IMG/VR virus record: IMGVR_UViG_3300029305_009146
From: an uncultured virus (IMG/VR IMGVR_UViG_3300029305_009146)
Lineage: Duplodnaviria > Heunggongvirae > Uroviricota > Caudoviricetes
Reading direction: 5' to 3' (one strand)
Length of the DNA: 64,000 nucleotides
Each line of letters starts with the position of its first letter. The first letter of the stretch is position 1. The notes below the pieces were generated by a model that had not been told where the DNA came from, did no database searches, and was given only the letters and a program-made list of their open reading frames with translations. This document shows positions 1-64,000 of the stretch, piece by piece. The translations under genes were made by a program, and so were the position numbers.

Positions 1-147
1 CCCGCCTTGGTCAAAGAATTAAACAGCGTACTCTTTCCTACATTCGGAAGACCTACAATACCTAACTTCATTTTACTTATCACCTATTCGAAAATGCCTT
101 ATTTCCCGGCATTTCCGCCTTTCTCTATTTTTTTGCTACACAAATCA

Positions 148-1281
148 CTACACAATTTTTAGGGCACTTTCGATTTTTTCGATTTCTTTTACGCTTTCGT
201 CTTCGGTCACGTGAACGTATAAGTTCATCGTGATTCCCACATTAGAGTGTCCCAGAATAACCTGCAACGTTTTTGGGCGCATACCGCCTTCGATACACCG
301 AGTGGCCATCGTGTGTCTCAACACATGCATGGAGAACCTTTTAATACCTGCCTTATCACAAAGCTTGAATAAGGTAGAATCATATGCCGAGTTTTTGGTA
401 GGCTCGCCTTTCCGGTTAAGAAAAACAAGATTTGCGAAACGCACGTTGATTACTTTAAGCGACCGGACTATCTCTTTTTGTTCCATCAGTATTGCGAAGG
501 CTTCTTCCGTTAGCGGAATATCCCGATACCCCGATTTGCTCTTAGGGGGACCAATCCGCCACTCACCTACCGAATGCCGGTATTCCATACTTCTTTCAAT
601 ATGAATAATACGTTTTTCAAAGTCGATATCGGTCCATTCCAATCCTATCAATTCCCCGGTACGAAGTCCGGTTTGAAGAATAAACGCATATTGATTGTAA
701 TTACTGCATGGCCTTGCGACTTCAAGAAAACGCCGTTGTTCTTCCCGTGTCAGGGCCCTGACCTTTTTTGATTCTTTTCCTATATCGTGCTTTACTGATT
801 TTGTTACCGGGTTTCGATAGATAATGTCGTTTTCCACGGCATCTGTAAACATGCAGAATAATGTTATCCGCACCTGCCCAATAGTGGAGGATTTATACTT
901 TTTTTCCATGTGGTTTAAGACACTCTGGCAATGCATAGGCTTCACGTCAGAGAGTAACATATTCCCAATATACGGCTTGATATTACGGATATATCGTTCC
1001 GTATAGTTTCTGATAGTATTGGGTCTTATGCTGTTTCCTTTGATATGTACAATCCAGTAATCAAACCATGCAGAAACTGTCATATCCTTCGAAGCACTAA
1101 TTTTGTTGTGCTCATCGTCAAACCTGGCGTCTGCGTACCATTTGCGGCAATCCTGAAGTTTGTGAAAATATTTTTGAACAGGCTTGCCGGTTGTTTTACT
1201 GATAAAACGTGCGGTATAGAGCCCATCCTTGCGTTGGCAAATGCCAACACCCAGCTCCTTTCCTTTTAAATCTTTTCCCAT
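148..1281 (-). CDS. int: Tyrosine recombinase/integrase (Tn916/phage type)
   Basis: 377 aa; TGLRTGE (R), HVLRHT (HxxR), LGHS and LYVH catalytic motifs; N-terminal arm-binding-like region. Confidence 0.95.
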   Translation of the reverse strand: MGKDLKGKELGVGICQRKDGLYTARFISKTTGKPVQKYFHKLQDCRKWYADARFDDEHNKISASKDMTVSAWFDYWIVHIKGNSIRPNTIRNYTERYIRNIKPYIGNMLLSDVKPMHCQSVLNHMEKKYKSSTIGQVRITLFCMFTDAVENDIIYRNPVTKSVKHDIGKESKKVRALTREEQRRFLEVARPCSNYNQYAFILQTGLRTGELIGLEWTDIDFEKRIIHIERSMEYRHSVGEWRIGPPKSKSGYRDIPLTEEAFAILMEQKEIVRSLKVINVRFANLVFLNRKGEPTKNSAYDSTLFKLCDKAGIKRFSMHVLRHTMATRCIEGGMRPKTLQVILGHSNVGITMNLYVHVTEDESVKEIEKIESALKIV

Positions 1282-1354
1282 TTAGGCCTCCTTTTTTGGA
1301 TAAAAAGAGCCCCGATACAGTAAACAGAATACCATATCCCGGCTCAAATGTCCA

Positions 1355-1573
1355 TCAGATTTCATTCATTTTTTCAATAAAGTTCTCAAACGCCTTGCGC
1401 TTAATAATTCTTTTCTTTCCTATAAATAATACAAAAGGACAGCGCGGGTCATTTGTCATGTCATAGAGCTTGTTAATCCCAATATTGCTATAGGCAGAAG
1501 CTTCTTCGATTGACAAGTTAAGTTTTTCCCAAATGGGAACCTGCAATTTGGTTTCCGTATCTTCCTTATTCAT
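1355..1573 (-). CDS. xis: Excisionase / HTH DNA-binding protein
   Basis: 72 aa, VPIWEKLNLSIEEASAYSNIGINKLY pattern of Firmicutes excisionases; directly upstream of int; AGGAGG RBS. Confidence 0.85.
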   Translation of the reverse strand: MNKEDTETKLQVPIWEKLNLSIEEASAYSNIGINKLYDMTNDPRCPFVLFIGKKRIIKRKAFENFIEKMNEI

Positions 1574-1602
1574 ACAACACCTCCTGAAGTGAAATCATAT
1601 TT

Positions 1603-1631
1603 GTTAAGGGAAAAATAACGCCTTATATAAA
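1603..1631 (-). promoter_or_regulatory. Element promoter-like motif TTTATA-N16-CCTTAAC
   Basis: Upstream of xis-int, after a terminator hairpin. Confidence 0.7.
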
Positions 1632-1664
1632 AAAAGAGGATGGAATTTTCTTCCATCCTTCTTT

Positions 1665-2225
1665 TTAGCAAAATCCTAACTCTTCATATCCCGCATCAGC
1701 GAAGTCCATTTGCTGTCCATCCACGCCCCGGCGCTGTTTTTCTTCTGCTTTTTCTTCTAAATTGTTAAGGAAGTTCTGAAGAATTTCTTTGGTAAAATCC
1801 CCGTACTCTTGACGCAGAGCTTTAGTCTCCACATAGACATTTTCCCAAAAGGAATCCACTTCCTGTCGGTTGGAATTGTCTGGGAGCAGTACCGGCGGGT
1901 CGTCGTATTTTCTTGAAAGCTCAACAAACTTTCCATAAAACCCGAACTCTGGAGAGCCTTTTTCAAAGGAATCTTCCTGCTGTTTTAAAATACGGTACTG
2001 GGCTTCCAAAACGCCTGCGCGTCGTTCCATCTCCTTCATAAAGCTCAGTACCATATTTTTGGCGTAGGATGTGGGATGCTTTTTCTCAACAAATTCTCTT
2101 GCGTCGTTATCGAGTCTCTGCCAGTACGCGTCCGTAGATAAGCCGTCTTTGTCAAACTCAATGTTCTTGTTTCTTTTCATGAATCTCCAAAAATCTGCAT
2201 AAAATGCATCGTTTGCTGCTTCCAT
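1665..2225 (-). CDS. Hypothetical protein with two internal helical repeats
   Basis: Start moved to MEAAND (AGGAGG RBS); FYxxF...DxxW...F...LExxA occurs twice. Confidence 0.7.
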   Translation of the reverse strand: MEAANDAFYADFWRFMKRNKNIEFDKDGLSTDAYWQRLDNDAREFVEKKHPTSYAKNMVLSFMKEMERRAGVLEAQYRILKQQEDSFEKGSPEFGFYGKFVELSRKYDDPPVLLPDNSNRQEVDSFWENVYVETKALRQEYGDFTKEILQNFLNNLEEKAEEKQRRGVDGQQMDFADAGYEELGFC

Positions 2226-2236
2226 AGTACACCTCC

Positions 2237-2833
2237 TTAAAACAACTCCGGACATTCCTGTGCCGGAATACCTCTTTTTCCCATCTCTTTCACATAACTG
2301 CGGTAAATAAGCTCAGCCACTCTTTCAGGAGGATAAATATCCCCATAAGAAGGGACGACAACATCTATCAGCATTTTTACATCTGCATAACGTTTGTAAT
2401 CAGATGAAATTCGGCGTTCCACCTCAGCTTCGCTCCAGTTTCGAGAAGCGATACGTTCCCTCATTACATCCTCAGGCAAAAAGAGCTGCGCAACAAAAAT
2501 TTCATCCTTCATGGGGCCTTCTTTAAGCATTTTTATTCCATCCGGAGAACATATCATAACCCGGTTCGAGGTATAATCATCAATAATCGAACCATAATAC
2601 CACGGTTTGTCATCGTCAGCTACATGGAATATTTCAAATTCCGCCAGCATGCCGGAATCAATCATCTGTTCAAAAGTTTTGTTGTCGGTACCATGATAGG
2701 TTTTGCCATCTATTTCGCCTGGGCGAAACGGTCTGGTTGTAAACCGGACAATCGGCTCTAAGCCGTAACGCTCTTTTAAAATCTTTAAAACTGTGTCCTT
2801 GCCGCATGTGGGCATTCCACAAAGAATCAGCAT
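2237..2833 (-). CDS. gmk: Guanylate kinase-like protein
   Basis: P-loop GMPTCGKDT, TTRPFRPGEIDGKTYH and YYGS motifs. Confidence 0.85.
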   Translation of the reverse strand: MLILCGMPTCGKDTVLKILKERYGLEPIVRFTTRPFRPGEIDGKTYHGTDNKTFEQMIDSGMLAEFEIFHVADDDKPWYYGSIIDDYTSNRVMICSPDGIKMLKEGPMKDEIFVAQLFLPEDVMRERIASRNWSEAEVERRISSDYKRYADVKMLIDVVVPSYGDIYPPERVAELIYRSYVKEMGKRGIPAQECPELF

Positions 2834-2835
2834 AA

Positions 2836-3078
2836 CTATCTCTCCATTTCTTCATCCTTACCTATTTTTATACAACAATCAGTCCCCGGAACAATCGCCA
2901 GCGTACTCCCTGTTGCCCAGGCTACGTGTATCTGTCCGGCGTCATCTACGTACCGTACAATGCCCCTGGTCCCGGGTTCCGGTGCTTGTTTATCATCCAT
3001 ATAGATAAGTTCCAGTTCTGCACCTGCCGGGTACTTTTTTCTGATTGCATCTACTTCTGCTCTGCTCGGAAATCTCAT
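2836..3078 (-). CDS. DUF4314 family protein
   Basis: KYPAGAELELIYMDD...GTRGIVRYVDDAGQIHVAW pattern; start MRFPS overlaps the upstream stop (ATGA). Confidence 0.8.
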   Translation of the reverse strand: MRFPSRAEVDAIRKKYPAGAELELIYMDDKQAPEPGTRGIVRYVDDAGQIHVAWATGSTLAIVPGTDCCIKIGKDEEMER

Positions 3079-4052
3079 CGCCCTATCTCCTCTTCCTGTT
3101 CTTTTTCTTCTGTATGAAAGGTTAGGTCTGTTTTCCATAATCCGTCACTTACCGCATACACATTGTGGACGCTCCACGGAAGTTGTTCGCGAAATCCGTA
3201 ACATTTATCGATGTCCGGAATAAGGTCGGCAATCATGAAATATGGAAGTTCTACATCTTTATCCAGTTCAATCTCAAGGACAGAACCTCCGCCATTCCAT
3301 TTGTCAAACAGTCCGCATTCTGTATTTTTAGGGATAGTGACAGTGCCGTTTTCCCCATGCTGGATATCATCTATCAATTTCATATAGTCAAGGAGCGGCA
3401 TTTTTATAAGAAAGATGAGTGCACCCATGCTTGATGTAAGATTTTCAAGCTCCGAGACAGCAGAAGACACAAAGCGGTCTTCCATTTTCACGGGGCCCGG
3501 GGACAAACAGTCCTTGACCGCTTTTCTTAAAAGCTCTTCTTTGCCTTGTTGTTTTGCCAGCCACAGGATGGAGGATTCTTCAGGGAACTCTCCGTCGCCG
3601 TTTGCAGCATAATTGAGAATATTGTTGCAGGTATAGTCATAGTCGGCGTCTCCGGAGTCTACAAAAAGAGTCAGGCACACGCTCCTGTTATAGTGTGCTT
3701 TATCCGCCTCGTAATGGACATGCTCTTCGAGCCACAACAAAATATCGTCCTTGAAATGCTCGAAAAGCTCAGCCGGAAGGGCTCCTTCAATTTTGTCCAT
3801 CAGCTCCGGATATTCATGTTCCCAACTCTTCTCGGTTTCCATATCATAGAAGTATTCATCCAGCGCTTCCCGCGGGAACTCTGCAGACATAATATCTTTT
3901 AAAGTGCAATTTTCTATTTCGTCCCGGTAATCAGCAAAAAGGGTAGAAAAATATTCCCCGTCTTCTTTCCGGTCCCAGTCTTCTTTATCCAGAATGTTCT
4001 TTATTATTGTTTCTATGCCATCCCAGAATATATCCATGTTTTCCTTTTCCAT
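3075..4052 (-). CDS. Acidic hypothetical protein
   Basis: 325-aa ORF with RBS, in operon orientation. Confidence 0.75.
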   Translation of the reverse strand: MEKENMDIFWDGIETIIKNILDKEDWDRKEDGEYFSTLFADYRDEIENCTLKDIMSAEFPREALDEYFYDMETEKSWEHEYPELMDKIEGALPAELFEHFKDDILLWLEEHVHYEADKAHYNRSVCLTLFVDSGDADYDYTCNNILNYAANGDGEFPEESSILWLAKQQGKEELLRKAVKDCLSPGPVKMEDRFVSSAVSELENLTSSMGALIFLIKMPLLDYMKLIDDIQHGENGTVTIPKNTECGLFDKWNGGGSVLEIELDKDVELPYFMIADLIPDIDKCYGFREQLPWSVHNVYAVSDGLWKTDLTFHTEEKEQEEEIGR

Positions 4053-4145
4053 AAAAATCTCCCTCTTTCGAATGCAGAATTATGAATTATGAATTAAGAA
4101 TGGTGGTATCTCCATTATTCCTTATTCATTATTCATTGTATCTCT

Positions 4146-4152
4146 GTTAAGG
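4146..4152 (-). promoter_or_regulatory. Element motif core (TTTTC)CCTTAAC
   Basis: Intergenic, upstream of 3075..4052; no TTTATT box at N16. Confidence 0.6.
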
Positions 4153-4162
4153 GAAAATTTTC

Positions 4163-4423
4163 TTAGATGACTTTTTGGTAATAATAAATAAGAATAAATC
4201 CGAGTGGCCACGGGATTATGGATATGACGTGTTTTGGAAGAACATCGTCCATATTTATAAAATCAAGCAAATCGTCCAGTGTTTCAAAATCACCTCTTTT
4301 GTAATATGAATCTGTTTTGCAATCTACGTTTGCGCATATCGGGCATTGCAACAGCAGTCCCTTTTTCTTTGGTGTAACCGTCCATTCTTCGCCAACATAT
4401 TTACAAAATTTACATTCTTTCAT
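4163..4423 (-). CDS. Small Cys-rich (zinc-binding) hypothetical protein
   Basis: CKFC and CPIC pairs; start at MKECKF with GGAGG RBS. Confidence 0.6.
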   Translation of the reverse strand: MKECKFCKYVGEEWTVTPKKKGLLLQCPICANVDCKTDSYYKRGDFETLDDLLDFINMDDVLPKHVISIIPWPLGFILIYYYQKVI

Positions 4424-4494
4424 GATTTTGTCCTCCTGTAATCTTTTATTTTCTTGCAAATCACAGGTTTTCACTGCTTTTTTCTTACAATACT

Positions 4495-4523
4495 GTTAAG
4501 GAAAATAATTAGGCACTTTTAAA
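4495..4523 (-). promoter_or_regulatory. Element promoter-like motif TTTAAA-N16-CCTTAAC
   Basis: One of a divergent pair of motif copies. Confidence 0.65.
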
Positions 4524-4532
4524 ATTTCTTTC

Positions 4533-4539
4533 CCTTAAC
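4533..4539 (+). promoter_or_regulatory. Element motif core (TTTC)CCTTAAC on + strand
   Basis: Only intergenic + strand copy seen; 32 nt upstream of the only + strand gene. Confidence 0.7.
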
Positions 4540-4571
4540 ATAAAGTGTATATACTTTGAAAGGAGAATTTT

Positions 4572-5453
4572 ATGGCAGACAAATACAGTTTTATTACAAT
4601 CAAGAAAATAAATTCTATGGGTGTGCTCAGCAAGGCATATTCTCACAACTACCGGACATCGTTTGTTCCTAACGCAGACAGTTCCCTTCACATGAAAAAC
4701 GAAGAGCTGGTCAACAAGAGCCACTTAAACTATAATGAACGCTGGGAACGTCGCATGAAAGAAGCCGGAGCAAAACTTGGGCGAAAAGATGCTGTCCGGG
4801 CATATGAAATCATTACAACCTATTCCGATACCGGATTTGTGGATGTGGAGGAATGGAAAAAAGACAATGTAAAATGGATGCAGGACTACTTTGGAAAAGA
4901 CAATGTGCTATCCATGATGTTTCACGGGGACGAGTGCGGGAATGTACATATCCACTCGATTGTAATTCCTATCGATGAACGAGGGCGCCTTTGTGCAAAG
5001 TCTTTCACGGGTGGTGCGAAAAAAATGCACGAGTTACAAAATTCTTACGGCGCAGCAATGGAAAAGCATGGTTTAAAGAGAGGTCTTGAAAACAGCAGAG
5101 CAAAGCACCAGGACATTCGCCGTTTTTATGCGGCACTCAATAACGCAGTTTCTGCTAAAATCCCGGAGAGAGAACAAGGAGAGGATTTCGAGGAGTATTT
5201 TAATCGTGTAAATACTTACCTGCAGGAAAAAGAACTCAAAAATCTTGGCGAAAAACAAGCATTAAAACGTGAGGTAGATGAAGCAAAGACGCATCTCTTC
5301 ACGTTTAAAAAGAAATACAAAAAGGCCATCAAGCTTCACGACACATGGGAAGGCCTTTACGGACTGGAAAGCACTGAAATGCAGTTTGACCGGCTTCTTG
5401 CAAAAACAGAAGAAAATAAACAGACTGCAAAGGAAAAGGAACTATCCGAATAG
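4572..5453 (+). CDS. mobV: MobV/Pre family relaxase (plasmid recombination enzyme)
   Basis: HNYR motif I and HGDECGNVHIHSIVIP HUH motif; coiled-coil C-terminus. Confidence 0.9.
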   Translation: MADKYSFITIKKINSMGVLSKAYSHNYRTSFVPNADSSLHMKNEELVNKSHLNYNERWERRMKEAGAKLGRKDAVRAYEIITTYSDTGFVDVEEWKKDNVKWMQDYFGKDNVLSMMFHGDECGNVHIHSIVIPIDERGRLCAKSFTGGAKKMHELQNSYGAAMEKHGLKRGLENSRAKHQDIRRFYAALNNAVSAKIPEREQGEDFEEYFNRVNTYLQEKELKNLGEKQALKREVDEAKTHLFTFKKKYKKAIKLHDTWEGLYGLESTEMQFDRLLAKTEENKQTAKEKELSE

Positions 5454-5474
5454 TTTTAAGAAACGTTATTTGAG

Positions 5475-5513
5475 AAAAAAGAAAAGAGCGGGGATAAAAC
5501 CCGCTCTTCTTTT
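5475..5513. terminator. Bidirectional intrinsic terminator
   Basis: AAGAGCGGG/CCCGCTCTT stem with A and T tracts between convergent genes. Confidence 0.85.
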
Positions 5514-5772
5514 ATAGTCTTTTGTATGGGAGCACAACAGTAAGCCCATGTCTAATTTTATGTTCCTTGCTCTCCCACTCTTCAAAACGTAAAATTTCGT
5601 CATCGGCAGAATAAGTGTCTCCATCTTTCGAGATTAACACTCCGGTACGACTACAGCAGATACCGGCAAAGAAATCATCTTCTTTGTCACATCCGGAAAT
5701 TTCTTTTGGTAAATCAATTCGGACCGAGATGTAATCATAGTCTTTTTTCTTAATTAAATCACCAAGCGTCAT
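5512..5772 (-). CDS. Hypothetical protein
   Basis: Start at MTLGDL with AAGGAGG RBS just after the recJ stop. Confidence 0.6.
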   Translation of the reverse strand: MTLGDLIKKKDYDYISVRIDLPKEISGCDKEDDFFAGICCSRTGVLISKDGDTYSADDEILRFEEWESKEHKIRHGLTVVLPYKRL

Positions 5773-5782
5773 AATATCCTCC

Positions 5783-7492
5783 TTAAAAATCAAGCTCTTC
5801 GTATTCATACTCGGAGTCTTCCTCCGCTCCCGGTTCTTCTCTATCGACAACTTCTTGAACCTTAAACTGTATGCTTGCTTTTCCCATGAACACATTCTGT
5901 TCAATGGTCCCCACAGCATCAAAGCACTCCGGATTGCGAAGTTTTGCGTCTACATGCCCGAAGTGAAGCATTTTTATGCCGTTTGCGTTAATGGAGAGAT
6001 GTCTCTTGTCTGCGCCGATAAGCTGAGACTGCATTTTTGTAAGGTCAACCGGGACTTTAAACACCGGCATGGGATTGCCTTCGCCAAACGGTCGCATTTC
6101 TTCCATTTCCTCAAAACATTTCTTTATTTCTGCCGGCATAATCGTGATGTCTGGTTCAATATGGAATTCTTCCATATCCCGTTCTTCGGCCATCTCCTGA
6201 AATTTTTCAAACTGTTCCATGGTAACACGAAGGCCTGCGGCGCCACAATGTCCACCAAAACCAACTACATTATCTTCGTGTTCTTTCAGGAAATTAAAGA
6301 TGTGAAACTCCCCATCAGAACGAGCACTTCCCTTTAAACATCCGGCAGCTTCATTTTCGGTCACAACAAAAGCCGGACGATGGTATTTTTCGGAAAGATG
6401 TCCTGCCAAAATGCCGACAATACCCTCGTGAAGGTGCTCTTTTGTCACCCAGAGCGGATATTTGTTCTGAAGGTTGTTTTTCTCCACGTACTCTTCTACC
6501 AGTGCCATCTGTTCTTTAACGAGCTCTTTTCGTTCTTTGTTGATGTTGTTAAGCGCCTCTGCTCCCTGCACAGTCGGATTCTTTAAATACTCCAGCACAA
6601 TTTGCCCGCCGTCATCATAGAGGCGTCCTGGGGCATTAAACATCGGACCAAGCACAAAACCTAAGTAATACTCGTCTGTGAACAACGGGTCGTAACCCGC
6701 AGCAAACATCATCTCTTTTAACGCCGGGGATATTTTCCCTTCTCTGGCGTTATACATGAACTCACGACACATCAGCCAGTTTTCTTCATGAAGCGTCATA
6801 ACATCCGCAAAGGTAGCCACCGCCGCAAACTGACGAAGCTCTTCTCTTGCTTCCTTTGACAAACGGCTCTCGAAAAGCTTATAAATTACCCCGGCACCGC
6901 AATAGAGATTGCTCTTAAAGGGATTCGACAGTCGTGATACTGCCGGGTTTACTACAAAATCCGCTTCCGGGAGTTCTTTGTCGTCCGCCAATGTATGGTG
7001 GTCGGTAACTGCCACCTTAATGCCGGCGTCACGCGCTTTTTTTAATACGTCCCCTGCGACAATACCATTATCTACAGTGATAATAAGTGTATTTTCTGTG
7101 TCGCCTTCTTCGATAATACGGTCAACGATACGTTCATTAATACCGTAACCTTCCGAAAAGCGGCGAGGAATAAAGATTTTTACATCCTTTCCCGGAAAAA
7201 TGTCTTCTATACCCTCTCGCGCAATGTGAGAAGCACAGATACCATCGCAGTCATAGTCTCCGATAATTCGGATATGTTTTGCCTTTTCAATCATGGAAAG
7301 AAAAACAGACACTGCATGCTCGTTTGTAGAATAGTCTGCCGTTTTCCAGCCACGAAATGTAGACTTGTTGATTCCTAATTTTTCTAACATAATTTCCTCC
7401 ACCTTGTTTCTCTTTGTCCCTTCATGGTTCTTGAGAAACATTCCTAAATCAAAACCCGTAAAAGCCACCTCCTCTCGTGATTTCAGAACCAT
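5783..7492 (-). CDS. recJ: RecJ-like ssDNA exonuclease (DHH/DHHA1)
   Basis: GDYDCDG, TVDNG, TDHH, GSARS and GGH motifs. Confidence 0.93.
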   Translation of the reverse strand: MVLKSREEVAFTGFDLGMFLKNHEGTKRNKVEEIMLEKLGINKSTFRGWKTADYSTNEHAVSVFLSMIEKAKHIRIIGDYDCDGICASHIAREGIEDIFPGKDVKIFIPRRFSEGYGINERIVDRIIEEGDTENTLIITVDNGIVAGDVLKKARDAGIKVAVTDHHTLADDKELPEADFVVNPAVSRLSNPFKSNLYCGAGVIYKLFESRLSKEAREELRQFAAVATFADVMTLHEENWLMCREFMYNAREGKISPALKEMMFAAGYDPLFTDEYYLGFVLGPMFNAPGRLYDDGGQIVLEYLKNPTVQGAEALNNINKERKELVKEQMALVEEYVEKNNLQNKYPLWVTKEHLHEGIVGILAGHLSEKYHRPAFVVTENEAAGCLKGSARSDGEFHIFNFLKEHEDNVVGFGGHCGAAGLRVTMEQFEKFQEMAEERDMEEFHIEPDITIMPAEIKKCFEEMEEMRPFGEGNPMPVFKVPVDLTKMQSQLIGADKRHLSINANGIKMLHFGHVDAKLRNPECFDAVGTIEQNVFMGKASIQFKVQEVVDREEPGAEEDSEYEYEELDF

Positions 7493-7516
7493 ACGATACG
7501 TATAGCTCCTTATAGT

Positions 7517-7545
7517 GTTAAGGAAAAAAATTATAAAGAAATAAA
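7517..7545 (-). promoter_or_regulatory. Element promoter-like motif TTTATT-N16-CCTTAAC
   Basis: Exact match upstream of recJ. Confidence 0.75.
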
Positions 7546-7592
7546 AAAAAGAGTTGCTACGCAGATGCGCAACAACTCTAAAAAATGATTAT

Positions 7593-8333
7593 TTACTTCT
7601 TTTTCTTCTTTGTAAAGAGGAAAATTACCGCTATGGCGACAACGCCAGCACCTACGTAAAGACCTACCGGACTTTTCTTTTCCGGTTCAGGCTCCGGAGG
7701 AAGTTCAATCGGAGGAATCTTTTCCGGGTCTTTTACAATCGGTGTCGGTGCGACGGTTGGCGTCGCCGGAGCTTCTGTCGGTTCCGGAGCATTCGCTTCT
7801 TCGTCGGCCTTTTTCATTGCTGCGTAAGTGATGTCAAGCCACTCCTGCGGGCCTACAAGGCATGTTACATCTTCGAGCATACGTCCGACTAACATGCGCC
7901 CTTCCGGAAAAAGCTTGCAGGATGCAGAACCAAAGGTATCGCCGCTCACACGGCAGGAAACAAAATAATCACCCTGCGGAATATTAATTCTTTCTACCCA
8001 TAAGTTTTCTCCGTTATAATTTGCCGGGTTGAACTTATAAAAGTATTCATCTCCGGTTTCTTTGTCAAGGAAAACGATTCGAGTTACCTGGTTTTTGTAT
8101 TCGTCAGAGATATACAAATAAAAATTAACATTTCCATCCGCCCCGCAAAAAGCGCTAAGTTCTCCGGATGGCGGAATGGTATTGCTCGGTTCGCGGTTTG
8201 TCGGTTCGTGTCCTTCCTCATAAGTTATCTCGTTGTTTTCTTCCGGAAGCACGTTTTCCTCTGCAAAAGCCATTACGGAAGAACTAAACAACATAGTAAA
8301 TAACAAGCATAATCCAAAGATTTTCTTTTTCAT
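7593..8333 (-). CDS. Secreted protein with Pro-rich stalk and C-terminal membrane anchor
   Basis: Signal peptide, PT/PE linker, hydrophobic helix followed by KKKKK. Confidence 0.8.
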   Translation of the reverse strand: MKKKIFGLCLLFTMLFSSSVMAFAEENVLPEENNEITYEEGHEPTNREPSNTIPPSGELSAFCGADGNVNFYLYISDEYKNQVTRIVFLDKETGDEYFYKFNPANYNGENLWVERINIPQGDYFVSCRVSGDTFGSASCKLFPEGRMLVGRMLEDVTCLVGPQEWLDITYAAMKKADEEANAPEPTEAPATPTVAPTPIVKDPEKIPPIELPPEPEPEKKSPVGLYVGAGVVAIAVIFLFTKKKKK

Positions 8334-8420
8334 AAAAACTCTCCTTTCTTCTTGCGTAAGAACCTTGTACTATTGTAGCACATATTGTTGTAATACACAA
8401 GTCCTACTTGTTCTGTATAT

Positions 8421-8449
8421 GTTAAGGAAAATTTTTAGAGTAAAATAAA
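8421..8449 (-). promoter_or_regulatory. Element promoter-like motif TTTATT-N16-CCTTAAC
   Basis: Exact match, intergenic. Confidence 0.75.
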
Positions 8450-8473
8450 AAAAGAAGGATTCCTCCCTCTTTT

Positions 8474-9118
8474 TTAATATCCTCTTCGCCTCTGAGCCTC
8501 CTCTCTCTGAAGCTTCATTATAAACTTATCAATCGCATTGGAAGTGCTCTTAAACTTAGCGCCAACCGTTAAATAGCCATTTTTATCATTTTTCTGCATT
8601 CTTACTGCTGTAGCAAAAACCTTAAATGTTGTTCTTTCTTCCCCATAAGTAAACGTACTACTCAGTTCGTCTCCGCGGGCTATTTCAGCCTCCTGCTTTA
8701 TGGTGAAGGAAATGCCGGTAGATGAAATATCATGGACATAACAATCAATCTCGGTACGCTTCGGCCCAAATTTAAGTTTACAGGGAACGCCAAGTGGGAC
8801 GCGTATACCATTTCTTCGGTTTACCGCGGTGGCATCCGACGCAGATGTAATCAAGTGGTATGTCTGATTTTTAATACGAATGGATGTTATACTATCAACC
8901 TTAAACATAACAGCTTTGGTTTTGTCTACCTGGGATTCCAAAATCATATCCGCAATATTAAAATTTACTACAACGCCATTATAACGGATAGCTTCTACTA
9001 AAATTGCGTTTTTATCTTCATAGGGCCCGACGACCTTGGTTAAAAAACCCCTCTTATCTTTTCCTACTTTGCAAGTAAGGGTAACCTCGCTTTCCGGGAT
9101 GAGTTCGTTTATATACAT
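8474..9118 (-). CDS. PilZ-domain c-di-GMP receptor (YcgR/flagellar-brake-like architecture)
   Basis: RRNGIR (RxxxR) and DISSTG (DxSxxG) motifs. Confidence 0.85.
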   Translation of the reverse strand: MYINELIPESEVTLTCKVGKDKRGFLTKVVGPYEDKNAILVEAIRYNGVVVNFNIADMILESQVDKTKAVMFKVDSITSIRIKNQTYHLITSASDATAVNRRNGIRVPLGVPCKLKFGPKRTEIDCYVHDISSTGISFTIKQEAEIARGDELSSTFTYGEERTTFKVFATAVRMQKNDKNGYLTVGAKFKSTSNAIDKFIMKLQREEAQRRRGY

Positions 9119-9186
9119 AAAATTCCTCCATGAAAGTTATTCGAGAGAAATGGCAACAAATCCGATGCATGTTTACTCTCCTTTTT

Positions 9187-9193
9187 GTTAAGG
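9187..9193 (-). promoter_or_regulatory. Element motif core (TTTT)CCTTAAC
   Basis: Upstream of the PilZ gene. Confidence 0.6.
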
Positions 9194-9324
9194 AAAATCC
9201 AAAATAAATTTTCTCGAAGGCTATTCTGCAATGGTGATATTTTGTTATCGTCCGGAAAAAACTCCCCAAAAATAGCATTAACCCGGGCACAGAAAATTCC
9301 ATACCCGGGGATAATTTTTTATTC

Positions 9325-10332
9325 TTACTCTAATTCAGCCACAAACATTGCAGTAAAGGCGAAATCCTTTCTGTCAGTCTGGACTCTGCCAAAGTATGCA
9401 TCAAAGGCAAGCTTTCCTTCACTCTCGCCATCAATTACACCAAGCTCTGCCGGGGTAAAACTCTCTTCTGCCCAGACATAATCACCGGTAGTAATACTCT
9501 TCCATGTATCGCCTTCTGTTTCCGGCTTAAGACCGAGCGAAAAATACTTCTGGGAATTCTCAAAGTCTAACAGCTCCCAGTCAAGCTCTGCCGGAAGTTC
9601 GTCCGGACGAATCAGGCTGGTGAACGGAAGGTTCGCAGAAGCGATAGACTGGAGCTTAACCTTTACCGGGGCCTTACTGTTGTTTGTAATAAACACGTCC
9701 CCGTACACCAGTGCATCTTCTTCGTTTACATTAATCACAAGATTAATGTTTAACGGCACACTGATGTTGACTATAGTCGCCTCCATTTCAACATCGATTC
9801 CCATAGACGCAGAAGATGGAACGCTCGAAGACTCATTTTCTAAATCATAATCGATATTTGAATGTGGCAAACTCTGCAATAGTGCTATATCTCCTCTGTA
9901 ATCAAAGGTGGAAGCAAAAGGAGTTAATCCGCTCTGTTCATTATAAAAAGCAAAAGCAATACCATTTTCTACTTCGGTTACATTTGTTACAGCCCCATCT
10001 TTGACATGGACTACGTAATGAGCAAAAGTATTGACGTAGCCATTATTGTTGTCATAATCAGGTGTATAAGAATCTTTCGGGAAGACATATGTGTAAATCC
10101 CCGTGTTCTCATTATAACTTACAATAAGCTTATTTCCGCACTCGTAAACTGTCTGTTTTTGGGATTCATAGGTGTCCCAATTAACCTCAGTCCATAGACC
10201 CGGAATATAAACTCCGTCATCTGTTTCTGCGGCATTTGATACCGTAGCCTCTATCATCGCGACAGGAGCAATCAGCGCCAAAACAAAACAGAAAGACAAC
10301 AAAAGGGACATCATTTTTTTTCTTGGTTGCAT
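9325..10332 (-). CDS. Secreted protein, VPL...FVAEL family paralog 5
   Basis: Signal peptide; shared C-terminal ~150-aa domain ending MFVAELE. Confidence 0.85.
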   Translation of the reverse strand: MQPRKKMMSLLLSFCFVLALIAPVAMIEATVSNAAETDDGVYIPGLWTEVNWDTYESQKQTVYECGNKLIVSYNENTGIYTYVFPKDSYTPDYDNNNGYVNTFAHYVVHVKDGAVTNVTEVENGIAFAFYNEQSGLTPFASTFDYRGDIALLQSLPHSNIDYDLENESSSVPSSASMGIDVEMEATIVNISVPLNINLVINVNEEDALVYGDVFITNNSKAPVKVKLQSIASANLPFTSLIRPDELPAELDWELLDFENSQKYFSLGLKPETEGDTWKSITTGDYVWAEESFTPAELGVIDGESEGKLAFDAYFGRVQTDRKDFAFTAMFVAELE

Positions 10333-10365
10333 TCTTTGATTTTTCCATCATGAGCACCTCCGTGT

Positions 10366-13300
10366 TTAGTTGTTGTCGTAGAGCTCTGCTACGAACATAA
10401 TCATCAGGTTCAAGTTGTCCGGGTTTTTAAAGCTTTTACCGTACCATGCATCCATCTCAAGAGTAACCTCTCCTTTTCCGGTAACAATGCCCAATGCTGT
10501 TTTCTCAGTTACATTGTCTGCATAAGCATAATCCCCTATAAGAACTTCCTGCCAGTTTGCATTTTCCTGCGCTCTGAGTCCAATAGCGAAATATTCGGAA
10601 GAATATTCCTTAGTAAGAGTATCCCACGTAAGGTCATCCGGCAATCCCTCCGGGGTTACCATGGTCTTTGCCGCATCTGTCTGAGAGAAACTACCCACGG
10701 AAATCTTTACCGGGGAGTAACTGTGGTTCGTAACCACAATATCGCCGTAAACAAAGCCATCTTCTACGTTTGGGTTAATGGTACATGCCACGTTAAGTGG
10801 TACTGTAACGTAGATGTCGGTCGCAAACATGGATACTTCAATATTCATATTTCCCTCGGCATTTACGCTGTTATTATTGTTATGTTCACCACCACCACTC
10901 TCGCCTCTGTAGACAGGACTTCCACTCCAATTCATGAATCGGATTTGGTTCTCTGCTTCTTCATCTGTGTCGTAACAAACAACGTAATCTACATTCTCAT
11001 CGACGATGCACTCTACATCGTAAGGCATATCAGCGTATCTGTAGGTCTGATAGGTTGCGTTTGTTGTAAGTTCTTCAGAACTTGGCGCACGGTCAATTAC
11101 AAACTCATACTCTCCCTTATCAGTTACGACTTTTAAGGTTCTGTCAGACTTTACAGAATTATTGGTACAAATGATGTGAGTTTTGCCTTCATCGTCCTTC
11201 CATACAGAGGAAACATAGAGTCTGGAGCTTGGACCGCAATTTTCTGCAACGGTTTCATCTCTTTTGATATAAAACAGGGTGCTTGAATTCTCGGTTGAGT
11301 ATTCATCGGAAGCAACAATGTTTCTGAATGTCATGTTGGTTGCCACGTAATCGGAGCGATGGTCATCATATATAGGAGCACCACTACCCGCGGAGTCAAT
11401 AATAATATTCTCGAAAAGAATATTGTCACCATCGCTCTGCTCCATCTTAACGAAGATTGCCGCATTCACATAGGTTGTGGCGCCTTCAAAATAATAGCTC
11501 GGCATTGCGAAGCGAACATTATTCAGATGAACGTTAGATATGTCATATCCGGTAGTACCATAAATCTGAACACCATCAACATGTCCTCCTGTTGTAGAGG
11601 CAGAGTCTGTGACATTGACAACAAAGCAGTCTTCCACAGTAAAATTGGACATGATATTCATCGCATCGCCGTTATTAATTTCGAAAAGACAATTTTTAAA
11701 TGTCATGTTGGAGCCTGTCGCACCACGAATAGTACAATTTTCGAACACAAGGTTTATTTCGGAAAGAGAGGTCTTATCATGAAGAATTCCGTCAAATTTA
11801 CAGTTTTTAAAAATAACAGTACGCTCTCCGGATAAAACTGTAGAGTTCAACGTCTGGAACCCGAATTCGGAAAAATCATAATTTTCGACAATGGATTCCT
11901 TTGCTAAAGAGCCGTTTGAATATCCGTTTAACAGGATTCTTGAATTCTCTGGTTCATACACAAACTTTGGTGCATTTCCGCCATCATCACTTAAGACGGT
12001 TCCGATAAAACCGGTCTCGCTGATTGCTGTCAGTCCTACATTATCACATCCCGTATTATATTTATCCGGAATAACAATGGTATCGCGACAAGTCTCTGTA
12101 ATAAGTTCTTTCTGAGAAGAGGTCTGAGTTATGTGCTCTCCGTTAGATTTACAGTACACAGAATCAGTACCGTAATTAACAAAACGAATCTGGTTTTCAG
12201 CGGAAACAGAGGTATCATAACAAACCACATAATCACCGGTTGTCTCAACCTCTACATCAAACGGAAATTGAGAAAAGTTGGTGTAGGTCTTACCTTCTGC
12301 CCAGGTCGGAGCTGCCGGGATAACCACATCCTTTGTTCCGGTATTGGTCACAACCTTTAAGGTCTTTGCTTCGTTTGTGTAGTTGGTCGCAAGTAAATGA
12401 ATGGTATCATTCTCTTTCCAGACAGAGGATACGAACAATTTATCTGCATCTTTGATTTCAGTGTGGTCGAAGGAATTCTGGGAATATTCATCTCCACCGC
12501 AATTTAATTTACCATACTGATATCCACAACCAACGACAATATTCTCAACCGTATTGTTCTCGATTACAACGCCCTCTTCCGGGTACTTTCTTCCGTAATA
12601 TACGGAATAATTACCGCCATAGAGCATACAATCCCTGATAACAGAATTGTAGCAGTCTCCCTCCAGTATAAAGAAGATTGCAGCATTTGTGACATATTCA
12701 TTATAGGAAGGCGTATCAAAACGACAGTTGGTAATGTAAAAATTTTCGTTGCCAGTAGCACTACTGGTTACTTGTATGCCGTCTGCATGAGCCCCATCGG
12801 TAGAACCAATGTTGTAAAAATAGCAGTTTTCATATCCACCATTGCTAAACCCTTTACCGCCATCAGAACCCATGTTGTAAATTTTACAATTAATAAGCTT
12901 AAAGTTGGTTGTCGGATTAACACAAGCAGAAGTCTGGTTCATAAACTCACAGTTTTCAAACGTGACGGTGACATTTTCAGAATCAAAGTTGCTTCCGGTA
13001 TTAATTGCGTATGTACCATTATTGGCAAATTTACAATTTCTGAACACCATAGATTGTAATCCGGGTTTATTAAGGGTTACTGTTCTATCGAAAAGTATAT
13101 TTTCGTAGACAGTTCCAAACGTGTTTTGTATGGAGGTTGTGATGTACAGAGCACCTTCCTCCGGATAGGATGCTCCGAAATACTCGGCTGCAGGAGTGAG
13201 TTCTCCACTGCAACCAGTATTGTGTTTATCCGGAATTACATGCTCATCATAATATCCCGGTTCTACCAGTGTCATTTCTTCTGCATGAACCGTTTCTACG

Positions 13301-13371
13301 GCCCCGCATGTGACAAAAAGACCACATACGAGGCAAAGAACAGTCAGCATAGACAACAGCTTCTCTTTCAT
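10366..13371 (-). CDS. Secreted protein with two tandem beta-helix-like modules plus shared VPL...FVAEL domain (paralog 4)
   Basis: Two modules, each from VIPDKxNTGC to YVVCYDT..AENQIRF, with FxNCxF repeats and HxDGxQ. Confidence 0.85.
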   Translation of the reverse strand: MKEKLLSMLTVLCLVCGLFVTCGAVETVHAEEMTLVEPGYYDEHVIPDKHNTGCSGELTPAAEYFGASYPEEGALYITTSIQNTFGTVYENILFDRTVTLNKPGLQSMVFRNCKFANNGTYAINTGSNFDSENVTVTFENCEFMNQTSACVNPTTNFKLINCKIYNMGSDGGKGFSNGGYENCYFYNIGSTDGAHADGIQVTSSATGNENFYITNCRFDTPSYNEYVTNAAIFFILEGDCYNSVIRDCMLYGGNYSVYYGRKYPEEGVVIENNTVENIVVGCGYQYGKLNCGGDEYSQNSFDHTEIKDADKLFVSSVWKENDTIHLLATNYTNEAKTLKVVTNTGTKDVVIPAAPTWAEGKTYTNFSQFPFDVEVETTGDYVVCYDTSVSAENQIRFVNYGTDSVYCKSNGEHITQTSSQKELITETCRDTIVIPDKYNTGCDNVGLTAISETGFIGTVLSDDGGNAPKFVYEPENSRILLNGYSNGSLAKESIVENYDFSEFGFQTLNSTVLSGERTVIFKNCKFDGILHDKTSLSEINLVFENCTIRGATGSNMTFKNCLFEINNGDAMNIMSNFTVEDCFVVNVTDSASTTGGHVDGVQIYGTTGYDISNVHLNNVRFAMPSYYFEGATTYVNAAIFVKMEQSDGDNILFENIIIDSAGSGAPIYDDHRSDYVATNMTFRNIVASDEYSTENSSTLFYIKRDETVAENCGPSSRLYVSSVWKDDEGKTHIICTNNSVKSDRTLKVVTDKGEYEFVIDRAPSSEELTTNATYQTYRYADMPYDVECIVDENVDYVVCYDTDEEAENQIRFMNWSGSPVYRGESGGGEHNNNNSVNAEGNMNIEVSMFATDIYVTVPLNVACTINPNVEDGFVYGDIVVTNHSYSPVKISVGSFSQTDAAKTMVTPEGLPDDLTWDTLTKEYSSEYFAIGLRAQENANWQEVLIGDYAYADNVTEKTALGIVTGKGEVTLEMDAWYGKSFKNPDNLNLMIMFVAELYDNN

Positions 13372-13445
13372 AAAGCTCTCCTTTCTTTGTCCGAGACTAA
13401 AACATTTTGTAAGAGTTGTTTTAGCCTGTTGTTTTCCTTGCTATT

Positions 13446-13452
13446 GTTAAGG
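13446..13452 (-). promoter_or_regulatory. Element motif core (TTTT)CCTTAAC
   Basis: Intergenic, upstream of the 1001-aa gene. Confidence 0.6.
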
Positions 13453-13472
13453 AAAATAAAAATGAAAAACCG

Positions 13473-16106
13473 TTAATAAGCATAGGTTATTGTGAAGTTG
13501 CCACTGGTTTCAAACCATGTAATGCTGTCTTTCGCAACAAAACCGAAATTGAAAGCAGTTGTTCCTTCTGTCGTATTTGTTTTTATGTTCCTTAGCGCTG
13601 GCATGTTGTCGTTGACCTTCGTCCATGTAGTACCATTATCATAAGACAACCAACCATTTACTACGCCGTTCGTGCATGAACATTCCTTAAAACACAACGC
13701 ATTCGCGGAGTTTCCTGCTTCTACAATTCTAGTAGAGTTGCCCGCAAACAGAATATTCTGTGTTTCGTTCTTTCCTAAGAACCAGTATCCCTGGTCTTTT
13801 AAGCCTTCCGGGATGGTATAACTGCCATCAATGACAGACACAAACGTGTTTGCACTAAAGCCTCTGTAGGTTGCAGATACTGTGTATTTACCGACTGTTG
13901 TCAGGTCAATTCCGCTCTGATTTATAACGGCTTCATCGGACACATCTGCGGTGGAGCCGTCTGCATAAGTGGCAATAACTGTATATGCATCATTAGAATC
14001 AGACTCTCCTAACAGAATGTTTCCGTTTCTGCTGACAGTAATCTTTGTGACAGGGTTGAATACGTATTCACCAAGCTCTGCATATTGCGCACGGGTTACC
14101 ACTTCTATTTTTCCGGTATCCTCTAAATCCTTAAGGTAATCAAACAATTCTCTCCATTTTGCTATATCCGGCTCATCATTAAACGGCATATGCCAGTAAA
14201 TCTCTACAGACCGGCCCGGTTCAACCTGGTCTATCCAGCCCTGGATTTTGGAAAAGTTGCCGCCGTATCTAAGCAAGTCGTACTCCGAAGAAGCGGTAAT
14301 CGTACCGGTCACGCTCACGCCGACTCTTCCCCCGACTGCAGTATAGCCCATTCCTCTCCAGTCGTAATTATTTATATTACCTATCTGTCTTAAGTCAAAT
14401 TCAACGCCATCAACCGTCGCGGTAGGAGTGCCGCCCCAGTTTCCGACAGTTTTAATCGGGAATCCGTATGCCTCTTCCAATATCTCCCTTGAATCAGCTA
14501 TATAAGGAGCCCCCTGTGCAACGTCCGTGTCGGCAAGCTGTATCATAATTTCGTTACGCAGCTCCTCTTCTGTCCTGGTTCCACCCTGGTCTGTATAAGA
14601 AGTATGCAATTCTGTAAGAAAATCACCGGTAAGATAAGTACTATCCCAGATTTTCTTGCTTGAAGAACCATGCTGTGCTACTTCACCTAAGTCATTGTCG
14701 TAAAGATATTTACCTAATGTAACAACATCGACACCATCAGGGAATAATGCCGGAGCGTCGTCTTCCGTAAACATGGTATCGTCTACATCAGAACCTAATG
14801 CTTTTGCAATGTTTTCGGCCTCTACGTTCATGGTATACGGGAAGTCATAGGTCCTCAGCAATCTGAAAAACTTTGCATTTCCGACATTGTCGTCATCCGT
14901 ACCAAGAATCAAATATTTCTTATCAGTCGTGTTCTTTAGCTGCCACGTGCCTGTCGGCAGGATTTCTTCGTCCTCAGACGGGTCTGAAACGTCCGGCGTT
15001 ACCTGCGGAGTAACAGAAGGTGTCACCTCCGGCGTCACGCCCGGAGTTGTGTTCCCGGGAGCATTTCCTCCATCCGAGCAGAGTTCCGCGACAAAGAGCA
15101 CTTGAAGGGATAATTCCCTCTTTTCTTTAAAACTACGTCCGTAATGCGCTTCCAGTTCAAGAGGTGCAGTTACTTTTCCTGCAACAATTCCCAGCGGGGA
15201 AAGTTCAGACACATTGTCGGCATAGACATATTCGTTGGCAAGTCTTTCCTGCCAGCCGGTATCTGCAGCATTTATTCCAATAGAAAGATATTCTGCGCTC
15301 TGTTCTCCGTTTAAAGCATCCCATGAAAGCCCCGTTGCAGACTCTATCTCGTCGGGAGCCAGCAAGGTAAAGGCCCCATCCTTTTGAGCAAAGCCACCAA
15401 CGGATATTTTAACCGGTGCCAATGCATTGTTTTGTACAGAGATATCGCCGTAGGTAAAGCCGTCTTCTACATTCGGATTGATAGTACACGTTACGTTAAG
15501 CGGAACTGTTACGCTTATTTCGGTGGTATGCATAGTGACGTCGATTGTCATAGAATAATTCCCCTGTGCATTTCCCGGCGATGGAGTCCAACCCGTATAG
15601 GTATAAGAAAAATTGCTGTGAGGACAATCCTCTAATTCTGCTATTCCGTCACGGTAATCGAAATTACTGTGGGTAATGAGCTCGACGTTGTCAAACGGAG
15701 ATGAACTGTTAAGAGTGAAAGTGCCAGAGCCCTTAAACGGTTCAGCACTTTCAACGTATTCATAGATGCCATCCGTATTTGTGTCGGTAAAAACATACTG
15801 ATTAAAAGTTCCTTCTCTGTACAGATAGTATTTCTCGTCGGAGAGTCCTGCGGTCGGTTTTTCGTCATCTAAGATAAACGTAATCACCGGATTCCCCTGG
15901 TTATCAGTCGAAGAGTGAATAACAATATAATTGCATTCAGACACAGCCTGTAAAAAATCGACTTTTGTATTAAAGTCCTCAATTTCGGTCTCCAAATTTG
16001 GGAGGCCTTCGTTCATTTCTCCGGCCAGCGCTTCCACCGGGGTGCTCATAGCACAAAGACCAAGAACCATGCAAAGGCATAAAAATATGGATAATAACTT
16101 TTTCAT
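13473..16106 (-). CDS. Secreted protein: internal VPL...FVAEL domain, VTP linker, polysaccharide-deacetylase-like domain, Ig-like domain (paralog 3)
   Basis: LILGTDD, EVAQHG and IYWH resemble NodB/CE4 motifs; VIATYADGS...VGKYTVSATY is Ig-like. Confidence 0.75.
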   Translation of the reverse strand: MKKLLSIFLCLCMVLGLCAMSTPVEALAGEMNEGLPNLETEIEDFNTKVDFLQAVSECNYIVIHSSTDNQGNPVITFILDDEKPTAGLSDEKYYLYREGTFNQYVFTDTNTDGIYEYVESAEPFKGSGTFTLNSSSPFDNVELITHSNFDYRDGIAELEDCPHSNFSYTYTGWTPSPGNAQGNYSMTIDVTMHTTEISVTVPLNVTCTINPNVEDGFTYGDISVQNNALAPVKISVGGFAQKDGAFTLLAPDEIESATGLSWDALNGEQSAEYLSIGINAADTGWQERLANEYVYADNVSELSPLGIVAGKVTAPLELEAHYGRSFKEKRELSLQVLFVAELCSDGGNAPGNTTPGVTPEVTPSVTPQVTPDVSDPSEDEEILPTGTWQLKNTTDKKYLILGTDDDNVGNAKFFRLLRTYDFPYTMNVEAENIAKALGSDVDDTMFTEDDAPALFPDGVDVVTLGKYLYDNDLGEVAQHGSSSKKIWDSTYLTGDFLTELHTSYTDQGGTRTEEELRNEIMIQLADTDVAQGAPYIADSREILEEAYGFPIKTVGNWGGTPTATVDGVEFDLRQIGNINNYDWRGMGYTAVGGRVGVSVTGTITASSEYDLLRYGGNFSKIQGWIDQVEPGRSVEIYWHMPFNDEPDIAKWRELFDYLKDLEDTGKIEVVTRAQYAELGEYVFNPVTKITVSRNGNILLGESDSNDAYTVIATYADGSTADVSDEAVINQSGIDLTTVGKYTVSATYRGFSANTFVSVIDGSYTIPEGLKDQGYWFLGKNETQNILFAGNSTRIVEAGNSANALCFKECSCTNGVVNGWLSYDNGTTWTKVNDNMPALRNIKTNTTEGTTAFNFGFVAKDSITWFETSGNFTITYAY

Positions 16107-16118
16107 CTGACTCCTCCT

Positions 16119-17411
16119 TTACTCTAATTCAGCCACAAAGGTTACAGCAAAGCTAAACGAATTTCCCTCGGATTGTACGCGACCAAAACGCGCATCAAGC
16201 CCTAAGTTGGAGGAAGATTCTGCTTGTATAACACCAAGCTCCGTCTCGGTAAATCCCGGTACGGCCCACGCATAATCGCCGGCAATAGACTTCCACGGGT
16301 CGTTTTCTGCATCAATTGCTTTAACGCCAAGCGCGAAGTATTTCTGAGAATCCTCTGCACCAAGAGTTTCCCATTCAAGACTATCCGGCAATTCATCCGG
16401 TGCAATCAAGTCAGTGAACGGCAAATCGTTAGAGGTAAAGTTTGCGATACTCAGCTTCACCGGAGCCTTGGTTTCGTTTTCGACTACAATGTCGGCGTAA
16501 ACAAGCGCGTCATCCACGTTTACGTTGATAGATACGGCTACGTTTAACGGAACACGAACACAGACAACGGTTGGCTCTACATCGATATCTACTTGCGTCA
16601 TACCGGCGAATACATCAAAGGCAGCGGTACGCACATCCCCATGAACAGACGGAACGGTATACGGGGTGCTGTTTTCGGTGCCGGAAACATCGTTGCTACT
16701 AAAAATAACAGTTTCCCGAGCTCCGATTTCTTTTGTGGTAACAACGGTCCAAGCTTGTTCGCAAACAGCAATAGCTCCGGAATCTTCCACAAGTCCGTCC
16801 TCGATATCATACCATTGTACGCTTGTATCATTAAGCTCTACTCTGACAAAGCAATAACCTTCGCATGATATTGTGTAATATGCATTTCCCTGCGTTTCAA
16901 AATCCACATCATCTAAAACGGACTTTGTAAATTCGCCTATTTCTTTTTTTGTGTAAAAAGTCGTGATGGACGGATAATCGTTCTCTACCGGGTCACCGGA
17001 GCCTGGAGTATAGATATAGTGATAAGAGTCATAAGCTGAGATTACAGCATATTTCTGGTCAATAAGCTCCCCAGGCAAGTTTTCGCCTGCGGCATATTCA
17101 ACCGGAACGTAATCAGCATCCGGGGCATAAACTTTCGCATTGCCGGTTGCAGTAAAAATAGTTCCCGATGAAGAGACAGATAACGTCAAGTCTCCGTTAT
17201 AGAAAATAACACCGGTGTCCTTAGTGTTACCGACAAGCCAGAATTTTTCATAATCCGGTTCGTTAATGGTTCTCTCACCGTACCTGGTATCAACGGTTAC
17301 AGTTGCGGCCTCTGCTCTTTCGGGGGCAAATATAAGTCCTGCAATTAAAGCAAATGCGGCAAAAGCAAATCCTTTTGCAAATTTTGTTTTCATGGAATTT
17401 TCTCCTTTCAA
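16119..17411 (-). CDS. Secreted protein, VPL...FVAEL family paralog 2
   Basis: Signal peptide; shared C-terminal domain ending TFVAELE. Confidence 0.85.
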   Translation of the reverse strand: MKGENSMKTKFAKGFAFAAFALIAGLIFAPERAEAATVTVDTRYGERTINEPDYEKFWLVGNTKDTGVIFYNGDLTLSVSSSGTIFTATGNAKVYAPDADYVPVEYAAGENLPGELIDQKYAVISAYDSYHYIYTPGSGDPVENDYPSITTFYTKKEIGEFTKSVLDDVDFETQGNAYYTISCEGYCFVRVELNDTSVQWYDIEDGLVEDSGAIAVCEQAWTVVTTKEIGARETVIFSSNDVSGTENSTPYTVPSVHGDVRTAAFDVFAGMTQVDIDVEPTVVCVRVPLNVAVSINVNVDDALVYADIVVENETKAPVKLSIANFTSNDLPFTDLIAPDELPDSLEWETLGAEDSQKYFALGVKAIDAENDPWKSIAGDYAWAVPGFTETELGVIQAESSSNLGLDARFGRVQSEGNSFSFAVTFVAELE

Positions 17412-17465
17412 TTTCTTGTTGCTATAGAATTACAGTATGGAATGCCGTAAAACAGCCTCCATACT

Positions 17466-17472
17466 GTTAAGG
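17466..17472 (-). promoter_or_regulatory. Element motif core (TTTC)CCTTAAC
   Basis: Intergenic. Confidence 0.6.
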
Positions 17473-17490
17473 GAAATATTTTTTAAGAAA

Positions 17491-18366
17491 CTACTCCAGA
17501 AGCTCAACCACGAAGGTTGCGGCAAAAGAGAAGTTTTGTTCTGTGGCAAAGGCCTTGCCATAATATACCTGTAAGCCCAAGTAAGCAGTGCTTTGTCCGT
17601 CAATCACGCCCAGTTCTGTCTTCTTGAATGTCGGCGAGGTATAAACATATCCTTTTGAACGGTCTTCCCTCCAAAAAACGTTCTTGTACTCAATCGGACG
17701 GATACCGATAGCTACGTAACGTAATGTTTCGCTTACACTTAAATTGTCCCAATAGAGCCCGTCCGGGAGTTCTTCGGGGCGAATGCAGTTCTGGAACGGG
17801 ATACCGGTAGTATTAAAGTCCTTGATGCTTACCACAACCGGAGCTTTGGTATGGTTCTGGACTTCGATTGCACCGAAAACAAATCCGTTTTCTGCGTTTG
17901 GGTCAATATATACGTCTACGGTCAACGGGATGGTAACACAAACCACAGTAGCTTCTACAGAAGCAACGAATTCGGTACTGGTCGTGGTAGATGGCATCTC
18001 TGTAACAACAACCTCCGGAACATCTGTGGGAACGGGCAGACCTTCGGTCGGTTCTACTGCGTCACCGGTATCATCCGGAATGAGAGTTTCTTCCGAAGGT
18101 TCAACAGTTTCGAGGTTTTCTTCTGCGGGAGCGTCTTCAGCAGGAAGTGTAATTTCGGGCTCTGTCTGTACAAGAGACCCTTCCACGACCGACTCCGTCA
18201 AACCCTCAGAAACTTCATCTCCCACGCTTGCAGATTCTTCTGTTGTAAGAATACTTTCTTCTGTTGTAAGAATACTTTCTTCTGTTGCGTATGCCGGGAA
18301 CACGTTGGTTCCGGCAATACTAAGAGTTAAAATACAAAAACACAACACACCGCTTAGCTTTCTCAT
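17491..18366 (-). CDS. Secreted protein, VPL...FVAEL family paralog 1 (acidic low-complexity N-terminus)
   Basis: Signal peptide, TEESILT 21-bp tandem repeat, shared domain ending TFVVELLE. Confidence 0.85.
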   Translation of the reverse strand: MRKLSGVLCFCILTLSIAGTNVFPAYATEESILTTEESILTTEESASVGDEVSEGLTESVVEGSLVQTEPEITLPAEDAPAEENLETVEPSEETLIPDDTGDAVEPTEGLPVPTDVPEVVVTEMPSTTTSTEFVASVEATVVCVTIPLTVDVYIDPNAENGFVFGAIEVQNHTKAPVVVSIKDFNTTGIPFQNCIRPEELPDGLYWDNLSVSETLRYVAIGIRPIEYKNVFWREDRSKGYVYTSPTFKKTELGVIDGQSTAYLGLQVYYGKAFATEQNFSFAATFVVELLE

Positions 18367-18400
18367 AATGTTAATAATCCCTCCTTACTCGATAACATGT

Positions 18401-19093
18401 TTATTGCGACAACATGTTTATAGTTATTTTTAATCCGCCTGTGCCTAAATAGGTATAATTACCGTTCTCGTTCTTTTCATAGCAAAAACAGGATAAAAGA
18501 CACGGCTGTTGCCCCGGTCTGAGGTTTTTCAGATTCTTTGTGAGTGTAACCTTATTCATTTCTTCTCCCGGCGCCAGTACAACACTGGTAAAATAAGCTT
18601 GAGATAAATCCGCTATGTCATTGTCGTACGGCAGGATGCTTATCTGGACGTAAAAGTCGTTATCGTTCTTGTACTTGAGGACGCCTTCATACGTCGGGGC
18701 CTTAAGCTCCATGTAATTGCACGCCTTGATTGTGCAGTACTTCTGCTCTGCGTTTAGCTGTTCGCGAATCTTGTCCGGGTCATACTCTTCTCCTTCGTTT
18801 GCTTCGCCGGTACCATCAATTGGTAAAACCGGCGTAGGGGTAGGTTTGTCTTTTCCCGGCTCCGGCGTCAGGGTTGCTTCCTCTCCCGGGAATCCGGTTG
18901 TGTTCGGTCCGACACCAAAGCCACCACAGGTACAATCCCGCAGTAACAAGAGAATGATAATAATAATTAAAATTGCAACAATAATTGCATTCCGGCGTCT
19001 TCTTCTCTTGTCGTAATTCTTCTCTTCGTTTTTAATCTCGTTGGGGTTTACATTTTCGTTGTTGTTTAAATTTTCCATAAGTCCTCCAATCAT
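18401..19093 (-). CDS. Membrane-anchored beta-sandwich protein, first gene of the surface cluster
   Basis: Basic patch, one TM helix, PT linker, then KNDNDFYVQISI...FTSVVLAPGE...LRPG. Confidence 0.75.
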   Translation of the reverse strand: MIGGLMENLNNNENVNPNEIKNEEKNYDKRRRRRNAIIVAILIIIIILLLLRDCTCGGFGVGPNTTGFPGEEATLTPEPGKDKPTPTPVLPIDGTGEANEGEEYDPDKIREQLNAEQKYCTIKACNYMELKAPTYEGVLKYKNDNDFYVQISILPYDNDIADLSQAYFTSVVLAPGEEMNKVTLTKNLKNLRPGQQPCLLSCFCYEKNENGNYTYLGTGGLKITINMLSQ

Positions 19094-19113
19094 TGTTATG
19101 TAATACTGATACT

Positions 19114-19142
19114 GTTAAGGGAAAAATAAAGATAAAAATAAA
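19114..19142 (-). promoter_or_regulatory. Element promoter-like motif TTTATT-N16-CCTTAAC
   Basis: Exact match heading the surface cluster. Confidence 0.75.
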
Positions 19143-19180
19143 AAAAGTGGGAAGAAATTAGTATTTCCTCCCATTTTTTC

Positions 19181-20188
19181 TCATCGCTCCAAAACTTCAA
19201 TACCCAAGTGTTCGTATGCTTTTGGCAAAACAATCCGCCCCCTTGGAGTTCGTGCAAGGAAGCCGTTCTGTACCAAAAAGGGTTCATATACTTCCTCCAG
19301 TGTTCCCGCGTCTTCCCCAATGCTGACGGCTACAGAAGCAAGCCCGACAGGGCCTCCGCCAAAATTTTCTATCATGGAAAGAAGCATTTTGCGGTCGTTG
19401 TCATCCAGCCCATACCGGTCTATGTTAAGAAGTGCGAGTGCTTTTTCCGTAACGTCTTCCGTAAGAACTCCGTCATTGACCACCGCCGCATAATCGCGTA
19501 CACGTTTCAAAAAACGGTTCGCGATGCGCGGAGTTCCCCGGGAACATAAAGCTATCTGGAGTGCACTCTTGTCATCCACTACAGTCCTTAAAACATCCCC
19601 AGAACGGCGAACAATCTCCGCCAGTTCATCCGCGTTATAATATTCCAGACGCTCTACGATTCCGAAACGGTCTCTGAGCGGCGCAGAAAGCATTCCGGCC
19701 CGGGTGGTAGCCCCAATAAGCGTAAATTTTGGGAGATTGAACCGTTTATTTACTGCAGTGGTCCCCTCTCCGATAAGAACGTCCATGGTGAAATCTTCCA
19801 TTGCGGAGTAAAGGAATTCTTCCACGTTCCGGGGGATTCTGTGAATTTCGTCAATAAACAAGACGTCGCCTTCGTTGAGTTTGTAAAGAATTGACGCAAT
19901 ATCTCCTGGTTTTTCGAGGGCCGGTCCTGCCGTAGTACGAAGGCTTACACCCATTTCATTGGCAATAATCCCGGCGAGGGTGGTTTTGCCCAGTCCCGGG
20001 GGACCGTAAAAGAGTGCATGGTCCAGAGATTCTCCGCGGGACTTTGCTGCTTCAATATAGATTTTCAAAGACTCTTTTATCTTTCCCTGCCCGATATAAT
20101 CGGAGAGAAATTGTGGACGTAACCCTATCTCGCTCCGCTTTTCTTCTTCTGACACAACATCCGTTGTAATAATCCGCTTCTTTGCCAT
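19181..20188 (-). CDS. ruvB: Holliday junction branch migration ATPase RuvB
   Basis: [47 protein letters not shown]; start at MAKKR. Confidence 0.96.
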
Positions 20189-20221
20189 AACTACTCCTTT
20201 TAAAAATATCATTTCTTCCTT

Positions 20222-20228
20222 GTTAAGG
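20222..20228 (-). promoter_or_regulatory. Element motif core (TTTTT)CCTTAAC
   Basis: Upstream of ruvB. Confidence 0.6.
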
Positions 20229-20289
20229 AAAAACAAAGTAAAAAAGGAGCCACACGGGCTCCTTGTGGTTAATTGCGTTTCGCGATATT

Positions 20290-20480
20290 CTCTGAAAAAC
20301 GAAGCCTGTTTGACACTCCCCATATCTAAAGAAAAGGGATTCTTGCTACCCGTTGGATATTTTCCAACTGATTAGTCCATTTCTGGTAAATCGCAGTGCA
20401 AGGCATGGGTATGTCATTACCCATCCTAAAGCAGTACCATTAGTACTTTAGGCAGATAGTCTGTTACCAACTATCTCAGT
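20290..20480 (-). ncRNA. Predicted TnpB omega/reRNA including ~20-nt guide (5' boundary approximate)
   Basis: Lies between the tnpB 3' end and the right-end TCAA, as established for TnpB systems. Confidence 0.6.
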
Positions 20481-21667
20481 TGAAGCACAGATATTTCTTG
20501 CCCCAACGATATCCCGGTGTGTATGGTATCCACAAGAACATCCATACCATCTATCCTTTGCGTGGTTCAATGAGCCACACTTTGGACATTTTTGGCTGGT
20601 ATACGAGGGATTTACATACGCCACCTGAATACCTGCCAATCGGGCTTTGTATTCGATATACATAGCGAGCCGGTAGAAGCTCCACGTATGCAGGCTTGGA
20701 TTGTTTTTACGACTTTGTCTTGTCGCTGTTCTTATGTTTGCAAGCTGTTCCAGTTTGATAGTTGAAACACCTTGTTTTATCGCTTCATTTACAACGGAAC
20801 GACTTATCTTATGGTCAATATCTTTCATGATGCGCTGTTCTTTGTTGTTGATACGTTTCACTGCAGCCATCTTTTTCTTTTGCTGTAGCTTTTTGCGGAG
20901 ATACTTATAATGGCGTCTCATATATTTGTTGTGACGGCCATTCCCATAGAATTTTACTTTACCGTCAGAAGTGAAACTAACGGCGGGGCATTTAATTCCT
21001 AAATCAATGCCCATGACTTTGTTGTCAGGCAAAAGTTCCGGCGCTGCTTCTTCAATACTTACCTGTGCTATCAATTTGCTGTTTTTAGATACAATACGAA
21101 GCGTGCCAAGTTTATGGCTTTTGATGGTATCGTATTGCTCTTCCGTACAGAAGGTTTTGATGCGGATGCGTTCTGATTTGCCGTTAATTAAAACCGGAAC
21201 AGAAAGATATATCGTATCCTCTGTAGAGAACGTATCTTTACTAATTACAAAGTTTTGGTTGTTCCAGTAACAGCACGGTTTCTTTAACACAGGAAGATGT
21301 GGTGCTGTTACTCTTACGGGAGAACCTTTGGCAATCAGTCTTTTGTTTTGCAGCACAGCTTTGTGACATTCTTTTCTATGTTTTTTTATGATGGAGCGTG
21401 CGTCTTGCGCTATCTGCGCTCTTACTGCAGAAGGTAAATTTGCACGGATATCTTTACTGCTAAATTTACGAATGTCAATGCCACGAATCGCAAGTGATAC
21501 TGTTTCGTTTACTGCGCGGATGTATTCGTCCATAGCAGAATGGATTATCTTTTCCTGCTCTCTTGTGAAGGAAAGTTTTATTGTTTCTGTCAGTTTCGTT
21601 TGTATCACCTTCCTTTCTTGTGCTTATATCCCCCATAGTTAAAAACAGGGGTTTTACGCGCATGAGA
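20310..21667 (-). mobile_element. Non-autonomous IS200/IS605 (IS1341-like) element, tnpB only
   Basis: Left-end hairpin CCCCTGTT-TTT-AACTATGGGGG following TTAT; right-end hairpin ending GGGGAGTGTCAA; no tnpA. Confidence 0.8.
20448..21608 (-). CDS. tnpB: TnpB RNA-guided endonuclease
   Basis: RuvC motifs GIDLG, IKLEQL and RDIVGARNI; zinc finger TSQKCPKCG...CSCG. Confidence 0.95.
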   Translation of the reverse strand: MIQTKLTETIKLSFTREQEKIIHSAMDEYIRAVNETVSLAIRGIDIRKFSSKDIRANLPSAVRAQIAQDARSIIKKHRKECHKAVLQNKRLIAKGSPVRVTAPHLPVLKKPCCYWNNQNFVISKDTFSTEDTIYLSVPVLINGKSERIRIKTFCTEEQYDTIKSHKLGTLRIVSKNSKLIAQVSIEEAAPELLPDNKVMGIDLGIKCPAVSFTSDGKVKFYGNGRHNKYMRRHYKYLRKKLQQKKKMAAVKRINNKEQRIMKDIDHKISRSVVNEAIKQGVSTIKLEQLANIRTATRQSRKNNPSLHTWSFYRLAMYIEYKARLAGIQVAYVNPSYTSQKCPKCGSLNHAKDRWYGCSCGYHTHRDIVGARNICASTEIVGNRLSA

Positions 21668-21766
21668 ATAATGAGACACAAACTCTTCTTTTGTACAACT
21701 TATAGGGTCAGCTAAAACAGTATGCATAGATACTCCTCTCTTTCTACACTTGTCGAAGCTAAGACA

Positions 21767-23614
21767 TCAATATTCAATCTTTGAAAGAATATTTTCCAGC
21801 TTCTTTACGCTCTCGGTAGTATCATTAGTCAGCTCGTGATTGTTGTCAGTAACCGAAGCAACGTTTGCGGTTTTTTCCGCGATATCCGCAACACCCATAA
21901 CATTTTCGTCAATAATGATGTTGATTTCGTTTACTGCACCGGAAACTTCATCAATTACAGTATTCATCTCTGAGACTTCCTTGTGAATCACTTCCATGCC
22001 GGACATGAACGTGTCTGCATCTGACATATACTGTTCGCTCAAGTTACGAAAGTTATCGTAATCGCTTAAAACAGAAGCACCTAAAAATTCTGTTGTCCCG
22101 GTCATGCACTTTGTGATATCCGAAACTGCAGCATCGGTAGCCTTAATAATTTCATTAATGCTCTTTACAGTATCCAGAGAACGAGCCGCCAGATTCCTGA
22201 TTTCTCCGGCAACGACGGCAAAGCCCTTACCGGCCTCTCCTGCTCTTGCGGCTTCGATGGAAGCGTTAAGGGAAAGGAGGTTGGTCTGGTCAGAAATCTC
22301 GATAATAGCCGCAGTCAATTCATTAATCTTCTTTACTGCTTTTAACTTTTCAAGAGATGTAGATGTATCTTCCTTGATTTGTTCGTACATTTTCTGCGTC
22401 TGAGTGATTGCATTAACGGTTACATTCTGAAGCTCCGTGGTTCTCTTTGCAATCTCCTTGGAAACCTCATTATTTTTTTCTACCGCACTTTCAATGCTCT
22501 CTGACTTTTCCTTCATCTGTGCAATACGCTCAGTCATTGCATTTGTTGTTTCTGCAACCTTGCCGGAGTTATGAGAAAGCGCCTCGGTTGTTTTGGAGTT
22601 ATTTTGGCACAGCATACGCACTTCTTCACTGGAATCTTCCAACGCTTGCATATTCTCTCTTATCTGTCCGTTTGCATTTTCTATCCGGGAAATCATCTCC
22701 CCAAGACTGGCAGTCATCTTCTGGACCGACCGACTCATGGTTCCGGTCTCGTCTTTTTTGTCACAGAGACGTTCCAAGTCGTCGGAAGCCTTTAACTTTA
22801 AATCGGCAATATCGTCAATGATTTTACCAACCTTTTGGATTGGTTTTGTGATACGGTTTGAAATATACTGACTCAGAAAGATTGACGCAGCCATCAGGCA
22901 TGCAACCGTAACACAAGAAATTAACACAAGTCTGCGAATAGGACTCATAAGTTCACTTCCGCTGGCACAAACCACCACGACAGACTTGATTCCTGTTACG
23001 TAATAGCTTGCATAATAGGTCTCACCGTCTTCTTCGAACTCCATGCAGAGATTATCTGGGACAACGCCTCTTGCGAGCTTTCCCAAAAGGTCAGAAAGTA
23101 CGCTGTTTCTCACCGGTTTTTTGATTTTTGATGCGTCGGTATGGTATTCAATAATACCACTACCGTTGGTTACGTAGTAATAATACGAATTAACTCCCTC
23201 CAGAGAAAAATCCTTCAAAATCTCTCCGTATTCTTCGGCGGAGAGCTGTATCGGTTTTGAGTTGATTTTGTTCTGTGGTTGCGCAGCCTGCTCTTTTACA
23301 TCCACCAGCTTACCGTAAGATGTAACAGTATTAAGCATCTTTCCGTAGGCGGAATCAATTACAAGGTCTTTCATACTGTTCATCAGCACAAGAAGAATTA
23401 CTGTAGCAGCAAGAACAATCCCCGAGACGGATGTCATGATAATCTTGGCTTTGATGGATTTAAGCTCGATTTTCGACAAAGGCTTTGTAACCTTCTTTAA
23501 TGCCGGCAGAATCTTTTTCCCGGCTTTAGATGAGACTTTTTTAGTTTTTCCTATAACCTTTTTAAGCGCAGAACCGGATTTCTTCGGACCTGCGTTTTTC
23601 TTTTCCTTTTTCAT
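21767..23614 (-). CDS. Methyl-accepting chemotaxis protein
   Basis: Two TM helices, Cache-like sensor, [31 protein letters not shown] signalling hairpin. Confidence 0.95.
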
Positions 23615-23655
23615 ATATTCTCCTTTCTTACCTTTTTCTCTTGAGAAAAACGGAG

Positions 23656-23726
23656 AGCTGGTAGAGGGAATTGAACCCCCGTAGGCAGATTACAAATCTG
23701 CTGCCAAGCCACTTGGCGATACCAGC
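23656..23726 (-). tRNA. tRNA-Thr(TGT)
   Basis: Cloverleaf; anticodon arm GCAGA-TTTGTAA-TCTGC; no encoded CCA. Confidence 0.85.
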
Positions 23727-23852
23727 AGTCCGGAGCACGCTCCGGTGTTCGGAGTCATTGCTCCAATTTTGAGGTCTAAGCCCCAGATAAAAAACCGATA
23801 ATGACTATGTCAAAATCGGGGGCTGTATCCAAACATGTTGGTACAGTCACAA

Positions 23853-23939
23853 CGCCTGGAGAGGGATTCGAACCCCCGTGCCATTTAAGGCTGTACGGTT
23901 TTCAAGACCGCCCCGTTACGACCACTTCGGTATCCAAGC
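23853..23939 (-). tRNA. tRNA-Ser(TGA)
   Basis: GCGGT-CTTGAAA-ACCGT, long variable arm, G discriminator. Confidence 0.9.
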
Positions 23940-23965
23940 AATAAAATATTGTTGTTTGTTTTTAG

Positions 23966-24103
23966 CGGCACAGGTAGGGCCCTGCTCTCCAGTGGAGAGC
24001 GTCTAGGGCGGACCGAGTCGGGAGACGAGACTTCGAACCCACGGTCCCTTTCGGAATCACTGGTTTTCAAGACCAGCCCCTTAAGCCTCTCGGGCACTGT
24101 GCC
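23966..24103 (-). tRNA. tRNA-Ser(TGA) with 52-nt insertion in the T-loop
   Basis: Acceptor GGCACAG/CTGTGCC, T-stem GTGGG/CCTAC, loop TTCGAA[23980-24031]C. Confidence 0.8.
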
Positions 24104-24118
24104 AAAATTAAACGAAAG

Positions 24119-24358
24119 CTATTTTTCATTTTCCTTCTCTTTCTTTGTCCACTCAATCAACCCATGAATGTTCATAAGTGAATAAACAGCATACATTACC
24201 ACATTTGCCAAATTAAACGTTGTAAGAAAATTGACAAGAATCCACGTAAGGTTGCTGGCTATCCATACAGGAAAAGCAGCTTTCTTCTTTTTATTAATCA
24301 AAACCTGTCCACCCAAACTCAAAACCGTTGCCAACCACGACAAAATAATACCTAGCAT
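24119..24358 (-). CDS. Short PnuC-like membrane protein
   Basis: Three hydrophobic segments, FPVWIASN and NIHGLIEW resemble a PnuC half; embedded in the tRNA array. Confidence 0.6.
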   Translation of the reverse strand: MLGIILSWLATVLSLGGQVLINKKKKAAFPVWIASNLTWILVNFLTTFNLANVVMYAVYSLMNIHGLIEWTKKEKENEK

Positions 24359-24580
24359 TGTACTTTCTCCTTGTTTGTTATTCTCTTTAATCACGAAAAA
24401 AAATCCCTCTTATAAAACCAACTGCCATTTAGGCCCGCTCTTATCTCGTCAGATAGGCGCAACTTCCAAGGGATTCGAAACCAAGAGAAGTGGAATGTGG
24501 TGTCCCCTCTGCGTTTGGTATCGAAGTTTTTTCAGAATTTGTAAGCCACACATCTTACAACTCCTTATAGATGGAAAAAA

Positions 24581-24651
24581 TGGACCGTGTAGGGTTCGAA
24601 CCTACGCACCGGTTATGACCCGACCACTCTAACCAACTGAGCTAACGGTCC
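24581..24651 (-). tRNA. tRNA(CAT), Ile2/Met type, slightly degenerate
   Basis: GTCGG-GTCATAA-CCGGT; very short variable region. Confidence 0.75.
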
Positions 24652-24723
24652 ACAGACTGCTATACAGCAGCTATATAGCAGTCATGACACATATTTGGTT
24701 TTTGCCGTCCACGACAACGGCAA

Positions 24724-24795
24724 CTGGGCTGGCAGGATTCGAACCTGCGAATGCAGGGGCCAAGACCCTGTGCCTTACCTCTTGGCGACAGCCCA
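24724..24795 (-). tRNA. tRNA-Gln(TTG) with C at position 33
   Basis: Gln-type body TGGGCTG...CAGCCCA-G; loop TC-TTG-GC. Confidence 0.8.
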
Positions 24796-24802
24796 ATGTT
24801 AA

Positions 24803-24934
24803 ATACTTACGGTGTGCGGCCGGAATGGCTTCCAGCTCCGGAGCAAGGCTATCCTCGTGTGTTGTTTGATATACGTCTATATCTCATCCACACGGTTCCT
24901 ACACGTCCTACGGACTACCGTACACCGTAAATAC
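24803..24934 (-). ncRNA. Candidate structured ncRNA (~132 nt)
   Basis: 16 of 17 pairs in the closing helix, which encloses three hairpins. Confidence 0.55.
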
Positions 24935-25120
24935 TTAAAAATATATACATGCAATGCTCTTTTTCGCCCGGTGAAACCACCGATTTGCAGATTTAATGTT
25001 ACTCCTTCAGGAAGGCTACCATGGATTATTTCCTATAAGGGTGCAGGCATCACATAGAAACTTTTACATATGGCCTTATGCAAAGATGTTCCCCTAGCCT
25101 GCTTAAACTAATTTCCCTAG

Positions 25121-25193
25121 TCGAGGTAGCCGGACTCGAACCGACGACGTCGTGAACCCAAATCACGCGCCCTACCATCTGGGCCATACCTCG
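25121..25193 (-). tRNA. tRNA-Pro(TGG)
   Basis: CGTGA-TTTGGGT-TCACG, canonical cloverleaf. Confidence 0.9.
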
Positions 25194-25204
25194 AAAAGCT
25201 ATTT

Positions 25205-25519
25205 GCCGTCACACAGGTTGCAACCCTAGACTGCTTTCCCTCTGGGAAGGTCTTTCGTTCAATAAGCTATCCGTTCAAAGCGGATGTCTCTGCTTATCAC
25301 GCAGTCCAAACCTTTGAGAGTGTATCTCCTCTATTGTTTTAAATGGTTTTTCGACCCCTGTACACGAATGCACGAACGAGCGAAGGTTACGCCTTTTCCC
25401 GTCAGGGCCATGTCCAAAACTCTCCTACGCAGTCACTATCGCTCTTTAACCTCGGCCTTGCTTCTCAAGACTAATATCCTCTGTCTTGACACCCCATCGG
25501 AAAGGGTTCGCCTTACGGC
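25205..25519 (-). ncRNA. Candidate large structured ncRNA (~315 nt)
   Basis: End-to-end pairing GCCGT/ACGGC and AACCCT/AGGGTT, many internal stems, no credible ORF. Confidence 0.6.
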
Positions 25520-25522
25520 TAG

Positions 25523-25679
25523 TAGCCTCTGCCGGACTCGAACCGGCGTAGCCTTTGTCTTTTTCCCGGGTTATTACACAAAAGCTGTTGCGTATTCCTG
25601 ACAAATTATTCCGCAACCATCCCTATTCTTACTGGTTTGTAAAAACTAGGAGTGCTTGTACCAACTAAGCTAAGAGGCT
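25523..25679 (-). ncRNA. tRNA-like RNA with three hairpins (~105 nt) replacing the anticodon and variable arms
   Basis: Perfect acceptor AGCCTCT/AGAGGCT, D arm GCTT/AAGC, T arm GCCGG-TTCGAGT-CCGGC. Confidence 0.75.
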
Positions 25680-25685
25680 ATATAA

Positions 25686-25758
25686 TCGAAGCGACCGGAT
25701 TTGAACCGACGACCTCTGCACCCCCAGTGCAGCGCTCCACCAACTGAGCCACGCTTCG
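25686..25758 (-). tRNA. tRNA-Pro(GGG)
   Basis: CTGCA-CTGGGGG-TGCAG, canonical cloverleaf. Confidence 0.9.
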
Positions 25759-25855
25759 ATGTTCCCAGAGAACAAAGAAGCTCTCCGGGAGTAACAAAAT
25801 ATTTTAGGAGGTATCCCATGCTCTGAGATACTGTGGGGGCACAACTCCCCACGAA

Positions 25856-25948
25856 TACGACAAGCGGGATTCGAACCCGCCATACAACCGGTTGCTCATG
25901 CCGCACAGAATGTCTAGTCCTGTCCATTACCACACCTGGAATTGTCGT
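25856..25948 (-). tRNA. Atypical class II tRNA, anticodon AGA (Ser-like)
   Basis: Acceptor ACGACAA/TTGTCGT, CAGGA-CTAGACA-TTCTG, long variable arm, perfect T arm. Confidence 0.6.
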
Positions 25949-25994
25949 ACCAGTTTTTTGAGCCGATGTAATTGAGCGTGCTTATCTAGCACAG

Positions 25995-26071
25995 TCCCCT
26001 ATACAGGATTTGAACCTGTGACCTCTCGGCTTTTGCAGACCAAGCGCTCTTCCTGGCTGAGCTAATGAGGG
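25995..26071 (-). tRNA. Atypical tRNA with enlarged anticodon arm (loop CTGCAAAA)
   Basis: Normal D and T arms; CTTGGT/GCCGAG stem with 8-nt loop; one acceptor mismatch. Confidence 0.6.
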
Positions 26072-26152
26072 ATGAACGCTCCCGTCACACCCGGGCGGGG
26101 GCGTTATGTTGGTAAGTAGTTTACAAGGAGGACTTCTGGCAAAGAAGCCCAG

Positions 26153-26211
26153 TGAGGTACTCGGGAATTGAACCCGGGTGTTTTTGCTTCCCTTTTTGAA
26201 GCATATACCCC
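26153..26211 (-). ncRNA. 59-nt tRNA-like RNA lacking the anticodon arm
   Basis: Acceptor GGGGTAT/GTACCTC, GCTTC/GAAGC arm, 8-nt linker, CGGG-TTCAATT-CCCG. Confidence 0.65.
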
Positions 26212-26240
26212 AGAAAGGAACCAACGCAACCATCTTTCAC

Positions 26241-27796
26241 CGAAACCTATGCTACGGAAGCCCCTCGCTTTAGCCATGGGGAGGAAGTAGCACAAGCCCT
26301 TTCTGTATAATATTTATATCCATCTGATTTCTGCACAAGAGTAATATACTTATGGTTTATGCCCTGTACACGCTCTTTGCCTGTCTTAACATCGAAAGAG
26401 CCGCTCTTTCTGCATGCAACGGTCCCGTAGTATACACCTACCTTCTTTCCGGACGTGACGACGGCTTTTACCATATCTCCCGTCTGAAACCCGAAGAACT
26501 GCTTCTGTCTCGCGAAATAGCCTCTCGGAAATCCTGATGCATTTACGTTGGTTCTCTGATGGATTCCCCTGCCGACAGCCTTGATAAACTGGACGGTATC
26601 CGTTTTGAAAACCAAGATGTCCGGAGTGGAGGCTCCAACGCAAACCGCATCGTAGTAGTGTTCTTTCGGCAAGCCCAACCGGATGCGATTAAGTTTTGTT
26701 CTGCCGCCAGTCCCGCATTCTATCGGAATACCAAAGGATTTCAATATCTGCAATACAGCCCACCGGGTTGCGGTTACCATTGCAGCATCTTTCAGTGGTT
26801 TCCTTGTGAGTGCCTGTACCTGTGGGTGCCCAAATTCTTCGGCTGTCATGTTGTCTTTCTTCTGATTGCAGTCATGGCAGGCTATTGCGAGATTACTGAT
26901 TCGGTTAGAACCTCCCCGGGACTTCGGAATGATGTGCTCGATTTCAAGCTTTGCATTCTCCGTTCCGCAATACGCACACTTCCGATTAAACTTCTCAAGA
27001 AGGTACTCTCTTACCTCGTATCCCGCTAACTCTCCCTGCTGATATTCAATCCCGCAGATATCCGGATTTTGAAGTAATTGGGTATCAAACTTAACGTTCT
27101 CGTAGGATATATATCCGAGTGGAACAATCTTTGACAACCTCCTTACAAAGGCGTGGATGTTATTTATCCGGCTCATCAAAGATGGAGGCAACCAGCCCTC
27201 TGGTCTCCTCCGGTTTAGAAACCGGGGTTTACGGTAACGCAGATTTGAGGAACGTCTGCGCCGGCGGTATCCCCTTCTGGCATCAAGATTACTCTTGATG
27301 TCAGTTCTGTGCTCCATCTGACCAAGCCAGCACATCTCATTACCCTTCAGAATAGCAAGACCAGTGTGCCTGCTGCCGTAGTCAATCTTTATGCGGTAAG
27401 ACTTTTCCGGAGACTGTTCCGCTCCCTTCTTTAAGATGATGGTGAACGGAGCTTTCCGGAAGATTGCCGCCTTACCATCTTTTAAAAGCCTTCTTGCTTT
27501 TGCCGGATGACACATGTCCAACGGCTGTTTATTTGCATCCAGTACAAATACCATGGAATCTTATTCCTTTCTCGCCTTACGGCGGTAAATATCCTCTCGC
27601 CAATGTTAATTAAGCTTTTCATGCTATACACACTACCCATTACCCCATGACGGATTGTTTAATGTATAACGACAGAGCGACGGACTGAGGAGGCATCCGA
27701 AGGTGTCATGACTTAATTAACGTAGCACATCATGTGCTTAAGCTGGTCAATATGAGGCTTTTACAAGCCCCTACCTTTAGGTATGGGGTTATTGAC
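26241..27796 (-). mobile_element. IscB-type IS200/IS605 element (non-autonomous)
   Basis: Begins GTCAATAACCCCATACCTAAAGGTAGGGGCTT; ends with the related hairpin CCCCATGGCTAAAGCGAGGGGCTT; 3' boundary uncertain by a few nt. Confidence 0.8.
26247..27554 (-). CDS. iscB: IscB RNA-guided endonuclease (RuvC + HNH)
   Basis: VFVLD..KQPLDMCHPAKAR N-terminus, IDYGS RuvC-I, Arg-rich bridge helix, CAYC...EHIIPKSRGGSN HNH, HYYDA RuvC-III. Confidence 0.95.
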   Translation of the reverse strand: MVFVLDANKQPLDMCHPAKARRLLKDGKAAIFRKAPFTIILKKGAEQSPEKSYRIKIDYGSRHTGLAILKGNEMCWLGQMEHRTDIKSNLDARRGYRRRRRSSNLRYRKPRFLNRRRPEGWLPPSLMSRINNIHAFVRRLSKIVPLGYISYENVKFDTQLLQNPDICGIEYQQGELAGYEVREYLLEKFNRKCAYCGTENAKLEIEHIIPKSRGGSNRISNLAIACHDCNQKKDNMTAEEFGHPQVQALTRKPLKDAAMVTATRWAVLQILKSFGIPIECGTGGRTKLNRIRLGLPKEHYYDAVCVGASTPDILVFKTDTVQFIKAVGRGIHQRTNVNASGFPRGYFARQKQFFGFQTGDMVKAVVTSGKKVGVYYGTVACRKSGSFDVKTGKERVQGINHKYITLVQKSDGYKYYTERACATSSPWLKRGASVA

Positions 27797-27812
27797 TTCT
27801 ACGCCGGGATTT
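27560..27812 (-). ncRNA. IscB omegaRNA (HEARO-like) including 5' guide
   Basis: GTCAA...TTGACCAGCTTAAG...CTACGTT...ACATTGGCGAGAGG scaffold upstream of iscB. Confidence 0.8.
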
Positions 27813-27913
27813 GCCGAAAGTCGGCAACGTTGTGCGTCTAAACAGAAGATGTGGTTTTTACCAACGTACAACGCCATGCTTAAGCTTACTTTTGCATCTT
27901 TGTCGGATGCGAA

Positions 27914-27981
27914 TACTCCACAGCGGAATCGAACCGCCATCTTCCCGTTAAACGAGTGCTCTGCCATTGAGCTAATGGAAT
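27914..27981 (-). tRNA. tRNA-like gene with shortened anticodon arm (3-nt loop TTA)
   Basis: Normal acceptor, D and T arms; CTCGT-TTA-ACGGG is 13 nt instead of 17. Confidence 0.65.
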
Positions 27982-28040
27982 ACTTAATCACACAGAAAGG
28001 AGGCGAAACTAAGAAATTGCCGGGTAATCACTCCGGCGAG

Positions 28041-28114
28041 TGTGCCATATAGGACTTGAACCTATGACCAACCGGTTATGAGCCGGCCGCTCTCACCAAC
28101 TGAGCTAAAGGCAC
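28041..28114 (-). tRNA. tRNA(CAT), Ile2/Met type
   Basis: GCCGG-CTCATAA-CCGGT cloverleaf. Confidence 0.88.
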
Positions 28115-28206
28115 AAAGTTTATCCTTTCTTAGAGGAGTTTCCCCGGCCCGCTGTAATCTCGGCGGGCCAAGGAGTGGAGGTATAACAATGAAAAGAAAA
28201 GCTGCG

Positions 28207-28279
28207 TGGGCCACGCGGGAATCGAACCCGCGACACCCGGATTAAAAGTCCGGTGCTCTGCCGCCTGAGCTAGTGGTCC
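28207..28279 (-). tRNA. tRNA-Lys(TTT)
   Basis: CCGGA-CTTTTAA-TCCGG cloverleaf. Confidence 0.92.
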
Positions 28280-28368
28280 TTGTACGCGTCGCCATCGGCT
28301 CATCCTTGTCCGGCTCGGCAGCGGCGCGCGTGCTCGAAATAATTTGCTCTGTAATTTCTTACGTTATT

Positions 28369-28397
28369 GTTAAGGGAAAAAATTTGCAGAAAATAAA
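28369..28397 (-). promoter_or_regulatory. Element promoter-like motif TTTATT-N16-CCTTAAC
   Basis: Exact match heading the tRNA array. Confidence 0.75.
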
Positions 28398-28415
28398 AGT
28401 TTTTGATGTTTTTTT

Positions 28416-28940
28416 CTACAGCTTAAAGAAAAGGTTGCAGAGCTCCTGCATAAACTCGTCTCCTACCGGGGACCTGTGTTCAGCATTCGGAGCATTCACT
28501 TCTCTCGGCATATAGTCAAAAATTGTTGCCGAAACTGCTCCCGGACGCTTACCGGATGTATACTGGAGCGGCGTTGTCTTGGCGTGTTCGCTACCATATA
28601 TTTTCTTAGCAAGGCTGATTAATTCCTCTTCCGGCTTATCAATCGTGCGTACGCCATAACGCTTAAACGCCTTCTTACTATCCAGATGATATCTTGGTCC
28701 AAATGTCTTTTCTACCACTCCCATAGCGTAATCGTACTTCATATCTTCCGGGGCAAAACAAAGCACAAGATGCTCTGTATGCGTTGCCGCTTCTTCTACA
28801 GAAACCACTACCAGGTTCTTCTTCACAATCTCGTTGAGCTTCTGTTCCTTCTCGGAAAGAACCGCCTTCATTTTCTCTTCTTCGATAAAGCGGATTGCCT
28901 CATCGTAATCTAACTCTCTTCCGTTTACATTAATCTTCAT
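28416..28940 (-). CDS. Hypothetical protein
   Basis: 174-aa ORF with RBS. Confidence 0.7.
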   Translation of the reverse strand: MKINVNGRELDYDEAIRFIEEEKMKAVLSEKEQKLNEIVKKNLVVVSVEEAATHTEHLVLCFAPEDMKYDYAMGVVEKTFGPRYHLDSKKAFKRYGVRTIDKPEEELISLAKKIYGSEHAKTTPLQYTSGKRPGAVSATIFDYMPREVNAPNAEHRSPVGDEFMQELCNLFFKL

Positions 28941-29238
28941 CCGTCTTCTCCTTTTTTGTTGTCATTTTTGAAAAGTCTTTCATGAGGTTAGGGGGTATCG
29001 GGAGAACCGTTACCAGCGTCTCTCCGCAAAATATATACGCTTTCCCGCCGTAGAGCCGGATTTCGTTTGCGCTTTTGTTCCGCCCCCATAAGGAAGTAAC
29101 CCATTTGTTGAGCCGTCCCTTGGTTTCACAGTGCCGAATGCCCTCATGGAATACTTTTTGCACAATCCGGTCTTTAGACTTTTTATTGAGTCCGCAGCGT
29201 TCTTTCATGCGGTTTTTTGCGTGTTCGGTTACTTTCAT
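28930..29238 (-). CDS. Small basic protein, DUF4258/RelE-like fold candidate
   Basis: VTEHAKNRMKER...YIF...LVTV pattern. Confidence 0.5.
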   Translation of the reverse strand: MKVTEHAKNRMKERCGLNKKSKDRIVQKVFHEGIRHCETKGRLNKWVTSLWGRNKSANEIRLYGGKAYIFCGETLVTVLPIPPNLMKDFSKMTTKKEKTDED

Positions 29239-29274
29239 ATCATTCTCCTTTCTCATGAAGTTGCTTATGTATAC

Positions 29275-29303
29275 GTTAAGGAAAAAATATAGCCCGGAAT
29301 AAA
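29275..29303 (-). promoter_or_regulatory. Element promoter-like motif TTTATT-N16-CCTTAAC
   Basis: Exact match. Confidence 0.75.
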
Positions 29304-29324
29304 TTTTCCGGGCCAAATCTTTTC

Positions 29325-29948
29325 TTATTGCATATCTACATTGTATTCTTGTTTTATGCTCCCCTCCGGAATCTTAAATACATGTATCCTGTCCACAGCC
29401 CTATGGGATTTAGGCGGGTTCACAAAAATGTTCCACCAGCCCTCCAAAAAAAGTTTGGCGCGTGTTTCTAAACAAGAGCTTTCGGAATCGTCGATATATT
29501 CAAAGTACACGTTCTTGGAGTTCTGAGTAAGAGATTTCGTCCGAAAACCATACTCTTCCTTTACGAGATATGTGAGTTCATTAGCGTTACCTGTTAAAGA
29601 CACGTAGCAGTTATCCTGCAGCGCATACACCGGGACACTCTCTTCAAGAACATACTCATCGGTTGTGGGGATAAAGAACGGAGCGATAATTATAAAGAGT
29701 CCCCAAATTATAAAACTAACAGCGGCTCCGGCAACGACAGACACCAAAGAAAAGAAGGCGAAGTCGCCCGGATGAACCTTTGGCTTACTTGTACCAACGA
29801 CAACGCTTCCTTTGTTGTTATCATCATCGTTTTCTTCTTCGTTGTCTTCGCTACGGGACATGTAGGGAACATAATACCACTCATCCTTTGCTGCGATAAA
29901 AATCGCAATTGCGATAACCAGTGTAATAATTACATAAGTTAAAAACAT
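29325..29948 (-). CDS. Membrane protein
   Basis: Two hydrophobic segments; RBS. Confidence 0.7.
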   Translation of the reverse strand: MFLTYVIITLVIAIAIFIAAKDEWYYVPYMSRSEDNEEENDDDNNKGSVVVGTSKPKVHPGDFAFFSLVSVVAGAAVSFIIWGLFIIIAPFFIPTTDEYVLEESVPVYALQDNCYVSLTGNANELTYLVKEEYGFRTKSLTQNSKNVYFEYIDDSESSCLETRAKLFLEGWWNIFVNPPKSHRAVDRIHVFKIPEGSIKQEYNVDMQ

Positions 29949-30000
29949 AATTTTTCCTCCTTATAAAAACAAACCTCTAAAAGCGACATCTTATATATAT

Positions 30001-30029
30001 GTTAAGGCAAAAAATAAGGCCGGAATAAA
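30001..30029 (-). promoter_or_regulatory. Element promoter-like motif TTTATT-N16-CCTTAAC
   Basis: Exact match. Confidence 0.75.
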
Positions 30030-30056
30030 AATTCCGAGCCCTGATTTTTATAAGTA

Positions 30057-30599
30057 TCACTCCGTTTTCTGCAAATACTTCGCTGGTACTTCATTTGTGA
30101 GCCAAACACCGTTTGCAGAGAGGTAGAACTTATATCCATCCTTTGCCATCTGACCGGTATTTACCCGATAGAGTACTAACTTGCCATGCCTCTCCCCTAC
30201 CATAACGGCCGTTTCTAAATCCTTGCTCAGATGAACATGAAGTCTGCTCTTTGGGATAAGACCGTTCTTTTCAATGGAAGCGACATATTTCTCTGCAGTT
30301 CCATGCCAGAGATAATCCGGCGGAGTTGCTTCCGGAAACTCCAAGTCTACCGGAATGGAATGTCCCTGATTCGCCCGGATGCAGGTCATGTCTTCATTGA
30401 ATGCATAGCGCTGCTTCTCATCCGTAGCGACAATCTCCTTTAATAAATCCATATCAAAGGATTCAAACTCCGGATTCTTTTTAATTCCGGCAATCAATTC
30501 CTTTGTATTTGCCCAGCCATGCCTATCTAAGGCAATGCCGATAACCTCCGGCTTATGGCGCAAAATAAGGGCAATGAATTTACTTACATGGGTTTTCAT
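30057..30599 (-). CDS. kptA: RNA 2'-phosphotransferase (Tpt1/KptA)
   Basis: ILRH, LDRHGW, KQRY, IRANQGHS, LWHGT and HVHLS motifs. Confidence 0.95.
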   Translation of the reverse strand: MKTHVSKFIALILRHKPEVIGIALDRHGWANTKELIAGIKKNPEFESFDMDLLKEIVATDEKQRYAFNEDMTCIRANQGHSIPVDLEFPEATPPDYLWHGTAEKYVASIEKNGLIPKSRLHVHLSKDLETAVMVGERHGKLVLYRVNTGQMAKDGYKFYLSANGVWLTNEVPAKYLQKTE

Positions 30600-31239
30600 A
30601 AAAAGATTTCTCCTCTCTTTCTTCCTGTAGACGCTCTTGATACATCTCATACAGCGTCGGAGAAGTTTGTTTTAATAGCTCTTCCAGCTTTTCAAAATCA
30701 TCACACCATTCGCAGACATTAAACGGAGCCTGATGTCCGTCGTCATAATCAGCGAAAAATCTTGCTGCTGGAGAGTGAGGACATCCTCCGGTGTAGTTAA
30801 AATTAATTCCATCCCAATCATCCCATGCTATATCAAAACATGCTGCTCCATAACCACTTTTTCTGATTGTTTTTTCGAAGTCATGGATTTTACCGCAAAC
30901 ATCACTGAAAGTGTCTTCTCTAAATCCACGATAAGACTGTTCGGCAAGCAACAAGACTAATACTTTAAACCGCTCTTGTTCATCTTCAGATACAGGTCTC
31001 TTCTTGATAAGCTCTTGCATTTTTTTCTGCACAACCTGAGCATGTTCTGCACGATATTCGTCAATTGTTTTCTCTGGCTTTAAGACAGTCATAGTGTCGT
31101 GGGTAGTATCGAGAAACTTAACATTCCACATGCCAAGCCTGTTAACAAGAGCTCTTGCTGTGAATTTTAACTTATCCTCAGCAACAAAATCAAGTTCTTT
31201 TTCCAGTACCGATAAAAATACTTCTTCAGCAGTTTTCAT
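30580..31239 (-). CDS. Hypothetical protein, paralog of 31265..31966 (C-terminal domain)
   Basis: ADYDD...VCEW...PTLYEMYQERL. Confidence 0.7.
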   Translation of the reverse strand: MKTAEEVFLSVLEKELDFVAEDKLKFTARALVNRLGMWNVKFLDTTHDTMTVLKPEKTIDEYRAEHAQVVQKKMQELIKKRPVSEDEQERFKVLVLLLAEQSYRGFREDTFSDVCGKIHDFEKTIRKSGYGAACFDIAWDDWDGINFNYTGGCPHSPAARFFADYDDGHQAPFNVCEWCDDFEKLEELLKQTSPTLYEMYQERLQEEREEKSFYENPCK

Positions 31240-31264
31240 AAAAATTCCTCCTTATTTGTTTTCA

Positions 31265-31966
31265 TTAACGGTCAAGCGCCATGGAAGATTCCGGGAATCT
31301 CTCAGATAATCTTGTCTGGTACATTTCGTAAACCGTTGGAGCCGTTTCCCGAAAAAGCTTTTCAAACTCTTCATAAGAACCTTCCCACTCACATACAGTT
31401 CGGTCGTCATAATCAGCAGTGAAAATTATGGAGCCACGAGGAGTCTGATAACCGGTTCGGATTTCATTCCATTTGGATTTTGCTTCTCCAAAAAACGCAT
31501 GATTGTATCCACGCGCCTCGATTGCGTATTCGAAGTCGCTAATTTCGTCATCGATAGAATCTTCCTCATTTTTGTGATATGTCTCTGCAAGAAAAACGAC
31601 TATTTTCTCGAACTTTTCCTTATCGGCACGAATTTTTTGCTCTTTCTGCTCGCGAGGGCCTGCTTCTAAAAACCAAAGAGCGTTATTCGAAGCAACATAT
31701 AAAGCCTTGAGTTCCTCGTGTCGGGCTCTTACTTTTTCTGCAAGAAGACTCTTTGCGAGCTCATCATTTTCTTCTGAAAGTAAAACATGAAATTCGTTGT
31801 CATTATCTGAGTAGACTTTTTCGAGCATCTTTTGCATATAGATACAAGCAGTTTGGAAACGTTCCGAATCATTCAGAACGGCCACTTTTTTGTACTGAAA
31901 ATTTCCCTCTCCGTCTGTATTAAAATCTACAGAATAGCGCCATAGGGTTGTTTCATTTTTACTCAT
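31265..31966 (-). CDS. Hypothetical protein, paralog of 30580..31239
   Basis: ADYDD..VCEW...PTVYEMYQTRL. Confidence 0.7.
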   Translation of the reverse strand: MSKNETTLWRYSVDFNTDGEGNFQYKKVAVLNDSERFQTACIYMQKMLEKVYSDNDNEFHVLLSEENDELAKSLLAEKVRARHEELKALYVASNNALWFLEAGPREQKEQKIRADKEKFEKIVVFLAETYHKNEEDSIDDEISDFEYAIEARGYNHAFFGEAKSKWNEIRTGYQTPRGSIIFTADYDDRTVCEWEGSYEEFEKLFRETAPTVYEMYQTRLSERFPESSMALDR

Positions 31967-31979
31967 AAATCATTCCTCC

Positions 31980-32471
31980 TTATCTGTTCAAAATCTCTAT
32001 TGCCCTATCCTTAAGTTCCTCTGTGAGACCGTGCTTATATGTAGTATGGATGAAGAGGTCTGTGTCGGTATACTCCCGCATATCCGAATCGTCGTCAAGG
32101 ATGATGAAGTTATCGACCGGATTCTTTGAGAGCCATTCTCTGATTTCATCACCACGTTGGATGTCTCCACTCAATGACGGCGTGATGTCATAAATCTCCA
32201 AACCATAGTCACGGAGTCTCTTTTCAAGTCTTTTGTATAACTTATCACCAAAAATACTTTCCCGACCGCTTCTCTCACAGCCGATACGCCAAGAAGACGA
32301 TACTACAATCTTTGCGCCGGTCCTATCGATAATCTCTTTGAGTAACTTCAAAGGACGGTCTTCCACCTCTGCATACATAATACATCCGGTGATTCCATTT
32401 TTCTCACGAAACACCATTAAATCGTCTTCAGAATTCAAAACTCCATCAACGTCTAAGAAAACAACTTTCAT
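31980..32471 (-). CDS. HAD phosphatase, Swiss Army Knife RNA-repair-like (HAD_SAK_2)
   Basis: FLDVDGVLN, IVVSSSWR, RGDEIREWL, IILDDD. Confidence 0.85.
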   Translation of the reverse strand: MKVVFLDVDGVLNSEDDLMVFREKNGITGCIMYAEVEDRPLKLLKEIIDRTGAKIVVSSSWRIGCERSGRESIFGDKLYKRLEKRLRDYGLEIYDITPSLSGDIQRGDEIREWLSKNPVDNFIILDDDSDMREYTDTDLFIHTTYKHGLTEELKDRAIEILNR

Positions 32472-32488
32472 GGGCTATTCCTCCTTTT

Positions 32489-32950
32489 CTAAAACAACTC
32501 ACAAAACACAGTAACAGCAACCGCGACAACTCCAGCAGTGATAAACTGTCCAATCCAGAAGGAAAATTCGTTGTTCATCCACCGAAGAACCCTGTTTGCA
32601 TCTTCAAGTGAAAGGGTTTCGTTTTCCTTAAAAGAGGATGCAAGTTCATTCGTTTCCGAGTTAATGTCGTCTAATTTGAGATATCTTTTATCAAGACTTT
32701 GTATGTTCTGCACATATTCATTGTGTGCAATGTTTTTGAGTTTTAAGTTCCCAAACGCAGAAACAACCGGCTTGTAATGCTTTTCGTATTTCATGTCCAA
32801 AGCCATTCTGTCCGCAAAAACAGCTCGCTCTCTAAATCCGAAAGTCTCCAGAATAGACAGACGCTCGTTTTCTATAAACTCGTTCTTTTGTGCTTCTGTG
32901 GTCAACGGATAATATTTCTTATAAATCTTGTGGTTTTTTAGGAATCCCAT
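32489..32950 (-). CDS. Hypothetical protein with C-terminal TM helix
   Basis: ORF with RBS in operon. Confidence 0.65.
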   Translation of the reverse strand: MGFLKNHKIYKKYYPLTTEAQKNEFIENERLSILETFGFRERAVFADRMALDMKYEKHYKPVVSAFGNLKLKNIAHNEYVQNIQSLDKRYLKLDDINSETNELASSFKENETLSLEDANRVLRWMNNEFSFWIGQFITAGVVAVAVTVFCELF

Positions 32951-32965
32951 ATTGCTCCTCCTTCT

Positions 32966-33511
32966 TTACATGGGGTAATTCATCCACTTATCTTGTGAAA
33001 GTTTTCTAAATCTTTCATACCAATATCTTTTATGTTCGATATTGGTTGCAATGTTGTCTAAGATACAAAACGCCTTGTTTTTGACATTCTCGACAAAGGC
33101 CTCATCCGTGTGTAAGGGAGCTGTCACATATCGAATATATTCCAACATGTCTTTTTCCGGAGACTCCCATGAAAAACCGTTTAAATATACACGTCTGGAT
33201 AGCTCGAAAAACACTGCTTCTTCCACAAGGCTATTCATGTAATCTGTTGTGGTTTTATATTCAGAATCTTTCTCTTTCTGACCCGGAGTCTCGTCCGAAT
33301 GAAGAATGTAGAACAATTCGGAAGAGGTACAGTATACGTCCATAAACGAAGATGTATTGGAAAAGTCAAAGGTCCGACATAAATACTGTCCCTTATCCGG
33401 GATTTGAGATACTTGTTTTCCGTATTTCTTTGCTAAACGGTACACCGATTCCAAGTATTCGCTGTAATTCTTTTTCTTTGCAAGTATCTCAATGTGTTTT
33501 ACTACGTTCAT
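32966..33511 (-). CDS. Hypothetical protein
   Basis: ORF with RBS in operon. Confidence 0.65.
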   Translation of the reverse strand: MNVVKHIEILAKKKNYSEYLESVYRLAKKYGKQVSQIPDKGQYLCRTFDFSNTSSFMDVYCTSSELFYILHSDETPGQKEKDSEYKTTTDYMNSLVEEAVFFELSRRVYLNGFSWESPEKDMLEYIRYVTAPLHTDEAFVENVKNKAFCILDNIATNIEHKRYWYERFRKLSQDKWMNYPM

Positions 33512-33540
33512 AGATTGCTCCTTTCTTTAAATGAGAATGA

Positions 33541-34326
33541 TTACTCCTTTTCCAAAATTTCAATTGTGCCGATAAGATTCACTTTTGCCTCTAAAACATC
33601 GCCTACTTCAATATCTTCCCACTGGGTATAAGAAACCGGATAGGTCTTGGTCTTATCCTTTTTATTAACCGTTGTGACTAAAGACCGAATTATAGTGATG
33701 GATTTCTTCTTGTTCGTCATAGACTCGTCCCCCGGAAGGAACAGACCAATCACTTTCCTTTACGGTACGCTCTTCTTCAATGAAAATGCTACGTTCCCAT
33801 GTAGTTCCCGTAATGGTAAGCGTTTCAATCTTCGGAGTAAACAGTTTCCAAAGTAAAAAGCCAAAACCTGCGATTCCGAGAATTGTACAAAAAGCAATTA
33901 TAAGGCTGGACGGGATGTGGAGTTCTTTCGACTCTTTTTATCAATGTATTCCGACTTAGATTCCCGGGAAAGATAATCTGCCAAATAAGAAAGGTCGCTG
34001 TTGTCTTCTTCGATGGTCTTTTCTTCTTCTCTTGCTTGCATCTCAAAGTAATTTACCTCGCTACTTTCTTTAGAAGCTCCACATGCCTCACAAGAATCTG
34101 TATTGTCGCTGTTTAAGCCTCCGCAAAAACTACAGAGCCAGTCCGGATTACGGGAAATGGTCTCGGTTTTTTCTTCCGGGACATATTCGAGATTCCCCAT
34201 ATCCATATAAAACTTCGTATTTTCGCCACGAACATGTCCGCAGGTTGGACAATTTTGTTCCGAACCGGCAATATGTGTTTTTTCACAATACGGGCAATCC
34301 CAATAACCCATGATTAATCTTCCCAT
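33541..34326 (-). pseudogene. Frameshifted zinc-ribbon membrane protein
   Basis: N-terminal WDCPYC/WLCSFC frame stops at 33898; a TM plus WERSIFIEEERTVKESDW continues in a second frame; the C-terminus is in a third segment. Confidence 0.7.
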
Positions 34327-34646
34327 ATGTTTCTCCTTATCTTAATGTAAATCACGAATGAACCCTTACTTCGATTGTAACTCCTGAACTTTTTAGTTTT
34401 ACAGTTTCGCCCGGTTGTAATGTTAAAGAGGAAATCTTGCAATCCGTTTCTACAGCTTTGCTATTGGGGTTGGGATTTGTTTTGCGTGTATCCCGTTTAT
34501 TTTTCTCTGACTCTCTTTTTAAATTATCAGACCAAGCCTGAAGCCACTTATCAGCATTTTCCTTGCGTCGTCTTTTATCTTCCTTTTCTTGTTCCTGTCT
34601 CACATATCCCGGTCTATAGCAAAAACCCATAATTATCCTCCTTGTT

Positions 34647-35015
34647 TTACCAATCTCCGTTTGTTATACCGATGTTCTCTTCTGTATATGATAAAAAACC
34701 ATCGCCCCAATATCCATACACACAGCCGTCTTCGTCCGGTTCTCTCAGGAATTTTTGGTGATGTGTTAGCAGTCTCGGGCAATTTGCTTCTACCCATTCT
34801 TTGGTTGCGGTAATACAAAAATTCGCAGACTGGTCTACAATTCCCCGGACTACGCAAAGTCTGTTCTCTTTTACCCATTGCTCATCATCAAAGAAAAATT
34901 CTTGTATCCAAGTAAGGAACGGTTCTTCTGCCGGATAATGCTCTCCACAATACCAGTTGTTAAGTTCGAAGTATACGGCATTCTTCATTTTCTTTCTCCT
35001 TATCTTATCAGTCAT
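34647..35015 (-). CDS. Hypothetical protein
   Basis: YFELNNW...YP pattern; in operon. Confidence 0.6.
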   Translation of the reverse strand: MTDKIRRKKMKNAVYFELNNWYCGEHYPAEEPFLTWIQEFFFDDEQWVKENRLCVVRGIVDQSANFCITATKEWVEANCPRLLTHHQKFLREPDEDGCVYGYWGDGFLSYTEENIGITNGDW

Positions 35016-35616
35016 TGCTGTTGTTTAAGTATTTATCAATGCATTTATCCAGATAGGAAAAATCCAAAGCAAAACCTCTGACTATTCTGCTACGATATAA
35101 ATCAAAGTTTGTGCTAAAGGTCTTTGTCTTTTTAAAGTTATTTTCGACATATTCCACTTTTACATCCCAGTTATCGGTCTCCTGTAAAATACAGTCCGGA
35201 TGGCTTTTAATGATGTCACAGAAGGCTTCTATACGCTCGGCTTCCAGAATAACCTTCAAAAAGTCCTTTTCCAATACACGAGGGTGGTCACACCCGTTCT
35301 CTTTGAACAGCGAAAACATTCTGTAGGAACCAATTGTCCCATTTCGAATATCTCCTATCCACGAAAACGCAAGTATAGCTACCGATGAGGAAAGGAGGAC
35401 TAAAATCACGCCTAAAACCGGTACATCTATAAAACAGATTGCCAAGCTCATAAGTGTTATTGCTGTTACCAAAGACAGTAACATTCCTAAAATGTTATAG
35501 AACGTATTTATCCGGGATAATTTTCGGAAGATTTTTTCTCCGAGTTGATTCATGGCGGTGGTGAGGAACTTCTTTAAGTCCTTTGATGTGTATTTTGGTT
35601 TAATGATATTTACCAT
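35008..35616 (-). CDS. Two-TM membrane protein
   Basis: Hydrophobic pair; RBS. Confidence 0.65.
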   Translation of the reverse strand: MVNIIKPKYTSKDLKKFLTTAMNQLGEKIFRKLSRINTFYNILGMLLSLVTAITLMSLAICFIDVPVLGVILVLLSSSVAILAFSWIGDIRNGTIGSYRMFSLFKENGCDHPRVLEKDFLKVILEAERIEAFCDIIKSHPDCILQETDNWDVKVEYVENNFKKTKTFSTNFDLYRSRIVRGFALDFSYLDKCIDKYLNNSND

Positions 35617-35657
35617 GACGTATTCTCCTTTTTTGCTTTTGATATTGGCGTTTCGTG

Positions 35658-36032
35658 TTAATTTTTCACGGGAACCATTACTATTTCACCGTTGATGCTG
35701 TTAAGTAAGTCACAATAATCAGCATATACACGATGGAGTTCGTTTTCATCATACGAGACCGGTTCTCTGCTGCATTCAATTCGAATACAGTCGTCTTTCT
35801 GTTCGATGATTGAAAGGCTAAGAGTCTTTGATAGTCCATCGACAAAACGTTCTCTGCCCTCTCCAAAAACATCAAAAGTCCCCATAAAAGGATTGTATCG
35901 CCCCTCTGCTACCGGATTTGTAGTGTCGATTAACTTTATGTCATATCCGGCGTCCTTTAACTTGCGAAAATCTCCAAAGCTTACACCCTTTCCCTTGGTT
36001 CCAACAAATAACATTTCGTCCTGCTTAAACAT
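35658..36032 (-). CDS. Hypothetical protein with a VirD4/TraG-like N-terminal fragment
   Basis: TKGKG...LKDAGYDIKLIDTTNP...YNPF. Confidence 0.45.
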   Translation of the reverse strand: MFKQDEMLFVGTKGKGVSFGDFRKLKDAGYDIKLIDTTNPVAEGRYNPFMGTFDVFGEGRERFVDGLSKTLSLSIIEQKDDCIRIECSREPVSYDENELHRVYADYCDLLNSINGEIVMVPVKN

Positions 36033-36127
36033 TTCATTTCCTCCTTTTATCTAGGTGGTTTTCTTTATAGAACTCAATACTGTTTCCTTGTGTCTGTTAT
36101 TCACCATAGCTGTTACTCCCCCTTGCG

Positions 36128-36823
36128 TTATTCTTCTTCCGTGTATTTCACCGTAAGAAGAACCTCTCCGTTCTTAAGTTCAAGAATGCTTTGTTTGACA
36201 TTTATACTGTACTGAATGTCGTCGCAGATAAATTCAGACTCATAAACAATTCCGTCTTCTCTGGCAAAGTTAATGGTTACTCTGTTTCCATTAAGGTGAG
36301 CGGCTAATACCTTCGTCTGAAGGAGTGTCTGTAGCTTGATAAGAAGAAAAATCTTATCGCCAATCGTCCGGTATATTTGGTCCGGCCAGATAGCTGTTCG
36401 GTGTTTATTGAATTCATCCCACTCTTTTTTAGCATCTTCTAATGTCTGGGCATTAGAGATTTTGTTTAACGAGTTCTGGTATAAATCATACTCTTCCTGT
36501 TCTCTTTTCTTGGAAATATAAGTTGTTTCCTGTAAAATAAAGGCAGAGATACATCCAATAATGAGCGTGAGAACCGCCAATGTAATATGTCCGGCTAAAA
36601 CCCATCCGGAAAAAAGTGTATTTGGCGAGTCAAGGAAATAGTTGAAAAGGAAGACCCAATACCCGATACAAAGCAGAAGGGCCGGCAAAGCAAAAGAAAA
36701 GGTCAGTCTGTTTCTTTGAATATCCTTACGATTAGTATTCGTGGACTCTACTGCCTCCGGAATAAGCGTCTCTTTGATATGGTTAAGTTCTGCGGGAAAA
36801 TCTACTGGGTTAATTGTCAACAT
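36128..36823 (-). CDS. Two-TM membrane protein
   Basis: Start at MLTINP with AAGGAG RBS. Confidence 0.65.
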   Translation of the reverse strand: MLTINPVDFPAELNHIKETLIPEAVESTNTNRKDIQRNRLTFSFALPALLLCIGYWVFLFNYFLDSPNTLFSGWVLAGHITLAVLTLIIGCISAFILQETTYISKKREQEEYDLYQNSLNKISNAQTLEDAKKEWDEFNKHRTAIWPDQIYRTIGDKIFLLIKLQTLLQTKVLAAHLNGNRVTINFAREDGIVYESEFICDDIQYSINVKQSILELKNGEVLLTVKYTEEE

Positions 36824-36893
36824 GGAAAAATCTCCTTTCAGTAAAATTTTTATAACAATCGCTCTTTTCTTGAAATACTGTTTGTACAATATA

Positions 36894-36922
36894 GTTAAGG
36901 AAAAAATAAAGCCCGGAATAAA
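36894..36922 (-). promoter_or_regulatory. Element promoter-like motif TTTATT-N16-CCTTAAC
   Basis: Exact match. Confidence 0.75.
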
Positions 36923-36967
36923 AATTCCGAGCTCCGGGTTAACATATTTCATTATACAAAATGCTGT

Positions 36968-37411
36968 TTAAGACAGCCTCATCCTTCTTTTATCTTTTTC
37001 CCATTCCTGGTATTTCTTTAACTTAGCCACTCTCTGACGGAGCTCGTTCCTTCTCTGGGTATTCTCCTCGGGGTCTTCATCAGCCATGAACTGGACCCAA
37101 CCGTTTAAATTCCGTTCGATATCAAGGATGAGGTCCCTCTCCAAATCCTCAAATCGAAAATCGTCAAGGAAGTGAATGGTCCTCTCTTTTCTCTCTTCGA
37201 TGATATAGATGCTTCGGTTGTATGCGGTCATAACCAGCGTAAAGGTCCCGGCTCCCTCGGAGTCAAACACAACCACGCCATGTCCGTTTTCGTGAAAATC
37301 GATAAAAGCATCCAGTAAGTCTATCGGGACATCTGTAAGATAACTTGCTCGGCCGGAGAACCAGTTTCCGAGTTTAAAATCACACCAACCATACTTAGGA
37401 TTAGAAATCAT
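36968..37411 (-). CDS. Hypothetical protein
   Basis: PKYGW...ASYLTDVPIDLL...FDSEG; RBS. Confidence 0.65.
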   Translation of the reverse strand: MISNPKYGWCDFKLGNWFSGRASYLTDVPIDLLDAFIDFHENGHGVVVFDSEGAGTFTLVMTAYNRSIYIIEERKERTIHFLDDFRFEDLERDLILDIERNLNGWVQFMADEDPEENTQRRNELRQRVAKLKKYQEWEKDKRRMRLS

Positions 37412-38457
37412 AAGGTACTCCTTTCTTGCTTTTTTATAGATATTCTCTTTCAGCAGCTAATACGCTGTTGAGTGCCAGAGTGAGAGCTTTCTTTTTTTCT
37501 GAATTCCCTTCGGAATCGTTGAGGATAGAAAGTAACTTCCCTTTTACGAGAGCCGAAAACTCAAGAATAGCTTTTGGGGTATCATTGGGATATTCCGGGC
37601 CATCAAGAAGAATCCAGTTTGTAACGAGAGCATTATCGTCTTTGCAATGTTCTCTTACATTGTCCACCAACTCTGTCAAATTGTCGGAGGAAATTCTTTC
37701 ATTTATCATTACAGTTATAGCTCCATTCCTCGTGGATGTTTCAAATACAACATAATAGGTGTGCATCATAATCTATTCCTCCTCTTTGGTATCATTTGTT
37801 GTGTCCAAGAACCAATTGTGGGTTAGTTTGCTAATGATAATAAAAACAACGCTTAAGCCAACCAAAATAGCCGAAATCCATATTTTGGAAGAAAGAGCTT
37901 CTTGCACGGTGAGGCGCGAAGCCATTCCATCAATACACATAAGTCCAAAATTAAAAATACCGGAAGCAGAACAAAGGACTGAACAAAACATTGAAATAAC
38001 AGCCACAATAAGATAAAACAGGGCACGAAGCCCATATGTTTCTTTGATATCTGATAGCTCCTGCTTGAGATTGATTTTTTCGTTACAAGACATAATTTAT
38101 TCCTCCTCTTCTTCAACATCAATCGTTTCGACCTTTATAAAAATCCTTGCCCTGCCAGACCCCGGCCGTCCCAAAACAATTGGAGAAGTTTCTTTACGTT
38201 TTTGCCACTTATACTTTATAAGCTTCCAGATGCCCTTTCCGAAAAGAACAATAGAAATGATAACATGGATACAACAAAGAGTAGAAATCATAACCGTATC
38301 TATAATGGATAGTAATTTAGGCGAATCTGGATATGGATTAAAAAGAATGGTTAAAAAACCAAGGATTGACACAAAGATAAACACTACAGCAATCCAAAAA
38401 CATTCTTTTGCATCTTTCTTTAAGTTTTCGTCCATAAAGCCTCTCCTTGTTTTAGAA

Positions 38458-38907
38458 TTAATCGTTTAAGCAAACACGGTACACGTATTCCCCGATGTCA
38501 CCTGTCTCTATCTTAGATGCGTATTTTAGCTCTAAGTTTTTGTTTTTAAAGAAATTGTGAACTGCTTGCAAGCATGTTTTGTTGTCGGGGTGTATCGTCA
38601 CTTCTATGTTTTCTACATTGGCTGATATTGCGTAGTTATAAAGAGCATTCAATAAGGTATGTGAATATCCCTTTTTTCTGTGCTCTGTTAATACACCAAG
38701 TTGCCAAATGAAACAGGTTTTGTCTTTAAGAATCGAAGTGATGAAGCCTATCGGGCCATGTTCGTCTTCAAGGATATAGCTTGCTTCGTTAAATAGTGTT
38801 GCAATCACCCAGTATGTATACTTTGTGTGTATATCTAAGCTGCCACACTCATTGGCTAGGCTTTGGAGCAAATCTACGTCGCTTTCAGTAATATTTCTAA
38901 GTTTCAT
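38458..38907 (-). CDS. GNAT acetyltransferase, EctA-like
   Basis: LDIHTKYTYW, FIWQLGV...RKKG, VTIHPDN. Confidence 0.75.
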   Translation of the reverse strand: MKLRNITESDVDLLQSLANECGSLDIHTKYTYWVIATLFNEASYILEDEHGPIGFITSILKDKTCFIWQLGVLTEHRKKGYSHTLLNALYNYAISANVENIEVTIHPDNKTCLQAVHNFFKNKNLELKYASKIETGDIGEYVYRVCLND

Positions 38908-38924
38908 TTTGCGGTTCTCCTTCC

Positions 38925-39416
38925 TTAAGTTATCGTCCACCAATAGTCAAACACCTTTTTGTATGCTCCGCCGGAATGCAGTTCTCCCTTATATCTCCGC
39001 ACTTGGCGATTGGAGAACTTCTTAAAGAAATCAGATGGATTCCCTCTTTTGTTTCCACTTCCACGATAGAGTCTCTTATAATAAGGCTTGGGGTTCTCGA
39101 TATAGCCATATCCTCGGATGTGGATTTCGTCTTTATACCAAACAGGGGGCGGATATCCGGTACAGTTCTGATGCAAGGTTTTAAGGTGATTCTTATATAC
39201 CAAATCCCTCTCTCGCTTATTTCTTCTCTTTTTCTTAGAATTGTTGACCGGCAGGGTTTCTTCCGGACAGGCATCTTCGCATCGCCCAAAGATATAGACC
39301 TTGCCGCCAACTTTATCACAATCCATAAACTGTTCGGCATTATCTTCATCTCCATGGAAAAGGATTCTTCTTTCGTAATCCGGGGCTCCCAGCGGACAAT
39401 CTTTACAATTTGTCAT
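38925..39416 (-). CDS. Basic hypothetical protein
   Basis: Cys-rich N-terminus; C-terminus NRQVRRY...YKKVFDYWW. Confidence 0.65.
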   Translation of the reverse strand: MTNCKDCPLGAPDYERRILFHGDEDNAEQFMDCDKVGGKVYIFGRCEDACPEETLPVNNSKKKRRNKRERDLVYKNHLKTLHQNCTGYPPPVWYKDEIHIRGYGYIENPKPYYKRLYRGSGNKRGNPSDFFKKFSNRQVRRYKGELHSGGAYKKVFDYWWTIT

Positions 39417-39493
39417 AAAATCTACCTCCCTTTATCGAATGTAGAATTATGAACGAGGTATCCAATTCTACATTCTAAATTGTAATTATTATT

Positions 39494-39522
39494 GTTAAGG
39501 AAAAAATTATGAAGGAAATAAA
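39494..39522 (-). promoter_or_regulatory. Element promoter-like motif TTTATT-N16-CCTTAAC
   Basis: Exact match. Confidence 0.75.
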
Positions 39523-39534
39523 AAAGAGCAGAAT

Positions 39535-40641
39535 TTAATCTGCCCTTTTTCGGCGCTTAAAAAGTATGTTATAAACGGCTCTTTCTAGGAAATTCAAATT
39601 TTGTCCTGATGAAAGCAACGCGGTTCCCTCTTCCGGGGTAATCTCCGGAATATCCTCTCTTATATCGCGAGGCGGAATAAATCCAATCTCTTCACCAAGG
39701 GTGTATGCCATATTGTCCATGCAGTCAACCGACTCCGGAGCAATATCCAAAACATCCAGCCATTCGTGGGCCTTCCTTGAGGGGTTTAAAACATAAATAC
39801 AACTACAGAGATTATACATAGCTTGCGATGTTCTTGAACCGAAGCTCCCTTTTTCAACACTCCCCACGCAGATTCCGGCGTGTCTTCTCAGTCTTTTGAC
39901 AAACGAAATAATGAACTCATCTGAGTCTTTTTTCAGTAATGCATCAAGATGAGGAATGTAAACCCACGTAAACTTATCGGTATTGCGGAACTTCTCATGG
40001 ATTGCCGGAAGCAAATGGCTCAAAACCGAAATGACGATTGCAGCCTTAAGACGGTCATCAATGGAATCCATGTGTAAAATGATACATCTTTGGTCAAAAT
40101 CTATGTTTGTGTTCTCAGAAACACATCCGAGCCGACTTATCTGATGGACAAAGAGTTTGGTCTGTGAATCCTCTTCTTTTGCAAGCTCTGCGAGAATATC
40201 AGCCATAGTTCTACGCTCCCGTTCAAGAGCTCGGTTTACCGCGTTTCTAATAGCAGCGGTGGCAGAACTCGTGTGTAGCGTAGAAGGAAGAAGCTCCATA
40301 GATTTCATCATGGCAAGCAGGGTATCAATAGCCCTAAACACTTCATCCTCGCTATCATTCGGGATAAAAGTTGACTGATATAGAGGAGCAACAAGAGCAT
40401 GCTCTCCCATGAGAAGACTGATTCTCTTGGCTCCATACGCCTTCAATTCCGGGCCGTAATCCCCGAAGGCATCAATTACAACGACATCGTTATTTGTGTT
40501 TCGAAGGACATCGATGATATCTGTTTTCATTACAAAGTTCCCGGCCTCTCCGGGGTCTGCCACAATAAGAGTGTTGTAGCAACGAAGGTCTAAGCTTCTC
40601 CGTTTTCTAAGAGCTTCAGTAAAAATATTTTCAGTCATCAT
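39535..40641 (-). CDS. Degenerate VirB4/TraE-like ATPase domain
   Basis: NTLIVADPGEAGNF (Walker A lacks GK), VVVIDAFGDY, TWVYIPHLD (Walker B lacks DE), KRLRRHAG. Confidence 0.55.
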   Translation of the reverse strand: MMTENIFTEALRKRRSLDLRCYNTLIVADPGEAGNFVMKTDIIDVLRNTNNDVVVIDAFGDYGPELKAYGAKRISLLMGEHALVAPLYQSTFIPNDSEDEVFRAIDTLLAMMKSMELLPSTLHTSSATAAIRNAVNRALERERRTMADILAELAKEEDSQTKLFVHQISRLGCVSENTNIDFDQRCIILHMDSIDDRLKAAIVISVLSHLLPAIHEKFRNTDKFTWVYIPHLDALLKKDSDEFIISFVKRLRRHAGICVGSVEKGSFGSRTSQAMYNLCSCIYVLNPSRKAHEWLDVLDIAPESVDCMDNMAYTLGEEIGFIPPRDIREDIPEITPEEGTALLSSGQNLNFLERAVYNILFKRRKRAD

Positions 40642-41074
40642 AAAAACAAGTCTCCTTATCTGGTGTTTGGCTATTCTTCAACTTCCCAGTTATAATCTTT
40701 AAACAGCCGTCGTATAGAAGAAATTCTACTACCCAGAGAAAGATGTTCGTCGGAATCAAGGGTCTCATTTTTAACACCATTCTCTGCAACGGAAAGGGCT
40801 TCTTCCAGTTTCTTCTGGATTTCTGTTAATCTCCAGACATTATGCTTATGAATGACAGCAATCAGAGTCTCTCTAATTTCACGTAACATTGGGATATCGT
40901 ATGGTTTTACAAACAGAGAATATAATCCCAAAGCGAATGGCTGTCCACTGATAATGTCCCGAGTCACTCGCTCAAGGTGCTTATTCAGATTTTCTGTCAT
41001 TTCACAAGTATCCAGATATTTTGTGCAATATTCTTTTCCCTTTCTACGCCAATTACGTAAAAGCTGTTTGTATG

Positions 41075-41455
41075 TCATGGATTCGTCTCCTCCTTATCCC
41101 TTATTGTGTAAATATCCCCAACTGCAGAGATTACTTCATAGTTCTCATAAATCTCCTTATATGCCGATGAGTCTGTGACTGTTACAGTGTATTCGTATCG
41201 ACCGGTAGTGACCTCTTTGCTGGTGATTGATTCCACAAGAGGCTCTACCAGCCCAGTAAGCGCCATTCCAAAGAATAGAACAAGGAAAGCGATTAACCCA
41301 AGCTCTCTCTTGTCAAAATACTTTCCAATTAAGAACAAGCAAAAAGCAATCCCTACAACAGAAATAACATATAAGACCGGGACGATAAAGGTCCAATCCG
41401 GTACAACGGTTTCAATGATTTCCTCTTTTGATAAAAGTTCAATTCCTGCTAACAT
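41075..41455 (-). CDS. Two-TM protein, TGxYEY family paralog
   Basis: EVTTGRYEY...KEIYENYEVI...GDIYTIRDKE. Confidence 0.7.
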   Translation of the reverse strand: MLAGIELLSKEEIIETVVPDWTFIVPVLYVISVVGIAFCLFLIGKYFDKRELGLIAFLVLFFGMALTGLVEPLVESITSKEVTTGRYEYTVTVTDSSAYKEIYENYEVISAVGDIYTIRDKEETNP

Positions 41456-41883
41456 AAAGAACTCTCCTTTTTTGTATTTATTCTTAGGCCACCACAGGAC
41501 GGGCATTCTCTCATGGATTCGCTGTTAAGCCCTCCACAATAGAGACATTCCCAGTCTGTAGTTGGGAGAACTACTTTCTCGATGTTAAGTTCAGAGTCAG
41601 TTTCTAAACCCGGTTCGGAGGTCTCTTCCTCAGCGGGGCATTCTTCGTAATCATCAGTTGTGCCGCGGGATAGTGCGACTCCGGCAACCAAAAGAATGCC
41701 TGCAAACAATCCGTTAGGCATAAAAGCCGAGATTATGACAGCATCACCATTAAACACTCCGGAGGTAGCAACTTCAACTACTCCACCGGCTAATGTGATT
41801 ATCGTTCTAACCAAGAAAGCGATACTAACTATTATCATGACAAATGAAACAATTTTCTTCATAAGACGCAGCTCTTCGCTCAT
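41449..41883 (-). CDS. Membrane protein with C-terminal zinc ribbon
   Basis: WECLYCGGLN...CPSCGG. Confidence 0.65.
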   Translation of the reverse strand: MSEELRLMKKIVSFVMIIVSIAFLVRTIITLAGGVVEVATSGVFNGDAVIISAFMPNGLFAGILLVAGVALSRGTTDDYEECPAEEETSEPGLETDSELNIEKVVLPTTDWECLYCGGLNSESMRECPSCGGLRINTKKESSLC

Positions 41884-42046
41884 AAATTAGTCCTCCTTCT
41901 TTTGAAAGAAAAGTAAAATCAATAAAATCGGAATCAAAACAAATAACGGAGGAGAAATAAGCTTATATAACAGTGGCAAGTTATGGGATAAAACCAACAC
42001 AATTATACACAAGATAATAGCTATCCCCTCAAGAATTGCTATGGTT

Positions 42047-42520
42047 TTATTCATTAGATGTCTCGCTTTCTAAAACAGTGTCAAAATATTCCAGTTCCGT
42101 CTGATATGGTTCGTCTCTCCAAAGATAGGCAATTAATGTCCGGGATTCGATATCAACCTCTGTAGACTTAATTCCACTCATGGAATATTTGTTTCCATCC
42201 GGGAACACTGCTGCGGTATAAGAAGCGCGCTCGTTTGTAAAATAAATCCACATTGGAGTCTGAAACCAAGTTACCTCTCCAAAACAAGAATTACGGGAGA
42301 TTGAAAAAGAGCTATCGACCCCTCCGCTGCTTGTAGGCACTAACAAATAGCCGATTTCTTTTCTTAACACCTCTCCGTTGCCAAAATGGAGTTCTAAGAA
42401 AATTGGCGGTTCTTCTACAGGCTCGTTTGTCTCTACACTTGGAGCCGGTACCGAAATCTCTCCACACCCGGCACAAAACAAAAGTAAAGCACATAACAGT
42501 AAAATAATGGACTTTTTCAT
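42047..42520 (-). CDS. Lipoprotein
   Basis: Signal peptide with CAGC lipobox. Confidence 0.7.
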   Translation of the reverse strand: MKKSIILLLCALLLFCAGCGEISVPAPSVETNEPVEEPPIFLELHFGNGEVLRKEIGYLLVPTSSGGVDSSFSISRNSCFGEVTWFQTPMWIYFTNERASYTAAVFPDGNKYSMSGIKSTEVDIESRTLIAYLWRDEPYQTELEYFDTVLESETSNE

Positions 42521-42834
42521 GCGTTATTCTTCCTCCTCTTTTGGTTCATAATAACTCTTCGGCGGCTCGTAATGATTATGTTTACAGTTCTTGCACAGCT
42601 CTGTATGTCGGTCACGACATCTGTCATTTGCGATGCAATGCACTAATGCAGAAGAATTTTCTTCGTTTCGTGGTGGCTCATAACACGATATCGCCCAGTA
42701 TACAGCAGCAACAAAAACAATGATTACCAAACACATTATCATAATAGCTAGCCCATTCATTATAGCGCCTCCTTCTCATTTAAACATGTCTTCTTTAAGG
42801 TTTCAGCTCCGTTTGGCATATGTAAGCCCTCCTC

Positions 42835-43290
42835 TTACTGTTTTGCGCCACATTCCGGGCAAAATTTATTATCGTCCTTTATCTTGGACTTGCAGCCGGA
42901 ACAAACATTATCAGCTACTTCCCGGTCTCTAACGATATAAATCTCACCTTTGGAGCCTACTACTTCATACTGTTCGTAAACTTCTTTCATTGTCGAAGCG
43001 TCAGATATGAGAACTTCGTATTCGTATCGTCCCGTAGGAACCTCTACGTATGCCTTTGTATAAAAATGAAATCCGGCTATTAAAGGTACTATAGCGGCAA
43101 AAGACAAAACTGTTGGCCACCATGTCTCGATTTTACACCAATCCCTTATTTCAATTCGTGCTACAATTATTGCTAAGACAATAAAAAGAACAGCAACAGT
43201 GAGCCCTAAAATCAAAGGAATCCATCCGTTTTTTGCCAACTGCATTGTTGTTATTTCAGTCTTTTTTAAGACTTCCATGCCATGTATCAT
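42835..43290 (-). CDS. Two-TM protein, TGxYEY family paralog with zinc ribbon
   Basis: EVPTGRYEY...CSGC...FCPECG. Confidence 0.7.
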   Translation of the reverse strand: MIHGMEVLKKTEITTMQLAKNGWIPLILGLTVAVLFIVLAIIVARIEIRDWCKIETWWPTVLSFAAIVPLIAGFHFYTKAYVEVPTGRYEYEVLISDASTMKEVYEQYEVVGSKGEIYIVRDREVADNVCSGCKSKIKDDNKFCPECGAKQ

Positions 43291-43305
43291 AGGTATTTCC
43301 TCCTT

Positions 43306-44124
43306 TTATCTTTTGGTTCCGCATTCCGGACAAAACTTATCGGTTTCGTTTAATTGAATTCCACAAGTAGCACAAGGGTTGCTTATGGTGATTTTAACAG
43401 TTTCTTTCATACCAAAAGGCTCTGCGCCAGAGGTTATGCGTACCTCGATATAAACCTCATGCTCTCCTTCTACAAAGGTATCAGACACATTCCAATCAAT
43501 AAACTCGCCCGGAGCAACATCACAGGATTGAAAGATAATCTCATCCGTAGATTTGTCTGTTACTTTATAAGAGAATGTTACTGTATTCTCTTTTGGATTA
43601 TAAAGGCGGCAGGTAGGATTATCTCTATCAATAATCATATCTTTAAAATTCGGGAAAGAAACCGGCACCAGTGCTTCATCTAATGTTTCATTGTTACAAA
43701 TCTGATTGTGACACTTTCTGCAAAACGTATCGGTTCGTCCATACTTTTCTCCACAAAAATCGCAATGCCAATCTACGTGTTCTTTATCACGAAGAGTGTA
43801 GATATCGCCTCTGGTCTCAATAATTTCATATCGCGCATAAACTTCTTTCATGTCTACGGTGCCGTCAAAAACTACCTCATACTCGTACTTGCCGGTCGGC
43901 ACTTCCTTTGGAAACCCATAAGCAGCTATAATTACCGGAAGCGTACAAAATACGGCGAGAAAAAGGATTGAAAAAAATAAACCAAAATCCTCTTCATAAC
44001 ACGCTTTTGCAATTCCTGCAATAAGTCCGACCGCAAGAATGATAATGACAAGGGCTGTTGCCCAAACGGGAAAGTCCTTTTCTAAAATCTCTGTCTTCTT
44101 CAAAATATCCATACCTTCAATCAT
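43306..44124 (-). CDS. Two-TM TGxYEY paralog with two zinc ribbons and a beta-sandwich insert
   Basis: EVPTGKYEY; LYNPKEN...IFQSCDVAPGE; FCPECG. Confidence 0.7.
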   Translation of the reverse strand: MIEGMDILKKTEILEKDFPVWATALVIIILAVGLIAGIAKACYEEDFGLFFSILFLAVFCTLPVIIAAYGFPKEVPTGKYEYEVVFDGTVDMKEVYARYEIIETRGDIYTLRDKEHVDWHCDFCGEKYGRTDTFCRKCHNQICNNETLDEALVPVSFPNFKDMIIDRDNPTCRLYNPKENTVTFSYKVTDKSTDEIIFQSCDVAPGEFIDWNVSDTFVEGEHEVYIEVRITSGAEPFGMKETVKITISNPCATCGIQLNETDKFCPECGTKR

Positions 44125-44159
44125 TTTGATGCCTCCTCGGTAAAATTCAACTCATATAC

Positions 44160-44188
44160 GTTAAGGAAAAAATAAGGGCTGTTTTAAA
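44160..44188 (-). promoter_or_regulatory. Element promoter-like motif TTTAAA-N16-CCTTAAC
   Basis: Intergenic, after a terminator. Confidence 0.65.
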
Positions 44189-44237
44189 AGTTTTTAACAA
44201 AAAAGCCTGCAAATTGCAGGCCTTCTGTTATAAAATT

Positions 44238-44879
44238 TTATTTTACTTTTTGTAAAAACAATCTGTGATATGTGTGAATATCCGGATAGTTTTCTTTGAG
44301 GTATTCTTCATGCAAAAGATAGTCTTTCATAGTTTCCGCAAAAAACTCGTGTACCGTAGACGTCGCATACAGAATGTCCGTCTGATACCTATCGTCTTCG
44401 GGGATTCCCGAATAGGAATACGTAATATATCTTCCTTCTTTATACTTTTCATAAAGCTCTGCTATTTCTTTCGAATCAGACTCTTTAAAATATCGGTCCG
44501 TGTAATGGCAGAATTCGTGAATTGCAATATCACGAACAGCGTTTTCGTAGTCCGGGACCCCGCAAATCGTAATTGTTTTGTAGGTATAATTGATTAAGCC
44601 GACAATAGACGAATCCCCTCCAAAACGTTCATAATTTTCCACTTCTTCCAGCTCTCTCAGAAGAACGATTTTCCAGTCGTTTTCTACAAAAGAACGAATC
44701 ACCTCTTTGGGGAGAATTTTTATAGCTTTTTCGACCTCATCTATCATTTCCGGTGCAGCATCACTCGAAATGGTGATATTTACATTAAACTGCTCTTCTT
44801 TCACACTCTGGCTCTTTCCGATAAGCCAGATAGAAATAAAAATGACGTTCAGCAAAACGATGCAGATAAGTTTTTTCAT
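44238..44879 (-). CDS. Exported zinc metallopeptidase (ATLF/PPEP-like)
   Basis: HEFCH (HExxH) plus YA....HEFFAE; N-terminal signal. Confidence 0.75.
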   Translation of the reverse strand: MKKLICIVLLNVIFISIWLIGKSQSVKEEQFNVNITISSDAAPEMIDEVEKAIKILPKEVIRSFVENDWKIVLLRELEEVENYERFGGDSSIVGLINYTYKTITICGVPDYENAVRDIAIHEFCHYTDRYFKESDSKEIAELYEKYKEGRYITYSYSGIPEDDRYQTDILYATSTVHEFFAETMKDYLLHEEYLKENYPDIHTYHRLFLQKVK

Positions 44880-44896
44880 AAAAACTCCTCCTGTGA

Positions 44897-45364
44897 TTAA
44901 TTTTCCCGGGAAGCATTCTCACCGAGAAAATCGGAAACTCTGCCGATTTCAGGGCCTGTGCAGTCTTTGGGGGAAAAATGAATTTCGATATCATCTTCCG
45001 CTTTTTCTTCTCTTTTTACTTGGTCCGCAAGCGCCTCCTGTGCAGAAGTCATGTTTTGCATCTGGGTTACCATCATCATCTGCAAGCATTTTTCAATCTC
45101 TTTGTTCTGTGATTTTTCTTCTTCGGCTTTTAACTTCTCATCCAGCTTTTTCTCTTCGTATGCACGGTTCTTTTTCTTAATACGACGACGGATACGAGCC
45201 ATATTAATGGCATCTACAAGGGAAATGACAGCAATAACGAGCAGAATAATGACTACAATCCCCGAGAATACGGAATTGTTTAATGGGGACGGAAGTTTTG
45301 AGAGCAAGTCTCTGTAGAGCCCTGTAGATTCAAACCATTCGATTATCTTTGTATACATACACAT
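44897..45364 (-). CDS. Single-TM coiled-coil protein
   Basis: TM followed by a basic coiled coil. Confidence 0.65.
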   Translation of the reverse strand: MCMYTKIIEWFESTGLYRDLLSKLPSPLNNSVFSGIVVIILLVIAVISLVDAINMARIRRRIKKKNRAYEEKKLDEKLKAEEEKSQNKEIEKCLQMMMVTQMQNMTSAQEALADQVKREEKAEDDIEIHFSPKDCTGPEIGRVSDFLGENASREN

Positions 45365-45374
45365 CTCTCCTTTT

Positions 45375-45405
45375 AAAAGGGGAGGGGAAAACCCCTCCCC
45401 TTTTT
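45375..45405 (-). terminator. Intrinsic terminator after the giant adhesin
   Basis: GGGGAGGGG/CCCCTCCCC stem flanked by A/T tracts. Confidence 0.8.
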
Positions 45406-45412
45406 GATTTTG

Positions 45413-48400
45413 TTATCTGTAATTAAGAGTGAACATCATTCCGGTCTTTTCTGAACTAAACGTTACAGAAAGCGGCAAGGTTGTTTCTCTTAAAATCTTA
45501 AAGAGCTCCTTCTCGGAAGCGGGCACGGTATATACATCGTCACCAACAGAGATAGTCATCTTTGTATCTGCCGGGAATTTGGTTACCTGACCACACGAAA
45601 GTAATCTTTCAATGTACTCTTCTGCTGTAATAGCTCCGCTTCTAAGATTCTCGGTCATAACCGGAACAAACCATAATTCTTCATCACCCTTCGCCATGCC
45701 TTCCGGAACAAAGTCCGCGGTATAAATACCATGGAACTTTTTCTTGCGTCTGAAGAGTAAAATCAACAAACAGGATACGCCACCGGCTCCGGTAACAGTA
45801 ACCGGGATAGCTGCCGGAATAAGGTCTACGATTCTATCCTGCAATTCTTCCGGCTCCGGATTTGGTGTGGGTTCCGGTGTCGGTGCAGGCGTGTTTGTAG
45901 GAGCCGGCGTACTTGTCGGTGCCGTTGTCGGAACCGGAGTGTTTGTTGGCATTGGAGTAGCGGTAGGCGCTACAGTTGCCGCAGGCTCCGGGGTCGGAGT
46001 TGCTGTAGGCTTCGGTGTCGCCGTTGGCTTAGGTGTAGCCGTAGGAAGCGGCGTAGCTGTCGGAGCCGGGGTTACAGTCGGAACCGGAGTTGCTGTCGGT
46101 ACCGGGGTACTTGTAGGTGCAACTGTCGGCGTAGGTGCGACTGTTGGTGTCGGCAACGGAGTTGTAGTCGGTCTCGGGGTAGGTGTTATCTTAATCACCG
46201 GATACCACGGAATCGGTGTTGCCGTAGGCATCGGAGTCGCAGTCGGGACTGGCGTTGCCGTCGGGACCGGAGTGGCTGTAGGTGCCACAGTCGGTGTTGG
46301 AAGCGGAGTTGCTGTCGGCATTGGAGTAGCACTTGGTACAGGTGTCACTGTAGGTGTCGGCTTTGGAGTTACTGTTGGTGTAGGAGCCGGTTTGTATCCG
46401 GGCACCTTGGTATCATCATCAAAGCCCTTCCAAGTGACGACAACAGTGTTGTCACCTTCTTTTTCAACCGTATCTGGGGTGTAGGTGCACTCGTTCGGGT
46501 TAACCACTTCCGGAGTTACGTACGTACCGTCGATAAGCGGAGTGAAATTTGCGATTACATCAAAATCGTCCTGGGAAATCTCTGTACCTACAAGCAGTTT
46601 ATCTCCTGTATAGGTCGCCTCGATACCTGCATATGTATAGCCCCATGTAATAAAGGAGTCAGATAATCCTTTCCATACAACAACATGTTCGTTATTACCG
46701 ATTACATCTACCTTAAGAGTAGAAATGGTACACTCGTCTACGGGAACCGGAATGGTCATAGGGGTTCCACCGTTTACCGGAGTGGTAACAGCTTCCACTG
46801 CAATATCATCCTTATCAATCACGCTTCCGGTAAGATTGTCGATTGGACCGGAATAAGTTACGATAATTCGGTCGTATCCATATCCCGGGATGTCTACATC
46901 TGCACTAAGACCGGTATCCGCGTTGTCAATGGTAAAGGTGTTTGCTCCTACTCGTGTAATTTCCAAAGAAGGAATCGTACACTCTTCTATCGGAATTTCA
47001 AAAGGAGTAAGAGTGCTGCCGTCACGCTTCTCTGTATAAGAACAAACAACGGTAATATCATTTTTGTCAGCCTTTTCTCCGACAAGAATTGCGTCTCCGC
47101 CATAGGTGGCGGTAAGCTCCTTGTAATCGTAACCCCATACATCAAAGGTATCAGAGAAACCGTCCCAGGTAACAGCGAAATCGTTTTCACCGATGGTGGT
47201 GATGGAATCACTGGATAAAACGTACTCGGTTTCATCAAGAGTAATATCCGGCAAGGTGGTACCGTCCTGTAACGGGGAATACGTTGCAATAACGGTCAGC
47301 TTATCCGCATCAAGCTCGGTTCCCACAAACAGGTTGTCCTCGTTGTAGGTTGCTTCAATACCGGAAATCTCATAGCCCCATGTATGGAAGGAATCAGACA
47401 TGCCCTCCCACGTAACTACGTGTTCATTGTCGCCGGTATTTTCTACATCAAGGGTAGATATGGTACAATCTTCGATATCTACCGGAACAGTTGTTGTTCC
47501 GCTACCGGTATCCGGTAGGATTGCTACTACCGTAATATCATCCTTATCAATCACTGTATCCACCGGGTTGTCAACCGGGCCGGTGTAAGTTACCTTAATG
47601 CCTTCATAATCATACCCCGGAATAACCGCGGTTGTGTTCTTGAGAGCCGGTGGGTACTGTACCGGGAAGGAATTGTCTCCATCAACCGTAATTCTTAATT
47701 GCGGAATGATACAATCTGTATAAGGAATGGATAACGGAGTCTTCGGGACACCGTTACTACCGACTGTAAAAGTCAGGGTAAAGGATAAATCGCTCTTATT
47801 GGCGTCGTTACCAACCAAGATGGATGGGCCATTGTATGTACAAAGAAGCTTGTCATAGTCATAGCCCCAAACATCAAACGTAAGGTTTTGATACGTAAAC
47901 GTATTTTCCTCTGTCACTGTAATGGTAAAGACAGTGTCGGTAAGTTGGTCCAGAGTTGTGGTTTCTGTTGTTCCGTCAGCGTATTCGTTTTCAACAACAA
48001 CATCCGCATTGTCAACAGCCGTGCCCACAAACAGGTCATCTCCGATATATTCGGCGGTAGCCCGAACCGGAACCTTCTTAAGCGTCATCTCGGTTGAGAA
48101 CACATTGGTGAGTGGAATATCCTGCTCCGGATAGTCTGTTCTGTGGTCGTACGGATGTCCCCACAGCATAGCCATGGAATACACATCAGTATAACCTCTC
48201 TCATAGAGTTCCGGCAACACAACAACCACCGGTTCTTCGGAAGTGACATTTGTGGAAGAGCCAAAGATATCCTTTGTTCCAATCACTTTATCGGTGTAAG
48301 CATTCAAGATTGCAGTCTTTTCCGCTTCGGATGCGACACCGATTAACTTCTGTGTTTCCGCGTTTGCATAATAGGCTTGTGCCGTTCTCATGGAAGATGC

Positions 48401-51400
48401 AGGAATTTCTACATTACCAATCTTTGCATAGGAAATGTAGTAAACCTCATCCGGAGAGGATGTGTTTTCCTGGAAATCAACGTAAAAGTAAATGCAGTTA
48501 TCTTCCATCGCAATACTACTTGCGGATACGGAGGTAGGATAGGCTTCTCTTCCGCCGCTGAGAGTGGAGGTTGAACGACTAGCCATGCCATATCTAGGAG
48601 AGGAAATGTAATCCATCTTTAATGTAGGAACATAGTCGCCCGCTATTTCCTGGTATCCGTACAAATGTACCGCATGCGTCTTATCGCCATATCCGGACGT
48701 ATCTTCACTTGTTCCTTCCGCAATATCACGAAGTTCTTCCGGCAACTGAATGATTAACGTGCAATCCTCTGATATCGTCAAATGCCCGTTTTCGTTCAGT
48801 TCGGGTTCTTTGCAGAAATAAGTACTTGTAACACCGCGATATAGGATGCTGTCGCCGTAGGAAATGGACGAATCCTTAATGGAGAAATCAATCGGGTCCT
48901 CCGTAAAGATATCCACATCCTGCATTACCTCAAACGCAGGCGCTTCTTCCGGGCCGTGTTGCATCGGTTTTAAATATACCGTTGCATAGTTGTAATGATA
49001 ATTACCATCACTTTCCATTTTTGCAATCACATATCTCAACGGTTGTCTTTTGAAATACGTGGTATTGCTTTGGCTATTAAAAACAGACAAGTCTGTTCCC
49101 GCTGCAGTCAATAAATCCGCAACAGACATGCGAGAATTGCCGGCTATCATCTCCTGGCGTGACATATCCAACCACGAAGAAATATCCTTATTGTTGTAGG
49201 AATACTCATACTTAAAATCATTTAAGTAAACACCGCTGTGCTTCGAATAGTCATTTCTTCCTTCGTCGTAAAGGTTCAATTGACAGGAGTATTCAGAAAG
49301 AACATCGCCTGATATACGGATGACGAGCTTGTAAACGCCTATCGGTAAATCTTTCGGAAGAATAATGTCATCAGCAACAGATGTATTGCCTCCGCTATCT
49401 CTCGGGACTTCTTTTTCAAGAATCAAACTTCCAGCAGCATTATAAACTGCATAAGAGAGCTTTCCGTTTGCGAGATGCTCTTCATCGGGGATGTATCCCT
49501 GCAAAATAGTAGCCGCGTTCGTCATCTGTGTTTTTTCAAGCTCTGCCGTTATTATTCCTTCATATCCGGGACCAAGGTCTTGGAATGAAACCTCGAAAAA
49601 CATCCAACATCTGTTGTAGGCATTTCTTGGTACATCGATACCACCGGTAAGAGGACCACTCCATGTAGGAGACGGCAAACTGGAGCAAGCATAGGTTTGA
49701 GCCCGACAATAACTCTTAAATCCTTCCGGATAATCAGAGTAATGCGTATTGTAGAGTGTGTTTACCCAGAAAGAAGAATATCCGTCCGGGGTTTCTCCTG
49801 AAAAATCAATATAGGTGTCCTCTACAGTATCCGGGTAAAATTTTACATCAACGTCTTCAGGCGCCGGAATTGTTTCATCAAGGATGAATCTCGGCGGAAC
49901 AATGGTTATTGTGAAATATTCGCTTCGAACAGACTTTGAGGGGTCTGCCGTTCCGTAACATGTGAAGCGGAATTCTTTTTCGTCGCCCTCGCTCCAGCTA
50001 GAGGTGTCAACAACCATAGAGTATGTTTTTTCTCCGACCGTGGAGCCCGGGATATTGGTGATTGTTAAATCTTCGTATTCAGTCTCGTGTCCCCAGTCGT
50101 CAAACAAATAAATTTCGTTCTCATTTATTCCGGTTCCCGAGAAAGAAACTGTTGTTTTCTTTCCTTCAAGGGCCTCTTGGTCTTGCGGCTGTTCGGTAAT
50201 CGCAAGGATGTTACTCGGGTTAAGACCGTCCACTGAGACCGTAATATTTAAATCAGGCATACTCATTTCACCGGAAGCAGTTTGAGTCATCGGCATTGGG
50301 TTCGAGAACTCAAGTCCCCATTCGTCCCACACAACCACTTTACCATCCTCTGCCGTCGCCTCAAAAGAGAGAGAATCATTCCGTCCCAAATAAAAATACA
50401 TGGTTTTATTTGTCCCGTGCACATCTGCATCGTAAGTCCAAGAATCAGAGGTTGTTCGGTTCTCTGGGTCTTGTGCGATATATCCGTCAATAACACTAAT
50501 ATCATAATTAGTGTATCTGTTAGTGATGTTTACGGTTGCTTCTTTAATTCCTTCGCCGATATCAAAAACAAGCCTATAAAAATAATGCGATTCTGCAGAA
50601 ATAAAAACATCGTTGTTAGGCATAGTCAGCGTATCGGAATCCGTTCCAGAGGTAACGGTATAATATTTACTCCAATCACTGTTTCGTGCAGTCAAAACCG
50701 AAGTGGAAAGACCTCTGTAATCGGAATAGGAATACTTTCCGTTTTTAGGGATAACGCGGATTGTGGACCCTGGCAAACAAGTCATGGTTGAGTTAGAAAA
50801 GGTCACATCGCCACTTGTAATGTTTCCGGACGGGTCCGTAACCTCCCATGACCAGGACCCATTCATGCCGATAAATTTTACCGTATATGGTGTAGAGTTT
50901 TCTGTTACTTCGTACTCTCTTGCATACAATGTTACCGGTTCATATATCCATTCGCCCATATAAGGGGCATGGGTGACCATATATTTGTCTTCTTCTGTCC
51001 GCTTATCTACATATGTAATGTTGATAGCTGCAGTTTCGTTATTCGGGTTAAATGTCGAAATGTCGGTTCCTTCCGGAATAAGCACATACCCACCGGTTGC
51101 TGTCCAACACGTACTACTTCCCTGCACAGAGAAAGATAAGCTCGGGGTAGAACCAAAAGGCGAAAAGTCATGTTCTCTTCCGGCAAGATTAGAAACGGCA
51201 ATGTCTCTGTCAAGTTCCGGAATTCCGGTTTTAACGAATTGGTATGCTCTCATATCCATATTCCCGGTTTGGGAAGCAGATATAAAATTACCATCTGTAT
51301 CATAGAAGCGCTGCACTATACGTACCTGCTCGGATAATGCAATCCAGCCGGTAAAAAGTGTTCCTTCATTACCACTAGACGTTATCTTGTTGGTAATCAT

Positions 51401-53266
51401 GGTGTCATCGTCATAATCGACATATCCCCATAATCCCTGCCCACAAGAGTTGCTTCCGCCCCAATAAGGGAACGCTTCGGATGCAAGACCGGAGTCCGGA
51501 AGACAAATTCTTGAAATACGAGTTTCTCCAATCGGGGAACGGGTGTAATCTTTTACATATGCATCAAGGTTGTTAAACGCTTTGCCAAAATCCCACGTAG
51601 ATAAGTCAAGAACAGCTAAACCATCAAGGCCGCTGAAACAATGTGTCATGTTAGCGACTTGAGAAGTGGTCCATCCGGAAACGTTCAACTCGGAGAGTTT
51701 TCCGCAACCAAAGAATACCTTCTGCATATATTCCACGTTTGAAGTATTCCAGTTAGATACATCAAGCACTTCGACTGCAGAACATCCCGAAAAGAGTTCG
51801 GACATGTTAGTAACATTGTCCGTATCCCAGCCGGAAACATCGATAACTGCAAGCTTGGTGCAGCCACTGAACATGCTTTCAAGATTTGTGGTATTGCTTG
51901 TACACCATCCGGATACGTCAACTGTCTCCAGATTACCACAACGGAAGAACATGTAAGAAAGATTAATAGCGTTTTGTAAATCCCAATTAGAGGTATTTAA
52001 AGATTGTAATGCGGTACAATCTTTAAACATGTTGGATAAGTCTTCTGCACTAATTGGGGTCCATCCGGATACATCTACCATAGTTAAAAGCCTGCAACCG
52101 CTAAACATGTTGGCGAATCCGGTTACGTTGCTTACATTAAAATTAGAAACATCAACAGATAAAAGTGCAGTACAGCCGGAAAACATAGCGGACATTCTGG
52201 TTGCAGACGTGGTATCCCAGTGAGCGATGTCTACTGATTCCAACGCCGCACATCCGGAAAAGAAAGAACCGAAGTTCTCGACGTTTTCTGTTCTCCACCC
52301 CGTCGTAACAAGGTCTGTCAGAGAAGAACATCCGCTCACAAATCCGGTCATGTTCGTGACGTTATAAACGTTAAGCAGGCTTACATCCAATGAAGTAAAG
52401 CTTCTGCAGTTGCTAAACATGTATCTTAAACTGGTCGGGTGCGCAGATGCGAACGGCGTAAGGTCAATGTTCTCAAGCGAACCCCAGTTATAGAAATACC
52501 AGTCGAAATCCTTTACCGCCGATACATCAAAAAGCGGGCCATAGGAAATGGAGGTCGCATTTGCGAAGTTGGAAAAAAACTGCTCGGAGCCTTCGCTAAG
52601 CACACAGTTTGCATAAACCTCCGTAACGTACCAGGAATAATCATTCCACGGGTAATAATGATTGCCCACAACATCAAGATACGGTCTGGTATGGGTACCG
52701 GTAAAATTCATACGTCCCTGACGGGTGATTTCCCAGTTAATTCCATCTTCATAACCTTGCGCGATGTTATTGGTCCCTTCTACAAGAAAGGCACCAACAA
52801 TCTCGACATCTTCTGCCGGCATCACAAACTCCGGAGCAAGATGGTCTAATACGCTCATATCTATCTGCTCTGATTTAAGCCCGTCAAATTCATAACCGGA
52901 ATCACTGAGCATAGAGAAACGGACAGTATCTCCGGCTGTGACATCTATCTCAAACGAGTTAGACGAACGTACAAGCTCATCGTTTACATAGATTTCTACA
53001 GAGCCGTTTGGAGTCACTGTACATTTTAAGGAATAAGTCTCTCCTGTATTAATTGGCGCCGGGGAATACATAAGTGCACTACCCGTTACCGGGCGCGTCA
53101 TCCCAAGTGTTTGTATTGCATTCGATGTTGAACCCTCGTTCTGAGACGAAACGGTCGCACCGTCAGCAAACACACTTGAAATCGGAACGCTTGTGAGTGC
53201 GATTGCTAATGCAAGGAGCATTGCAAGGCACTTCTTAAATTTTCCGTTTGAAACCTTGTTCTTCAT
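45413..53266 (-). CDS. Giant surface protein: BspA/DUF285-type leucine-rich repeats, Ig-like repeats, PT stalk, TM, cytoplasmic tail
   Basis: MFSGCxxLxxxDVSxWxTxNVxN repeats; ~80-aa ATYxG...WGY repeats; PTATP repeats. Confidence 0.9.
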   Translation of the reverse strand: MKNKVSNGKFKKCLAMLLALAIALTSVPISSVFADGATVSSQNEGSTSNAIQTLGMTRPVTGSALMYSPAPINTGETYSLKCTVTPNGSVEIYVNDELVRSSNSFEIDVTAGDTVRFSMLSDSGYEFDGLKSEQIDMSVLDHLAPEFVMPAEDVEIVGAFLVEGTNNIAQGYEDGINWEITRQGRMNFTGTHTRPYLDVVGNHYYPWNDYSWYVTEVYANCVLSEGSEQFFSNFANATSISYGPLFDVSAVKDFDWYFYNWGSLENIDLTPFASAHPTSLRYMFSNCRSFTSLDVSLLNVYNVTNMTGFVSGCSSLTDLVTTGWRTENVENFGSFFSGCAALESVDIAHWDTTSATRMSAMFSGCTALLSVDVSNFNVSNVTGFANMFSGCRLLTMVDVSGWTPISAEDLSNMFKDCTALQSLNTSNWDLQNAINLSYMFFRCGNLETVDVSGWCTSNTTNLESMFSGCTKLAVIDVSGWDTDNVTNMSELFSGCSAVEVLDVSNWNTSNVEYMQKVFFGCGKLSELNVSGWTTSQVANMTHCFSGLDGLAVLDLSTWDFGKAFNNLDAYVKDYTRSPIGETRISRICLPDSGLASEAFPYWGGSNSCGQGLWGYVDYDDDTMITNKITSSGNEGTLFTGWIALSEQVRIVQRFYDTDGNFISASQTGNMDMRAYQFVKTGIPELDRDIAVSNLAGREHDFSPFGSTPSLSFSVQGSSTCWTATGGYVLIPEGTDISTFNPNNETAAINITYVDKRTEEDKYMVTHAPYMGEWIYEPVTLYAREYEVTENSTPYTVKFIGMNGSWSWEVTDPSGNITSGDVTFSNSTMTCLPGSTIRVIPKNGKYSYSDYRGLSTSVLTARNSDWSKYYTVTSGTDSDTLTMPNNDVFISAESHYFYRLVFDIGEGIKEATVNITNRYTNYDISVIDGYIAQDPENRTTSDSWTYDADVHGTNKTMYFYLGRNDSLSFEATAEDGKVVVWDEWGLEFSNPMPMTQTASGEMSMPDLNITVSVDGLNPSNILAITEQPQDQEALEGKKTTVSFSGTGINENEIYLFDDWGHETEYEDLTITNIPGSTVGEKTYSMVVDTSSWSEGDEKEFRFTCYGTADPSKSVRSEYFTITIVPPRFILDETIPAPEDVDVKFYPDTVEDTYIDFSGETPDGYSSFWVNTLYNTHYSDYPEGFKSYCRAQTYACSSLPSPTWSGPLTGGIDVPRNAYNRCWMFFEVSFQDLGPGYEGIITAELEKTQMTNAATILQGYIPDEEHLANGKLSYAVYNAAGSLILEKEVPRDSGGNTSVADDIILPKDLPIGVYKLVIRISGDVLSEYSCQLNLYDEGRNDYSKHSGVYLNDFKYEYSYNNKDISSWLDMSRQEMIAGNSRMSVADLLTAAGTDLSVFNSQSNTTYFKRQPLRYVIAKMESDGNYHYNYATVYLKPMQHGPEEAPAFEVMQDVDIFTEDPIDFSIKDSSISYGDSILYRGVTSTYFCKEPELNENGHLTISEDCTLIIQLPEELRDIAEGTSEDTSGYGDKTHAVHLYGYQEIAGDYVPTLKMDYISSPRYGMASRSTSTLSGGREAYPTSVSASSIAMEDNCIYFYVDFQENTSSPDEVYYISYAKIGNVEIPASSMRTAQAYYANAETQKLIGVASEAEKTAILNAYTDKVIGTKDIFGSSTNVTSEEPVVVVLPELYERGYTDVYSMAMLWGHPYDHRTDYPEQDIPLTNVFSTEMTLKKVPVRATAEYIGDDLFVGTAVDNADVVVENEYADGTTETTTLDQLTDTVFTITVTEENTFTYQNLTFDVWGYDYDKLLCTYNGPSILVGNDANKSDLSFTLTFTVGSNGVPKTPLSIPYTDCIIPQLRITVDGDNSFPVQYPPALKNTTAVIPGYDYEGIKVTYTGPVDNPVDTVIDKDDITVVAILPDTGSGTTTVPVDIEDCTISTLDVENTGDNEHVVTWEGMSDSFHTWGYEISGIEATYNEDNLFVGTELDADKLTVIATYSPLQDGTTLPDITLDETEYVLSSDSITTIGENDFAVTWDGFSDTFDVWGYDYKELTATYGGDAILVGEKADKNDITVVCSYTEKRDGSTLTPFEIPIEECTIPSLEITRVGANTFTIDNADTGLSADVDIPGYGYDRIIVTYSGPIDNLTGSVIDKDDIAVEAVTTPVNGGTPMTIPVPVDECTISTLKVDVIGNNEHVVVWKGLSDSFITWGYTYAGIEATYTGDKLLVGTEISQDDFDVIANFTPLIDGTYVTPEVVNPNECTYTPDTVEKEGDNTVVVTWKGFDDDTKVPGYKPAPTPTVTPKPTPTVTPVPSATPMPTATPLPTPTVAPTATPVPTATPVPTATPMPTATPIPWYPVIKITPTPRPTTTPLPTPTVAPTPTVAPTSTPVPTATPVPTVTPAPTATPLPTATPKPTATPKPTATPTPEPAATVAPTATPMPTNTPVPTTAPTSTPAPTNTPAPTPEPTPNPEPEELQDRIVDLIPAAIPVTVTGAGGVSCLLILLFRRKKKFHGIYTADFVPEGMAKGDEELWFVPVMTENLRSGAITAEEYIERLLSCGQVTKFPADTKMTISVGDDVYTVPASEKELFKILRETTLPLSVTFSSEKTGMMFTLNYR
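45860..46390 (-). repeat. Coding 18-bp degenerate tandem repeat (PTATPV-type)
   Basis: Hexapeptide repeats with synonymous variation. Confidence 0.85.
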
Positions 53267-53346
53267 GCGTTTTCGTCCTTTCTTTTCTTAAATATCAAAC
53301 TCCCGGCATGCGGGAGCTGTGCGCAATATTCATTTGCCAGAGCCGG

Positions 53347-53589
53347 TTATGCTTCGAATTTCTTGATTGCCTCAAAGAAACGGTCGGCATCCGCGTCATC
53401 CTTATAGGCGACAATGGAAATCGGCTTGGATAAATCCAGCGCGAGCAAGCCCATGACGGATTTGGCGTCGATAACATATCTGCTGTTTGCGGTGCTTACC
53501 GCGTCTACATCGAACTCACACCTTGCAACAATGAGCTCGAACTCCTTTAACTTCTCAATCTCGTTTAACTTAACCTTTAGTTCTCTCAT
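53347..53589 (-). CDS. HPr-like protein lacking the His15 motif
   Basis: IDAKSVMGLLAL (Ser46 region) present; no HARP motif. Confidence 0.8.
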   Translation of the reverse strand: MRELKVKLNEIEKLKEFELIVARCEFDVDAVSTANSRYVIDAKSVMGLLALDLSKPISIVAYKDDADADRFFEAIKKFEA

Positions 53590-53708
53590 AATTACTCTCC
53601 TTTTACATTATTTTATTTTCCCGACACCCCCTGCGGAGCTCCCGCAGGAGATACCGGGCAGAAGCAAAAACAGAAAAGAGCTGACCAGCAAATCCTTCCG
53701 CTTGGCGG

Positions 53709-53774
53709 TTAGAAACCGGTAAACTTAATCTGTTTTCTTAACCGGTGGATAAAACGATACCGTTTGTGAATCAA
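53709..53774 (-). CDS. Putative 21-aa basic peptide MIHKRYRFIHRLRKQIKFTGF
   Basis: AAGGAGTGG RBS, TTG start, TAA stop, inside a structured leader. Confidence 0.4.
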   Translation of the reverse strand: MIHKRYRFIHRLRKQIKFTGF

Positions 53775-53862
53775 AAATACCACTCCTTTTTGTTATACTC
53801 TCCCGCTGCAGTTGGCAGCGGGATGTATTATAAAGCTCTTGGCTGCTTTGCGCTATGTATCT

Positions 53863-53891
53863 GTTAAGGGAAATAATTTATCAAAAATAAA
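53863..53891 (-). promoter_or_regulatory. Element promoter-like motif TTTATT-N16-CCTTAAC
   Basis: Exact match. Confidence 0.75.
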
Positions 53892-53893
53892 AC

Positions 53894-54448
53894 TTATTTC
53901 ACTTTTTTTACATATTTGTCGATTTCTCTATCAAGCCATCTAAAATCATTTGTTCCATCAACCGCGGCATACATGTCCGAAAAGTTTACGATTACATCTT
54001 CATCTTTTTTGATGGTATAAGAAACGGTATCATAGACGATACTGTTGTCTTTATAGAGCGCATCCGCAAACAAATAAAATCCGAGAAAGTGAAAGAATTT
54101 CTTGTCGCAGAGCGGATTGTCGGTAAAAATCCCGATTTTTCGGCAAAGAAACGAAAATACCTTATCTATTCTTGATAGAAACAGATAGCACGGGAACCAA
54201 ACAAGGAAGTTCGGTCCTGCAAGAAATTGATACGAAACCTCTACAAATCCGGTTTTTATGAACAGGTGAAGCACAAGAATAATCAGCATAACCACCTGGT
54301 AGGCTGAGGCAAACCCCGAAAAGTGTTCTCTGGCATGAAATGCTCTGACACTTACCTTTCCATGAGCCTCCACATACATATCCATAAGTTCTTTCGCAGT
54401 ATATTTCTCGGGTAAAATCACATCTGTGACAACAATGTTTTCTACCAT
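53894..54448 (-). CDS. Membrane protein
   Basis: Hydrophobic segments; RBS. Confidence 0.65.
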   Translation of the reverse strand: MVENIVVTDVILPEKYTAKELMDMYVEAHGKVSVRAFHAREHFSGFASAYQVVMLIILVLHLFIKTGFVEVSYQFLAGPNFLVWFPCYLFLSRIDKVFSFLCRKIGIFTDNPLCDKKFFHFLGFYLFADALYKDNSIVYDTVSYTIKKDEDVIVNFSDMYAAVDGTNDFRWLDREIDKYVKKVK

Positions 54449-54460
54449 ATAATCCTCTCC

Positions 54461-55042
54461 TTATAGCTTGTTTACTTCTATCATGTAACCGTCATCGGTG
54501 CATACAAGACGCCCGGATGGCTGCAATTGGGTGCCGTACTTGATTTTGTGGGTCGCTATTAAATTTGCATCACAAAGGCATGAAAAAACGTTATGGATGC
54601 CGGAATAATGCGGAATCATCATTGGGAAACGTGCTACGCCACGTCTTGTCTCCGGAGCTGACAGTACAAACCCATCCATGGACACCGTGTTGATAAATTC
54701 TTTTTCTTTGGACGGCATTGCTTCTTTTGCCATAATGTACGCTTTTGCCCGCACACCATTGCTTTTGCTGAACATCTTGCATTTGAGAACAACGTGTTTC
54801 CCGGTATAATTTCGGATATTTTTAAGGACCTTTCCGGGGGTTATTACCTCAACAACGTCTTTTCCAGGCCCTAAAGAAACACGGACGCGGTAAAATGTAT
54901 CAAGCCACGCTTCTCTTTCCACCGGGAATCCTTCTAAAAGAATTCCACAAAGGGTTAGCTCAGCTTCTTTGTCTTTTGTTAAAAGGTCTACATTTTTGTC
55001 CAACTGCTTATCGGAAGGTAATACATACGTTTTTTTGCTCAT
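54461..55042 (-). CDS. Possible tandem OB-fold / SSB-like protein
   Basis: LTLCG..L..P and NTVSMDGFV..PETR halves; weak similarity. Confidence 0.4.
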   Translation of the reverse strand: MSKKTYVLPSDKQLDKNVDLLTKDKEAELTLCGILLEGFPVEREAWLDTFYRVRVSLGPGKDVVEVITPGKVLKNIRNYTGKHVVLKCKMFSKSNGVRAKAYIMAKEAMPSKEKEFINTVSMDGFVLSAPETRRGVARFPMMIPHYSGIHNVFSCLCDANLIATHKIKYGTQLQPSGRLVCTDDGYMIEVNKL

Positions 55043-55076
55043 AAAATACTCCTTTTTCTAAATTATTTCTTTTGTT

Positions 55077-55106
55077 GTTAAGGAAAAAAATATAATGAAA
55101 AATAAA
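55077..55106 (-). promoter_or_regulatory. Element promoter-like motif TTTATT-N17-CCTTAAC
   Basis: Spacer one base longer than consensus. Confidence 0.7.
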
Positions 55107-55136
55107 AAAGAGGCTTGTTCCAGCCTCTTCTTTTTC

Positions 55137-55712
55137 TTATTTGTCTGTAGAGCCGAATCCGCTGACGCGCTCCACATCTTTCACGCGAAGCCCTTCTTCC
55201 GGGCGAAGATACTTCTGAAATACACCCTGACCAATGCGGTCTCCTACTTTAAGGGTTACTGTCCATGGAAAGAAATTATAAAACGCAAACCTAATTTCGC
55301 CATCATCGTCCGAGTTATCCGCATAATCTGCGTCAACGACCCCGACAGAATTGGCGAGTACCAGACCTTTCTTCTTCGGTCCGGAACTACGATTATAAAG
55401 GAATAACGCCTCATCTGCGTACATCCTTGCTTTGACACCGGTATGAACCAGCGTCGGATGGAACAGTTTCTTTGCGTTTTCTTTCGCCGGCGGATTTGGG
55501 ATTACCGCTGAGCCCTTTGTAAGCAAACATGCGATTAGATGGCTCCAAATGCTCGGAATCACAACGTCTTCTGCACAAAAGAAATCTGCACCTGCGGAAT
55601 GTCTGGTCTGATACTCCGGTAATTGTGCTTCCGGATAAGCCATTACCTCTTCGCCGTTTTCAATTACCAGCTTTCCGTCTTCCATCTTTCTTGCAAAATA
55701 AAATCCTCTCAT
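55137..55712 (-). CDS. dut: Trimeric dUTPase
   Basis: SAGADF, RSSG, GVVDADY, RIGQG and RVSGFGST motifs. Confidence 0.95.
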   Translation of the reverse strand: MRGFYFARKMEDGKLVIENGEEVMAYPEAQLPEYQTRHSAGADFFCAEDVVIPSIWSHLIACLLTKGSAVIPNPPAKENAKKLFHPTLVHTGVKARMYADEALFLYNRSSGPKKKGLVLANSVGVVDADYADNSDDDGEIRFAFYNFFPWTVTLKVGDRIGQGVFQKYLRPEEGLRVKDVERVSGFGSTDK

Positions 55713-56029
55713 TACAGTTCCTCCTTATTTTTTATCTCATGAATTTTCAGGGTGTAGTATTCTACCCCATCTTCTGCGCCCCATGTGGGGTTCCCAGTCT
55801 TGATATCCAGACTACACTTCGCAATGAAGCTCGGAGATTTGCCGCTGTATCCATTACGAAACATGATTTCATGAGTATCTGTACCGATTGGAATACAAGA
55901 ATATGGATGCATTTCAAATATCCCTTTGAACCGGGATTGATAATACGGTTTCACTTCCCGGTATTCTTCTTTCTTTACACCGGAAAGAATCATATCATAC
56001 CATTTCTTTTTGATTGGTAAAATAAGCAT
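55712..56029 (-). CDS. ASCH-domain protein
   Basis: LPIKKKWYDMILSGVKKEEYRE (GxKxxExR). Confidence 0.8.
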   Translation of the reverse strand: MLILPIKKKWYDMILSGVKKEEYREVKPYYQSRFKGIFEMHPYSCIPIGTDTHEIMFRNGYSGKSPSFIAKCSLDIKTGNPTWGAEDGVEYYTLKIHEIKNKEEL

Positions 56030-56033
56030 AAGA

Positions 56034-56636
56034 TTATCCCTCCTTGTTTTTTTTATCCAAATTAACGAACATAATTGGACGTTCGCCTGACAAATCGATT
56101 GTAGCTTCGCCATATCCCAGATAGGTGACTCTTCTAATGGTAAAGAACTCCTTGAGAGGTTTGTTTAGAACAATAACACCTATCTCTTTGGTTTCAACAT
56201 CTTGGCATCTTAATTCCGTACTTTCAAGCAAAACTTCGATAATCTCCTTGTGTTCCAGTTCGAGCTTTTTCGACAAAGTAATTGTTTCGGATAGCCACGT
56301 ATGGTGTTCCGCAAAATCCAGCCAATCTTTATCTGTTTTACAATCCAGTCTGGCAAGCACGGAGCCGCCGCCGGACATGTTTCCTAAGAGCATGATTAAT
56401 GAGATAAAGGAAACAAGGAATCCAAGACCCGCCCCAATAGAGATTATCGCCTGTAAAAATGCCTGAATCGGCACCTGTAATGACAAATCTATATTGAAGC
56501 AGACAAATCCACACAAAACGCAAACTGCTGTTGATACAATCCATGTAAGAATCTGTTTTTTAAATGACTTCTTACAAAGAGCAACAAGACTGTCTGCCTG
56601 TGTGTTTCTTATGGTTTTTGTAACTTTTATTGGCAT
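56034..56636 (-). CDS. Two-TM membrane protein
   Basis: Hydrophobic pair; RBS. Confidence 0.65.
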   Translation of the reverse strand: MPIKVTKTIRNTQADSLVALCKKSFKKQILTWIVSTAVCVLCGFVCFNIDLSLQVPIQAFLQAIISIGAGLGFLVSFISLIMLLGNMSGGGSVLARLDCKTDKDWLDFAEHHTWLSETITLSKKLELEHKEIIEVLLESTELRCQDVETKEIGVIVLNKPLKEFFTIRRVTYLGYGEATIDLSGERPIMFVNLDKKNKEG

Positions 56637-56654
56637 AAAATTAACCCTCCTTAT

Positions 56655-57074
56655 CTAAAAGATGTTTTTAATGACCAAGAAAACAAACAGGCCTAAGAAA
56701 ACTGCCGCAATTCCAAAAAAGAATACTGCTTTCGTTTTTTCACTTTTCTTTTTGTGAAACACAAAAACGCTTGGGTCTTCTTTGTCTATAAAAATATCAT
56801 ACGATTCTCCAAGCGCAAAGTTGTTTTCCAGATATTGAGGGGTACAACTTTGGTCTGTAAATTCTTCATACTCTTTTCCTTTATAGGTATATTTGAATTT
56901 TGGGAGACAGTTTGTTATCCCCTTCATGCAGCAAAAGGTATTTCCAACATAAGTTCCGGTAATTTGCTCAGTACACAACAAGTAATCCCTCAAAGTCACA
57001 ATACCGAACAAAACCGGAATAACCACAAATATACTAAAATAAAGAAAATATGCCCAACATAACACAACCACCAT
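56655..57074 (-). CDS. DUF3592-like membrane protein
   Basis: TM - PKFKYTYKGKEY...IFIDKEDP - TM. Confidence 0.6.
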   Translation of the reverse strand: MVVVLCWAYFLYFSIFVVIPVLFGIVTLRDYLLCTEQITGTYVGNTFCCMKGITNCLPKFKYTYKGKEYEEFTDQSCTPQYLENNFALGESYDIFIDKEDPSVFVFHKKKSEKTKAVFFFGIAAVFLGLFVFLVIKNIF

Positions 57075-57563
57075 TTTGTTTTCCTCCTTAATGAGTTACA
57101 AAGCTCCTCCTTATATTACACTTTGTTCATTTACCAGCTTCTCACAAAAGGCCTCTGTTTCCGGAGAAAGCGTAGACACCTTCATGAGTAAGGTATAACC
57201 ATCAATCACGGTGTGGTATTCTCCATTCTTGGTACTCCTTGGCAACAACTGAATAGCCATTGGCTTGTAAATATCAAGAACGCTCTGGATACACTCAGAT
57301 AAAGTGTTTGAAAGAAACTCCTTGTTATCAATGGAGACCTTCCACTTGGCTGACCATTCGGAACCCTCTCTTCCCAAATATACAGCGACGACGGTTTCAG
57401 AACCGCTTAACTCCATAAACTCACTTCCTCCTTCTAATAAAAGAATATTGCTTCCCGAATGTCGGGATTGTTTTTCTGATGTTTCCTGTTCGGCTTGATG
57501 TTGTCTGATAATCATCATAGCCGCCAAAAAGCCTGCAGGACTTACAATCATAGGGACCACTCC

Positions 57564-58028
57564 TTACCTGCTCAAAAAAGCATCTTTTGCCTTGCCCTTT
57601 GGCTTGTATTCTTCAATCCTCTGAGGACACCAAGCTACAATGTTCCAGTTGTTTCCGATGTTCCACTCTCCACAGAAGGACACAATCTCAGTTTTTGTCT
57701 TATCCGGGTCATCATAGAAACATGCCGTTACAAGATAGTTTCCGTTTTCTTCCGGTTCTTCTTGCTCTTTTACAGATATCCATGGTATTCTGTAATCAAT
57801 CTTCTCTCCAAGCTGATACCCGAGTTCGTGGAGCTGCTCCTCTGCGACATCTCTTTCTCTGGCAACCTGTTTATATACCTCAATAGAGACAAGTTTATTG
57901 TCAAACTCTGCCTCAATTTCGGAAACGATTCGAATTGCCCTATTGATTCCTCTATCAAATTCGTGTGGGGTAGGCTTCCCAAGTGTTTCTTTTTCCAATC
58001 TCTCCTTGATTTTTTCAAATACACGCAT
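57564..58028 (-). CDS. Phage-type protein with DUF551-like C-terminus
   Basis: WISVKE..PE..G.YLVT...IVAWCP. Confidence 0.6.
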   Translation of the reverse strand: MRVFEKIKERLEKETLGKPTPHEFDRGINRAIRIVSEIEAEFDNKLVSIEVYKQVARERDVAEEQLHELGYQLGEKIDYRIPWISVKEQEEPEENGNYLVTACFYDDPDKTKTEIVSFCGEWNIGNNWNIVAWCPQRIEEYKPKGKAKDAFLSR

Positions 58029-58553
58029 AATTACGCCTCCTCTTCGTTATCGATAAAGGCTTCTACGAAAGACTTACCCTTCTCCGGATTACCGAAGTCA
58101 AACACGTGAACTTTCTTAGGACGTAGTGTGTCTTCGGTTATCTTCGTGGTTCCTAAAGAAACTTTATAGGTGCTGCCGTTATAACGATAAAGTGCAATAA
58201 TATTATACTGCCCGGAATAATATCCATCGATGTCAAGGCATTCATAGACGTATGTACGATTCTTTACGCTTTTACGAGCCATAGAGTAAGGTTTAAAAGC
58301 TGCATAAAAGAACGAGAAAAACACCAACAAAGCTGCCAACAACGGAACCACAAAAAGAGCCCGTTCGTGAGCAAGAAGAACAATCGCTCCCGCTAACGGT
58401 ATAAAGGCGAGCATACCACCAAACAAAGCAAAAAACTTTACATCGTCCTTTAATAGTTCTAAAAGTTCTGTTGCTTCCTCGTGGATTTTCTCTTTAGACA
58501 TCATCTTCATAGTTTCATTCTCCTTTCATCAACTATAGAAACAACCTCCTTGT

Positions 58554-58946
58554 TTACAAAATCATCGTATACACTATCCAAGTGAGAACCACCTGTGCAA
58601 TATGAATCATTTGGTCTGCCACGAGATTGATGCTTAACTTATTTGCCTTCTCGTTATCTACAACTGTATGGATGGTCCAGTTAATCGCAAAGATTAAAAG
58701 AGGCCATGCCGGATTAATATATTCTCCGGAAAGAACCATTGGTAAGATTACCGGGACGTGAATCATGCAGGTCCAAGAAAAGGCGTGTAAGAACAGAACC
58801 ACGATATAGTCGTTCCGGTAGAGCTCCTTATCTGTCTGCTCTCTCCACCAAGCTTTCTGTTTCATTTCTTTCATAATGCCCTGCAAATAAAAATCGTCTG
58901 CGATATGACAGAAAATCATGGCAAACAATATGATGACCTCTTTCAT
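58554..58946 (-). CDS. DUF3307 family membrane protein
   Basis: HIADDFYLQG...LH...HTVVD..K...DQMIH. Confidence 0.75.
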   Translation of the reverse strand: MKEVIILFAMIFCHIADDFYLQGIMKEMKQKAWWREQTDKELYRNDYIVVLFLHAFSWTCMIHVPVILPMVLSGEYINPAWPLLIFAINWTIHTVVDNEKANKLSINLVADQMIHIAQVVLTWIVYTMIL

Positions 58947-59181
58947 AATGACTTCTCCTTTATCTGATATTCAGCAGCTTCTTTTAGTCGCTTGCTGCGA
59001 TAGAGCCGATTCCCTTTGCAAACCTCACAGGAGCCGTGACATCTACAGGTGGCGTCAACCGCCTGTGCACCGTAATACGGTTTTCTTTTTTCTTTGCCGT
59101 GCTTAATGGCTTTATCAAGGCTCATATAGGCCCACTCCCTTTCAAAATGTAATAAACTTAATTCAAAATTATCCTACTTCT

Positions 59182-59210
59182 GTTAAGGAAAAAATAAGAG
59201 TAAAAATAAA
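59182..59210 (-). promoter_or_regulatory. Element promoter-like motif TTTATT-N16-CCTTAAC
   Basis: Exact match. Confidence 0.75.
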
Positions 59211-59261
59211 AAAAGGAAAGGTGTTCAACCTCTCCTTTTACTTTCTCGTCATGTTTTTCTG

Positions 59262-59609
59262 TTACTTCAATAACTCCAGCAGCTCTTTCTTGTCTTTCCC
59301 GGACAGCTTATTCCTTTTTGTCACGAGCCTTACAAATTCCGGTAAAGAGCCGCCAAACTTGTCATTTACAAGGTCAGTCGCGACTTTCGCCTTATACTCT
59401 TCCTCACTCATTACCGGAGTTACAACGCAATTTACGTTCTGAAATAATCCATGTTCGCAAATTCTTCTGAGCATTGTGTATGTGGTTGACTTTGCCCAGC
59501 CAAATTCCTCCTTGCAGAGTTTCACCACGTCTCCGGACCGTATTTCCTTTCTGTCCCATAACAGCCTTGCCATTCTCATTTCCATTTCGCCAATACCAAA
59601 TCTCTGCAT
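59262..59609 (-). CDS. BlaI/MecI/CopY family repressor
   Basis: E.RMARLLW, WAKSTTYTMLRR, FGGSLPEFV. Confidence 0.88.
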   Translation of the reverse strand: MQRFGIGEMEMRMARLLWDRKEIRSGDVVKLCKEEFGWAKSTTYTMLRRICEHGLFQNVNCVVTPVMSEEEYKAKVATDLVNDKFGGSLPEFVRLVTKRNKLSGKDKKELLELLK

Positions 59610-59948
59610 AATACTATCTCCTTTGTATTTTTATGCTTTTCTTTTATTATCGCACATGGTCGAAAAATATTCAAGAGGAAATACTTGTAAAAACTCGTTC
59701 TGCAACCGAAAACAGCCAAATGATTGCAGGAATCGCAGCGGTTCCGATTATAATGCGAACGCACCACCCCATAACATTTTTCCATTCTTTGTCGGGAACT
59801 GTCTTTGGGGTGTTTGATTTTGCTTCTTGTGTATCCTTACTGTTTTCTTCATCACTGTTTAAAGCGTTAATGGCATTGGATACAATACTTGCTCCTATCA
59901 TGCCTTCCGTAAGACTTGTCTTACCATCACCGTTAAAATCAAATAAAC

Positions 59949-60263
59949 TCATTCAGAAAATCCTCCTTCCGGCAAACAACATTCGTTCTTACAGCCATTA
60001 TCGATTTCTTCGAACTCTTCTGTTTCCGGATTGTACCTATATGGGAATCCATTTGGCGCGTAATAAGCAGACGGAGTAGTTGAAGAATAATAGCCGACGT
60101 CAAGTCTTCCGTTCCAAAAATATACAATTCTGGTTACTGAATCGTACCATAGGCCGTTTTCAATTTCGACCAGTTTGCCTTCTAGTATTTTAGAGGAACT
60201 GTCTGCACGACATCCGGCGAAACAGGTAACGCACAATAAAAGGAAAATTAAAAGTTTTTTCAT
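59949..60263 (-). CDS. Small lipoprotein
   Basis: FAGC lipobox. Confidence 0.65.
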   Translation of the reverse strand: MKKLLIFLLLCVTCFAGCRADSSSKILEGKLVEIENGLWYDSVTRIVYFWNGRLDVGYYSSTTPSAYYAPNGFPYRYNPETEEFEEIDNGCKNECCLPEGGFSE

Positions 60264-60830
60264 GTATCATGCTCCTTTCCTTACTTTGCCAACCGTAAAA
60301 ATGGGACCGCCCAAATAGGACATAAAATTAACCACATAAAAAATCGCTCATGCAAAGGTACTGCCAACTTATGTTTGCCAATTTCCTTACAGTCTTTCTT
60401 CCAGATACGATAAAACGGAATAAATAAAAGGAACTGTAACGTAATACAAATAAGCAGACTTAAAATAAACCCTTTCATTCCTTACTCCTTTCCTTCTTCC
60501 ATCATTTTAGACTCTTACTACTTATGTCTCAAATAAAAATGGTATATCGTCTATCGTGGGGTCATCTACAATTGTGTCAGCCGTTCTGCCAGAGATATTT
60601 ACCATTTCCGTTGGCACACGGTTAATTACTTCAAGGTAACCATCTGCACCTACTTTGAGATTAGGGACTTTAATTCTTCCGGACTCTATCCACTTTTTAA
60701 CATCTCTTTCTCTATATCTTCCCTCTTTACCGCTTTTTACAACCCGTATCTTAAACCCAATTACGTCCTTAGTTATGGGAGATATAAGTACCCCAGTACA
60801 TATACAAGGTGCCACATTTTCTTTCATCCC

Positions 60831-61073
60831 TTACTCCTTTCTTCGGACAATCTCTAATACATCCGCACAATCCAAATAGGCGTTTCCGTTATATTCTGCA
60901 AGTTCTTCCAGCTCCGCCACCTTTGCTTCCACATCGTAGGCGGTAGGCTGTTCCTTTATAAGCTTTTCCATCTGCATAAAACCTTCTGCAAGGTTGTTTG
61001 GAACAATGTCCTTTTTCTCTTTAAATCGTTTATCCATTACACTAAGCAACAAATCCGCATCAATCAACCGCAT
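60831..61073 (-). CDS. Phage-type small protein
   Basis: MRLIDAD...IKEQPTAYDV pattern. Confidence 0.65.
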   Translation of the reverse strand: MRLIDADLLLSVMDKRFKEKKDIVPNNLAEGFMQMEKLIKEQPTAYDVEAKVAELEELAEYNGNAYLDCADVLEIVRRKE

Positions 61074-62017
61074 GGTATCACTCTCCTTTCATATCATGGC
61101 TCCGGATTCTCGTTTACCTTAATCAATACTTGTTTATCATCAACATTGTATGCGATTTCTCCTGTGGTCTCATAATCAATGTACCCCACACCGCTTCTCT
61201 CAAGGTTTTCCATTGCTTTTCTAACTTCATTCATAATCAAAGTTTCAATATGCGACATGCTATCACTCCTTTCCTTCGCTCCAATCAAGTGCAGTTCCGC
61301 ACTCTTCGCAACACTTGGAACGTGTACCACCGCACCAACTACCATCTATTTTTGAAATCAGCTTATAATTACAAGACGGACAACGGTAAGTTTTGCAACT
61401 ATATTTCGGACTAAATACATCAATAACAACCGGCTTCCTTGCTGTTGCCTTTTCCTTCATCTGCTCCCACTCTTCGGCTTCCTTGTTCGTGAGGATTCTA
61501 CCCTTGGTATATAAGTGCTCGACTACTTCCTTTACAGTGATTCCACTCAGTTTTTCTTCCAATGCTCTGTACTGTTGGACTTCTTCAATGGCTTTCAAGC
61601 AGATTTCCTTCACTTCTTCGCACTCCACGGAATCAAGGCTTTCTTCCGGTCGCATTGATAATTCGGAATCGAACCACTTCTTTACCTTTTCGCTCTCCGT
61701 CATACTCATTCTCCTTCCTTTTTGCTCACCGAAAAGGTAATATCCAAATCTAATACATTGCCGTTGATTTCAAAAGTCAATCCGATATTGTCTGTTTGGT
61801 TTTCCATACATACTTTAAGCAAATCTGCAATATCTTGCATAAATCCTTCTGAAAAAGTTTTATCTTCCGCCTTTGTGGAATTCGTAATTACGCAAGTTTG
61901 CTCGTTACTTCGTCCAACAAAACGCTTACACAAACTGCAATATATTCCATCTGCATAAATTTCCGATGCCCCACAGTCTATACACTTCTTTTTCTCAACC
62001 GTCATACTCATTTCCGC

Positions 62018-62530
62018 TTACCTCTCTTTCTCTAACAGTTCGGGATTGTCGAATACGTTGCCGATAACTTCACAATCAAAGAAATCTCCCCAATTTCCGC
62101 AGCAATAAATTCCATAATCCTTTATTTTTACGCTCCATTCCGCGCTGTATTCACGGTATTTATCGTGCGTTTCTGTTTCCTCGTTGTAGAATCCACTGCC
62201 TTTTCCGATGTCGTATTCTACAACTCCGATATGCCTTTTCGTCTTTCGGTTCTTCGCATACGGTTTATCCGAATACTCCTGCGTTCTAACAATATCATTC
62301 TCCCAAATCTTCCGTCCGTTCTTGTCGGTAAGTCCGGTATCGTCACAAAGGGTTTCAATGTCAATTTCCACCTGTATCTGTTCAATCGGTGTACCCTTAC
62401 TCAAATCAGCACCAATCGGGATGATGAAATGGTGTTCGTGCCGTTTATCATCATGCACCATGCAGAAATAAAACCCTTCCACCCATTCCTTGTTGTCCTT
62501 TCGCTTTGCTTTGCAAATCTTACTTTTCAT
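62018..62530 (-). CDS. YopX family phage protein
   Basis: TGLTDKNGRKIWENDIV and EVIGNVFDNPELL. Confidence 0.88.
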   Translation of the reverse strand: MKSKICKAKRKDNKEWVEGFYFCMVHDDKRHEHHFIIPIGADLSKGTPIEQIQVEIDIETLCDDTGLTDKNGRKIWENDIVRTQEYSDKPYAKNRKTKRHIGVVEYDIGKGSGFYNEETETHDKYREYSAEWSVKIKDYGIYCCGNWGDFFDCEVIGNVFDNPELLEKER

Positions 62531-62835
62531 TCTGTTCTCCTTTCTCCGCAAGTGCGTCTTCGGCTTTTTCTTTGGCTGTGAACCATTCTTTTCCGTATTC
62601 ATCCCACATCACACCCAAAAACATCATATCCGCTTCGTTCGCCTTTATTTGTCCGTTGGATTGTATAATATATACCGTATCTCCTACCTTGCATGGCAAC
62701 CGCAGGAGAAGTCCTTGTTCCTCTGCCGTTTCATACTCCTTCAACTTCTTCTGAACCTCGATAATGTAGTCATTTTCCACATCCTCAACCTTCCCTTTGA
62801 ATGTGTAAATATCGTCTACCAATCTCTCCATTCCG

Positions 62836-63249
62836 TCACTCTCCTATCTGAAAATCATTCATCACGATGTCGTTTCGTAGCTTGTGCCATCCGTACATAT
62901 CATCCGGAGTCAACTGATTCTTCCATTCATCCCATTTAGACGGCACAAATACTGTCCATTCCTTTTCCGGGAGGGAAATACTGAGGTCATCCGGTGCCTT
63001 ATCATCCACATTAAGAGGCGGCTTCCACAGATTGATAAAGTAAATCTCATACAGATTCATGTCTGCTTCCGACTGGAACTCCGTGTACTCTATCTTTGTT
63101 ACATTGTGGATATTGATTGCCCGGTGCATCGGCTTCGCGAACATATGCCCTCTTATCCGTGCCTGCAATGGCTGTTTCGTTCTTCCGAGATATGCAAGGT
63201 GTTTTCCGTACCATATCCGATACAGTAAAAATCCTTTTGGACTAGACAT
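62836..63249 (-). CDS. GIY-YIG nuclease family protein
   Basis: LLY...YLGRT..L..RIRGH...E..FI....PPLN. Confidence 0.75.
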   Translation of the reverse strand: MSSPKGFLLYRIWYGKHLAYLGRTKQPLQARIRGHMFAKPMHRAINIHNVTKIEYTEFQSEADMNLYEIYFINLWKPPLNVDDKAPDDLSISLPEKEWTVFVPSKWDEWKNQLTPDDMYGWHKLRNDIVMNDFQIGE

Positions 63250-63442
63250 GTGTACCTCCTATTCATCAAACAGTTCTTTTGATGTGTTATATGGCGCTAA
63301 TATGTGCACCGCCACTGGCGATGGTTATCCCAATTAACCTTTTTAAGATATTTACAGCCTTTGCAGGAAAGATTCTTACGCTTTGACTTACCTTTCTTTC
63401 TCTTACACTTGAATCCCATGCAATCACTCCTTTTCTATGTAT

Positions 63443-63471
63443 GTTAAGGAAAATAATTAGACCAAAATAAA
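63443..63471 (-). promoter_or_regulatory. Element promoter-like motif TTTATT-N16-CCTTAAC
   Basis: Exact match. Confidence 0.75.
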
Positions 63472-63502
63472 AAAGCCCTGGATTTTTCCAAGGCTTTTCG
63501 CA

Positions 63503-63976
63503 CTAATCTCTTTCCCAACTTCTTATTTCGTTAATGGAGAACCCGTCAATCTCACAGGCTCCATTATCTGTGGGTTGATAATAGGCTCCTTCTTTCTCCG
63601 GGGAAATAAATTCCTGCGCGGCTAAGTTCGCAAGGGAGATAAGTAGAGCCGGGTTCCCGCTTTTCTTGTAGAGTTCTAAGGCGCAATCCATCATTCCAAG
63701 CGTAGTAAACTCCTCACAGGGAGTTGTCATAAACTCGCCTGTTTTTGGCACAGACGGATTCATAAACTCAATCATGGCAAAGTTGGCCACGTCTGCAAGA
63801 AATTCCGTATTACCGGTCTCTCTGTACTTATCCAGCCGCTTCTTCGCGGAACCAAGCGCATCAATGCACTTATACTTCCCGTAATTGTCCTTCAGGGGGC
63901 CGTACTTATAATAAGACACGACCATCATGTTCTTCCGGATGCGGTCAAACTCCATGGACTTATCTGAGCGCGGCAT
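63503..63976 (-). CDS. Hypothetical protein with internal duplication
   Basis: YRETGNTEFLADVANFAMIEF / YKKSGNPALLISLANLAAQEF. Confidence 0.65.
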   Translation of the reverse strand: MPRSDKSMEFDRIRKNMMVVSYYKYGPLKDNYGKYKCIDALGSAKKRLDKYRETGNTEFLADVANFAMIEFMNPSVPKTGEFMTTPCEEFTTLGMMDCALELYKKSGNPALLISLANLAAQEFISPEKEGAYYQPTDNGACEIDGFSINEIRSWERD

Positions 63977-64000
63977 ATTCTGATACCTGGCATCATCAAA

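What the first reader, a model, noticed from the sequence alone, without database searches (positions are those of the whole stretch)
25523..25679. 157-nt tRNA-like RNA with three extra hairpins in place of the anticodon and variable arms
Seen: flawless acceptor, D and T arms enclose ~105 nt forming TCCTA-TTTTTAC/GTAAGAA-TAGGG, GTTGCG/CGCAAC and AGCTTTTGT/ACAAAGGCT hairpins; there is no 7-nt anticodon loop. Inference: a natural tRNA scaffold carrying a cargo RNA, or an intron-containing tRNA whose boundaries I cannot resolve. There is no tag ORF, so it is not tmRNA.
Basis: partly seen in the sequence, partly recalled or inferred. Interest (0 to 1): 0.75.

Follow-up and report, generated by a model that had tools for sequence, protein, structure and literature searches.

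The report
Orphan tRNA-shaped RNA without an anticodon loop
Inside a cluster of tRNA genes on a phage-like mobile element from a gut bacterium lies a gene for a 157-base RNA that keeps the whole tRNA body but carries three extra hairpins where the codon-reading loop should be, so it probably does something other than decoding, though no relative or expression data could be found.

Summary
On the minus strand, 25679..25523 folds into a five-way junction: 7-bp acceptor stem, canonical D and T arms, discriminator A, and three hairpins. All 43 pairs are standard. The fold beats shuffles (z -3.7, 0 of 200), and the tRNA frame is rare by chance.

It starts 6 nt after tRNA-Pro(GGG), inside a same-strand tRNA array that also holds odd tRNAs and an IscB/HEARO insertion. 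Tpt1 and HAD_SAK_2 RNA-repair genes lie upstream.

Rfam's tRNA model and default ARAGORN do not call it. No deletion model gives a unique anticodon. No homologue turned up in any collection searched, and no RNA run was listed, so function is inferred from one sequence.

Phage tRNA arrays elsewhere hold many insert-bearing tRNAs, which Rfam's tRNA model does recognise; the candidate fits none of these families. The closest known analogue is phage T4 RNAC, a tRNA-cluster RNA with a T arm, extra hairpins and no known role.

Best reading (about 0.42): a non-decoding tRNA-shaped RNA that uses the tRNA body for processing and stability. Rivals: a doubly interrupted pre-tRNA, or a decayed gene.

The parts
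25673..25679 (-). acceptor stem, 5' strand (AGCCUCU)
   Evidence: pairs 7 of 7 with 25524-25530
25654..25670 (-). D arm (GCUU / AGUUGGUAC / AAGC), preceded by U8 A9 at 25671-25672
   Evidence: sequence read directly; 4-bp stem, loop has A14, G15 and G18G19
25620..25651 (-). hairpin 1: 12-13 bp rod with a 6-nt loop (AAACCA), at the position of the anticodon arm
   Evidence: MFE and centroid fold; two alternative registers in the lower 4-5 bp
25587..25617 (-). hairpin 2: 6-bp stem with a 19-nt loop
   Evidence: MFE and centroid fold; sequence
25550..25586 (-). hairpin 3: 9-bp stem with a 19-nt loop containing CCCGGG
   Evidence: MFE and centroid fold; sequence
25531..25547 (-). T arm (GCCGG / UUCGAGU / CCGGC), preceded by AC at 25548-25549
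   Evidence: 94% identical over 18 nt to the T arm of tRNA-Pro(UGG) at 25129-25146
25523..25530 (-). acceptor stem 3' strand (AGAGGCU) and discriminator A; no encoded CCA (next bases are CUA)
25686..25758 (-). tRNA-Pro(GGG), immediately upstream with a 6-nt spacer
   Evidence: ARAGORN; Rfam tRNA 61 bits
23655..28279 (-). the surrounding same-strand tRNA array (10 ARAGORN calls, 10 Rfam tRNA matches, several non-canonical members)
26247..27796 (-). IscB-type HNH nuclease ORF (26247-27554) with its HEARO RNA (27585-27796), inserted within the array
   Evidence: Rfam HEARO 160.5 bits; phrog_2214 at 2e-119
30057..30650 (-). RNA 2'-phosphotransferase (Tpt1/KptA), 1.8 kb upstream of the array
   Evidence: PF01885 at 4.4e-45; phrog_5470 at 7e-75
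31980..32471 (-). HAD_SAK_2 protein (HAD domain of 'Swiss Army Knife' RNA-repair proteins)
   Evidence: PF18143 at 2e-27

Best explanation
This is a real gene for a tRNA-shaped RNA that does not decode. It sits in the tRNA array of a phage-like mobile element of an uncultured Lachnospiraceae-type gut bacterium.

Shown:
- The sequence keeps every part of the tRNA body that makes the L-shape and the ends: 7-bp acceptor stem, A73, U8, a D loop with A14/G15/G18G19, a T loop UUCGAGU with the G53-C61 pair, and a C just before the T stem that can pair with G15.
- It lies 6 nt behind tRNA-Pro(GGG) on the same strand.

Inferred:
- It is co-transcribed with the array.
- It is cut out by RNase P at the 5' end and by the tRNA 3'-end machinery, and it receives CCA, since none is encoded.
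- The tRNA body therefore gives it processing and stability.

The two places that can be enlarged without breaking the L-shape are enlarged. The anticodon stem is prolonged into a closed 12-13-bp rod. The variable-loop position carries two hairpins, each showing a 19-nt A-rich loop. These hairpins would be the working part, as binding sites for a protein or another RNA.

The neighbours are spare tRNAs, Tpt1 and HAD_SAK_2. The likeliest arena is therefore the phage-host conflict over tRNA cleavage and repair. On this view the RNA is a counterpart of phage T4 RNAC.
For: Structure:
- Well-defined five-way junction, z -3.74, 0 of 200 shuffles as good.
- All 43 pairs are standard.
- The inner 106 nt have z -3.2, 0 of 300 shuffles as good.
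- The hairpins fill the insert exactly, leaving only 2-nt linkers.
- The frame is rare by chance: 3 hits in 100 shuffled windows.

Placement:
- Same strand as the array and 6 nt after a good tRNA.
- The 329 nt that follow are not unusually structured (z -0.8), so the unit stands alone.

Not a decoder as it stands:
- No Rfam tRNA match at E<=10 and no default ARAGORN call.
- Of 1,426 single-deletion variants, 558 are called tRNA, spread over 20 or more anticodon labels.
- Of 4,874 double-deletion variants, 4,407 are called tRNA, with the top score of 115.1 shared by UUA and GUA readings among others. No anticodon is specified.

Precedent:
- T4 rnaC (139 nt) lies 6 nt behind rnaD, which follows tRNA-Arg.
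- It folds with a canonical T arm, an imperfect closing stem and two internal hairpins, z -4.57.
- Rfam matches nothing there.
- Passages in PMC3014915 and PMC9697503 say RNAC and RNAD come from the tRNA region and that their roles are unknown; PMC9697503 also classes them as late RNAs validated by Northern blot.

Enlarged variable regions can be selected: a 7-member phage tRNA family with a roughly 69-nt variable arm shows compensatory changes in 6 of 37 pairs.

Context: Tpt1 and HAD_SAK_2 lie upstream. Passages of PMC7824862 describe phage tRNAs together with RNA-repair genes as a counter to host attacks on tRNA.
Against: - It is a single sequence. No homologue was found, so there is no covariation test for any of the three hairpins.
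- There is no expression evidence.
- No promoter-like site was found on the minus strand upstream of the array, and the promoter and terminator counts are at or below the shuffle means.
- The array also holds decayed tRNA pieces and IS-type elements, so decay is going on nearby.
- The window holds no recognisable partner protein: no Ro/TROVE, RNA ligase, RtcB or splicing endonuclease among the roughly 85 ORFs scanned against Pfam.
- T4 RNAC is not a sequence or structure homologue. Model R1 gives only 11.6 bits, and only over part of it.
- RNAC's own function is unknown, so the analogy explains little.
Confidence: 0.42

Rival explanations
1. It is a precursor of a decoding tRNA with two intervening sequences. 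One caps the anticodon stem, so that removing 10-14 nt would leave a 7-nt loop. The other is the 68-nt pair of hairpins in the variable loop, leaving AUG+AC as a 5-nt variable loop. The inserts would be removed by cleavage and ligation, with Tpt1 clearing a 2'-phosphate at the junction.
For: - Insert-bearing tRNAs are common in phage tRNA arrays.
- 18 of 26 motif-bearing ones resolve to a clean tRNA after one deletion at anticodon-stem position 26/27 to 29/30.
- A second scan gave 120 stretches, 39 of 121 matches with at least 6 of 7 acceptor pairs, 37 of them unique.
- Double-deletion variants of the candidate reach ARAGORN scores of 111-115, inside the range of the array's own tRNAs, 102-121.
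- Tpt1 lies 1.8 kb upstream.
- 4 of the 7 Tpt1-anchored viral loci that carry arrays of 5 or more tRNAs also hold expanded tRNAs: L141, L150, L151 and L162.
Against: - Rfam's tRNA model scores the true insert-bearing tRNAs at 40-58 bits but gives nothing for the candidate at E<=10.
- No unique anticodon emerges.
- Two nucleotides, not one, separate the D stem from hairpin 1.
- Hairpin 1 has no bulge-helix-bulge shape.
- The insert model R2 does not match it.
- No ligase or endonuclease was recognised in the window.
- Tpt1 is absent from 5 of 5 phage records that carry the commonest insert type.
Confidence: 0.2
2. It is a dead tRNA gene. A former array member picked up insertions and lost its anticodon arm, and it now has no function. 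Its neat stems are what recent insertions of palindromic DNA happen to look like.
For: - The array holds other decayed pieces: a partial tRNA-Ser copy at 24023-24098 (22.6 bits, below Rfam's cut-off) and lone T-arm remnants at 24469-24482 and 26160-26179.
- IscB/HEARO sits inside the array and TnpB lies nearby.
- No homologue was found anywhere searched and no RNA run was listed.
- The T arm is 94% identical to that of the neighbouring tRNA-Pro(UGG), as expected of a local duplicate.
Against: - All 43 pairs are intact.
- The extra material sits only at the two positions that tolerate enlargement, and it forms three separate, complete hairpins with 2-nt linkers.
- The insert has no second copy in the window; the best non-self matches inside it are 12 nt.
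- There are no terminal inverted repeats.
- Contigs from 3 independent runs that cover it are letter-identical. That says little either way.
Confidence: 0.28
3. It is a chance look-alike, or a member of a known tRNA-like family such as tmRNA or YrlA.
For: None specific. The scanner gives 0.03 frames per shuffled 64-kb window, which is not negligible over a very large scan.
Against: - Its position 6 nt behind a tRNA inside an array, the consensus D and T loops and the z-scores argue against chance.
- No Rfam match to tmRNA, YrlA or any of the 4,227 families falls at the locus at E<=10.
- There is no G3-U70 and no tag frame.
- No TROVE/Ro gene was found among the ORFs scanned.
Confidence: 0.05

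Closest known systems
Bacteriophage T4 RNAC (species 1 RNA, rnaC) and RNAD, stable RNAs encoded in the T4 tRNA cluster
   Same: - Encoded on the tRNA strand a few nucleotides behind a tRNA gene.
- RNAC is 139 nt, has a canonical T arm close to its 3' end, a closing stem between its two ends and internal hairpins in place of an anticodon arm, and folds well (z -4.57).
- It is not matched by Rfam's tRNA model or any other family.
- Its role is unknown (passages of PMC3014915 and PMC9697503).
   Different: - No detectable homology: R1 gives 11.6 bits over part of rnaC.
- RNAC's closing stem is imperfect and it shows no clear D arm. The candidate has a flawless acceptor stem and D arm and three hairpins rather than two.
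- RNAC comes from a coliphage; the candidate comes from an element of a Lachnospiraceae-type host.
Insert-bearing tRNA genes of phage tRNA arrays (found here in IMG/VR contigs)
   Same: - A tRNA body of 95-150 nt with a perfect acceptor, located in tRNA arrays.
- The structured inserts show covariation.
   Different: - Those keep a normal anticodon arm once one insert is set aside, and they score 40-58 bits with Rfam's tRNA model. The candidate does neither.
- Its inserts lack the hairpin plus AC(A/U)GC(A/G)A signature.
Class II tRNAs (long variable arm) and the phage family with a roughly 69-nt variable arm (L423 group)
   Same: Extra helical material at the variable-loop position, which points away from the tRNA core. 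The L423 family's arm is about the same size as the candidate's 68-nt insert and is kept by compensatory changes.
   Different: Those have a 5-bp anticodon stem with a 7-nt loop, and one branched arm. The candidate has two separate hairpins and no anticodon loop.
YrlA / bacterial Y RNA (tRNA-like module joined to a Ro-binding stem)
   Same: A tRNA-like D/T body with a long helix where the anticodon stem would be. It is linked in the literature to RNA-repair settings (passage of PMC7824862; the YrlA architecture itself is recalled, not tested).
   Different: - In YrlA the RNA ends lie in the long stem and the acceptor-like stem is closed (recalled). Here it is the reverse.
- No Rfam YrlA match at the locus.
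- No Ro/TROVE gene among the ORFs scanned.
tmRNA
   Same: A tRNA-like acceptor and T arm enclosing a long insert.
   Different: - A D stem is present.
- No G3-U70, no tag reading frame, no pseudoknots predicted.
- No Rfam or ARAGORN tmRNA call at the locus.
Engineered 'tRNA scaffold' for expressing recombinant RNAs (recalled from the literature, not looked up here)
   Same: The anticodon stem is prolonged by foreign RNA, while the tRNA body secures processing and stability.
   Different: That is a laboratory design. Whether this natural RNA works that way is inference.

Membership tests
tRNA (Rfam RF00005) | 7-bp acceptor stem with discriminator, D arm, and T arm with a T-loop consensus | tested here: met
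   All present and fully paired.
tRNA (Rfam RF00005) | 5-bp anticodon stem with a 7-nt loop (U33, purine 37) | tested here: not met
   There is no such arm in the sequence. A closed 12-13-bp hairpin with a 6-nt loop stands in its place.
tRNA (Rfam RF00005) | covariance-model score at or above the gathering cut-off (29 bits) | tested here: not met
   No match overlaps 25523-25679 even at E<=10. Default ARAGORN does not call it.
Intron-bearing tRNA (group I intron type) | a group I catalytic core inside the anticodon loop | tested here: not met
   No Rfam intron family matches at E<=10. The inserts are about 14-22 and 68 nt. That this is far below group I size is recalled knowledge.
Intron-bearing tRNA (bulge-helix-bulge type) | two 3-nt bulges separated by a 4-bp helix at the splice sites | tested here: not met
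   The predicted fold shows only a 1-nt bulge or a 1x1 mismatch in hairpin 1, and no bulges in hairpins 2 and 3. No dedicated BHB search was run.
Phage tRNA inserts with hairpin + AC(A/U)GC(A/G)A (family defined here, model R2) | a covarying hairpin followed by the invariant heptamer, inserted at anticodon-stem position 26/27 to 29/30 | tested here: not met
   The motif is absent from the candidate. The only match in 23000-29000 lies inside the IscB ORF. R2 run with filters off gives no match at the locus at E<=10.
tmRNA | G3-U70 in the acceptor stem, a tag reading frame, and a Rfam or ARAGORN call | tested here: not met
   Position 3:70 is C-G. No tmRNA call falls at the locus.
YrlA / Y RNA | a Rfam RF02553 match and a neighbouring Ro (TROVE) gene | tested here: not met
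   The only weak RF02553 match in the array (19.5 bits) lies at 24600-24776. No TROVE domain was found in the ORFs scanned.
T4 RNAC-type RNA from a tRNA cluster | encoded in a phage tRNA cluster directly behind a tRNA; a T arm plus closing stem enclosing extra hairpins; no anticodon arm | tested here: met
   Architecture and placement were compared. This is a likeness of kind, not homology.
T4 RNAC-type RNA from a tRNA cluster | sequence or structure homology to T4 rnaC | tested here: not met
   R1 gives 11.6 bits (E 0.011) over L404:2910-3001 only.
T4 RNAC-type RNA from a tRNA cluster | accumulates as a stable processed RNA | not testable with these tools
   No RNA run was listed for the stretch.

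The most novel reading that the evidence does not exclude
Together with T4 RNAC, this RNA represents a general and overlooked class: tRNA-shaped effector RNAs embedded in phage tRNA arrays. On this reading it is a natural tRNA scaffold. The host's own RNase P, 3'-end and CCA enzymes make it, and it may even be charged by a synthetase that ignores the anticodon. It displays two 19-nt loops that capture or distract a host tRNA-targeting defence factor, or that recruit the element's own repair enzymes (Tpt1, HAD_SAK_2).
Probability: 0.25. Interest if true: 0.8.

Novelty: new variant of a known kind. Interest (0 to 1): 0.55.

Why it matters
Phage and mobile-element tRNA arrays are now read as counter-measures to bacterial defences that cut tRNAs. 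If array members exist that keep the tRNA body but cannot decode, the arrays encode more than spare tRNAs.

T4 RNAC and RNAD were still described as of unknown function in 2010 and 2022 (passages). They would gain relatives in unrelated phages that could be compared and tested.

The RNA would also be a natural example of the 'tRNA scaffold' idea used in RNA engineering.

Standard tRNA finders and Rfam miss such genes. The same holds in part for the many insert-bearing phage tRNAs noticed here, so they are probably under-annotated.

Tried and rejected
**Homologue searches, all empty for the candidate**
- blastn ('distant') of 401 nt against 50,697 phage records: 8 records matched, all only over the neighbouring tRNA-Pro part, query positions 49-107.
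- blastn of the 157 nt against 72,556 plasmids: no match.
- D-loop/T-loop pattern with a 90-120 nt gap in viral contigs: 0.
- The exact 22-mer of T arm plus acceptor: 0 in genome contigs and 0 in metagenome contigs.
- The exact 19-mer of the D arm in viral contigs: 0.

**Covariance model R1, built from the single sequence and its structure**
- Only itself and ordinary tRNAs in the window and 16 ruvB loci.
- 0 of 5 nearest genomes.
- 2 of 151 Lachnospiraceae-family genomes, at 19.6 and 17.9 bits. Both are unconvincing on inspection and at the level expected by chance.
- 0 of 151 relatives. The tool warns that an empty answer shows nothing.
- Only ordinary tRNAs or tandem tRNA pairs in 80 Tpt1-anchored viral loci and in 80 metagenome loci.

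**Other searches**
- The looser metagenome pattern gave 120 stretches. 13 had at least 6 of 7 acceptor pairs, and most of those were two adjacent tRNAs. Only L284 and L296 are single long tRNA-like units, and neither resembles the candidate.
- Single-protein locus searches in viral contigs with the 615-aa MCP and with Tpt1 found no relatives.

**Expression and variation**
- No RNA holder was listed among 22 runs, of which 20 hold part of the stretch across 16 studies, all DNA.
- Laying 4 runs gave identical contigs, no variants over the candidate and no joints.

**Other lines that led nowhere**
- No whole genome is held for the window. Earlier-findings look-ups were empty.
- The Tpt1-as-splicing-enzyme idea: Tpt1 is absent from 5 of 5 phage records with the commonest insert type.
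- The shared UUUGUCAG between hairpin-2's loop and the L150 tRNA-Lys insert was considered and dropped as probably chance; I did not formally test its significance.
- Annotation of the unknown ORFs between the array and 34.3 kb gave nothing usable: Pfam at E<=5, NCBIfam at E<=1, PHROGs, and two protein-atlas look-ups.
- ORFs overlapping the candidate or the spacers have no Pfam family.
- Literature searches for small non-group-I inserts in phage tRNA genes found no description. This covers the held library only.
Full report
**1. What is there**

Read on the minus strand, window 25679..25523 is a 157-nt unit. Its predicted fold is a five-way junction.
- The minimum-energy and centroid structures are identical at -52.5 kcal/mol.
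- 200 dinucleotide shuffles average -37.95 (sd 3.89), giving z -3.74, and none folds as well.

Checked letter by letter, the parts are:
- acceptor AGCCUCU with AGAGGCU, and discriminator A;
- U8 and A9;
- D arm GCUU / AGUUGGUAC / AAGC;
- two linker bases;
- hairpin 1: 12-13 bp with the 6-nt loop AAACCA;
- two linker bases;
- hairpin 2: 6 bp with a 19-nt loop;
- hairpin 3, directly abutting: 9 bp with a 19-nt loop;
- two linker bases (AC);
- T arm GCCGG / UUCGAGU / CCGGC.

All 43 pairs are standard: 21 G-C, 18 A-U, 4 G-U. The nucleotides that build the tRNA elbow and core can be read directly from the sequence: U8, A14, G15, G18G19, the T-loop U54 U55 C56 A58, G53-C61, and a C before the T stem that could pair with G15. 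That they have these roles is textbook tRNA knowledge. No CCA is encoded. The same is true of the neighbouring tRNAs I read.

The only nuance is that the lower part of hairpin 1 has two possible registers.

**2. Is it more than chance?**

I wrote a scanner that asks for four things: a T arm (5-bp stem, loop TTCRANN), a perfect 7-bp acceptor, a D arm with GG in its loop, and a total length of 100-320 nt.
- It finds this locus once in the real window.
- It finds 3 hits in 100 dinucleotide shuffles of the whole 64 kb, both strands.
- The inner 106 nt on their own fold at -27.5 against -18.4 +/- 2.8 (z -3.2, 0 of 300).

Placement adds to this. The unit begins 6 nt after the discriminator of tRNA-Pro(GGG) (25686-25758, Rfam 61 bits), on the same strand, inside an array. 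The 329 nt that follow it are not unusually structured (z -0.8), so the unit is self-contained.

**3. Surroundings**

The minus-strand array spans 23655-28279.
- ARAGORN tRNAs and Rfam matches 10.
- Several members are odd: a tRNA with an 8-nt anticodon loop (25994-26071), a Ser(AGA)-labelled gene with an 8-bp acceptor stem that only ARAGORN calls (25855-25949), and a gene with a UUA anticodon (27914-27981; Rfam 43 bits; relaxed ARAGORN labels it 'Stop').
- A decayed Ser(UGA) copy and lone T-arm remnants are also present.
- An IscB-type nuclease with its HEARO RNA sits inside the array.
- A truncated PnuC-like ORF does too.

Upstream lie Tpt1/KptA RNA 2'-phosphotransferase (PF01885, 4.4e-45) and a HAD_SAK_2 protein (PF18143, 2e-27), among ORFs with no recognisable family.

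The wider window looks like a phage-like mobile element in a Lachnospiraceae-type genome.
- Mobile-element or phage genes: integrase, Tn916-type excisionase, Mob relaxase, a RecJ-like PHROG, TnpB, dUTPase, YopX, and many small unknown ORFs on one strand.
- Host-like genes: an MCP, RuvB and Tpt1 that are 54-75% identical to Lachnospiraceae MAG proteins.
- The nearest ruvB loci in 9 related genomes carry no tRNAs.

**4. What it is not**

- Rfam's tRNA model gives no match at the locus even at E<=10, and default ARAGORN does not call it.
- With relaxed thresholds and introns allowed, ARAGORN labels it tRNA-Lys(UUU) with a 64-nt intron, but the drawn anticodon stem is poor.
- No other Rfam family matches (tmRNA, YrlA, ribozymes, introns).
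- Position 3:70 is C-G, and no tag frame is called.

**5. Could it be an interrupted tRNA?**

I tested this in three ways.

(a) Deletion models.
- Of 1,426 single-deletion variants, ARAGORN 'tRNA', spread over 20 or more anticodon labels.
- Of 4,874 double-deletion variants (one cut in hairpin 1, one removing hairpins 2 and 3), it.
- The top score of 115.1 is shared by many variants with UUA or GUA, and Lys, Leu, Ser and Pro readings follow within 4 points.
- The array's own tRNAs score 102.0-121.3.

So a spliced tRNA is geometrically possible, with AUG+AC forming a normal 5-nt variable loop. But nothing in the sequence specifies an anticodon, which is what one expects from trimming any long hairpin.

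(b) Comparison with real cases. My scanner and two pattern scans of viral contigs uncovered many insert-bearing tRNAs in phage arrays.
81 of 121 have a perfect acceptor stem and 8 more have 6 of 7 pairs. That gives 85 unique sequences of 95-126 nt.
- 26 of these share a hairpin followed by AC(A/U)GC(A/G)A.
- For 18 of the 26, removing one 40-52-nt insert at anticodon-stem position 26/27 to 29/30 restores a perfect 5-bp stem and a 7-nt loop with U33 and R37, across many anticodons. 8 were not resolved by my simple rule.
- The insert's hairpin covaries: 7 of 7 pairs have compensatory changes.
- Rfam's tRNA model scores such genes at 40-58 bits.

The candidate has no such motif. A covariance model of the insert (R2), run with filters off, does not match it.

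(c) The enzyme link.
- Four of the seven Tpt1-anchored viral loci that carry arrays of 5 or more tRNAs also hold expanded tRNAs.
- But Tpt1 is absent from 5 of 5 phage records with the commonest insert, two of them at least 94% complete.
- No ligase or endonuclease is recognisable in the window.

The interrupted-tRNA reading is therefore possible but is the weaker of the two functional readings.

**6. A known analogue**

Phage T4 encodes rnaD (119 nt) one base behind tRNA-Arg, and rnaC (139 nt) six bases behind rnaD.
- rnaC folds with a canonical T arm near its 3' end, an imperfect stem between its ends and two internal hairpins (z -4.57). rnaD is not unusually structured (z -0.83).
- Rfam matches neither.
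- Passages I read in PMC3014915 and PMC9697503 say both come from the tRNA region and that their roles are unknown. PMC9697503 also classes them as late RNAs validated by Northern blot.
- That RNase P takes part in their maturation is my recollection and was not verified.

The candidate is not homologous to rnaC (11.6 bits, partial). It is the same kind of thing: a tRNA-cluster RNA that keeps the processing end of a tRNA and replaces the decoding end.

**7. Mechanism proposed**

Shown: the structure, the intact tRNA body, and the placement in the array.

Inferred:
- co-transcription with the array;
- release by RNase P and the tRNA 3'-end enzymes;
- CCA addition;
- stability through the tRNA fold;
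- function through the three hairpins.

Two points favour selection over accident. First, the enlargements sit exactly where a tRNA tolerates them: as a prolongation of the anticodon stem and at the variable-loop position. A 7-member phage tRNA family with a 69-nt variable arm kept by compensatory changes (6 of 37 pairs) shows that such arms can be under selection. Second, the hairpins use up the insert completely and have no mismatches.

The two 19-nt loops share an AAUAA...GGAA layout. I did not test that similarity statistically.

The neighbouring Tpt1 and HAD_SAK_2 genes and the spare tRNAs point to the conflict over tRNA cleavage and repair, as described for jumbo phages in passages of PMC7824862. 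What the hairpins bind is unknown.

**8. What weakens all of this**

- No homologue was found in the phage, plasmid, viral-contig, metagenome-contig or representative-genome collections, or in 307 related genomes searched with the model. Some of these negatives are weak by the tools' own warnings.
- Contigs from three runs that cover the locus are identical to the window, so there is no variation to read.
- No RNA run was listed. That says nothing about expression either way.
- The array contains decayed pieces and IS-type elements, so a recently dead gene cannot be excluded.

**9. Verdict**

The feature is real and well formed. It is an orphan at present.

| Reading | Weight |
|---|---|
| Non-decoding tRNA-shaped RNA of the T4 RNAC kind | about 0.42 |
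| Decayed gene | about 0.28 |
| Doubly interrupted pre-tRNA | about 0.20 |
| Chance or a known family | about 0.05 |

I rate it a new variant of a known kind, with interest 0.55. It is surprising enough to test, and it is tied to the unexplained function of T4 RNAC/RNAD. But it rests on one sequence.

Noticed in passing
L164, L165, L177, L184-L186, L191, L195, L197, L214, L217, L220, L234, L240, L249, L263, L269, L272 (viral contigs); also L162:4850-4971, L434, L452: A widespread family of 40-52-nt inserts in phage tRNA genes of many anticodons. Each is a covarying hairpin followed by an invariant AC(A/U)GC(A/G)A and a U-rich tail, and sits in the 5' strand of the anticodon stem (position 26/27 to 29/30). 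Some arrays, such as L184, have several such tRNAs in a row. My literature searches found no description. Tpt1 is absent from 5 of 5 such phage records. Whether and how the inserts are removed is unknown.
   Followed up: partly
L430 (two copies), L456, L408, L421, L449, L208, L231, L255 (viral contigs): A second insert type at the same anticodon-stem position. It is about 55 nt long and ends in (G)UUACUU just before the resumed stem. I saw this by eye in the printout and did not analyse it further.
   Followed up: no
L141:13383-13533 and L150:14536-14686 (= L151); L414, L454, L498: tRNA-like units nested inside the anticodon loop of an outer tRNA(CAU). The inner unit has its own 7-bp acceptor, D and T arms and an encoded ACCA. 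In L414, L454 and L498 the inner element looks like a circularly permuted tRNA, with a T arm before a D arm (judged by eye only).
   Followed up: partly
L423, L424, L459, L468, L502, L504, L521 (viral contigs): A 136-137-nt tRNA family with a normal-length anticodon arm, whose loop has A rather than U at the second position, and a roughly 69-nt variable arm kept by compensatory changes (6 of 37 pairs).
   Followed up: partly
window 27914-27981 (-): A tRNA gene with anticodon UUA, which would read the UAA stop codon, and a weak 3-bp anticodon stem. Rfam tRNA gives 43 bits. ARAGORN calls it only with relaxed thresholds, as tRNA-Stop.
   Followed up: no
window 25994-26071 (-) and 25855-25949 (-): A tRNA with an 8-nt anticodon loop (gcaa; Rfam 44.8 bits), and a 95-nt Ser(AGA)-labelled gene with an 8-bp acceptor stem and a long variable arm that only ARAGORN calls.
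   Followed up: no
window 24023-24098 (-), 24469-24482, 26160-26179: A decayed second copy of tRNA-Ser(UGA), 71% identical over 52 nt to the copy at 23867-23918 and with its 3' acceptor strand displaced. Two lone T-arm remnants are also present.
   Followed up: no
window 26247-27796 (-) and 20448-21608 (-): An IscB-type HNH nuclease with a full-length HEARO RNA (160.5 bits) is inserted in the middle of the tRNA array. A TnpB (OrfB_IS605/Cas12f-like) gene lies just downstream of the array.
   Followed up: no
window 24119-24394 (-): A 91-aa ORF inside the array that matches only the C-terminal third of the PnuC nicotinamide-mononucleotide transporter (PF04973, 1e-08). It lies near the NAD-dependent Tpt1.
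   Followed up: no
L224:387-509 (-): A 119-nt tRNA-like unit in a viral contig with G3-U70 in its acceptor stem. It matches the two ends of Rfam's tmRNA model (26 bits) but is far shorter than a tmRNA.
   Followed up: no
L150:15972-16027 and L150:17233-17321: A weak HDV-F-prausnitzii ribozyme match (27.9 bits, below the cut-off) lies directly behind a tRNA-Gln, and a weak RAGATH-27 match (47.9 bits, below the cut-off) lies in the same phage tRNA array. The first recalls the tRNA-adjacent theta ribozymes of gut phages (PMC10879173; search listing and start of abstract only).
   Followed up: no
L284:1491-1636 (-) and L296:416-560 (-), from metagenome contigs (approximate plus-strand coordinates): Two further long tRNA-like units of 146 and 145 nt. 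L284 lies in an array of 6 tRNAs and has a large variable-region insert. L296 has no evident anticodon arm and no tRNA neighbours.
   Followed up: no
window 148-5453: A Tn916-type integrase and excisionase plus a Mob_Pre relaxase module at the left end of the window, possibly a separate small mobilisable element.
   Followed up: no
window 24799-24938 (-): The 323-nt spacer between tRNA-Pro(UGG) and tRNA-Gln holds a 21-nt inverted repeat (86% complementary, arms 98 nt apart) and folds somewhat better than shuffles (z -2.5, 1 of 100).
   Followed up: no
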